From Fonticula-like sp. SCN 57-25 (lineage: Eukaryota): DNA of 49,760 bases. Made by a program: the position numbers and the translations under genes. The notes under the pieces were generated by a model. That model had not been told where the DNA came from. It searched no databases and was given only the letters and a program-made list of their open reading frames with translations. The stretch lies in the NCBI GenBank assembly GCA_001724245.1, contig MEDX01000078.1:1-49760 (forward strand). The letters run 5' to 3'. This document shows positions 1 to 49,760 of the stretch, in pieces; within the stretch, counting starts at the first letter, position 1, and each line of letters begins with the position of its first letter.

Positions 1-2464
1 TGGACTGGGTGTGGCGAGTGTGGGGCTACAAGGACCCCACTGCGGCGAACGCCGCCGACGACGATTTTGAAATTATTCAGTCCGACACAGCAGAGTGCGT
101 TTTCCTTTGCTCTCTAGCGTGGTTAACCGACTGCATCCATGTAGCACGCCTGTCGGCCTGGCACAGAGCAGCCTGATTGTGGGCGACCCGCTGGAGGCGC
201 GGCCACCCAAGGCAAAGCACGTAGTGTTCTTGACGATAGGTTCGCGGGGCGACGTCCAGCCGTTCATTGCTTTTGGGCGGCATCTGCTTCAATTCGGCCA
301 TACGGTCACGATTGCGACGCATGCCGTACGACCCGGTCGCCGGTCGCGATCTGCTGCTGACCCGCTTGTAGGAGTACCGCCAGTGGGTGGAAGAGAACGG
401 CATCGGCTTCAGGCCGATCAGCGGTGACCCCGCCGCCCTTATGGTACATTTCCTTTTCTTTTTTCTCGCGCTGCTTGATGCACATGCTGACGGGATGCCG
501 CAGCAACTTTGCATTCAGAATGGGATGTTTACCGTATCGTTCATTCGCGAGGCGTTCCAGAGGGTACGCTTACTCTTTTACCATGTACACTATCTAATAT
601 TATTTCTAGTTTGACACGTTTATCACCGGTTTGCTCGAGTCATCCTGGGCCGCGTGCCGGGACGCGGACGTTCTCGTAGCGACCCCTAGCGCCCTGTGCG
701 GCATCCACATAGCCGAGCGCCTTGGTACGTCGCATTTTGGCATCTTTTGCGGGATTTTTTTGTTTCTGTTCTATGGTCGCTGATATTTCGCTAAAGAGGT
801 TCCGTTCTGCTACGCGATGCCGTTCCCGTGGACGCAAACGACTGCCTTCCCCCACCCGATGGCGAGCCCGCACCAATACGCCGCGCGTGTGCCTTTCTTT
901 ACTTTGATGTTTCCTGCTGACGCTTGGAATGTTTCAGAACTGCTGACACGCTACGCCAACGCGGTGACGCAGGGCAACGTGAATGCAAAGTCGTACGCGC
1001 TGATTGACGCGCTGCTGTGGTACGCGCTGGCCGACAAGTTCAACCACTGGAGAAAGACGTCGCTCGGACTCGTACGTGACCACCTGGCAGTCTCATTGGC
1101 TAACAGCGTACATAGCCGCCGTGCGCGGGGCCGCCGGACCACCGTGCCGTGCCGATGATCTACCCGATCAGCACGGCGCTGCTGCCCAAGCCGCAAGACT
1201 GGGGCGAGCACATACACATGCCGTACGCGGAGAGAAGGAAAAGGGAAGAAGGAAAGGAAGCTGAGGACGTGTGATACTGTGAGAATAATGTGTGAATATG
1301 GTACATGGTGTTGTGCCTTTTTCGGCGTTTAATTACTGCGCATAGTCTCATGTCAATCACTCTCTATTTGTTTCGCACTTCTAACTTGATCGTAGCGGCT
1401 TTTGGTTTGCCGACGACCCCTCTGCCACGTGGGACGCCCCCCCACGACTCGCCGCCTTTCTCGCTCGCCGCGGCCCCTCGGCGCCGCCCCTCGTGTACAT
1501 TGGCTTTGGCTCCATCGTGGTGGACGACCCCGACGCCTTCCAGGACCTCCTCGTGAGCGCGGTTCGCTCGGCGGGCGTCCGCGCCGTCATCGCGCGCGGC
1601 TGGTCGCGTCGGCGCGTCGGCAGCGCTGACGCTACGCCAGGCCCAGCGGCCGACTCGGCGTCGCTGGCCGCGTCGCGCGAGGGCGGCAGCGAGGTGCTCG
1701 GGGACGCTGCGCTGGAGCGCGCGCTAAAGGACTTTTTGATCGACGAGGAAGAAGACGGGTTTGTCGTCGCGTCGCTCGCGACGGACGAGAGGCGACAGGG
1801 CGCTGATGAAGCTGGCGAAAGTCGAATCGATAGCCACGTTGATAGCCATATCGATAGCCTGATTGGTGGTCATATTGGCGGTCATGGTGATACTCATGGC
1901 CACGGCCACGGTGATAGTGGCGTGGCGTGGCGCGGGGAAGTGGCCGACGAGACGCTCGCAGAGCCCGCGGCGTCGCCCGTGGCCGACCACCCGCCAGCCT
2001 CCGACGACGCCAAGGACACTGACTCTGGTGACATTATCTTTATTGACGCGGCACCGCATGCTTGGCTGTTTGGCCGCGTGGACGCTGTCGTGCACCACGG
2101 CGGGATCGGCACGACGGCGGCCGGGCTGCGGGCGGGCCGGCCGACGGCCATCGCGCCCTTCTTTGGCGACCAGTACTTTTGGGCGCAGCGCGTCGTCAAA
2201 CTTGGCGTGGGCGTCGCGCTCAACCACCTCGATGCGGAAAGCCTGCAGGTCGCGCTCACCGCCATTACGACGGACCGCGGCATGAAGGAACGCGCGGAAG
2301 AGATGGGCCGGCGCATCGCAAAGGAGAATGGACTCAAGGACGCGCGGCTCGCGCTCTACCACGAAATCAACCGCGTCAGGCACAAGCAGCTGCCGAGCGT
2401 GCTCTCGACAGATATCGACAATTCAACAGTTTACCTGGGGCCGCTCCCAAAGAGCGACGCGTAG
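1..2464 (+). CDS. Sterol 3-beta-glucosyltransferase (UGT51/ATG26/UGT80-like, GT1 family), 5'-truncated by the window edge, multi-exon
   Basis: Spliced translation gives hallmark motifs TIGSRGDVQPF, IATH, GFRPISGDP, GIHIAERL, FPWTQTTAFPHP, PKPQDWGEHIHMPGFWF, VYIGFGSIVVDDP, PHAWLF..VDAVVHHGGIGTTAAGLRAGRPTAIAPFFGDQYFW. Inferred GT-AG introns 95-144, 326-371, 444-503, 564-609, 725-797, 887-938, 1072-1114, 1222-1395. Stop TAG 2462-2464. Confidence 0.93.
1830..1920 (+). repeat. Degenerate 12-nt coding tandem repeat (His/Gly/Asp-rich) inside the glucosyltransferase
   Basis: gatagccacgtt gatagccatatc gatagcctgatt ggtggtcatatt ggcggtcatggt gatactcatggc..., encoding DSHVDSHIDSLIGGHIGGHGDTHGHGHGDS. Confidence 0.75.
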
Positions 2465-2662
2465 TGTGTATCATAAGCACCTTTATCGTAAATAATAGCC
2501 ATTTTTTGAAGCAAACCCCATTTTCAGTATCATTCCATCGAGTCTATTCACACAAATACAACTCTTTTAAAACAACGGGCAAATCAGATTACTTACACAG
2601 CAGCAGCAGCATTCCTAGCTAAACGGGCGCGCGCGATTCAACCCCGCGCAGCACCGCCCGCT

Positions 2663-5307
2663 CTACCAGGCGCCGCGGCCCCACGGGGCCTGCGGCTGGC
2701 CGGCCGGGCCCTTGATGGCAAAGCCCGGGGCGATGCCGGCCGCCGGCGCGGCGACCTGCGTGCCAAAGGTGAGCGGGTACGCGGGCGCGGGCAGCACCGG
2801 GGGGACGGCGAGGCGGATCGAGTCCGCCGGGACATCCTCCGAGTTGCCATAGTCCGTGTAGGTCACCGTGTACACGCCCGGCGCAACAACGGCCATGATC
2901 ACCGCGTTGTACCACTCCTTGTCCTCGGAAAAGCACGCCTGGACGACCTGGCCGACCTGGAACTGGGACGCAGTGCCAAAGGAAGGACCGGGGCGCGACG
3001 CGCTCGCGGGCTGCTCCTGCTTGACGGGCTGAGGCGCACCAAAGCGGAGAACCGGCGCGGCCTGCATGGCGGCGGGCGTGGGCGCGGCGGCGGCCGGAAC
3101 GGCAGCGGGGACGGCGGCCGGGGCAGCAGCAGGGGCGGCAGGGGCGGCATCGGCTGCGACGGCCGGCACGCGGATGCGGTCGCGGGGGATCACCTCAGAG
3201 TTGCCGTACTCAATGTACAGAACCTTGTACGTCTCCTGCGGGAGCACCTCCTTGATCTCGGCAGTGTACCACTCATTGTCCTCGGTGAACTGGGCCTGCA
3301 CGATCTGCTGCACACGGAGGGCGGGCTGCGCGGGGGCAGCAGCAGCGGGGGCCGGGGCGGCAGCGGCCGGGGCAGCAAACGGAACGGTCGCGGCGGCAAC
3401 AGCGGGGATCGTGTTGCGCAGCGACGCAGTGGGCGGAAGCGAAGCAACGAGCGACGCCATGTTGGTGAGGCCCTGCGGCGCGGCGGCGGCGGGGTACTGA
3501 GCATCGGCAAAGGCGCTCGACGGCGCCGCGGCGGCAGCGGGCTTGGCGGCAGCAGGCGCAGCGGCGGGGGCAGCGTCAACCAGGCGGATCTCCTCAGCCG
3601 GGAGGTTCTCCGCGTTGCCGTACTCGGTGTACTCGACGAGGTACGTCTTGTCCGCGTTGAAGGCGCGGATGACGGCCTTGTACCACTGGCGGTCCTCGCT
3701 GAAGCGAGCCTCCACAGCGGTGCCGACGGCATACGCGGGCGTAGCGGGGGCGGCGGGCGCCGGGGCGGCAAGGCCGGGTGGCGCAGTGCGAGAGATGGTG
3801 CGCAGGACGCTCTCCGAAAGGCGGCGCTGGAGGTCGTAGCCAACAAAGGTCGCGGTCACAGTGCCGTCGCCGTGGACGGCATCGATCTGGACCATGTACC
3901 ACTCCTGCGTCGACGGCTCGAGGGCCTCGACAAACTGGCCGGGAGTGAACTTAGGGGCGGCCGGGGCGGCGGCCGGAGCGGCCACGGCAGCGGGGGCAGC
4001 GGCAGGGACAACCGGCGCAGCAGCCGGGGCAGCGGCAGGGGCAGCGGCAGGGGCAGCGGCAGGGGCGGCAGCGGGGGTGGCAGTGGGGGCGGCAGTCGGA
4101 GCGGCGGCAGCGGGGGTGGCAGCAGCGGCGGCCTTGCGGATGGCCGACGCAGGCAGAGTCTCCTTGTTGCCATACTCGGTGTAGGTCACATCATACAGCT
4201 TGCCATCGGCGGACACGGCGTCGATGCGCGCCGCGTACCACGTGTTGTCTACGGTGTAGCAGCCCTCGACGGCATCACCCACCTTCCACAGCGCCGCAGC
4301 GATGGCAGCAGCCGGGGCGGCAGCGGCGGCGGCAGGGGCGGCGGTAGGCTGAGCGCTCGGGGCAGAGGAAATCGGCCGCAACGACTCGGCCGTAAGGTCC
4401 TCCTCATTCAGGTACTCGGTATAAACAACGTGGAATTTGGTTCCGTCCTGGCTGACGGCCGTGATCTTGGCCTTGTACCATTGCAAATCCTCTGTAAACA
4501 ACCCCTCGCACAGGTCGCCGACCTTCCACTTTGACTTTTCAGCAACGGGCTTGGACGGAACCAACGACGGGAGCGACACCGGGGCGGGCGCGGCGGCAGT
4601 CGGTGGCGGGGCGTCGGGCTTGCGCGCGCCTCCCCACTTTGACGCCGACGGCAGCTTGGCATCAGGCTTGACTGTAGAGGTGGCCGTAGGAATTTTAGGT
4701 GGCCCACCTGCGGAGCTCTTAGCTGGAGCAGGCTGTGTACGGGGAGCAGCAGGCGCGCTGGACACCGGGGCGGGCTGCGAGGGAGCCCGCGACGAGGTTG
4801 AATTAGACAAGTATTCGGCCGCCTGGTTCAAATCGTTATTAAACCGTTCGAGAGCTCGGCGGGCGCTCTCCGTATCAAAGCCCATATCAAACAGCTGAGC
4901 AACGTTCTTGTCCAACGCCGAAGCAGACGACTTGGAGGTTGACGACGGCGCCGAAGATGCCGACGCGCTCTTTGCAGGGCGCGCAGGCTCCGACGAGGCC
5001 GCCAGCGTGGTGAGATAATTCAATGCATCGTCAAAGTTGTTGTTCTTTGCGACCAATGCCGACTCGGCATCGCTCTGTTTAAAGCCAAAGTCCACCAAGT
5101 GCCCCACCAAGTATTTGTCCGCCACCGGTCCCTGCGGCTAAGAAATGCCGAGACCTGTCAGACACCGCATGCAAAGAGAAAAGCGAAAGGTACCTTTGGT
5201 TTATCCTCAACCACCTGCTTGCTTCCCTTTCCGGAAGCCTTCTTCTGCGACTGTGGAAGGGCGCTATTGCCCTGCAGAGCTTCGAATTGGTTCTTTTTGG
5301 TGGCCAT
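2663..5307 (-). CDS. Protein with two UBA domains and six SMN/TDRD3-type Tudor domains separated by Ala/Pro-rich linkers
   Basis: Exon 1 5307-5194 (MATKKNQFEAL...KPK), intron 5132-5193, then the long ORF. UBA1 LVDFGFKQSDAESAL..NNNFDDALNYL; UBA2 LFDMGFDTESARRAL..NNDLNQAAEYL. Six repeats of VG..x.A.F.ED..WY.A.I......Y.V.Y.EYGN.E......IR. Possible in-frame 42-nt intron 2756-2797. Confidence 0.88.
4017..4075 (-). repeat. 12-nt coding tandem repeat encoding (PAAA)n linker
   Basis: Plus strand gcagcggcaggg repeated about 4-5 times with variants. It translates on the minus strand as PAAAPAAAPAAAPAAAPAAA between Tudor domains 2 and 3. Confidence 0.8.
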
Positions 5308-5680
5308 TGTCTGGCAGACAGGGAAAAGAAAAGGCACACGATGGTGAGCCCACGATAAGAGTTGCGCGCGCGCGCGTACCTCGCCAACGCAAACACCTCT
5401 GTCCAATGCTGAGGTGCGCTCTCTTCAAAAGTATAGCCTCTTTGCTCTCCGCTCTCGTCGCCGCCTCCTTTTTTACCTCGCTTTTCTCACGTGGAGCGCG
5501 CTGGGTCCGGGGGTGTGACGGGGTGGTCGCAAAGCAGTCGGGAAGAAAAAAGCGCTGATCGCTATCATCCATCCTTCCTTGATGGTCATCAGTTGATGCC
5601 TATCAGTTGAGCGATTGATGGCCATCATCATTGTTTGATAAGGGTTCGCCTCAATCCGTGATTGGTCGGTTGCCTGAAAC

Positions 5681-6723
5681 ATGGGACTGTGGGCGGCGGT
5701 CAAGCGCGGCTACGCCGCGTACGTGCGGTGGTTCCGGCTCGATGATGGCACGGTCGAGATGGCAACCAGCTCAAACTTTCTCAAGGAAAAGGTTCACTTT
5801 GCTCTCCGCGTAATTTTGTACGACATTGCCGCTGATCATGCGCGCGCGTTCTAATCCCCGGCCCCGCCCCACATTCCAGGTGCGCCTACATCTTGGCCGC
5901 CTTGGTCACATCCTTGACCGAGAACACGCCGTACTGGATCGTCCTGTTTACTTATCTGAGTTACTCGAACCTTTTGCTTTACTTTCTCGTATGTCGCCCC
6001 CCACTTTGCTCTGTTACTCACGATTTTGCACTCGTCGCCCTGCCTCTCGCCGTCCTAGTTGGTCGTCGGCATCCAGATCTACCGCTTCCGCAAGCCGGAC
6101 AGTCTAAAGTCGAGCCACTTTATCATCCATGTCTGCTGGGTCTGCTTTCAGGTGCGCTTTCCCCTTTTGGGGTTGCGCCATCTAAATTGCGTGCCATATG
6201 ACAGATGGCGCTCGTGGCGCACTTTATCATCCCGATCCTCTACTGGACGCTGCTTGTCCCTGACCTCTCGCTGTTCACGAGCAAGCGCTGGTTTGTTGGC
6301 CTGAGCGTCCACGTGCTGGACTTTGTCATGGTCATCATCGAGTTTGTCTTTTCAAAGTGGCGCGTCGAGTCCCGCCACGTCTTGTACTGCTATGTGCTCG
6401 CGTGGCTCTACATCGTGTTTACGATCCTCTACCACAGCATCTACAACATGTACGAAAGGCCCGGCCGCCCGAGCACGCTTCACTAACACGCGGCCCCGAA
6501 TAGCTTCCCGTACCCGTTCCTCGACTACACCAAGGCTATCAACCTCGCCTTTTACTTTGGCCTCACGACCGCCGTCTTCCCCATCTTTTTCGCATACCAG
6601 TTCTTCCAGCTGGCGCGCGACCGCCAGCTCCGGTGCTGCAGAGGGAACAAGAACGACGACGTTGCCCTCGAGGACGTGGGCAACGCGGCCGAGGAGAAGG
6701 GCAGCGGGTACCCGCAGGTCTGA
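5681..6723 (+). CDS. FAR-17a/AIG1-like (rolling stone-like) multi-pass membrane protein
   Basis: Inferred introns 5818-5879, 5989-6058, 6152-6204, 6450-6503. Spliced protein has FTYLSYSNLLLYF, IIPILYWTLL, SVHVLDFVMVIIEF, LAWLYIVFTILYH, FPYPFLD, the motif series typical of this family. Stop TGA 6721-6723. Confidence 0.75.
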
Positions 6724-7113
6724 GCAGGAAGGGATTTCGTTTATATATGCGCTAGGCTACCAACCATATCAGCATATCATTGATATAGTACCACAATTGT
6801 CAATTCCGCACCGTCAATATAATATCAACCCATGGTGGAAATGCGTCGCTGGCCTGGTCCAATCAGAGAGCTGAAAATCAATGATCGTCCAATCAGGACA
6901 CGCTACGTGTATCTGCGATATGGAGTGCACGCTATTGCTTTTCACTATGTGCCGATACCTTATTTTTTTTATAATATTATGAGTGTGCCGTGCCAGTCAT
7001 GAATAAATTGTTATATCTGTTTATTGAAATAGAGGTAATACGATGGACCGCTAAAAGAGGGATCTACTACTAGCAGCGGAACAGCACTCCTACCAAACTA
7101 CACACCTACCGGC

Positions 7114-10100
7114 CTAGTTGCCGACGGTGATGGCCTTCTTGCCGCGCGTCTCCTTCTCGAGGAGGCGCGAGCAGCGCTGCCACTCCTCCTCAAAGGTAGC
7201 CTTGGAGATCTCGGCATCGCGCTTGTCGAGGAGACCAGTCTCGGCGAGGGAGAGGTCGCACATCTGGGCGTCGTCGCGGCCGGCGATGAGGAGGACCGGG
7301 AGGCCGTCGGCGTGGGTCTCGAGCTGGCGCTTGATGCGCGGGCCCTCAAAGTGGGCCCACCAGAGGCCCTTCTTCTTGACCTGCTTGCCCTTAGCGTTGA
7401 CGATCGGGCGGGTGAACGGCACGCGGAAGAAGCGGTCGCCGGCAATGAGCGAGAGAATCTTGAGGACGGCCGGCGGCGGGGGGGGGATGATGACCTTCTT
7501 GTCGCGGGCCATCGTGGCCTGGCGCTGGAGGCCAGAGGCGGCGGCCGGCGGCGGGCCAACGGTGCGCGGGACGGCGGTCACCATCGGGACAACACGAGGG
7601 GCAACCGAGCGGACCGGGCGCGGGGCCTCGCGGACCTGCTGCATCGGGACGGCGCTCTCCTGGGGAGCCTCGTCGCCCTTGTCGTACTTGGTCTTCCAGC
7701 TGTAGTACGCCTTGAGACGCTTCTGGAACTCGTTGCGGCAAGCCTGGAGCATCTCGACGTCGCTCGACGTGTTGATCGTGTCGCGGAGCTGGGCATAGCT
7801 CCACTTGGACAGATCGTAGACGGCGCCGCTCTCGGTCTCGACAAACTCGACCTGGGGGGTCGGGCCGGCATCGGCACGGAAGTCGACGGCGTCGGTCTGG
7901 TGGTTGTCGCGGGCAAGGCGGGAGGCAAGCTCCTCGTCACGGCGAGCCTGCTCAACGCGCTCGGCCTCCTCGCGGAGAGGGCCCTCGTTCTTGGCGGCTT
8001 CGGCGGCGGCGGCGGCGGCCTGAGCCTCGAGCGACTTCTGAAGAGCATCCTCGTTCTTCTCGGCCTCCTCCAGGCGGCGAACCTCCTCGGCGTAGCGGGC
8101 GCGCTCGGCAGCGGCATCGGCGGCGGCCTTCTTCTCGGCCTCCTCCTCCTCGCGCTGGCGCTTCTCCTCGGCGGCCTTGAGGGCCTCGAGGCGCTGGCGC
8201 TCCTTCTCGGCAGCCTCCTTGGCCTTGCGCTCCTTCTCGGCGGCCTCGCGCTGGCGGGCAAGCTCGATCTCGTGAGCAATGCGGGCCTGCTTGAAGGTCT
8301 CGATCTGGTGAACGAGGTTCTTGCGGGCAATGAGGGCGCGCGAGATGGTCTGGACGGTCACACGGGCCTCCGCGCGGTACTTGATCTTGCCCATAAGACG
8401 CTGGCTCGCGATGGCGGCATACATGGCACGGCGCCAGCGCTTCGAGGTGAGGTAGCGAAGGACCTTGGCGATAAGGACCTTGGACATGGACTCGTCCTGG
8501 CGGGTAATCTCATCGAGAAGGGCGTACTTGCCGGCGCGGAAGAACACCTTGGTGAGACCGAACTGGAAGTCGTTGGCGTTCGAGCCGAGCGAGAAGATAA
8601 GCGCCTCGCAGAAAGTACGGGGCGAAAGAGCCTGGAGCTTCGGGGGAAGGAGAACCTTGTACTGGTCGTACAGCGACTGGAAGTCGGTACGGGACGGGAA
8701 ACCCTTCTGCATGAGCTCTAGGGCCTCAAGCATACCACCGCAGTGGAGCTGCTGGAGAACATCGACACCGTCGAAGAAGTTCGGCACCTGCTTGAAGTTG
8801 GGCTTGACGCAGCGCACGAAGTGAGCGTTGGTGGTCAAAAGCTTGCCCATCAGCTCCTTCATCTGCTTCTTGAACTTGGCACCAACCGAGAAGAAGCTAA
8901 GCTTGCCGGGGGCGGCCTTCTCCTCAGCGGGGATGCTGTCGATGAGCGCCTTGACGAACGGAACCGAGCTGCCAGCGAGCATCGTCTCCATATCAGTGTG
9001 GAGGGCATCGTTGTTCTTGTCGATGAAGAACGCAGTGTTGTAGCACACGGCGCCGGCATAGTGGCGCACGAGGAAGGCCTCGTCGTCCTTCAACTTCTGG
9101 TTGGACTTGAGGGGGGCCTTGCGCGGGCCGCTGAACTTGGGGTGCTTGCCGTGCTTGTCGTGCACGGTGGTGGTGAAGCGCTTGTCGTTGGCCTGAGGCA
9201 TCTTGGTCTCCTCATCGAGAAGGGCAAAGATACCCGTCTTGGGGTCCTCGATGAGCTCGATGGCGTCATCGTTGTTGAGGTACTCAATGGGGTCGACGCG
9301 GATACCTTCCTTGCGGTAGATGTCCTGCTCCTGCTTGAGGACCTTCTCGTTGAAGAAGCCCTGGAGCTTCTCGTTGCAGTAGTTGATGCAGAACTGCTCG
9401 TACGAGTTGTTCTCAAAGTACTCGAAACCGGCAATATCGAGCACACCGATGAACGACGACGAGGAGGTCAGGGGGAGCGAATGGTTGATGCGGGCAACGA
9501 GCCAATCGAAAAGGTTCTTGTAGACGGCCTTGGCGAGAGCATCGCGGGCAGAGAGGGCGTCAACGGCCTTGAGCTCCTTGCGAATAGCAGCGCCCTTACC
9601 GACAGCGGACATCATGCGAGTGGTGAGCGCCTCCTTGAACTTCTCAACGTCGCAGCCGAGCAGGCCAGCGGCAACAGCAGCCGGCTTGTAGGCGCCAGCG
9701 GGGTCCTTGACGACCGAGCCACCAGCGGTGGTGCCCGACGTGGTCTCCTCGAAATCAATGTTACCAATGTGGAGGACAGCGGCGCAGACGCTGAGGGCAC
9801 CGTTGATCTCCTCGTCAGACAGACCAATGGTCTTGAAGGCGCGGAAGGTGTTGTTGAAGTGGGCAACATCATCAAAGCCCTCAACGGTGACGCAGTTGGC
9901 GAGGTAGCGGAAGTCCTTGGCAGGCATGAGAGTGAAGGCAGCCTTCTGCTGGACCGACGCACCGGCGCACAGCTCGTAGAAGATGTGGTAGTTACGCTCG
10001 TCAGCGTTCTGGGTGACGATACGCGACTTCTCGAGGAGGTAGTGGGAGATGGCAGCACCCGACAGCTTGAAGTTGTTGTCGAAGTGGATCTCGGTGAACT

Positions 10101-10987
10101 TACCGAAGCGCGACGAGTTCTTGTTGCGGATGGTCTTGGCGTTACCGAACGACTCGAGCACGGGGTTGGCCTCGAGAATGGTCTCCTCGAGGGAGGAGAG
10201 GTGGCCGTCAACACCGCCGAGGTTGGCAAGGTACTTCATGATGAACTTGCAAGACTCCGTCTTACCAGCACCAGACTCACCAGATACAATGATGGACTGG
10301 GAGAGGGTGGTGGCCTTCATGGCACGGTAAGCGTTGTCCGCCACGGCGTAGATGTGGGGCTCCTCCTGACCGATGGACTTGCCGCGGTACTTGGTGAGGT
10401 ACTGGCCCTCAAAGATCGGGATATCCTTGAAGGGGTTGACGGCAACAAGAATGTGCGCGGTGTAGGTCTGTAAAATGCCCGATGAGCGACACATTCACCC
10501 AACTCAGTCATCACGCACGTAAATCTTGTCCTCCTTGTAGCGGAGGCGCAAGTTGTTGAGGAGCGAACCAGCATGGAGGTACATGAGCTGGGTGTTGTCC
10601 GCAAACGCAGTGTTCACCTGCGACTTGTGAGCCGGCAGAGCCTTGTTGAGCGCCACATGAGTGGAGCCGCTGCCGTTCTAGCAAAACAAGTCAGCCTCGC
10701 TCATTTGAACGCATCGCCCACAACGAACCTTCTTCTCAACGACAAGCTCATTGGCAGCGATGTCGACGATCTCACCAAGGACATAGCCCTCCTACAGCGC
10801 AGAACCACAACATGTCAGTGACAAAACAAGCGACAAAATTAAGCTCCGAGGTCGAGCCGTACAGTGTTGTCCGGAACTAAAAGAAAAAACCAAAGCGTTA
10901 GCAAACTGTGGCAACCGGAGGCAGGCCCGCAGGCCGCCGCGAGCGAGGGGACGTACTCCAGACGAGCTCGCTGGTGATGCCGGCCAT
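7114..10987 (-). CDS. MYO6: Myosin VI (class VI unconventional myosin)
   Basis: P-loop GESGAGKT, NPVLESFGNAKT..N.NSSRFGK, LDIAGFE. Insert-2/IQ region WRRAMY..KIKYRAEAR, E/R/K-rich SAH, MIU-like EQARRDEELASRLA, MyUb YDLSKWSYAQLRDTINTS..EFQKRLKAY, cargo-binding domain KKGLWWAHFEG..MCDLSLAETGL. 5' introns 10877-10956, 10792-10862, 10678-10728, 10468-10518 restore the N-terminus MAGITSELVWIPDNTEGYVLGEIVDI. Confidence 0.95.
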
Positions 10988-11158
10988 TCTTTTCGCCAAG
11001 GGAAAGGAGACCAAAACACACTCTGTTTTTTCCTTTCCCTTTTTCCTCGGTAAAAAGAAAGAAAAACACAGATGTCTCAAAAAGGCAAATTGTTCTCAAT
11101 TGCTATTGGCTGATGGCACATCAGTGCTGCTATACAATTGGTTGGTTTGGTTTGATGG

Positions 11159-12506
11159 TCAGGTGGCTTTGCGAGCCTTGCTTGGGCCGGGCGCCGCTGC
11201 CGCCGCCGCCGCAGCGGGAAGGGACGTCCCATTGTGCTTTGCAATGAACTGGCCTGCGACGACCACATTCGAAACAAAGAAAAATACCGACGCGGCCCAT
11301 GTTTGCGCGAAAGCGGCTTCGCCGGCAATCTCGAGCTTGTACGCAAAGTTGAGCCAGACGGCCTGGGAGGCGACCCAGAGGGAGAGGATAAAGACGAGCA
11401 TGCCCCTGGACGAGTACAAGAGGTTGGAGAAGGGGAGCACGAGAGGGAGGAAGGCGATGAACCAGACAAAGTACTGCGAGGTGCAGACCTTGTTGAACGT
11501 CACAAAGATGAACGTCTCCAGGAAGAGGCTGAAGAAGAGGTCGCGGCGGTAGGCATACCCAATAAGGACCAGCAAAAGCGCCTGGGGCAAAAAGGCGGCG
11601 AGCGATACGAGGATGCTGCCGGGCTCCTCAAAGGACAGGTAAATGTAGTACCAGTAGGGAGAAAAGTTGTGGCGGTGGTCGCGGCGCACGACGTGGTACA
11701 AAAGTGACTCGTCAACAAAGGCATTGCCGTACAGGGCGTAGCAGACCCAGGTCAAGAATAGAAACACAAAGGCGCTCGTAAAGGCAAACTTTAGCCGAAC
11801 CGGCAGAAAGAGGTCCCGCGCCCAAGCCGCCCAAGTCTTGGCCTCGCGGCGCGCCACCGTCGGGTCGACGGACCGCGGATAGTCCCCGTCCAGGAAAAAG
11901 AAGATCGGCAGCGCGTAGATAATGGGATACGTCTTTAGGTGCACGGCAGCGCCAAAGAGAATAGCGCTCAGCCAAAGGCGGTTGGAGAAGAGGGCCAGAA
12001 GCGTGCCCAGGACCAGCACGGACACGAGCGACTCGGCGTTGCCGCGCGCAGAGATTACAAACACCATGGGGTTAAGGAGCCACGATGCTGTGAAGAGCAG
12101 CGTGCGGCTCTCTGGAACACGCCGGAGCTTGAGGAGGCGGTAAATCATGACACCGCATAAAAGGTCGGCGGCACAGAAAAGAAGCTTGCCAAAGAACGGC
12201 ACAAAGACATTAGGCACCATAAGCCACGCAAGCAGTGGCGTATAGCGGTATGTGGACCTGCGCGTGTCAGTGTTAGCGGCCTGTTGCGGCAGGAGGCGCG
12301 TGCGTAGCGTACCTCTGGTACGGAGACCCGCCGTGGTAGACAAACCGCGCGCCATCGGTAAATACCGAGTAGTCGATGTCGGTAAATTTTACCTGCATGG
12401 TCCTGTCCTGCCATTCGCCGTAGACGATGAGCGCCAGGCGAACTGCGGCAGCAACAAGCAGCAACCGCCGCAGCCCGCCGGCATCACCCGCACCCGCCTT
12501 ATTCAT
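11159..12506 (-). CDS. PIGM: GPI alpha-1,4-mannosyltransferase I catalytic subunit (PIG-M/Gpi14)
   Basis: Exon 1 [31 protein letters not shown], intron 12258-12312, exon 2 [68 protein letters not shown]. Confidence 0.96.
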
Positions 12507-12590
12507 GGCAAACTGCAAACTGGGTGTGCAAATTGCAATCTGAGTTGTTCTGGAGTTGTTTGCCTCGACTTGTGTTGTGCGCGAGTGCGT
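12507..12590. promoter_or_regulatory. 84-bp head-to-head spacer (likely bidirectional promoter) between PIG-M and prolyl oligopeptidase
   Basis: Divergent ATGs at 12506 (minus) and 12591 (plus). Confidence 0.5.
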
Positions 12591-15120
12591 ATGTTGTTGC
12601 GCGCCGCCGCAGCCCATCGCGTACTTTCGACAGCCACCCGAGTCGCGACCGCTTCCCCTCGCCCTTTGTTGCCCTTTTCTTCCACGCCCGCGCGCCGCCT
12701 CTTTGCTCTCGCTTGCACCCTCTCCTCTGCCCGCATGCCCACCGTGACCGAGTATCCCGCGGTCCACCGCGATGAGTCGCTCGTCGAGAGCCTTCACGGC
12801 GTCAGCGTCGCTGACCCGTACCGCTGGCTCGAGGACCCCAATGCCGAAAGCACAAAGGCATTTGTCGAGGAGCAGAACAAGGTGTTTTACAAGTACATGG
12901 CCGACATGCCCTTGCGCGACAAGGTGCGCCAGAAGCGGTGTCTAGTTAACCGGTTCCTGACGCACGCGTCTTTCACAGTTCCGCCAGCGCCTCGAGGAGC
13001 TTTACAACTATGAAAAGTTTAGCTCTCCGTTCAAGTACGGCGATCGCTACTTTTACTTTCACAACTCTGGGCTGCAGGCCCAGAGCGTCCTGTACAAGCA
13101 GCAGTCCCTGACTGGCGAGGCTACCCCCCTGCTGGACCCGAACACGCTCTCGTCGGACGGCACCGTGTCTCTGAGCTCGTACGACTTTACCGACGACGGC
13201 AAGCTGCTGGCGTACGGCCTGAGCAGCAGCGGCTCTGACTGGTCGACTGTTCACGTGCGTGACGTGGAGACGAACGAAGACCTTCCGGACAAGGTCGACT
13301 GGGTCAAGTTCAGCTCGCCCGTGTGGACGCACGACAACAAGGGCTTCTTCTACGCGCGCTACCCGCCGGCGTCCGCCAAGGACAAGGGCACCGAGACGGA
13401 CGAGAACCGCTTCCACAAGCTGTACTACCACCGGCTCGGCACGCAGCAGCACGAGGACCCGCTCATCTACGAGGCTCCCGAGCACCCCTTCTACATGTTT
13501 GGCGCGACCGTCACGGACGACGGCAACTACGTCGTGCTCACCATCTCGGAGAACACGGATCCCAAGAACATGCTCTATGTCGCCGCTCTGGAGGGCAAGG
13601 GCGTCCCCGCCGGCGGCCTTTCCTTCTCCAAGGTGGTCGACTCGTTCGAGGCCGAGTTCAGCTACATTACAAACAACGGCCCGCGCTTCTTTTTCAAGAC
13701 CAACCTCAAGGCGCCGTGCAGCAAGATCGTCACCGCCGACCTCGGCAGCGACCTGAGCGCCGCCCCGGCCTGGGCCGACGTTGTCGCCGAGTCCGACCCG
13801 CTCGAGAGCGCCCAGTGCATCGCTGAAAAGTACCTCGTCCTCACGTACCTCCGCGACGTCAAGAGCGCCGTGATGATCCACGAGCTCGAGACGGGCAAGG
13901 TCGTCCGTGAGATCCCCATTCCGATATGTGCGCGCGCCCCCCTTGACGTACGCAGTGCTGACCCGCGATCATAGGCAGCGTCTCGGGGCTCTCGGGCCGC
14001 CGCGTCGACGAAGAGTGTTTCATCCGCATCACGTCGTTTGACACGCCGAACCGCATTTTCCGCTACAACTTTGCGCAGGATGACCTCTCAGTCTTCCGCG
14101 AGACGACGTGCGCTCGCGCGCTCCCGGCCTTTTCCCGCTAACGGCTTGTGTGCAGGATCGCAGGGTTTGACAGCGCGTCGCTCCATGTGAAGCAGGTCTT
14201 TTACAACAGCAAGGATGGCACGCGCATCCCCATGTTTATTGTGCACCGCAAGGGACTCGAGCTCACTGAGCAAACGCCCGCCTTTCTGTACGGCTACGGC
14301 GGGTTCAGCATCAGCATCACGCCCGCTTTCAGCGCGGCGCGCGTTACGTACATGAACCACATGGACGGTGTCCTGGCCGTCGCCAACATTCGAGGCGGAG
14401 GGTATGCCGCTTTTTTTATCGCTTTTAAAGGTGGCTAACGAGGGGCCCGCAGCGAGTACGGCGAGACGTGGCACGAGGGTGGCACGCTTGGCAACAAGCA
14501 GAACGTGTTTGACGACTTTCAGGCGGCGGCCGAGTACCTTGTCGCAGAAAAGTACACGTCTGCGTCTCGCATCTGCATCAACGGTGGCTCGAACGGCGGC
14601 CTGCTCGTGGGCGCCTGCATCACGCAGGCGCCGCACCTGTTTGGCTGCGCCATCGCCGACGTCGGCGTCCTCGACATGCTGCGCTTCCACAAGTTCACGA
14701 TCGGGCACGCGTGGACGTCCGACTATGGCAACCCCGACGAGAAGAGCAACTTTGAGTACCTCTTCAAGTACTCGCCGCTCCACAACGTGCGCCCGGCCCT
14801 GCTCGACAAGCAGTTCCCGGCCGTCCTGCTCCTCACGGGCGACCACGACGACCGCGTCGTCCCGCTGCACTCGTTCAAGTTTATCGCCGAGCTCCAGCAC
14901 GTCCTCGGGCCCAAGCAGGACCCTGCGCGCCCGCTCGTCATCCGCATTGAGACCAAGGCCGGGCACGGCGCGGGAAAGCCGACCGCCAAAGTTGTACGTC
15001 GCCTTTGTCGCGCACCTCATTGTCGCGCCGCGCTAACAAAGAATGCCGCCGCAGCTCGACGAGGCCGCCGACCGCTTTGCCTTTATGGCGTCGGTCATGA
15101 ACATTGACTGGAAGGAGTGA
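12591..15120 (+). CDS. PREP: Prolyl oligopeptidase (peptidase S9A) with an N-terminal mitochondrial-type presequence; second Met at 12735
   Basis: [51 protein letters not shown], catalytic GGSNGG, GDHDDRV, AGHG. Introns 12924-12978, 13928-13974, 14108-14155, 14402-14452, 14994-15054. Stop TGA 15118-15120. Confidence 0.95.
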
Positions 15121-15275
15121 CGCGGCATGTTCCACTGAATTGTTTCTTTTGGTATCTATACATGTACTGTTCCATTGGTAACTATTTCATTCTCTGCAAA
15201 ACCTTGCGATTTATTGCATGCTTTTTCGCGCGTTTAAACGCGCGCAAATATAAATGAATACACGTACAAAAAACT

Positions 15276-18200
15276 TTAGTGATAAAACTGGGCGCTATCA
15301 AATGTGAGTGCAAACACGTCGTTCATCTGCTTGTACTCTACCTTGATATTCTGCGCCCCTGCCTTGGCGGCGAGCGCGCCCAGCGATGACGCCAACAAAA
15401 ACTCGCCGAAAAAGGCAAGCATATCTGCCTCGCTGCCGTGCACGTCCTTGCAGTACCACTGCATCGTGAGCGGCATGGCCACGGTGCGGTTTTCCTCGTC
15501 GATAAGGCAGTTTCGATCCAGAAACTGCGTGGAAATCTCGAGGACGCGCTCCTCAAAGTCGGCCTCATCAAATGCTTCCAAGGACGGCCTCTGCGCCGTG
15601 CAGTCGCAGTAGCAAAAGTACATGAGTCGGTGGAGCGCCCGAGGCACAAAGTCGCGGTACACCTTAACTTCGGGCTCGCTACCCCCCAGCGACACTGCCG
15701 TGCTCGGCGATGGCGTCGGCGATGCGAGCTTTTCGATCGGCGTCAGCGCTAGCGACAGGCGCCGCAGCATGACCGGCGTTGTGGTGTTTGCAAGCGACAC
15801 GCGATCTTCCGCGCAAGACATCTTTCGCGTAGCGGGGCCGGCGGCGACCGATTCATTGTCCCCTTCAATCGCGTCGTCAATCGCAATCGTCAGGTCGCGC
15901 CCGCGAGTGCCCTCGCTCACAATGGAGGACGCGGGTGGCGTCAGGCGAAGGATCGTGTACAAGATATCTGCCGACAGGGCGTAAGGGACAAAAATAAAGC
16001 AAAAAAGGCTGGCGCACCGTCCGCGCTAAACATCTCGTCGCCGATGCAGAGCGTTGGGAGGGTGCCGCGAACGCGGTCGAAAAAGGTCGGCGGATTTCCG
16101 CCATCGATGACGGCGTGAACGTTCATGCTCGTGGCCACGTTGAGGAAGAAGATGGCGCGCTCGCGCATCGAAAGCACGCTTACGTCAAAGTCCACGAGGA
16201 GCCGCGCGCTCTCGGCGTATGCCTCAAACGAAGGGTGCCCGCTGCAGGCGCGCAGGCGCGACGCGTCGTCGAGCCGAAAGTCCGCCGACACAGCGCCCGG
16301 CTGCCCCGAGAGCGCGTCAGCAACCACCGTTTATCCTTCTGGGCAAGCAAGAGAGGTGCGCACGTTAACAATAGAAGAAATAAGCATTGCTTGGCGCTTG
16401 ATGAGAAGCACGCTGTGCGAGAGGATGTGCTGCGGATGCCGCGCGACCGACACCTGGAGCGGCCTCCCGGAACCTGCCGTCCCGCTGTGGCCCATGAGCG
16501 TCGCCGAACCGGAAAAAAAGGCATTGTTGCTGCCGACGCCGATGCCCGGCTGTACTCCAAAAAATGAGCAAAAAAAATATTGGCGGTTCGAGCGCACGTG
16601 CGAGGCCTTGCGGCGCTTCTCGTCCGATTGCCTGTACCGAATAGCGTGCTCGACGCGCAGCTTCCTGGCCGTTGTCCCCAACAGCACCGCCCGCGACGCC
16701 ACCTTGCTATCTCGCGCAGTGTCCAGGTTGACGATGGACCTCAGCCGCCCTATCAGCTTGTGCGGATGGGGCTTTGACGCAACGGGCGAGTCCTCTGGCG
16801 CGGGCGTCGGCGACGGTCTGTTGCCGAGCAGCTTCACCAGCAGGAGTGCCAGCGGGTGGCCGCTGCTCGGGTCCGGCGTGCTTTCCACAATGGCGGCGTA
16901 CTCGCGAAATGCAAGCGTGAAACGGCGCCTAGAATACGCGCCACATTAGCGCGCGATTGACAAGAATGATATCGTGACTGAGCGTACCGCTGCGCAACCG
17001 GCCACGCGGCCAGTGCATGCTCGCAGCGCACTGACACCTGCATCTGCTCGCTGCTGCTCAGCATGGCAAAAAAGTGGTAGAGGCACTGTGGCGACAGCAG
17101 CACGTCGTCGAGCACGGCGCGGTTGACCGACAGCAGATCATAGATCGCCGCCACGTGGCTCTGCTGCTGCCAGTGCAGCAGACCGCGCAGCCGCAGGAGG
17201 TGTGCGCGCTCCAGGGCGCCGAGCGACGCGTCGTTCAGTTTGGCCGTCACGCACAGGAGAAGCGACGGCGAAAGACCGGATCTGTGCAAATGGGGGGGTT
17301 AGCTAGCATCCTGCAGAGTGCATCCCTCTCGTACGCGGCGGTGGGCGAGGTCGAAAAGTCGGCGACTGGCAAGACAAACGGTGTGTGGGCGGCCTCGCTG
17401 TCGATCGCCGAGTTGAGCAGGTCAGCGGTGTTGTAGAGGTACTCTGTAACCGCTTCCGGGTTGCTCAAGTCGACGTCAGCCGCAAGCCCCATGCACCGCT
17501 CAAACAGCGCGTCGTGTGGCGCTTCAAATGAATGGTACGCGTCGTCCTCGCGGTGCACAAACCGCTGGAACCCAATGGACGACGCCATGCGGTGCACAAA
17601 TGCCGCTATGCTCGGGTCGCTACCCGCCTTGTAATGAACATATTTTTCCGTCTCAAAGGAGGACTCGGCCTCGAGAGAGGGCGAGTGCGGCGTGTGATAG
17701 GACTCGCACCCCGCCAGGAGGAGCGCCATATAGCCGGTAAGCAGCACGCGGAGCCTTCCAATATCGCCTCCAGTAGCAGCGGCGGTGTCCTTTCCTGTTG
17801 ACCGCGGGAAGAGCGTGCGCCGGAGCGCGGCGGTCAGGACGCGCCTGTGCGGCTCAGGCAGCACCCCAGGGTCGTTCTGCACCGAGTCCGTTTCGAGACA
17901 AACGACCATGACGTCACCTGCCATAGAGATCGCGTGTTGTTGTACCGCGTCCGTGATCGCGCCAATAAAAAAGATGGTCGGGGCGTCGAGGATTTCGGAC
18001 ATGCTGAGCGGGAGGAGCGGGACGTACACATCCTCGTATGTGAACGGGTGCAAAAGCGAGAGCATCGCTTCGCAGAGCGGCACCAGGATGGCTGGGTTCG
18101 TGCTGTGCACCACGACCGGTGTCTGGGTTAGCAGAGCCGCAAATATTGAAAGGACTATCAAGCAGCTCGTTTCAGCGCAGGGAATGAGGCATCAGAGGGA

Positions 18201-18892
18201 CGTACCGGTATGGATGCTCAGCTGCTCAAAAAGGCTCTGAATGGCCGCGTCGCTCGCCGTGTAGAGCGTCCCTTGCCTCTCCACCAGAACAGACTCTGAC
18301 GCGAGCTTGATCTCTAGCGGCAGGAACGGCTGCGGCAGCGGCACGTCTTGCAGCAGCGAGTGGATCTGCGGCTCGAGTTTATGGGAGATTTTGCCATTGC
18401 TCGCGGCATAAAGGACGTCGAGGCACGCGTGCAGCGCGCCCCAATGCCGCCACCGAGACACGACGACGACACAGCCAAACTCGCTAGATGCGCTGGGCGC
18501 GGCCAGGCGCAGACTCGAGCAAAATAGCCGGTCGCCCAGAGCGTCGGTCAATACAAAATCTGTCACTTCGGAAGGGCCATGCTCGGGACCCCCAAGCGAC
18601 AGCGCGTCGTCATCCTGGTTCGCGTCAAATTGGAATTAGACAATGGCCCTTGTGTGTCGATCGATTGGGAAAGTAAAATGCGCACCATGTCGGGGAAGCA
18701 AAATAGGGGCACCGACCTCAATGCCGAGTCAAACGAGCTTTCCTCTAGCGCCGGGTAAAAGGTGGCAGAGGAAAGAGCAAGGCTGCTACTCAACGAGGGC
18801 GATAGATCTTCCTTTGAAACACCGCTGGTGGTGGCCGCGAACGGCAGAACCAGCACCACATGGTGTAGTAGCCGGCCGTGCTGATCGTGCAT
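15276..18892 (-). CDS. DENN-domain (Rab GEF-like) protein with a C-terminal DUF547-like domain
   Basis: uDENN-like VPLFCFPD..FVLTDALGDRLFCSSL. cDENN LLTQTPVVVHS..LLHPFTYEDVYVPLLP..LDAPTIFFIG. dDENN AFVHRM.SSIGFQRFV. Then LSMRERAIFFLNVATSMNVHAVI..FSADDILYTILR..MPLTMQWYCKD (DUF547-like). Introns 18615-18685, 18155-18205, 17282-17334, 16929-16987, 16550-16597 (in-frame, tentative), 16301-16363, 15968-16017. Confidence 0.8.
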
Positions 18893-19208
18893 GGCTCCGC
18901 TCTAAACTGTCGAATCCAAGCAATGCAAACTGCAAACTTTAATCACTTTCGGAATATGGAAAGCGAACAATAACACTGCATCTATACTTGCTCGGTAGTG
19001 TCGGAATGGGTATCTAAGCACAAGTGAATAACAAGTGAATAGGAAAGGGTACAAAATATAGCGCTTGGAGGGTGTTGAACATCAACTTCAAACATCAAAT
19101 CGTCTCAATTGGCTGTGAATTAGAGACGATTTGAAAGGTGGTCGTCACCCCGTTTGGCCTTGACTTTCCCCTGCCTGCCACCGATCGGACGTCGTGGGTG
19201 GAACCGGC

Positions 19209-20293
19209 ATGTTTTTCGCGTCCATTATCGTCCTTGCTGCGGCGTTTGTGGCCGTCCAGGTCCATCGTCGCACCAACTGGACCTGGTTCCTGTCGCGCTC
19301 CTCGCCCGCGCTCAAGCCCGGCTCGTATGTGCTGATCACTGGCTGCGACTCTGGCTTTGGCCGCCAGACGGCCATTCGGCTTGCGAGCCAGGGCTTCCTC
19401 GTACTGGCGGGCTGCCTGCAGGAGGAGAACGCACGCTCGCTTGCTACGGTGAGCAGTAACATTGATGCTTTTGTTTGCGATGTGACGATTGAGAAGGATC
19501 GCGAGGCGTGCATGGCGCGCGTCGAGCGTCTCGGCAAGGGAAAACTGTGCGCGGTCGTCAACAATGCCGGCATTAGCGACGGATACATCGCGGAATGGAC
19601 GGACTTGTCGGTGTACCGCCGCGTCATGGACATTAACTTTTTCGCCGCCGTGGCCTTCACGCAAGCGTGCCTGCCGCACCTGCGCGCCACCAAGGGGCGC
19701 GTTGTGAATCTGTCGAGCGCGGCCGGGTTCTTCCCCAACTATGGCATGGCAGCGTACACGGCTTCCAAGCACGCCATTGCGGGTACGCGTGACGTTGCGC
19801 GTTTGGTCGCTGTGTAACCTTTTTTCGCGAAGCGTACTCGGATGCCCTCCGTGCCGAGGTCGCGGACCAGGGCGTCTCTGTGTCGACCATCATGCCCGGC
19901 TTTGCCAAGACAAAGATTCTTATGAGCGGCTTTACTCAGGCCGAGCGCGTTGCTCAGCGCGGTACGTCTTGACGCTGCGCCTACTGGCCAATTTCTGTAC
20001 TAATGTGCGGCGCCATAGTTCCCATGGAAGTTACCAAGCACTACCCGAATAACATCCTTGCCGGCCTCTCGTACCAGATGGACAAGCTGCAAAAGGATGG
20101 CTCCGACCCGGAGCTCACTGTGGACGCCATCGTGCATGCTGTCACCAGCACGCACCCCAAGGCACGCTATGTGGTCGGCGTCGACGCAAATGTGCTCCGC
20201 TTTATTGCAATGCTCCCTGCGTGGATTGTCGACCGACTTGTCGTGATGATCGTCCATAGGTCAATCAAGCTGGCGGCTCAGGCGCGCTCTTGA
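19209..20293 (+). CDS. Membrane-anchored short-chain dehydrogenase/reductase (RDH/17beta-HSD6/BDH1-like)
   Basis: N-terminal hydrophobic anchor, VLITGCDSGFG, VNNAG, GRVVNLSS, catalytic YTASK, PKARYVVG. Introns 19783-19832 and 19962-20018. Confidence 0.92.
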
Positions 20294-20843
20294 AAAGAGA
20301 AGCAATGTTTTCGTACATGAAATCAAATTTTTACCAGTTTATATGAATGAAACGTTAGTACAACGCCCCGCGCTCAACCCCGGTACACGTGTACCCATAC
20401 AGAACCTAGTTGCATGGCCCTATACCGGTATGTTAGTACTGTCTATATATTCCTACTAGTGCCAGCGATGCCTTTGGATGTTGCGCTTAGGCCGCGCACG
20501 GTCCAACAGAGAAGTAAGAAGAGAAGTACCTCTGATGGCAGAGGCTGATTGCGTGAAGGGAAGTGCGTGGTGGGCCAAAAGAATCATTACGATCCACAGC
20601 CCTGACACAGCAATTCTTTATGGCCATATTGACTCATTTCAGCCGACGGCGAACATGTGAATTTTTGGTCACATAACGATTTCACACGATCGTTTTCGGC
20701 ACCTGTGATTGGCCACAATTAAACATTGAGAATATGAGAGCCTTACCGATAGTGTCTAAATCGGGTACCATCTCAATCCTGTCTCAATCGTCGAATCCGA
20801 ACAAGAAAGAGTCGTTTTTTCCTTGCCCTGGCCTGCGAACACG

Positions 20844-23800
20844 ATGCGGGGCGGCACCTGGAGCATGCGCGCGAGCGTGCTCTTGCTGCTGGCTGCCTAG
20901 CTGCTGGGAACTTGTACGATGCCGTTGAGATGTTTTAAGTGTTTTCTTGCTCACCAAAACGAAAGCAGTCGCGCAGCAAAACACGTTCGTGTCCACGTCT
21001 GATGCCACCACGACGTTGTCGTACCAAGCATCGCGAAATTTCCGCGCCGGCGCATATGCTGTTGCTTGCCAATCGTCCTGCTCTACTTTTTTTATGTATT
21101 ACGCGTACACCTGGGGAACAGGCTCTGCTCCGCAGGACGTAGCGTACTGTACTATGGATTCGACATGAGCGAGAAAGCGGTGTGGCTTTTTGTGTGAAAG
21201 GCTCTCTCGTTGCTAATACATCGACGTCTCCTTGCAGCCCGACCCGTCCAGGTTTTGCGCGTCCGGTACTCCCCAGCTTTTCCTTAGTTACGCCGACAGA
21301 TCCCGGTGGTATCCAACGTTCACGACAACTGTCACCACCGATATTCCAATCTACACTATGTACGCTGACATTGCCGCGGAAAGGCGCCAGTTCTAATCAA
21401 TGTGTACCTATAGCAACTTTGCCACGATTACGTGGAATAGTCAGCCACCCCTGACGTCTTACGTTGATCGCGTTTATTCCTCTACGTACACGTACTCTGC
21501 ACTGTACGAGTCCCTTTCACGGCACTCCCGTGCTCATGCCCGTTCTAGATTCTGGAATTACATTACGCTTACCGCCAGCTTCCTCAATGCTGCTGTTCGC
21601 CAATCAAACACCAAGGTTCGTTTCTCATTATAAATTGTGAATGTTATTATGCTAATTTTGTCTATTGGTAGATGACGATTCGAAACTTTTACCCCGCGTC
21701 CTACGAAGTGCCGTGGTCGACCCACACTACATACGGTGGTAATTTCAGGCCCTACCTTCAATTTGACTACACCACTTGCCACGTCAATGCCCAGTGCATC
21801 AATAATGTCTGTGTCTGCAACCTTTACTACTCTGGATCCGGAGCTGCGTGCACCTGTACGACACTTTTCATCTCATTGGATCACTAGTACTAATCGCGAC
21901 TGCCATATCATCAGATTCTGCTTGCGCGGCGAGGACAGCCGGCAACGCCAACTTTGGCCTTACTGCCACTGGCGTTACCGCGTACGGCACATGCGCCGTT
22001 GGCTTCTTAGCAAGCGGCGGCACTCCCACGTCTGTGTGCACCAACACAGTTTGGGGAGGTGTTTCCAACCCTTGTATTGGTACGTGAACACAGATGTTAC
22101 TTTGGAATCTTACACGTGCTCCTCCAGCGGCGACGTGCAGCGCTGACAATTCGGGATCCGTTGGCTTTGCCCGGTATCCTCTCACCAACGGCGGCAATAC
22201 CGCCACGGGCTCGTGCATCAGCGGATATACCGGATCCGCTTCCCGCCTGTGCCAGACCAACGGGCAGTGGGCCGCAACCGCTACCGTGTCGTGCAGTCGT
22301 ATCAGGTGCCCGGCCGCTTCCATGGGCAATGCCAACTTCCCGGCCACTGACAGCATGACGACCGGGAACGGAGTGTGCACCAGCGGCTACTCGGGGACAC
22401 CCACGAGCGCGTGCTCGGATTCCGGCACATGGGGCACCGTCGCCAACGCCTGCACCCGTACGAACACAGTGTTGAACCGTGACAATGCTAAGTGTGACGT
22501 GCAATAGGCATCCGATGCGTTGACTTTATGGACACTGCTAACAGCGTGAACTGGCCTACTACCGATTCTCTGCTGGAGGCTACCGGGACGTGCTTTGCTG
22601 GATTCGAAGGAGCTCCTAAGCGTATGTGCGAGGCGAACGGAGCGTGGGCTGCCGGCATTTCGGGATCGTGTGTTCAACTTGCATGCTCTGTGCAGCAGGC
22701 GTTCAAGAACGCCGACTGGCCGTCCACTCTGTCGGGAGCTACTGCGACCGGAACGTGCGTGTCTGGCTACGGCGGCACGACCCAGCGCCAGTGCAAGCTG
22801 GACGGCACCTGGTCCGATGACGTGTCGCCTGCTTGCGCGAGGAACGTCTGCCCCGCTGACACGTTCGGGAACGCGACCTGGCCCGCCAACACCCTGTCGA
22901 TGACCTCCGCGGTCGGCACGTGCGTCGCTGGGTTCACCGGCAACCCCTCGCGCGCATGCAACGCCGATGGCTCGTGGTCGTCGTCGATCACAAACCCATG
23001 TGTGCAGCTGTTCTGCCCCGTGACTCAGCTAAATGACGCCAACTGGCCGCACACTGCCGCCGGCACTGCGAATGTTTCCGGCGAGTGCGTCTCCGGCTAC
23101 AGCGGCTCGCCCGTGCGCGGCTGCGATCTGAACGGCAACTGGCAGACCGTGACTGTCCCATGCACGCGCAACCGCTGCGACGCTGTGACGGAAGGCTTTG
23201 CCAACTGGACCGCGACCGATTCGCTCACGTCGGTTTCCGCCACGTGCCAGGCCGGCTACCAGGGCAGCCCGAGCCGTACCTGCGGCGCCGATGGCACTTT
23301 TGGTGAGATCATCAACCCCTGCCAGCGCATTATGTGCAGTGCGCACAACCAGGACAATGCGCAGTGGTCAGACACTGGATCTGGCGTTCCCGCCAATGGT
23401 GTTTGCGACCTTGGCTGGACCGGCTCGCCGACGCGCGAGTGCAGCATCACGGGAACGTGGGGCTCTATCGTGTCGTCTTGCACGCGCATCACCTGCGCTG
23501 CCTCCAACGATTCGTCTGCGCAAGCGCTCTTTCCCGCGGCCAACGCAGGTGACTCGAATGTTGACGGAACTTGTTATGATAACACGTCTGGATTCCCTGC
23601 ACGCGACTGCTTCTATAACGGCACGTGGTCCGAGGTGAGAAACCCGTGCAGCACCAACCCCTGCCCCGCTCTTCTCAACAACGGCCACGCTGATTGGGAT
23701 AGCCCCAATGCCGTCGACCAGCTCGTGAATGGCACGTGCGTGGCCGGCTACGACACGACCCTGCCGCGGCCGCAGCGCATGTGCAAGGGCAATGGTCAGT

Positions 23801-26800
23801 GGGCCACCGAGATCACCAACCCATGCCAGCCGCTGTTCTGCACCAAGTCGTCGCCCAGTTACTCTCCGTTCAACGCCGAGTGGCCCGAGTCTGTGCAGGC
23901 CGGCTCCTCGGCGTCGGGCACCTGCGCCGCGGGCTACTTTGGCACGACCGCGCGCGCTTGCTCCCTCGCGGGCGAATGGGGCACCCCGTCGCCGGCATGC
24001 CAGCCGATCCAGTGCGCCGCCATTGGCAACGACGGAGCGCACAGCTCGTGGCCGCAGACACAGGCCGGCCAAAGCGCCTCGGGCACGTGCCTCGCGGGCT
24101 ACGAGGGCGCACCGACGCGCCTGTGCAGCATCACCGGCCAGTGGGAGGAGGTCTCGTCGCCCTGCGCGCAGAAGAAGTGCCCGGCCGGCACGATCTCCAA
24201 CAGCATGTGGAATGAGACGCTCGGTGGTCTTTCGGCCACGGGCATTTGCGTCCCTGGGACCACCGGCACGGTCACGCGCTCGTGCTCGACGGACGGCATT
24301 TGGGGCCCGGTGGTCGGCTCGTGCGTTGGTGTGCTTTGCCCCGCCGAGACTGTGGGCAACGCGGAGTGGCTAGAGACCCCCCAGGGCAACGTTGCCACGG
24401 GCTCATGTGTGGTCGGTTACGGCTCCTCTTCGACACCTAGCCGTGCCTGCCTTGAGAACGGCGTGTGGGGTGCCATCACCGGCTCCTGCATTCGCCTCCA
24501 GTGCAATGCCGATACCTTTGACAACGCCGAGTGGCCGCAGGTGGACTCTATGACGGACGGCATTCGCGGGACTTGCGTTGCCGGGTGGCAGGGCGCTCCC
24601 CTGCGTAACTGCTCGGCGACCGGCCTGTACTCTGCTGTTACGAACCCATGCGTCCGCATCACGTGCCCGCCCCTCGAGGGCGAGTCCGGCGCATGGCCGT
24701 TGGTCAATGCTGGCACGCTCGGCGTGGAGGGCACCTGCCCGGCCGGCTCTGATGGAACGCCTGTGCGCAACTGCGCGATCGACGGCACATGGAGCGCCAT
24801 CGTCAGCGGCGACTGTGTTGCTCGCTCTTGCCAGGCCGAGACCTCTGGCCAGGTTAGCTGGCCGGCAACCCCGGCCGGCGGCGTGGTTGGCGGCTCGTGC
24901 AGCGAGGGCTACTCTGGCAGCCCTTCGCGGTCCTGCTCGTCGGTTGGCGAGTGGGAGGCCATTGTGAACCCCTGCGTTCAGAACGTGTGCCCCGCCGTCA
25001 CCGACGGCCACGTGGAGTGGCCTTCGACGCCTGCGCTGTCGCTCCCGGTGGAAGGTGTGTGCGAGCTTGGCTTCTTTGGCAACCCCACCCGCACCTGCGA
25101 TGCCGATGGCAACTGGGGCGCCATCTCGGACCCGTGTGCCCCGCTTCTGTGCGCGCCTGGTTTTGCTGGCAACGCCGATTGGTCCGCGACCCCGGCAGGG
25201 CAGAACGGCGTCGGCAACTGCACCGCCGGATACGAGGGTGCCCCAATGCGTGCTTGCCTTGCCGATGGCTCGTGGAACACGACGATTGTCAACCCCTGCC
25301 GGATCAAGTATGATGATTGCCCCAGCTCTACTGTTGGTATGACTTTCTTCCCCCGCGCTGAACCCGGCGAAGCGGTCAATGGCACCTGCCCGACCGATTT
25401 TATGAACTCTGAGTATGGCCCGCCGTATCGCCAGTGCTACGCGAACGGGACGTGGGAGGCCGAGTATAGCAACCCCTGTGTGCTCGTCCCCATTGAAGTG
25501 TCGGGCACCCTGTCAAACTTGACTTGGGTGAGCAAGACGTCCACCGAGGTGTCGCTCACATGGACCGCCATCAACATGACCGTGAACACGACGTTCCGCG
25601 TCGAGATCGCTGTTGGAACCAGCGCGTTTTCGATCGCGAACGGCGGAGATGCCGTTGGGCTCCTCACTCCCAGCGCCGTCATCAAGAACCTGTTCCCGAA
25701 TACGGTCTACCTTTTCCGCGTTTCCGTTGGTGGCAACCGTGGCTACGACGAGCTCAACCATTTGACGCTTGCGGTCAAGACTTACATTGCGCCCGCCTCT
25801 GGCCTGAAGCTTGACTTGGCCGAGGACGACAAACTGACGTTCTCCTGGACTGCCTCTCCGCAAGCGCAGTACTACGAGTCGTACTACCGCTTGGTTGACA
25901 CCACCTCTCGTGCAGCCACTGATACTTTCACGTTCTCCGAGCGCGTGGATGCCAGCGCTGGATCCATGACGGTGGGCTCGCTCGAGCCTGGTCGCTCGTA
26001 CGAGATCCTTCTGCTGTCGGGTCTGAACAACGAGACGGAGCAGGTTGGCGCTCGCATGACTGTAAGCACGACCTCGTCGACCGAAAACATTGTTGAGGAC
26101 CCGAGCCTTGGCACCAATGGCACGATCATTGCAGCCGCCAGCGCGGGAGCAGTTGTGGCTCTTCTTGTGATTGTGGCTATTGTTGTGGTAGTCATCCGCC
26201 GCCGCCGCCGCCAAGCCAAGGAGACGCTCGATCAGTATGGTGGTATGGAGGCATTGCAGACTATCCAGATGTACAACAAGACGCTCGCTCGGTCGCGCAA
26301 CAGCATGAGCCACGCGGACTCTACGACCCATTTGCAGGATGCTCACCAGACTATTGTGAACACTGTCCTGGAAGTTGCTCTTCCTGGATTCCTGCTCGTC
26401 GAGTTTCCCGTGGCGGTGCGCCCTGGTGCAGTGTTCCCGGCCAGCAGCAGCAGTACTGCGTACGCGGCCACACTGCTTGATTCGACGCTTTCGCAGCGCA
26501 TCGGCACCAACGATGTAGCGGTAAAGGAGTTTATTGCCAATCCTGATCTCACTGACGAGGTGAATACTGACCGCTTCCATTCGGAAGTGGCGCTTATGTG
26601 GTCGCTGTCGTTCCACCCGAACGTGATCAGCCTTGTCGCGTACTCTGACGAGCCGCGCGCCATGATCACTCGCCTCTACCAGACTGATTTGGAGTCGTTC
26701 CTGCACTCGCAGGGCGATGAATCCCCGCTTTCTTCTACTCTGCTGCTTCAGCTCGCGACCGGCATTTCGTCTGGTCTGGCTGCAATTCACTCTCTCCACG

Positions 26801-27273
26801 TGGCCCACCGCGACCTGCGGTCGTCCAACATCCTGCTTCAGACTCCGCCGGACCACTCTGAGTTCCTGACCGCGGTCGTCGGCGGCCTTTCGGCAACGCG
26901 CACATCTGCGGATGAACTTTCGACTCTCAAGATGACCAGTGCTCTGCGCTACGCGTCGCCGCAGGTGTTTGGCCACATGGACCACCTCGATGTGGACTGG
27001 CCGATTGAGGAGGACATGGCCAGCGACGTGTACTCTCTCGGCGTCGTGTTCTGGGAGATGTGCGAGCGCCGCACGCCATGGAAGGATATGCCCGACATGG
27101 ACATTGGCAGCAACGTGTCCGACGGCCGCTTCCTCGAGGTGAACGATGACAGTAAAGACAGCGTCCGCTTTGAGCTCGCGGCTATCATGCGCCAGGTGTT
27201 TGTTGTCGAGGCTGCCGCTCGCCCGTCCGCCTCAGAGGTCAACGCTCGCGTCAACGCCCTTGCCAGCGAATAG
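20844..27273 (+). CDS. Type I membrane receptor pseudokinase (TKL-like): signal peptide, DNRLRE-like domain, EGF, 21 Cys-rich HormR/sushi-like repeats, 2 FN3, TM, degenerate kinase; in-frame TAG at 20898-20900
   Basis: Introns 20914-20965, 21139-21237 (weaker GTAGCG donor), 21360-21413, 21504-21548, 21616-21671, 21856-21914, 22080-22127, 22458-22507 join the 5' exons to the 22528-27273 ORF. TM AGAVVALLVIVAIVVVVI followed by RRRRR. Kinase motifs VAVK, HPNVI, HRDLRSSN, SDVYSLG..WEM...PW. Confidence 0.85.
21915..25482 (+). repeat. 21 tandem 52-60 aa Cys-rich extracellular repeats
   Basis: Consensus C-x(5-10)-A-x-W-P-x-T-x(6-7)-G-x-C-xx-G-[YF]-x-G-x-P-x-R-x-C-xxx-G-x-W-x(5-6)-C, counted 21 times in the spliced translation. 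Confidence 0.85.
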
Positions 27274-27733
27274 ACCCCGTTTTGGATGGCATGTTTTTTG
27301 CTTTCGTTTATTATTTTCCGCTATATATCCTTACAGCGTCGCTGCGGGCGCGCTATTTCCGCGTCCTGTTCTATTGCACGTTGTTATATTTTAATAAAAG
27401 TTGCTGATATCATTATCCAGTTATTCATGCTATATTATTATGCTCGTATGTCCATTGGATGCTTTAGGTCTTCTTCTGTGACAGGGCTCGCGTTTTTATC
27501 GTCGATTATGGCCATGTTCATATTTTTGTAGTGCCAGTGCACCCCGGTACAGTCAACGCGTACATTTGTGACCGGCCAAAATCCCTAGTATGCGATATAT
27601 TAATGAAAAGACAATATGATACCGGTGCATACTGTATAATCGATATTTTAGGACTTTGAACAGCTTTGGCTTTGAAAGTCGCAAAACATTCTACCATGAA
27701 CTGGTTTGTGCCGGTGTTGCCCTGACCAGCGCG

Positions 27734-29698
27734 ATGGCGCCGATGGCCACCATGTGGATGCATATTTTGGTGATTCTGCTGGCTGTGCGCCTCTCGCATG
27801 CCTCTTTGACACCGACCTATATAGTGGACATTCCGACGCGCGACAATAAGACGCTCAAGGCGGATGTTTATGTTCCTGCCGGAGTATCACCGGACAAGTG
27901 GCCGACAGTGCTGATCCAGACGCCGTACAACCGTAAGCTATACCGGGTGGCGGGTCTGCCGCTTGGTGTTGGCGACGACATTGATGATAGCGCGTACGCA
28001 TGGGTTATCCTTGACTGGCGCGGGTTCTTCGACTCTCGCCCGGCGGCCAACGTGACGGGAGCAATCAAGCGAGGCGAAGATGGGTTCGACGCCGTTGGGT
28101 GGATTGCCGACCAGTCGTGGAGCAATGGCAAGGTTGCGACGTGGGGCCTCTCAGCTCTCGGTCTTATTCAATATCAGACGGCGCGGGAGAACCCCCCGGC
28201 CCTTCGGTGCATTATGCCCATGGTGTCGTCGCCCGTCACTTCGTACTCGAGCTACCTGCCCGGCGGGGTGGCGCGCACCGAGTACATTGACCAGATGGAC
28301 GCCCTTGGGTACGGCGTCGGCGCCTCTGTCTATGGCAACCCGTATCGCAACGTTTATTGGAATCTGGCCGAGTCGTCGACAACGTACCATGATTCGATCC
28401 TCGTGCCCGCGCTGCTCCTCTGTGGGTGGCACGACCACAACGTGGCGGCCATGATCGCTGATTACGCAGCTCTGCGCGGCAGCGGCACCGCCGTCGCGGA
28501 CCAGCACCGCCTTGTGTTTGGCCCGTGGTCGCATAGCACGGTAGACGAGAGCACCGTCGGCCAGCTGAGCTTTTCAGGCGCCGAGGGTTACGCGACGGAG
28601 CGAATGGTCGAGTGGCTCGACTGGTGTTTATTGGGAAACTCGTCCAGCACGGCCCCGACGCGCCCAAACGTCTCCTTTTATCAGATGGGCGAGGGCGAAT
28701 GGCGGTCGGCGTCTGCATGGCCTCCGTCGGCCGTGGGCTCCCTGCGCCTGCGCCTCACCGACCAAGGTGGCGCTGTCGAAGACTTTGGCGCGACATCGGC
28801 GTCCATCTCGTCCCACGCGAGCCTGACGTACGATCCGCGGTCTCCTTCGCCGACGGTGGGCGGCGCGACGCTTGACTCGTCGCTTGATCAGGGCCCGTTT
28901 GACCAGCAGCCGGCTGTCGAGTCGCGCAATGACACGCTCGTGTTCTCGACCGGAACTCTCGCGTCTGCGCTGCGCGTCCAGGGCGCCGTGCAGGTGACGC
29001 TAAATGTGAGCTCGTCGCAGGTTGACTCTGATGTGGTCGTGCGCCTCACCGACGTGTACCCCGACGGGAGGTCGATGCTGCTCACCGAGGCGCCGCTGCG
29101 CCTCAAGATGCGCGGCGGGTTCCGGCAGCAGGATGTCGCGCTCCTATCGCCCGGCGCGTTTGTGAGCGTCACCCTCACGCTCCCCAGCGTTGCAAACACT
29201 TTTCTCCAGGGGCACAAGATGCGCATTATTGTCACGGGCTCCAACTTTCCGCGCTATAACCGCAACAGCAACAATGGCGTTGACCCAATGTACCCGGGCG
29301 CGGCGGGCGATGGCCTCGTGACGCCTGTCAACGTGGCCGTCAACACCTTTTCGCTCGACGGCTCGTCGTTTATCACAGTGCCGACAGACGGGCCTTTCGA
29401 CGTGACGCCGGACCCGCCAACGACAACACCGCCGCCGGGAACAACGCTGCCACCTACTACTCCGCCGCCTACTACTACTCCCCCACCTACTACTACACCA
29501 ACACCTACTACTACACCAACACCTACTACTACTATACCACCTACTACTACGCCGCCAGGGACTACACTGCCGCCGACAGACCCGCCGGGCAGTTCGCCGA
29601 CGCCCACTTCCGCGGCTGGTGCGACGCGGCCGTGGACCTCGGCCATTGTCGCCTCTGTGGCAATATGCGCGTCGCTCTTGCTCCATTGGAAGCGTTGA
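27734..29698 (+). CDS. Secreted CocE/NonD-family (peptidase S15, alpha/beta-fold) hydrolase with Pro/Thr stalk and GPI-anchor-like C-terminus; intronless
   Basis: Signal peptide MWMHILVILLAVRLSHA. Motifs IPTRD.KTL.ADVY, TVLIQTPYN, DWRGFF.S, EDGFDAVGWIADQSWSNGKV, nucleophile WGLSALG, GWHD, GPWSH, YDP.SP.PT.GG, DSDVVVRLTDVYPDG, SNFPRYNRN. Hydrophobic C-terminus after SAAG. The start may be any of the ATGs at 27734/27743/27752/27758. Confidence 0.9.
   Translation: MAPMATMWMHILVILLAVRLSHASLTPTYIVDIPTRDNKTLKADVYVPAGVSPDKWPTVLIQTPYNRKLYRVAGLPLGVGDDIDDSAYAWVILDWRGFFDSRPAANVTGAIKRGEDGFDAVGWIADQSWSNGKVATWGLSALGLIQYQTARENPPALRCIMPMVSSPVTSYSSYLPGGVARTEYIDQMDALGYGVGASVYGNPYRNVYWNLAESSTTYHDSILVPALLLCGWHDHNVAAMIADYAALRGSGTAVADQHRLVFGPWSHSTVDESTVGQLSFSGAEGYATERMVEWLDWCLLGNSSSTAPTRPNVSFYQMGEGEWRSASAWPPSAVGSLRLRLTDQGGAVEDFGATSASISSHASLTYDPRSPSPTVGGATLDSSLDQGPFDQQPAVESRNDTLVFSTGTLASALRVQGAVQVTLNVSSSQVDSDVVVRLTDVYPDGRSMLLTEAPLRLKMRGGFRQQDVALLSPGAFVSVTLTLPSVANTFLQGHKMRIIVTGSNFPRYNRNSNNGVDPMYPGAAGDGLVTPVNVAVNTFSLDGSSFITVPTDGPFDVTPDPPTTTPPPGTTLPPTTPPPTTTPPPTTTPTPTTTPTPTTTIPPTTTPPGTTLPPTDPPGSSPTPTSAAGATRPWTSAIVASVAICASLLLHWKR
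29413..29585 (+). repeat. About 18-nt coding tandem repeat encoding the (PPTTTP/PTTTPT)n mucin-like stalk
   Basis: Recurrent cctactactac(a/t/g)cc units, e.g. acacctactactacaccaacacctactactacaccaacacctactactact. Confidence 0.85.
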
Positions 29699-29881
29699 CC
29701 TAAGAGGGGCATGCTTATTGTATGATATTTATATGTATTATTTTAATGCAGCATTCTTTGTGGGTTTTTCGCTGCTGTGCGACACTGATTTCCAATATAC
29801 GCTCAGTTTGCTATATTATAATACAGGACGATGGATCTGCACTGCAGGACAGCTACCGCTAAAACAAAAATCAAGAGCGGC

Positions 29882-30340
29882 TCAGGATGAAGGGTTCTGC
29901 TCTCTGTATTTCCGCATCTCCTCCTCGTATGTGGCGCTCGCGTCCATCGCGGCGACGGGCTTGGGACGGCAGCGGTTTTTCTACCGAGGATCGTTAGCGA
30001 ACGGCGCAAAAAAAAGCACAGAAACATACGATGCGGTCTTCCAGTTCCTGTCGCCTGGAAAAGAACAAAATATTGTTAACCAATGTAGCCTTATATTTAA
30101 TAGTGAGCTGGGTGCGCACCTCTTGTAAGCCATGTATAAACGCTCTTTCTCGCTGAGGCTCGCAAGCTTCCTCATGTCGTCGAGGGGCGTGCCCTCAAAG
30201 TAATCTGGCTCTGACTCATACACGGAGGCGGCCGCGGCAGCAGCCTGGGCCAGCAGCACAGGGTCAAACTGATACCGCGCGTCGTCAACCGCGTCGGGCA
30301 TGCGGCCCGCGTAGGCGCCCTGTGGAATGCTGTAGTCCAT
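29882..30340 (-). CDS. Small hypothetical protein (114 aa, 3 exons)
   Basis: Exons 30340-30120, 30054-30030, 29980-29882 with canonical introns (GTGCGC..CAG; GTATGT..CTAAC..TAG). They splice in frame to MDYSIPQGAY...LYMAYKRRQELEDRIKNRCRPKP...YREQNPSS*. No recognisable family. Confidence 0.65.
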
Positions 30341-30469
30341 GGCTCGCTACCTCCTCCGGTGGCAAGCGATGAGCGGGCACGTCGGTTGATGAAACGATCA
30401 CGTGGCCTTAAAGTGGTAGATTTGTGATTGTGGCGGGAAGGGTCCCCTGACGGCGCGGATCGATAGGCC

Positions 30470-33400
30470 ATGCCGTGGCTTGCGCGCACGTCGCTGCCTG
30501 CAACAGCTGTAACCAAGTGCGCTTCATTGCGGAGCGCAGATGGCTATTCGTGGGTAGTTTTAGCCACCGAGTGCACGCTTGAAGTGTGCGTATTAGATGA
30601 GAGTGAACAGCTAGAGACGGTGTCCTCGCTTCCCGTCTTTGGCATCGTGCACGACGTTGCCGTTCTTCGCTGGGATGCGGGCCCGACGGCCACCGAGTTT
30701 TTCGAAAAGCTTTCCCCGACGGCCCTATCTGAGGACCTTTTGGTTGTTTCGACCGACGCATCCGTCCTTTGCGTGCTAACCGTGTCGAATGATGGCGCGC
30801 TTTCGCTCGTCCGCGAGGTTCCTCTGACGGATGACGTCGGTGGCGGGGACGGAATGCTGATCAAGAACGCGCTTATTGCTTATGATCCCGACAGCTCTGC
30901 CTTGGCCGTCTGCGCGCTGACCGAGGCCGTAGGCGTCATTCTTGCGGGCGCGGATGGGCTCACGACTGTGTCCGTCAACTTTCAAGGATGCTCGATCCTG
31001 AGCCTTGCTCTGCTGCGCCCTCATGTTCTAAACCCAACTAAGCTGCCGCTTGTCGCCCTAGTGAGCCGCGCTGGCGACGCCAACGTACAGCTGTGCGTCA
31101 TTGAAGTGGACCGCCAGCTGCGCACGGCGGCGCTCCGGAGCCGCGTCGTTGCGCCGCCCTCGCACTTTCCGCACAAGGTGGTCGCGCTACCGCACATGCC
31201 GCAGCACTGCCTCATTGTGGCGGATAACGCAGTGTGGCTTGTAAACGTGGCGCACTTGCCGTTTCCGGCACCAGGGCCGCCTCCGAGACTCTCCCCGCTA
31301 AAGTCGGCAACGTACCCAAGACTGCCGCCGGGGTCAAGGCCGGACATCGTCTCCTTTGTCAACGCCGCAGTTGACGATACAAGCGATATCGCGCAACCGA
31401 TAGTATACCTTGGGCTTTCTTCGTACGTTTTCTTTTTTTGTCCGGTGTACCATGAAGCTCTGTTTTGGTCCATTCTTGCCTGGCTACTTCCCATTAGGCT
31501 CTCTGGCGAATTGCTATTACCGATTGACCATTTAGTATATATATTATTATGATTGTTCTCTTGCTGTTTTGTTCCATCTTTTGTTGTGCCTTTTTTGCTA
31601 AGAGTTTTTTCCTTTCCAGTGGCGATGTGATTTCACTGGAAGTGGACGGCACGAGTACTTTTGATCTGACCTGGATCGCGCGCGTTCCTCCCTTTGACCG
31701 CCTCTTGGCGCTTGGCTCCTACCGCCTCTTCCTTCCCTGCTGCACCGCCGACGCGCGCCTGCTTGTTCTCGACCCGTCTCTCGCCGAGCCCCCCCGCGCG
31801 TCCATCTGCCGCCCCAATCGCTCCCCGATCCTCGACGCGCGCCCCATGCCGGCTCCCGACGCCGGCGGTGACGACGCGCTCCTTGTCGCCTGCGGCATGC
31901 AAGGCGGCGGCTCGGTTGACGTAATTAGAACCGGGTTGGTGTGGAACGCGTTGACGTCGAGCGGGGGCGACGGCAGCGGCAGTGGCGGGTTTCAGGGCGC
32001 CACGCGCGTCTGGGCGCTTCGCTCAGTTGGCGCCGCTCATCACTCGCTGCTGCTCTTTTCGTTTGTGACTGGCACGCGACTGCTGCGCCTTGACCCGTCG
32101 GGGGAGCTGGCAGACATTTCCGACGCCGCGGGGATCGACCAGCGAGCGCCAACGCTGTACTGCTGCGTGTGCGGATCGTTGGACGGCGCCGATGTCGTCG
32201 CACAGGTGACGCCGCGGGCGGTCGTGTGCCGCGGGCGCACCGTGTGGACGCCACCAAACGCCGACGGTGGGGCAGGAAGCGAAGAGATCACGGCGGCCGC
32301 AGCCGCGGGTGGGCTGCTGTTTGTGGCGTACGGCAGGTCGGCCGCCGCGGCGGCCATTGCCGCGTTGCCGCTGAGCGGTCTCTGCGACGACTCGGCGGTG
32401 GCGATTGCCGTGGCGCACATTGCCGTTCCTGCCGCCGTGGCGCTCATGACGACCGTATCGCTGTCTGCAGGCAGCGATGCCGACGAGGAAAAGTGCGCGC
32501 TCGTGGTGGGGACGTTTGCCCCCAGCCTGCTTGTGTTTCATGTGAGGGGCGTGGGAGCCGGGGCTGCTCCGGTTGCCGACATTGATCTTCAGCATGTTGA
32601 GGCGGGCAAGGTGGCCGTGCCGCATAGCTGCGATGTGGTAGTGGAGATGAGCGGCGGGGCGACGGGGACGAATGCCGAACTGTCACTGGCAGTCGGGCTG
32701 CGTAACGGCGTCGTGGCGTTCTTTCCGATCCAAGGCGAGGCGATTGCGATGACGGCGCGGCACACATACGCCGTCGGTCGGTGCGTAATTTTGCGATATC
32801 TTTGTGTTTTTTGCGCGGATATCTGCATTTTATGTGTGTTGTTTCTGTCGTGTCTAGCGTCTTTTCTATTTCTCATTGGTCTTTGTTCTTCTTTTGCAGG
32901 TCGCCCGTTCGCGTTGCGTCGTGCATTTCGTCGGAGCGCGCGCACGTGCTTGCCATGTCGGACGACGCGTGCCATGTTCTCCGCTGCACGCGTTCCCTCG
33001 GCGTGATTGCCCTCCCAGTACAGACGCAGGACGCGCGCGTGATCGACGCCGCCCGCTTCTCGCTCGACTTTTCTCCCGACGCGTTCTGCGTCGTCACCTC
33101 GGACGCGCGCATGTCGATTGTGACGCTGGACCCCCGCGGCGGCCTCATGTCGTCTCGCCGCCTCGCCGCCTTTAACGCGACCGTCTGGCGTGTCCTCCCG
33201 CTCCGGCACTCGTTGCCGCACTGCGCCGTGGCTGTGCTGCGGCGGCCAGAAAAGGCGTGTGAGCTTGTTTTTATCGACACGCGCACTGGGCACGTCCGCG
33301 GAACATTCTCGCGGCTCGACGGCGGTGCCGCCAATTTCATGGACGACATGGTGGTGCACGCGCTGGCGGAGCTTCCGGACGGCCGCCTGGCGGTTGGCGG

Positions 33401-34385
33401 GTCGCATCGCGGCGGCAGCGGCTTTGTCATTCTGCTTGACGTCCGCGCCAACGACGACGAAATTGCTGTTACACAACTGAGCGCTGCGCGGACGGGGGCG
33501 CGCGTTCCTGCGCTCTGTGTTGTGCGAGCGGCCGATGGCGGCGCGCTACTCGTTGCGGGCCACGGGAACGTTCTTGCCGTGCTGAACGAGAGCGATGGCG
33601 CAATCGTCGAGCTCTGCCGCGCGTCTGTGCAGTTCCGCGTGCGCGCGGTCTACTGCTCGCCAAACGGCGACATTATCGTGGCCGACGCGCGCAGCTCCAT
33701 CACGGTGTACCGCATGCGGCAGCAGGATGACGGTGTCGTATCGCTGGCCGTGGCGGCCACGGACCCGCACTTTCGCCTGGGCGTCAGCATCACGGCGGTG
33801 TACGACGATGGCGACGGCGGCGCCCAGGTCGCCATGTCGGATCTCTTTGGAAACGTCATGTGCATCGACGCGTCGGCGGCGTCGGCGGCGGGTGAGTCGG
33901 CAGGACACCCCGCTGTCGCCCGCACGACGGCGTACTTTTGCGTTGGCGCACCCGCGCTGCGCGTTGCGTCGCTGCGAGGCCGGTCGTGGAGCGCACTCGT
34001 GGCGCTCACGACGCTAGGCTCGGCCGTAACTCTGACGCCGGTCGGCGAAGAGGCGTACGCGCTGCTGCGGGCGGTGGACGCGCTGGCGCCGCAGACGTCG
34101 GCGTTTGGGACCGACAGGGCGGCGTTCAGGCGCGGGCACGCAGAGGCGGCGAGCGGAGTCATCGATGGGGACGCACTTGCGGGAATGACGCGGGAGCAGA
34201 TTGCAGACGTCGTCGAGGCATTCAACGCGCTGCCGCGGGAGGAGGACGAGGAGCAGGAGGGCGCGGCCGCGTGGGCAGGCAGGTGGAGGAAGCGGCAGGC
34301 GGACAGGGGCGAGGCGGATACTCTTACCGCCGATTTCGTCACTGTTCTCATTGACTATTTTTGCCATTTCGTGTACTCTAGATGA
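30470..34385 (+). CDS. Divergent DDB1/SF3B3/CPSF160/Mms1-family triple beta-propeller protein
   Basis: N-terminal LETVSSLPVFGIVHDVAVL..DLLVVSTD, NRSPILD..ACG..GSVDVIRTGL, VWAL..LLLFSFVTGTRLL, LAVGLRNG, C-terminal GVIDGDAL (CPSF_A-like). Introns 31423-31619 and 32781-32899. Confidence 0.75.
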
Positions 34386-34557
34386 AACTGATTCGTTGTA
34401 CGATATCTCTTAATATAAAGGCCGGTGCTATATAACTTGTCTATTGTAGCACAAAGCAGAGTCGATAAAAGCCATGCTCAGCATGTCTATGCTAGGCAAG
34501 GCCAGATATTCTTATGCGCCATCCTATGATTCGCTCAATATGTACAAGTAATAAACA

Positions 34558-37500
34558 TTATATGAATTGACGCCCCGTGGCCTTGCGCGACACGATTCCA
34601 AACCGCACCGACGGCGCTTTCCTCAGCACGTTGACAAAATCGGGCTGCGACATGTTGACGACGCTGGTGCCGTTCACAGCGACGATGACATCACCCACGT
34701 GCAGCCGCCCGCTCAGGTACGCGGCGCCATTCTTGTTAATCTCCACGATGACAATACCAACGCCCGGGCGCGCCTGGATGAGGAAACCGTACCCGCTTTC
34801 CAGCTTGTTCAGCTCGACCTCTTCGAGAGCGGCCGGCGGCGATGCCTTGGACGGCGAACGCGGCTGCGCGGCGGCGGCGGACGCCACGGCCGCCAGCGAC
34901 GCCGTTGCACTGGAGGCCGCCGCTGTCGGCTGAGATGGCTGCGGCAGCGGAGCGGCCGACGCAGACGCAGACGGTTGACTAGAGAGCAGTGGCGACGTAT
35001 GCAATGACGTCGCGCCGCTGGCTGATGCACTACCGCCTGCACTAACGGGGGGCGGAACGGGCTCGCTGTTAGGCGCGGTTGGGGGGAGGCCGGGGACCGA
35101 CGCCGACGCGGCCGAAGCGACCTCCTGCAGCAGCGCCGACGCCGTCGGAAGACGGCTAAGCAGCGAGGTAAAAGTAGTCTTGGTCGTAGCCAGCTCCTGT
35201 TTGATGCGGTCCTTTGCCTGTTCGCGGTGAGTTTGCTGTTTGCGATGTTGGTCGGACGTACCACGGCGGCCTCCTTCTGAAGCACGCGGACGGCGTTGGT
35301 GGCGTGCTGGGCAACATTCTCCTCCTTGATGCGATTCGCAATCTGCACGGCAGGTGTCAGCGTCGGCCAAACAAGAGCGGCGAGAATAAACACCAATAAC
35401 AACAACCACCCCGCCACGCACGTCGCTCGCCATGCCGGAGAGAATCTGGATCGGCTGTGTCGGCGCATCGACGTCGACCTCAAAGAACACGGACAGGAGC
35501 AGCGGCGCGCGCTCCATCGCCTTTGCGACGCTGACGAGCTCCCCGACCGCCGCCTCGTCGCGCAGCAGCGCAGCAGTAACGTACCGCCGCTCCAGAAACT
35601 CAGTCTGAGCAGCCACGTGCGCGAACCACATGGCCAGCTCCTTTCTTGTCAGGAGGATACAAAAGAGCGCGCGCAGCTTGACGTTCGGGTCCGCTGCCAT
35701 GGCGGCAATCCCGTTCAAAAAGGCGATCGATGCGGCCCACGGCGAGTCGGCCGTCACCTCTACGGCAACGTCCCAAAGCGACTCGCGCTCGCGAACAAGG
35801 CCAAAGAGGTGCGTGTGCGTCTGGGCACGCAGACCGTGCATCAGGACACGCGCGCAGTCGGCGCACAGCTTGGCGCGAACAAGCGATCCGAGCGCTGGGT
35901 TTCGCGCATCGCTCCCGTGCCACTCCTAAAAGAGAAAATACTACGTTTAGACGGGAATCGGCGCAAAACGACAAAAACTAACAAAAACAAAAGGATACCA
36001 AAAACACGATGGCATTTCAAAGAAACATAATGCCCTCAAATGGCCCCGCGCTCGTACCGCTTGCTCGGGTGAAAGGCCCTCAAAGGACCGCAGAATCTCA
36101 TTGGCGCTGCGCTTGAACGAATTGAGCACCGCTGCGCACCATTTGTCGTTAGCTAGGCAACTGCGCAACAATCATGCGCACCAAACGCAAGCGTCATATA
36201 GTTATCACGCAGCGACGCCTCATCTTCTCCGTCCACGTGGCCGACCTGCTCGTCTTCATCCCCCGCGACGGACGACACGTCGCTCGCGTTGTCAAAGTCG
36301 TCGTCCCCCTTTGGCTGCGACTGCGGGTAAAATTGCGGCTGCTGCTGCTGTTGGGGTGACGCTACTGCAACGACGACGCGCCATACCTTGCGCTTGGGGT
36401 AAAAAACAGCCGTCAGTGTATCACTGAGTGGAATTTGCTCCGTCTCCTCTTCGTTCGAGTCGCCCACGTCGGCTTCCTGCTCCTCGTCGTCCTCGTCGTC
36501 TTCCTCCTCCTCTACAAGCTCCCATCTTCCGCCGCGCCACGCCACCAGCTGCCCCGAGAGCGACAGGACCGCTGAGCTATCCGGCTCGCGGCGCTTCTTG
36601 AGCAGCACCTTGAGCGTCGCCGGAGAGCGCACAATGTACGGCGACGCCCCTTCAGCGCCCACCGTCGGCGTCGGCGGCTTGGCGCGCAGCAGCGACGACG
36701 AAGACGACGAAGAGGAAGTAGTAGAGGCTGCTGTAGAGGAAGGCGCGGCGGCGGCTTGCGAGGCGGACGGTGCGGCAGCCGGAACGGCGCGCTCGACGGC
36801 GTCTTCCGTATGCTCAATGCCAAAGCTCAGCGAGCGCGACTGGGAGACGACGTCGGGATGGAATGGCCGCGCGGCCTCAAGCGGCGGTGTCGGCAGCTGA
36901 TCGGCGGCAGCAAGAGACGCGGCGGCGAGCGACAGCGCAAGGGACACGGCAGAGTCCGTAGTGGTCTCTGTCGCTTGGTCGGGCTGCTCACCGGTCTGCT
37001 CGCCGGGCGCTTCGTCAATTGGCGAGTGCGCTGAGAGGGCGCGCGGCGACTCAATCTCCACGTGGTCAATCATGACATCGTTCATGGCGTCGGTGATCGC
37101 GTCGATGACCAGCGCTGTGTCTGGGGCAGCGTCTGTATGTATCTCCAATGCTGCGACGTCGTCGTTGACCAAACTTGGTGTAGCTGCTGTAACCTCATTG
37201 CTGACCAAACTGGGTGCTGCTTCGGCGGGCTGCGGCGGCGGGGACGGCGGCAATAAGAGAGACTCGAGGAGTGAAGCCGTGCCCGATGATGCCGAAGGCA
37301 TTTCGATCACTGCAGGCAAAGCGGCTTCGCCAAAAAGGGGCGTCGGGACTTGAATCTCCTCGAGGTGGGAAATGGGCCGCGGCGCACCTTTACCAGTCCG
37401 CATGGTCACCGTCTGACGGTCCGGGCTGCCGGGCACCGAGGCGCCTTCGTCGTCGAGATCGTCCGCAGAGTCAAAGGACTCGTCGGCCGCATCATCGTCG

Positions 37501-37983
37501 CCGCGTAGCAAATACTCTTCGCGAATCTTTATCAATGTACCAAGCCACTTGTTGCGAGAGTCCTTGTTGTCGCAAGCAAGATGATAGATGCGCTTATCAA
37601 AGGCAATGTCGAGGCAACAGTCAAGGGACTTGCGCCATGGAAGGTTGGGCGGACTGCCGATATCGATCGAGATCGCACGCTGAAGAGGAATCGACGAAAT
37701 GGGCTGCTCATCACCTTTCTTCATGTAGTAGTAAAGGCGGCCACCACGATGCTCAAAATAGCGCTGCTTCCAGCGACGAATCGGGCCCTTGTCACCAAGC
37801 TTGAGCATCACACCGTCAATGTGCAGCAGGTCACTCAGACTAGCCGGTTCCGCCTCCTACACACATAACATTAATGTAAAGCAATAGGGATATGTGACAT
37901 ACATCGGTGGGTTGAGTCGCCTGAGGTGCGTCTGCCGCTTTGGGCGCGGCAGCTTTCGCGCCGCCCTTGCGTCGCGGCGGCAT
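34558..37983 (-). CDS. PH-RUN-PDZ domain protein
   Basis: PH: DGVMLKLGDKGPIRRWKQRYF..LYYY..RIYHLACD..RNKWL. RUN: LGSLVRAKLCADCARVLMHGLR..LWD..KLRALFCILLTRKELAMW..LERRY..AALLRD. PDZ: GYGFLI..GAAYLSGRLHVGDVIVAVNG. Introns 37857-37902, 36132-36181, 35926-36057, 35343-35421, 35218-35261. Confidence 0.82.
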
Positions 37984-39656
<1,673 letters not shown>

Positions 39657-39992
39657 CAGTATCGCTGCGTCTTCTTGTCTCTTATTATTTCGCTATTCGG
39701 TCACTCGTTTGTTTGCGGCGCCAATAAATACGTCGTTTTGCATATACTGTTGGACAGGAATGCGCGAAAAGTGTCCACATAGTCGCTAACGCCAAGGGGC
39801 GCAATAATATATATTTCATAAGCTTGCTGCACGCCAAGCAGCATCCGCAATATGGCACAGATACAATGTCGAAACACTCGAGAAATAAGTATACTCATAT
39901 AGCACTACAGGATGGCCTGCGCCGCGCGGCCCCCAATTGAATACAACACTTTAAATACAAGGAAGCGCCTACCCCTAGTCATACATCAATGA

Positions 39993-42188
39993 TCAGTTCT
40001 CCTCCGGGACGGTGGCCGGGACACCCGGCGATGTCCTTCCCCTCACCGCGCCCGCCGTCATGCTTGTGGTCTGCGCAGCCGAGGCTGCCTGCGGCGACCC
40101 CCCGACGAGCGCCGCGTCCACCGACGCCCTCCTCTTGTTGAGCGCAAACCTGCCCGACCCGAGCATGGGCGCGTTCTTGAGGTCGTTGAGCGACGACACG
40201 CGCTTGAACGGCAGCACGGTGGCGCTCGTCCCCTCGTCGTCGTCGGTCGAGTCGGCCGAGAGGGGCGAGAGCGGCGACGGCGACGACAAGGACGGGGCGC
40301 GCCGCGCCGCGATCAACTCCTTTGCCGCAGCCACGAGCGCCGCCACTTCGGCCGTCACGGCGGCCGCCTCGGCCGCGGACGCGGCCGGCGTGTCCAACAT
40401 ATCGTTCAGCTCGGCGTGCGGGATGCCCAGCGCGGCGCCTAGCTGACGTGGCGTCTGGCCGAGCACGTTCGGGTGATCAACATTGGCGCCGCGCGCAACC
40501 AGCAGGCGCGCTACGTGGCCCTTCCTGTTTGCGACAGCGTCGTGCAGCGGCGTGTTGCCTACAGGCCCCGCGCGCTCGCTCGCTGGTGCCCCGTAGCGCA
40601 ACAATAGTGCCACCGCAACTGAATCACCCCTGCGAGCCGCCACGTGAACAGGGGTGATGCCCGCCTGCCCCGTTTGAAGGACGTCGGCGCCCGCCTCGAG
40701 CAGTGCCGCCATGACGGGAGGCTGCTGCCGCGCAAGCAGTGAAAAGGGCGCGGCGGCCACCTGTTCGCGCGTCAGGCGCGACAGGAGGAGGCTGATGATG
40801 GCGCGGTTGTTGCACGCGACCGCCAGGTCCAGCGCGGTCACGAGGCGGCGGCCGAGCGCTCCCGACAGCCGCTTCTGCGATTCTCGCCACGTGGATAGTG
40901 ATTGTGCCGTCTGCTGAGCTGCTTCGGCGGACGGAGCAAACGCAATAGGTGCAGGCGCAGCAGCAGTAGGAGCCAATACAAAAGCACTCCTTGTAGATGC
41001 AGCGGGTCGTGTGATACCACGGTCGCCCTCGGAAGCCCGCCGCGTACCCTTGCGTGTCTCCCCTGCGGCGGCGCCCTTCCCGGCGGCGCCACCTGCGCGC
41101 CCCGCCCCACCCATAAGCACGAGTAGGCGGTACACGCTGTAAGGCACGCCCGCCGCAGGGTCCGCCCCAAGATCGAGCAGGACGTGCGCGATGCGCGCGC
41201 TACCACGCCCGTGCGCCGCCACGGCCGCCATCAGCGGCGTCAATCCCAACCACGTGGATGATATCGATCCGCCCAGCTTGAGCATCAGCATCACGGTCTG
41301 CTCGAGGCCAAGGGAAATGGCCACGTGGAGGAAGGAGGGCGCGCCGATTGTCAGCAGCTGCAGCGATGGATCCGCGTCGGCGTTGTCCGCGTGCGAGTTC
41401 TGGGCGGTGCCGTCCACCTGATTCTTGGATGGTTTCTTGACGAGGTAGTGGAGCGTCTGGACAGGGAGGTTGACGTTGTTGGGGAATCCCTTGCCGAGCG
41501 ACAGCAGGCAAAGGTCCTCCATCTGCGTCGCCATCGCAGTGACAAACGCAACGCTCATCGCAGCGGGCGTCTTGCGCGCCGCGCGCACGGGGTCCATCCG
41601 GCTCATCAAAAGATACGCGAGATCGGACCGGCCATCACGCACCGACAGCTTGAAATGGTGAACTAGCTCGATGGTGGACCGCCTCTGATTGAGATGCCGC
41701 GAGATGAAACTACTGAAACGTTCAAAGGACGATGAAGCAGAAGAAGCAACGCGAGCCGGCTGCATCGCGTGAAGGCGCAAAAGTCGCTTCCGCGAAACAT
41801 ACGCCTTGCGATCCTTCTTGAACGACGACCGCGAAGGTGCCGACGCCGAAGAGCCGGATGATGACTGCACACGGTCGAGCACGCACAGCAGATGCCGCTC
41901 CCGGAAGGGCGCCACATCGCGGAGAATAAATAAAGGAAGGGTCAGGCAGCGGCGGCCAGAAGGGAGAATGTGCGTCTGATCCTCCCAAAGCGGAGATGCG
42001 GCCGAAGTATCGGCAATAGGGGTCAAGGAGGTGGAATGATGCGAATCTGTACTTCCACGACGTTTCGCTTTTCCCGAAATTAGAAATGCATAGATATCGA
42101 AAAGAGGCGTACAAAGCATAGGGAGACCGAGAGAGAGGCTCAGGCGGCGGCGCCCGAGCGTCTCGGCCAACGGCGACGACGTGGACAT
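39993..42188 (-). CDS. Ankyrin-repeat protein
   Basis: Ankyrin motifs SFLHVAISLG, GLTPLMAAV..LLDLGADP, TALDLAV, GITPVHVAARRG..LLRYGA, GNTPLHDAV..LVARGANVD..GQTP. Probable in-frame 45-nt intron 42068-42112. Confidence 0.85.
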   Translation of the reverse strand: MSTSSPLAETLGRRRLSLSLGLPMLCTPLFDIYAFLISGKAKRRGSTDSHHSTSLTPIADTSAASPLWEDQTHILPSGRRCLTLPLFILRDVAPFRERHLLCVLDRVQSSSGSSASAPSRSSFKKDRKAYVSRKRLLRLHAMQPARVASSASSSFERFSSFISRHLNQRRSTIELVHHFKLSVRDGRSDLAYLLMSRMDPVRAARKTPAAMSVAFVTAMATQMEDLCLLSLGKGFPNNVNLPVQTLHYLVKKPSKNQVDGTAQNSHADNADADPSLQLLTIGAPSFLHVAISLGLEQTVMLMLKLGGSISSTWLGLTPLMAAVAAHGRGSARIAHVLLDLGADPAAGVPYSVYRLLVLMGGAGRAGGAAGKGAAAGETRKGTRRASEGDRGITRPAASTRSAFVLAPTAAAPAPIAFAPSAEAAQQTAQSLSTWRESQKRLSGALGRRLVTALDLAVACNNRAIISLLLSRLTREQVAAAPFSLLARQQPPVMAALLEAGADVLQTGQAGITPVHVAARRGDSVAVALLLRYGAPASERAGPVGNTPLHDAVANRKGHVARLLVARGANVDHPNVLGQTPRQLGAALGIPHAELNDMLDTPAASAAEAAAVTAEVAALVAAAKELIAARRAPSLSSPSPLSPLSADSTDDDEGTSATVLPFKRVSSLNDLKNAPMLGSGRFALNKRRASVDAALVGGSPQAASAAQTTSMTAGAVRGRTSPGVPATVPEEN

Positions 42189-42954
42189 GCCGGGCTGCCC
42201 CGAAAATCCCCGTGAATTGCCAAGATCACGTGACTATTTGTTTTGAAAGAAAAACAAGTTTCCTTCACTTCGACGAAACAGGGCAAAACAAAGTGGCGTA
42301 TGGGGGAAAATTATGTACATTGTTGTGTCTGCTCGCAGCACCGTACATTACTTTTACTGCGATGCTGATGTGTGTAGAATGTGTGTTGCTCGCGTTCACG
42401 TCGAAAGAGTACTGCAAATATCTTTGCGCATAGAGCTGGCGCTTTTGGCTTGTGACCGTGCACTGAGCGAGGTTGAAAGGCAAAAGAACTGTATCAAATT
42501 GAAATGCAAAGAGTACACTTAAGGATTTTGAAAGAGGACGGCCGAACGAGTACAGAAAGCGGATCAAAAGTCCAAGAGTATCTCAGGGGTACCTGAGCGT
42601 GAAAAGTTCCAGAAAAGGTGGGAAATGGCACAAAGAAAACTTATAATAGTGTCTCTGTTTACTTTTGATAAAGAAATATATGCCTGTGGAATATGCGACG
42701 CTTCACCCTCTCCTTCACTTTTTGAATTGAGTAGAGTAGTCAATTGCATAGGAGTGGATGTGTGACTTTGTCCTTTTCGAAATATAAAAAAACTAAAAAA
42801 AGTTCATTATTCAATTTGCTTGCATATTTTTGTGTTCAACGTTACTTTCTTTATTGTTATCATGTGGTTTTATAGTTGAATGAGGCGTTGTCACAGCGAA
42901 CGACGACAAAATGCATCAAAATGTCTTCATCCCACGTGACACTCATCGCCCAAC

Positions 42955-43012
42955 GTCGTTCTTGGTCGTTCTCGGTCGTTCTCGGTCGTTCTTAGTCGTT
43001 TTTGGTCGTTCT
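42955..43012 (+). repeat. 10-nt tandem repeat (GTCGTTCTYG)x6 directly upstream of the MTD1 start codon
   Basis: gtcgttcttg gtcgttctcg gtcgttctcg gtcgttctta gtcgtttttg gtcgttct, ending 7 nt before the ATG at 43020. Confidence 0.85.
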
Positions 43013-43019
43013 CTTCCTC

Positions 43020-43961
43020 ATGGCGGAGCGCGTGGATGTCACGGCTGTGGCCGAACCCTTCCGCCGCGAGGTTCAGGCGGCGGTCCAGGCGCGCGTTTCC
43101 GCTGGTCGCCCTGCGCCTCTCCTCGTTGGACTTCTTGGAAATGATGATCCCTCGGCTGTCCAGTACGCGGAGCGCACTGGCCGCGCGTGCCTTGCCGATG
43201 GCATCCGCTATGAACTCCGCAAGGTGAACCGCATCGACATGGAAGACGCCCTTTCGGCAGCCAACGCTGACCCGAACGTTCACGGCATCATCATCTACTA
43301 CCCCGTCTTTGGCGCTCAGCCTTCCTTTTATGGCGGCAGCATGGATGACTATCTTCGTGATAGCATCGCCGTGAGCAAGGATGTTGAAGGCCTGTGCCAC
43401 ACGTACCGCTTCAACCTGTACCGCAATGTGCGCTTCCTTGACGCGGACCACCGCCAAAAGTGTCTTCTTCCCTGCACTCCTCTCGCCGTCGTCAAGACGC
43501 TCGAGTCCCTCAACGTGTACGCGCCGCACGAGTCGACCGAGGTCCTTTATGGGCCGACGAACCGCCTCTCTGGCAAGACGGTCGTGATCTTTAACAGGAG
43601 CGAGATCGTCGGACGGCCGCTTGCCGCTATGCTTGCCAATGACGGAGCGGATGTCTATTCGGTTGATATTAGCACAATTTACCTGCTAAGACGGGGGAAG
43701 CTGCTCGAGACGCCCGAGACGCCCGAGAGCGCGTGCAGGAAGGCGGACGTGGTCATCCTGGGCGTGCCGACGAGGGACTACAGGCTGCCCACGGAGTGGG
43801 TCAAGGAGGGCGCCGTCGTCATTAATGTCGCCACGTTTAAGAATGTCGAGGAGGAGGAGATCATGAAGGTCAAGGGTGTCAAGTACGTTCCGCAGGTGGG
43901 CAAGGTGACAGTCGCAATGCTCGAGAGGAATCTCATCAGATTGTACGAAAACTTTCACTGA
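43020..43961 (+). CDS. MTD1: NAD-dependent methylenetetrahydrofolate dehydrogenase (yeast Mtd1-type, monofunctional); intronless
   Basis: LLVGLLGNDDP.A..YAE.T, HGIIIYYPVFG, KDVEGL, NLYRNVRFLD..K.LLPCTPLAVVK.LE, NRSEIVGRPLAAMLANDGA.VYSVD, VGKVTVAMLERN. Confidence 0.93.
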   Translation: MAERVDVTAVAEPFRREVQAAVQARVSAGRPAPLLVGLLGNDDPSAVQYAERTGRACLADGIRYELRKVNRIDMEDALSAANADPNVHGIIIYYPVFGAQPSFYGGSMDDYLRDSIAVSKDVEGLCHTYRFNLYRNVRFLDADHRQKCLLPCTPLAVVKTLESLNVYAPHESTEVLYGPTNRLSGKTVVIFNRSEIVGRPLAAMLANDGADVYSVDISTIYLLRRGKLLETPETPESACRKADVVILGVPTRDYRLPTEWVKEGAVVINVATFKNVEEEEIMKVKGVKYVPQVGKVTVAMLERNLIRLYENFH

Positions 43962-44292
43962 ATAGGGCGAAATTCAATACAGTACCTTGTGAAATGAGCT
44001 TACTTATACATTTGACGCGGTTCGCTTGGGATGGCTGGCATGCCCAATTATAGAACATATAATGAAAAAAAAATGATGCATTGCACAAAGTGCTCAAATG
44101 GTGCAGCCTAAACATACCCCTCGCATTTGTTACAATGTTTCGACACTTTTTCTTCGGCACATTTCCGTAACATTTCAGTGTCTGTGCCATTTCTTCAGTC
44201 CAATCAGTCCACCCCCGATTATGTAAAATCACCCCCCGATTCAGCCCTGTGTTTATAGTTTGCGCGGACTTGCCCCTCTTGGGGCCGGCGGC

Positions 44293-47200
44293 ATGATGAT
44301 GCGGCGCAGGTCGAGCGTTTTAGAGTGCTCAGATGAGAGCGTTCATCTGATTGTATCTCCTTCAGGAGCTGGCTGCACCTTTGTTGTGTCGATTGATCGT
44401 TACACGGGCCAACTTTGTCACCGCGGCGAGCGCGGCGTTGATGTCTTTGCTGATCACGAATCCGCACAAGATGCGGCGAATCGTGGTGTATTTGGTGTGC
44501 CTCGCTCTGTCCGCCCCGTCGAAGCCATCCTTGGCTACCTCATTCTTGGCGGGAGCGGGCATTTGCTTGTTGCGGAGCGCGTCACCCCGACTGTTGATCT
44601 CTTTGGCGGTCATCAAATTTTCACTGTTCAACAAACGAGCTGGTGGCAGATCCCCTTATTATTCCCGTCGTCGCCGAGCCTGTTTGAGGATGAGCGTCTC
44701 TCTCTTTTAAAGGAAGTTGTTGTTGCCCAGCTGCATTACTACTGCGATACGCTGGACGTGACACGCCCGTTCCCTTCGGCGCACAGCCAGCGCAGCCCGC
44801 GGGTCGAATTCTCCTGGAACGAATTCCTTGCCGCGCCGTTTGCAGAGATCGGGCTGCGAGAGTGCTGCCCGATACTCGTGCACGGTCAGGCAGAGGACCA
44901 GGCGGTTGTGCTGGGCGGCGGCGCGGCCGCTTTCAACATTGCGCTGCTCACTAGGAGGGAGGCCGCGAGGGCGGGATCTCGGTTCTTTGCTTGCGGGCTC
45001 GATGCCGACGGCGAAGCGTGCGGCAACGAGGTCGAGTGCGAGCTCATCGTATGGCGCACCGCGCCTGCCACTGCGGCGCACGCATCAGAGGGAGAGGGAG
45101 AGAAAGATGAGGGTGACACATGGGTGAGGTGGGCGGCCATGCTGTGGCGCGTCGGGTCGCCGCCTATCCAGTGCAGCGTGCCCCTGCCGGCGGCCGGCTC
45201 CGGCGAGGAGGACGCGGTCCTTGTACACGTGAGACAGAGGGAGGAAACGGGGGCGGCGGCCACCGCAACTGCAGCGGCAACGTACTTCCAAAGGCTGGTG
45301 GAGGGGAGCATGTGCAGCAAGGTCGTCATCGTAGACCTGAATAGGCAGCAGAGGGGAGAGCTGGAGGCAACGGAATTGGTACGACGCATGCCAAGGATTA
45401 AGGAGGGAATGGAATGGGAAACTAAAGTGAGCCGAATTGACTTTAACTGATTTGTGTAAAACTCTTGAACTCGCGGTATCCCACATTGCGCTCATACATC
45501 CGTGCTTGCCTTTGCAGCTTTTCTCGAGTGTCGAATCCGTCAAGCGTCAACTACAACTTGACCTTACCTTTGTCAACGTTGATTGGTTTGGCCTTGCGTC
45601 CGAAGTGGGCACGCTCGGCGCGGCAAACGGCCTCCTCGGCCTTGTGCGGGACGCGCGCTCGTCCCCATCGTCATCGCCGCCGTCTCCCTTCTCAACGGGC
45701 TCCGCTTGGATTTGCCGACTACCGCCCGACGCGTCAGACAGCTCTGGGGCGACGCCGACCCCCCGACGCCACTCGCTGACGCTCAGTGATGCCCCGACGT
45801 CGCCGCCCGCATTCTTTGCGGTCGATTCTTTGTCTTCACAGGGGTCGCTGGTTCGATTTTCGTCCGTCGAGTCGTTCTTTTCGCAGATGGACGCGTCGTT
45901 TTTTGTCGTGATGGAGCAGCTGCCGGCGATGCTAAAGCACATTGGCGTCGGGCGAGAGCTGTTGCAGGGCGGAAATGCGCTTGTCCGCCGAGGGGGCAGC
46001 GACGCGGATGACGTAATCGGTGGCAGTGTAACCGGTAGCTTTAGTGGTACCAATGTGAATGGTGTCAACAACGCTGCTGGTAATGCTGCTAGCAGTAGCG
46101 GCCTCGTGGGCCACCTTGAGAGCCTTCTGGGCTCGGCCGTTCTTCTCCCAGCGTCGCAGCTGTTTATTCTCGCCGCACACACGATAGAGCTTGCGTACGG
46201 CTCGGGCGAGGCTGCCCTTCCCCCGGCGCCCGACGCCTTTGTGGACGCGACTCAGATGCAGCCTGCCCCCGGCGCCCCTTCTGGTGTTGGCGGCAGCGGC
46301 TCCGGCGGGGCCCCTGACGTATCTGACATTTCGCCCGCTCAGTCTATGCGATTCAGTGTTGTCCGTGCGACGGGTCTCTTTTTCGGGAGTAGCAGCAGCA
46401 GCAGCAACGAAGACCAGCTCCGCAAGGCGGCGGCCCAGCGCGAGAAGGAGCGGCGTGCACTGGAGGGCGTGCTGTCGGGGCCGCCTGCGTTCCACCCGCT
46501 TCCCTGCCGCCTCATGCAGCGATACCATGACGGCGCTCGGCCGCGCGGCCTGGCGGCGATCCTCAAGACGGTCGGGACGAGTCGCCTGACACCATCTCGC
46601 TGGGCTCCCATTGCCGCTTTTGAGATTGCGCGGCAGAACGCGCTCGACATGTTTCTCGGGCGCAATTTGCAGCGCCACCTGCCTGTGACGCTGCGCGGAG
46701 GCAGAGGGGGGAGAGGGAGCTGGAGTGCGCTTCAGCGGGTGGTGCAGCGGGTGGATGCGGTGCCGGTGGCAGCGCTGCACGGCGGCACGGCGGCCGTTGT
46801 GGCGGCGGCGGCGACGCTCACCACAAAAGAGCGCTCGCTCAGCATCGGCGTTGGGGGTGCGCCCCGTGCGTCGCCGCTGCTTGCGCCCCTGCCGCTGCTT
46901 GGCGGCGCCTCAGCTTCGTACGCGGTCGTTGCGTCGCCGCTGTGCACGGCAACTTTGTCGGCTGCCAGCGACGAGTACGAAGCGGTAGCGCTCGAGTCGC
47001 GGTGGCCATCGTCGCTGCTTGCCCTTTTCTCTGGCGCGCCCGCCGCCGCCGCGGGCCCCTTGTGGGAGCATGACGTGACGGGTGCCGACGTCGAGGTGAC
47101 GCTTGCGCTGTCGTCCCCGTGCCGTCTTGCGCTCGTGGCGCTGACGGTCCAGTGGACATCGACGGACCTGTCGGCGCCACAGTCGGTGGAAGTGTGGGCG

Positions 47201-49486
47201 GGTGCGACGCTTGACGCGATGCGGCCGCGGCTTCAGGGTGTCACGCTGCCGCGTGTTGCGCCAGGAACACAGCTTGTATACGCCGTGGACGCCGAAAGCG
47301 CCCTCAAGAGGCCGCTTGATTTCTACGACTTTTACGCGGACGAAGGCGCAGCGGCAGAAGAGGAAGCAGTGCGGTTTGTGCGCGTCGCGCTGAGCGGGGT
47401 GCCGGCGGGTGTTCGCATGACGGTTGGTGCTATTGACCTGTACGGCGCGCCGGTCGACTGCGCGGACGAGCGGCTCGGCGCGTTGGCATCCATCGAGGAG
47501 CACGGTGTCAGCAAGCTCACGGCGAACGCGCTACGTATGATCGAATCCGGCGGTAGCGTTGGCATGGAAGGCGGCAACAGCGTTGTTGGGAGACTGCGTG
47601 CGGCGTCGCTAGCAGGCGGTCGAACCGCGTCGTCGCTGTCCTCATCGGGGTACGAAGCGATGGGGCGGCGGATTCGCGCCGAGGTGACATACCTACAGCA
47701 GGCGAGCGTGCTGCTCAAGGACGGCAGCGGGGCAGGCGGCGGCTTTGGCGAGTCTGTGTCGCTGTTGGACGCTCTGTCGCTGGATGAGACGCGGCTGAGG
47801 CTCAACTTGAGCGTGGCCACACGCGACAATCTGCTGGCCACGATCGGCGCGGGGGCAGTCGCGGCAGTGGACCCGAACCGCCACGTATACCCGCGCGACC
47901 CTCGGCTGGCGGCGCCGCCGGCCTCGACCCGCGGCAACGTGTGCCAGCGCCAAGAGTGCACGCAGCCGCTCGCGGCCAACATGGACAGGTGCAGGCGGTG
48001 CACGCGCACGCTTTGCAGGGCGTGCATGGCGGCGAGCCCGGTGACAAGGCGAGGCAGCCAGTCAGGCGGAACACCCATCGTCGCGGGCCAGTCAGGAGTT
48101 GGGTCGCCGCTGCTTGCTAGCGGCCAGCTGGGTGGGCAGTCAATGCAGCCTGGCGGCACTCCGATGCTTGCCGCCGCTGCTGCGCCGCTTCCGCCGGCCG
48201 AGTGTCGCATTCCCGAGTTCTGCTGGACGCAGACGGTCCCCGTCTGCCCCGACTGCCACCGGACGCTCGTTCAGCAAGAGTCGTTGCTTGCGCGCATCGT
48301 TGCGCTCAAGGGCGAGTTTGACCCTGACGACGCTGCGGCGGCCGCCGACGATGCTCGCTTTGCCGCAGCAGCCCGCGCCCGTCAGTACGACGTCAGCAAT
48401 GACGTTGCCGGTATTGTGCGGCCCTTGGATCTTGCGGTGGCCGCGAGTGTGCCGCACGACCGCTTCTCTGCGCCAATCAGCGCGGCGTTAATCAGCGATA
48501 CCGGTCGCCCGCGTGGCCTTCAGTGGTTTTATGTTGGCGACGTCGGCAGCGGCGGCAGCGGGTCGCCGGTGCACATTGTGCTTGTCCTCCTGCGCAGCTA
48601 TCGCGTGCGCGGAGTGCGGCTCACGGCTGACCGCCTTGGCATCGCGCGGCAGGACGCGCCGGGCGTTCGCGTCGAGGCAACCGTCGGCGGCGACGCGTCA
48701 TCCCTCGCGCTCCTGGCCGATCACGCGTCTCTCCTCACGCTCTACCAGAGCCAGGGCGGCGCCGCCGATAGCCATGCGAGCACTGGTATCCCGCCAAACC
48801 ACGTGGTTGATGTTGCCTGGTCGCGTGTGGTTGTTCCTCGCTACGTCATCGTGACGCTGACGCCGCCTGCGTCGGGCCTGCTACATTTAGGCGGCATCGC
48901 GCTGCTTGGTGAGCCTCTACCGTCGGCGCGGGCATCGCTCGCGGTCCCGCGCACCCTTTTTTCCCCACGTGACACTGCGCCTGAGCAGCAGGTGCAGGCG
49001 TCGGTCCGTGTGGAGCGTGCGCCGGTAAAGGTGGCGTGGGCGCGCCACCGCCCAGGGCGCACGCGCGTCGACATTGGTGTTGAGCCGTTCCGCATGTCAG
49101 GCGTTGCGCTGACGCCGCGCGCGTACGAGGGCCGGCGGGACAGCCAGGTGCGCGAGGTGCGTGTGCTTGAAGCGGTCGTCAACCAAAAGGGCGACCTCGT
49201 CAGCGAGGCGGCCATCATTGCGTCCCTCATTGTCCCGCGCGTCCCATCGGGCACAACGCTCTTCTTTGATCACGTTGCCGAGATTAGAGGCAACGTCGTC
49301 AGCATTGAGTGCCTTGACAACTACGGTGAAAGGGTGCGGGCCAAAGGTGAGTGCGATAGAGCTAACATGGCCGTTTTAGGAAATGTGTCCGCTCGGCGGC
49401 GTCTTTTTATACTAACAACATCCCTGCGGCCGTGCAACCAACGAAGAAGCTACAACCGTATTATCCGAACTTTTGTCTTCCTATAA
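44293..49486 (+). CDS. SAC9-like phosphoinositide phosphatase-family protein, catalytically degenerate, with a FYVE-like zinc finger
   Basis: N-terminus SIDRYTGQL..G..GVDVF, AILGY..LG..GHLLVA, HYYCDTLDVTRPFPS, EFSWNEFL..PF, RFFACGL..GNEVECELIVW, W.AMLWRVGSPPI, VDWF, ARQNALDMFLG resemble the SAC9-type SAC domain. Intron about 45379-45517. 3' exon structure after about 49325 is uncertain. Confidence 0.78.
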
Positions 49487-49760
49487 TCACCATCTTCGTC
49501 GTCTTTTGTTTGATTTGTGCGCGCCATGTGCAATAATATACGGTGAATTTTGCATCGGTACATGCATGCAATTGCAGGCCTTAAAAGTGTGTTTCATCGC
49601 CGCTGCCTGCCGCATCTCTGAAATTCGGCGTATCATTTGACATAAACATATATTCATCAATATGCTGCTTGTTGGACCCTTCTTTCTTATCTTCTATGCT
49701 TTGGTTGAGCTGTCTATTCTTCTTCGTTTACATACATTGGCTAGCCCATCTTGTGGTTCT

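Follow-up and report, generated by a model that had tools for sequence, protein, structure and literature searches.

The window analysed here, a stretch of 49,760 nucleotides, carries a gene for a predicted receptor of the type I membrane class, roughly 2000 residues long, whose ectodomain contains 21 tandem four-cysteine modules of a minimal HRM/Eph-sushi type and whose cytoplasmic part is a putative pseudokinase. The gene belongs to an unnamed protist family with arrays of 12–30 such modules. The contig derives from a metagenome and its host is an uncultured opisthokont or apusozoan protist; the unicellular eukaryote proposed in an earlier sequence-only reading of this DNA is borne out by the short GT..AG introns of the window and by a gene for Myosin VI, whose look-up gave nothing narrower than broad animal clusters. 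The order given in the same reading (repeats, two FN3 domains, one transmembrane (TM) helix, kinase fold) was likewise recovered in the spliced product, by Pfam matches and as a hydrophobic stretch.

Table 1. Features of the predicted receptor gene (positions in the window).
Feature	Position	Strand	Remarks
Candidate exon 1, signal-peptide-like start	20844..20913	+	70 nt; phase 1 end matches exon 2; donor GTACGA
Exon 2 (model), start of head	20966..21138	+	frame continuous with downstream exons
Exon 3 (model), head	21238..21359	+	acceptor CAG; donor GTACGC; open frame
Exon 4 (model), head	21414..21615	+	open frame; donor GTTCGT
Exon 5, end of head and EGF-like Cys knot immediately preceding the array	21672..21855	+	weak EGF matches
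Exon 6, repeat 1	21915..22079	+	phase 1-1 exon
Exon 7, repeats 2–3	22128..22457	+	phase 1-1 exon
Exon 8, repeats 4–21, two FN3, TM, juxtamembrane segment, pseudokinase, TAG stop	22508..27273	+	
Array of 21 four-Cys HRM/Eph-sushi-type modules	21923..25485	+	interrupted by two introns
Two FN3 domains	25480..26079	+	Pfam fn3, two stretches
TM helix	26125..26196	+	24 hydrophobic residues
Stop-transfer RRRRRQ	26197..26214	+	five Arg following the helix
Juxtamembrane motif NTVLEVALPGFL	26359..26394	+	family signature
TKL-like pseudokinase domain (putative)	26377..27270	+	Pfam and motif inspection

The gene is modelled on the forward strand as a multi-exon spliced gene that ends at 27273 (Table 1). 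Its seven GT..AG introns measure 48–99 nt, a single frame is open across 1980 codons, and exon 8 is one open frame of 1591 codons. Exons 2–4 were defined by open frames and GT..AG sites only. GC3 amounts to 0.87 in candidate exon 1 and to 0.60 in exon 2, the overall GC of the introns being 0.27–0.50. The start at 20844 proposed earlier is upheld in so far as the exon is signal-peptide-like and its splice phase fits, but codon 19 (20898–20900) is an in-frame TAG, and this is the sole in-phase signal-peptide exon. A scan for alternative first exons returned five candidates, with a hydrophobic segment only in that at 20414–20513, which requires a 452-nt intron. Among the variants listed, which stem from contigs of four runs, none falls on the TAG, and a 17.5-kb metagenome contig, which may be the window's own source, is identical to the window across 20500–21613. 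The 20 runs listed as containing the locus are DNA metagenomes, and no RNA run is among them. Head exons 2–4 gave no credible Pfam family match. The knot of exon 5 resembles EGF_MSP1_1 and EGF_3 weakly (E 0.005–0.006, under the cut-off), and in two relatives the array is likewise preceded by such a knot (E 1e-5 in P0021, E 4e-4 in P0017). A recognisable lectin-like domain was considered for the head and dropped; a likeness by eye between exon 4 and the P0021 head was not confirmed by BLASTP (E 3.3).

Segmentation of the spliced product by Cys quartets gives exactly 21 modules of about 50 residues each, spaced C-x22-27-C-x11-15-C-x11-13-C and joined by linkers of four residues at 19 of the 20 junctions and of six at the other. 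An HMM built from the repeats recovered all 21 in the window, every one within this gene, and no further copies elsewhere in the window in six frames; the number of repeats counted in the sequence-only reading is therefore confirmed by two routes. The four Cys are present in 21/21 repeats, and conservation reaches 90% or more at G25, G30, G33, R37, G43, and W45. Motif counts with a loose script gave WP in 10, R-x-C in 19, and G-x-[WFY] in 20 of the 21. Identity between repeats ranges from 23 to 57% (median 36%), neighbors being no more alike, and TRF detected no tandem repeat at the DNA level within the array. Given the conserved columns, the divergence without any effect of adjacency, and the lack of DNA-level repetition in TRF, the array is old and stems neither from chance nor from recent amplification.

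The assignment of the modules to the HormR/HRM domain, made in the sequence-only reading, stands only in part. For the whole long-exon product, HRM (PF02793; gathering cut-off 26.2 bits) is the top Pfam family with 140.9 bits (E 1.6e-41, 13 stretches), followed by Ephrin_CRD (cut-off 27 bits) with 48.6 bits in five stretches and by Sushi (PF00084; cut-off 20.7 bits) with 35.6 bits in one (E 1.3e-8). When the repeats are taken singly, HRM is the top family in 13/21, Ephrin_CRD in five, and Sushi in none, three having no family. HRM is listed for 16/21 single repeats, but its cut-off is exceeded by only two of the 21 (repeats 18 and 21); those of Ephrin_CRD and Sushi are exceeded by none (Sushi maximum 20.3 bits). 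Repeat 21 could be aligned by phmmer to the ectodomains of CRFR1/2, PTH1R, and GLP1R (best E 2.3e-4), with Phe where the C-W-P of CRFR has its Cys. No match to GPS/GAIN or 7tm_2 was obtained at E <= 1 (Pfam, long-exon product). The hormone-binding domain of class B GPCRs has six Cys, forming three disulfides, and an N-terminal helix. Having four Cys and lacking such a helix, the present module is therefore of a minimal HRM/Eph-sushi type and not a canonical HormR domain.

Repeats 19 and 21 were modelled with AlphaFold (AF2; pLDDT 97.2 and 95.1, respectively). Both models, built from one 21-row single-repeat alignment and hence not independent, contain strands only and no helix. Their closest structures are the sushi modules of the Eph cysteine-rich domain (CRD), with Z 8.2–8.5 for EphA2 and 7.2 for EphB2 over 54/54 residues of repeat 19, and Z 8.0–8.6 and 7.7, respectively, over 56–57/58 residues of repeat 21, although a best Z of 7–8 is common for small models. 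These superpositions extend over the full length at an rmsd of 1.2–1.8 Å and 18–28% identity. The best family after Eph CRD reaches Z 4.8 (repeat 19) and 5.5 (repeat 21), and Gpr126, VIPR2, GCGR, PTH2R, CELSR1, and latrophilin-3 lie at Z 4.0–5.5, level with CCPs and under Eph CRD. In Foldseek against the PDB, the 17 best rows listed (ranks 1–18) are all Eph ectodomains (TMq 0.77–0.86, E at least 0.0076), and nothing was found at E <= 0.001. In these scores the Eph CRD sushi module ranks ahead of ordinary CCPs and of HormR domains alike. The module is assigned to the HRM/Eph-CRD branch of the sushi superfold, with two predicted disulfides.

Downstream of the array, the FN3 pair matched FN3s of fibronectin, Robo, and the leptin receptor among PDB sequences, with no Eph-specific affinity in that search. 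In the region of the TM helix, TRF found an 18-nt and a 3-nt repeat, both at 26153–26212. Most of 11 aligned cassette proteins keep the juxtamembrane motif NTVLEVALPGFL; P0015 and the TKL kinase P0148 of Fonticula alba have a more divergent, yet recognisable, form of it. Pfam recognises the kinase fold with 84.7 bits (PK_Tyr_Ser-Thr) and 72.7 bits (Pkinase), and CTR1, B-Raf, KSR, and IRAK4 come out as its nearest relatives in the PDB; TKL kinases likewise rank best for the active relative P0013. In the alignment of cassette proteins, the Gly-rich loop (26437–26463) is replaced and DFG has become GGL (26875–26895), as the earlier designation as a pseudokinase implies; SPQ stands for APE. The beta3 Lys (26515–26532), the alphaC Glu, and HRDLRSSN (26806–26829) are retained. 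Judged by its motif losses, the domain is a TKL-like pseudokinase and would be inactive, while nucleotide binding or atypical catalysis may remain in view of the retained Lys, Glu, HRD, and Asn.

The wider search for family members was productive: 24 relatives were found by word search and 124 representatives at E <= 1e-30, and the arrays of P0003–P0013 comprise 12–30 modules. No paper describing an architecture of HRM array, FN3, TM, and kinase was found in the literature. GxGxxG and DFG are missing from the window protein, P0003, P0007, and P0014, while both are present in P0013, P0015, P0016, P0017, P0146, and P0147; P0148 has the Gly-rich loop, with DLG instead of DFG. Active motifs thus occur in the more distant relatives, which have a Ser/Thr-type HRDxK loop, and degeneration is common to the closest ones. 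Since the motif loss is common to four relatives with 42–66% identity in the cytoplasmic region, it is old and has been retained, and the family contains what is, by sequence, a conserved pseudokinase subclade within protist receptor kinases. Compared with its 81%-identical relative P0003, the window protein keeps 72/72 Cys and 40/41 Trp, the array being 87.6% and the kinase 67.2% identical. The FN3-TM-kinase cassette occurs also under VSP/furin-like ectodomains, and this type of array is fused elsewhere to subtilase, proprotein-convertase P domain, He_PIG, and Big_5. Some relatives (P0015, P0021) carry Ephrin_rec_like repeats. The best named relative of the window kinase is the Fonticula alba TKL kinase, which has a VSP-like ectodomain and is 32% identical.

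We consider it reasonably probable that the locus is a real multi-exon gene, built by exon shuffling, for an HRM/Eph-CRD-type array receptor with a non-phosphorylating pseudokinase that pairs with active cassette paralogues. From N to C terminus, the protein would consist of a head of no recognised family, an EGF-like knot, the 21 modules, two FN3 domains, the TM helix, the juxtamembrane motif, and the TKL-type pseudokinase. By analogy with CCP arrays and from known module sizes, the array would give the protein a long ectodomain stretched out over tens of nanometres, which may offer binding surfaces along its length and at its tip. The rigid stalk with a distal ligand-binding head put forward in the sequence-only reading is a supposition, and the head matches no family in Pfam. 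The pseudokinase would not phosphorylate; it would signal through pairing with competent paralogues sharing the FN3-TM-juxtamembrane-kinase cassette, in a manner likened to that of kinase-dead members of animal receptor families. As to its origin, phase 1-1 module exons would have been shuffled onto this cassette, and the occurrence of the cassette with unrelated ectodomains indeed points to shuffling.

Two other explanations concern the identity of the modules. They might be ordinary sushi/CCP domains, which would make the protein a CCP-array surface molecule ending in a kinase, and the HRM score would then be cross-talk between related profiles. In CCPs, the four Cys pair 1–3 and 2–4, a Trp lies between the third and the fourth, and a few residues link one module to the next; the Cys count, Trp position, and four-residue linkers of the array are compatible with this pattern. 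Moreover, the repeat profile has the CCPs of CR2, complement C2, and factor B as its best PDB sequences (best single domain 22.8 bits), the HormR domains of latrophilin-1 (20.8 bits) and BAI3 (20.1) scoring near them; an animal sushi-array protein was also matched in the word search at E 6.7e-34, and Sushi scores E 1.3e-8 for the whole protein. However, Sushi is neither the best family nor over its cut-off in any of the 21 repeats, and true CCP arrays (7 of the 19 proteins scanned as a control) show the reverse Pfam pattern, with 1177–2446 bits for Sushi and no more than 69 bits, if any match, for HRM, compared with 44.6–243 bits for HRM and no more than 49.4 bits, if any match, for Sushi in eight HRM-type arrays of the window gene's family. 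The CCP fold reaches Z 5.5 at most against 7.2–8.6 for Eph CRD, and the aromatic-Pro site and R-x-C, which are common to HRM, align to class B ectodomains. This makes the CCP explanation improbable. Equally little weight is given to the idea of a true kinship between the family and Eph receptors, with the order of Eph-type sushi, FN3, FN3, TM, and kinase inherited from a common ancestor instead of assembled independently. It would agree with the top fold matches of both modelled repeats, with the Ephrin_CRD score and its five stretches, with FN3 x2, TM, and kinase standing in Eph order, and with the Ephrin_rec_like repeats of P0015 and P0021. "Proto-Eph-like" fn3-TM-kinase proteins, some of them named TKL kinases, have also been published from filastereans and choanoflagellates, and are described there as being without a Cys-rich region (PMC6485061, PMC6993872). 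Nevertheless, the window kinase resembles CTR1, IRAK4, and B-Raf more closely than it does Eph kinases (48.2 bits for CTR1 vs 39.9 bits for EphB2), no Eph kinase is found among the 60 best matches of the active relative P0013, and the HRDxK loop of the active relatives is of the Ser/Thr type. In addition, neither Ephrin_lbd nor SAM was matched (Pfam, long-exon product), the FN3s are generic, and the cassette is also found under unrelated ectodomains.

The remaining alternatives concern the state and the role of the gene. The locus could be a recently disabled gene, in which a nonsense codon in the signal peptide blocks secretion and translation and the decay of the kinase belongs to the same process. 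The TAG in the only in-phase signal-peptide exon, its presence in a region identical in the metagenome contig (possibly the source of the window itself), and the loss of catalytic motifs would fit such decay. Against it, 1980 further codons are open over seven introns, all 72 Cys are kept relative to P0003, and the motif loss common to the four relatives is old and retained; the hydrophobic exon at 20414–20513 could also serve as first exon, albeit with its 452-nt intron. Recent inactivation is thus unlikely. To a similar degree, we doubt that the main role of the protein lies in adhesion or in the recognition of prey or substrate, with its pseudokinase serving only as anchor or scaffold, unpaired with active kinases. 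In animals, long CCP arrays do bind ligands along their length, the array is better conserved than the kinase, and its type is fused to non-signaling partners. Yet the degenerate subclade has kept the kinase fold, Lys, Glu, HRD, and the juxtamembrane motif throughout, which suggests that they serve a conserved role, in docking or conformation, linked to the active cassette family.

The receptor described here bears on the origin of the HRM module. A survey from 2025 (eLife 2025, PMC12716839) places this origin in Holozoa, with one puzzling exception, the nucleariid Fonticula alba with HRM in transmembrane proteins other than GPCRs, for which horizontal transfer, ancestral presence, and convergence are all left open. 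Besides Fonticula alba, no other printed case of HRM outside Holozoa and outside GPCRs was found in the literature. HRM in non-GPCR membrane proteins outside Holozoa had thus already been reported (PMC12716839), which qualifies the unfamiliarity claimed in the sequence-only reading. What is added to the question is a protist family with 12–30 tandem HRM-type modules per protein, whose arrays are fused to proteases and Ig-like domains as well as to kinases, and a minimal module that in predicted models is structurally the same as the sushi module of Eph receptors. A conserved subclade of putative pseudokinases has furthermore been documented inside a protist receptor-kinase family, in silico and from a metagenome-derived contig. 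A phylogeny of the modules is now feasible and could decide among the three options for the origin of HRM and test the link between HormR and Eph CRD. It is conceivable, if rather doubtful, that the four-Cys modules represent an ancestral free-standing form, of which animals later fixed single copies as the HormR domain of GPCRs and as the Eph CRD sushi, and that the order of module, FN3, FN3, TM, and kinase arose in a protist lineage before Eph receptors. The route to HormR would then have involved the gain of a helix and of a third disulfide, and the sushi of the Eph cysteine-rich region would be the second descendant. If so, this domain order would predate Eph receptors outside animals and choanoflagellates, the origin of HRM would shift to before Holozoa, and the survey's option "homologous and lost from most holomycotans" would be favored (PMC12716839).

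Several known systems share individual traits with this receptor. The HormR/HRM domains of secretin-family and adhesion GPCRs have the aromatic-Pro site, R-x-C, G-x-W, and the sushi-like fold in common with it, but the window protein has four Cys per module instead of six, no N-terminal helix in the modules, 21 copies instead of one, and no GAIN/7TM, and the fold match is second-tier; in the GPCRs, HRM is a single copy N-terminal to GAIN and 7TM (PMC12716839). The sushi of the Eph CRD (PF25599; EphA2 199–262, EphB2 195–256) is the top fold match and is likewise followed by two FN3 domains, TM, and kinase. As described in PMC6485061, Eph receptors have one such module, flanked by the ligand-binding domain and an EGF-like module, together with a tyrosine kinase and SAM; the window protein differs in its 21 modules, in lacking Ephrin_lbd and SAM, and in its predicted TKL-type pseudokinase. 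The HRM proteins of Fonticula alba are similar, by published description, in that HRM occurs outside Holozoa and GPCRs. Complement CCP arrays (CR1, CR2, factor H) resemble the window array in their head-to-tail two-disulfide modules of about 50–60 residues, their short linkers, and the mutual recognition of profiles; unlike them, the window array is mounted on a receptor-kinase cassette, Sushi is never its best family per repeat, and CCPs are a second-tier fold match. Finally, animal receptor kinase families include kinase-dead members, such as EphA10/EphB6 and ErbB3. The window protein would parallel these in its intact ectodomain, in a kinase fold without catalytic motifs, and in active relatives that share its cytoplasmic cassette.

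The locus is a real, well-defined gene: its module types are known, their arrangement is undescribed. The sequence-only reading had listed 21 four-Cys repeats, two FN3 domains, a transmembrane helix and a kinase fold, an order confirmed here by Cys cutting, HMM and Pfam. When the spliced product is cut at its Cys residues, exactly 21 modules are obtained, with the spacing C-x22-27-C-x11-15-C-x11-13-C and linkers of four residues at 19 of the 20 junctions and six at the other. In the 21-module alignment the four Cys are invariant, and conservation reaches at least 90% in four Gly, in the Arg of R-x-C ahead of Cys3 and in the Trp that follows Cys3; by a loose script count, WP follows Cys1 in 10/21 repeats (another aromatic in the remainder), R-x-C occurs in 19/21 and G-x-[WFY] in 20/21. 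Pairwise identity among the repeats is 23-57% (median 36%). Since no excess of identity was found between adjacent repeats or at any lag among the 21, and TRF detected no DNA-level repeat within the array, the array is, judged by its sequence, old. An HMM built from the repeats recovers 21/21 and finds no further copy anywhere else in the window. C-terminal of the array lie the two FN3 domains, a hydrophobic helix of 24 residues with five Arg after it, and the kinase domain (PK_Tyr_Ser-Thr, 84.7 bits in Pfam). The topology is type I, and the very large, Cys-rich ectodomain carries 17 N-glycosylation sequons.

The DNA of the window is eukaryotic and GC-rich. Upstream of an open frame of 1591 codons on the forward strand (22498-27273), four GT..AG introns of 48-59 nt, located by eye and by script, link three more exons in-frame, and the repeat pattern runs unbroken across them. 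Exons E2-E8, once joined, leave 1980 codons open; the donors are GTACG, GTTCG or GTAGC, and the GC content of the introns is 0.27-0.50. Protein continuity and relatives make E5-E8 well supported, and the putative exons E2-E4 rest on splice sites, open frames and a modest GC3 of 0.56-0.63 (0.76-0.79 in E7-E8). The start proposed earlier, the ATG at 20844, opens a signal-peptide-like candidate exon of 70 nt whose phase matches E2 exactly, but which contains an in-frame TAG (20898-20900) at codon 19. In an otherwise ideal signal-peptide exon, this TAG may reflect a nonsense allele or an error of the assembly, or it may mean that the start is wrong. The stretch 20500-21613 is identical in a 17.5-kb metagenome contig, which may itself be the window's source. 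A scan for alternative first exons gave five candidates, with a hydrophobic stretch in 20414-20513 only, and this one would require an atypically long intron of 452 nt. Among the sequencing runs matching the locus there were only DNA metagenome runs and no RNA run.

Exons of the extended receptor gene model and neighbouring genes in the window
Feature	Position	Strand	Remark
Exon E2	20966-21138	+	extended gene model
Exon E3	21238-21359	+	extended gene model
Exon E4	21414-21615	+	extended gene model
Exon E5	21672-21855	+	extended gene model
Exon E6	21915-22079	+	extended gene model
Exon E7	22128-22457	+	extended gene model
Exon E8	22508-27273	+	extended gene model
824-codon frame: UBA, SMN-type Tudor, Agenet/SAWADEE-like, Tudor domains	2663-5137	-	
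Myosin VI gene, motor and cargo-binding domains, one 1126-codon frame	7114-10494	-	
692-codon frame, Peptidase_S15 and PepX_C (X-Pro dipeptidyl-peptidase/CocE-type hydrolase)	27620-29698	+	directly downstream of receptor gene
Three consecutive frames: first and second RSE1/DDB1/CPSF1 beta-propellers, CPSF_A region	30467-34385	+	
SacI-homology (Syja_N) frame, then 1351-codon frame with SAC9 GBDL domain	44227-49486	+	

By Pfam score, the modules come closest to the hormone-receptor domain (HRM, HormR). For the whole protein Pfam ranks HRM first (140.9 bits, 13 stretches), ahead of Ephrin_CRD (48.6 bits) and Sushi (35.6 bits, one stretch). Taken singly, the 21 repeats have HRM as best family in 13 cases, Ephrin_CRD in five and none in three; only repeats 18 and 21 pass the HRM cut-off, and none of the 21 passes that of Ephrin_CRD or Sushi. 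Repeat 21, which adjoins the FN3 pair, directly matches the ectodomains of CRF, PTH, GLP-1 and GHRH receptors (best E 2.3e-4). Against the CRF receptors its aromatic-Pro site, Cys2, R-x-C and G-x-W are aligned, and the Cys of their C-W-P is replaced by Phe. Hormone-binding ectodomains have a third disulfide and an N-terminal helix; the modules possess the HRM hallmark residues but neither of these features.

The predicted fold points to a different nearest neighbor. AlphaFold2 models of repeats 19 and 21, which are not independent because they share the same 21-row alignment, are all-strand with pLDDT of 97.2 and 95.1. In Foldseek, the top 17 listed rows (ranks 1-18) are all Eph receptor ectodomains (TMq 0.77-0.86), followed by class B GPCR ectodomains and latrophilin, with no row at E 0.001 or better. 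A VIA-align search of both models against 48,161 chains places the sushi module of EphA2 (199-262) and EphB2 (195-256) on top, at Z 8.5, 8.4, 8.2 and 7.2 for repeat 19 and 8.6, 8.4, 8.0 and 7.7 for repeat 21, over the full length, with an rmsd of 1.2-1.8 A and 18-28% identity. The second tier, which starts at Z 4.8 (repeat 19) and 5.5 (repeat 21), mixes HormR domains (Gpr126, CELSR1, latrophilin-3), class B ectodomains and CCPs (C1s, PAPP-A, DAF, factor H). Because best Z values of 7-8 are common with small models, the weight of the Eph match rests on the gap of about three Z units and the full-length fit. From models and sequence, the module may be read as a minimal sushi-superfold domain from the branch to which HRM and the Eph CRD module also belong. 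In the predicted disulfide pattern, Cys1 would pair with Cys3 and Cys2 with Cys4. The earlier HormR label is half right: HRM is the best Pfam family, but the closest fold is the Eph-type sushi module, which is the new element.

An ordinary CCP protein would explain why complement CCPs come first when the 21-repeat profile is run against PDB sequences. There, CR2 and C2 owe their lead to the sum over many domains; taken singly, the best CCP domain reaches 22.8 bits and covers the module's C-terminal two thirds, with the HormR domains of Latrophilin-1 (20.8) and BAI3 (20.1 bits) over the N-terminal two thirds and EphA2 and CRFR1 just below. As a control, 19 large matches from the library search were scanned with Pfam: the seven true CCP arrays score 1177-2446 bits for Sushi and at most 69 bits or nothing for HRM, whereas the eight HRM-type arrays of the receptor's family score 44.6-243 bits for HRM and at most 49.4 bits or nothing for Sushi. 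Ordinary sushi/CCP domains, which the sequence-only reading had named as the outcome that would overturn it, are the best family of 0/21 repeats and are outranked in fold by the Eph sushi module. A true Eph relative would fit this fold match and the FN3-TM-kinase order; the kinase domains of the window copy and of its active relative P0013 have their nearest counterparts among TKL kinases (CTR1, IRAK4, B-Raf and KSR), with tyrosine kinases slightly behind and Eph kinases not specially close.

Pseudokinase status, as claimed earlier, is supported by sequence, since the motifs are lost in the window copy and the three relatives closest to it, and kept in others. Among 11 aligned proteins sharing the FN3-TM-juxtamembrane-kinase cassette, the Gly-rich loop is absent from the window copy, P0003, P0007 and P0014, DFG is replaced in these four by GGL, SGF, SDF or SNL, and HRD is also lost in P0007 and P0014. 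The window copy retains the beta3 Lys, alphaC Glu, HRD and Asn. GxGxxG, HRD and DFG are all kept in P0013, P0015, P0016, P0017, P0146 and P0147; P0148, from Fonticula alba, keeps the Gly-rich loop and HRD, with DLG instead of DFG. A recently disabled gene would accommodate these losses and the early in-frame stop, but the catalytic-motif loss is, on this alignment, old and retained rather than private decay, and against P0003 (81% identical) 72/72 Cys and 40/41 Trp are kept (array 87.6% identical, FN3 pair 79.5%, kinase 67.2%). P0007 and P0014 are each recorded on a 40,540-base contig and may be neighboring paralogues in a related genome. A purely adhesive role would suit an array that is more conserved than the kinase; the juxtamembrane motif NTVLEVALPGFL is recognizable in 11/11 cassette proteins, although more divergent in P0015 and P0148. 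In the mechanism judged most likely, the fixed short linkers would keep the array extended, by analogy with CCP proteins, and the array would bind ligands or surfaces; the pseudokinase would then pass the signal on by pairing with active paralogues in which the juxtamembrane-kinase cassette is shared.

A word-based search returned 24 relatives, all unnamed except one animal sushi-array protein, and eight of them combine HRM, FN3 and kinase. The exhaustive library search, at E up to 1e-30, gave 124 representatives, a large share of them fragments; P0003-P0013 hold 12-30 modules within the available pieces (21 in P0013). Assembly of the receptor by module shuffling fits the data, because the exon of repeat 1 and that of repeats 2-3 are both phase 1-1, and because array and cassette each occur with other partners: the array fused to subtilase, proprotein-convertase P domain and CHRD, He_PIG or Big_5, and the cassette joined to VSP/furin-like Cys-rich ectodomains. 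Some relatives, P0015 and P0021 among them, have Cys-rich repeats of the Ephrin_rec_like (GCC2/GCC3) type on the N-terminal side of the array, with segments of about 200 residues that match no Pfam family in between. In two metagenome runs, contig depth, when summed, rises in parts of the array (22800-24200) to as much as about 10x that of the flanks, and many metagenome contigs resemble this region at 90-95%, so that many related array genes or strains must be present in these communities.

The DNA comes from an uncultured host, a protist of opisthokont or apusozoan type. The kinase has as its best named relative a Fonticula alba 'TKL protein kinase' (32% identity), and the matching DNA metagenome runs derive from bioreactors, wastewater and aquatic habitats, among others. 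The Myosin VI gene, useful for host placement, has its best named relatives in Capsaspora (51% identity) and a EukProt filasterean record (44%), then in animals. The three RSE1/DDB1/CPSF1-type frames probably belong to one gene that introns or frame changes interrupt, and the Syja_N and GBDL frames likely form a single SAC9-like phosphoinositide phosphatase gene.

In the literature searched, an HRM-type array on a receptor kinase is nowhere described. According to a comparative study (PMC12716839), animals, choanoflagellates and filastereans have HRM in their adhesion GPCRs, in every case beside GAIN, and among the non-holozoans searched it is absent except in Fonticula alba, where five or six non-GPCR membrane proteins carry it; horizontal transfer, ancestry and convergence are all left open there as its origin. 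The 'proto-Eph-like' fn3-TM-kinase proteins of choanoflagellates and filastereans are reported to be without the sushi/EGF Cys-rich region (PMC6485061, PMC6993872), and choanoflagellate receptor kinases are reported to have ectodomains unrelated to animal ones (PMC10263333).
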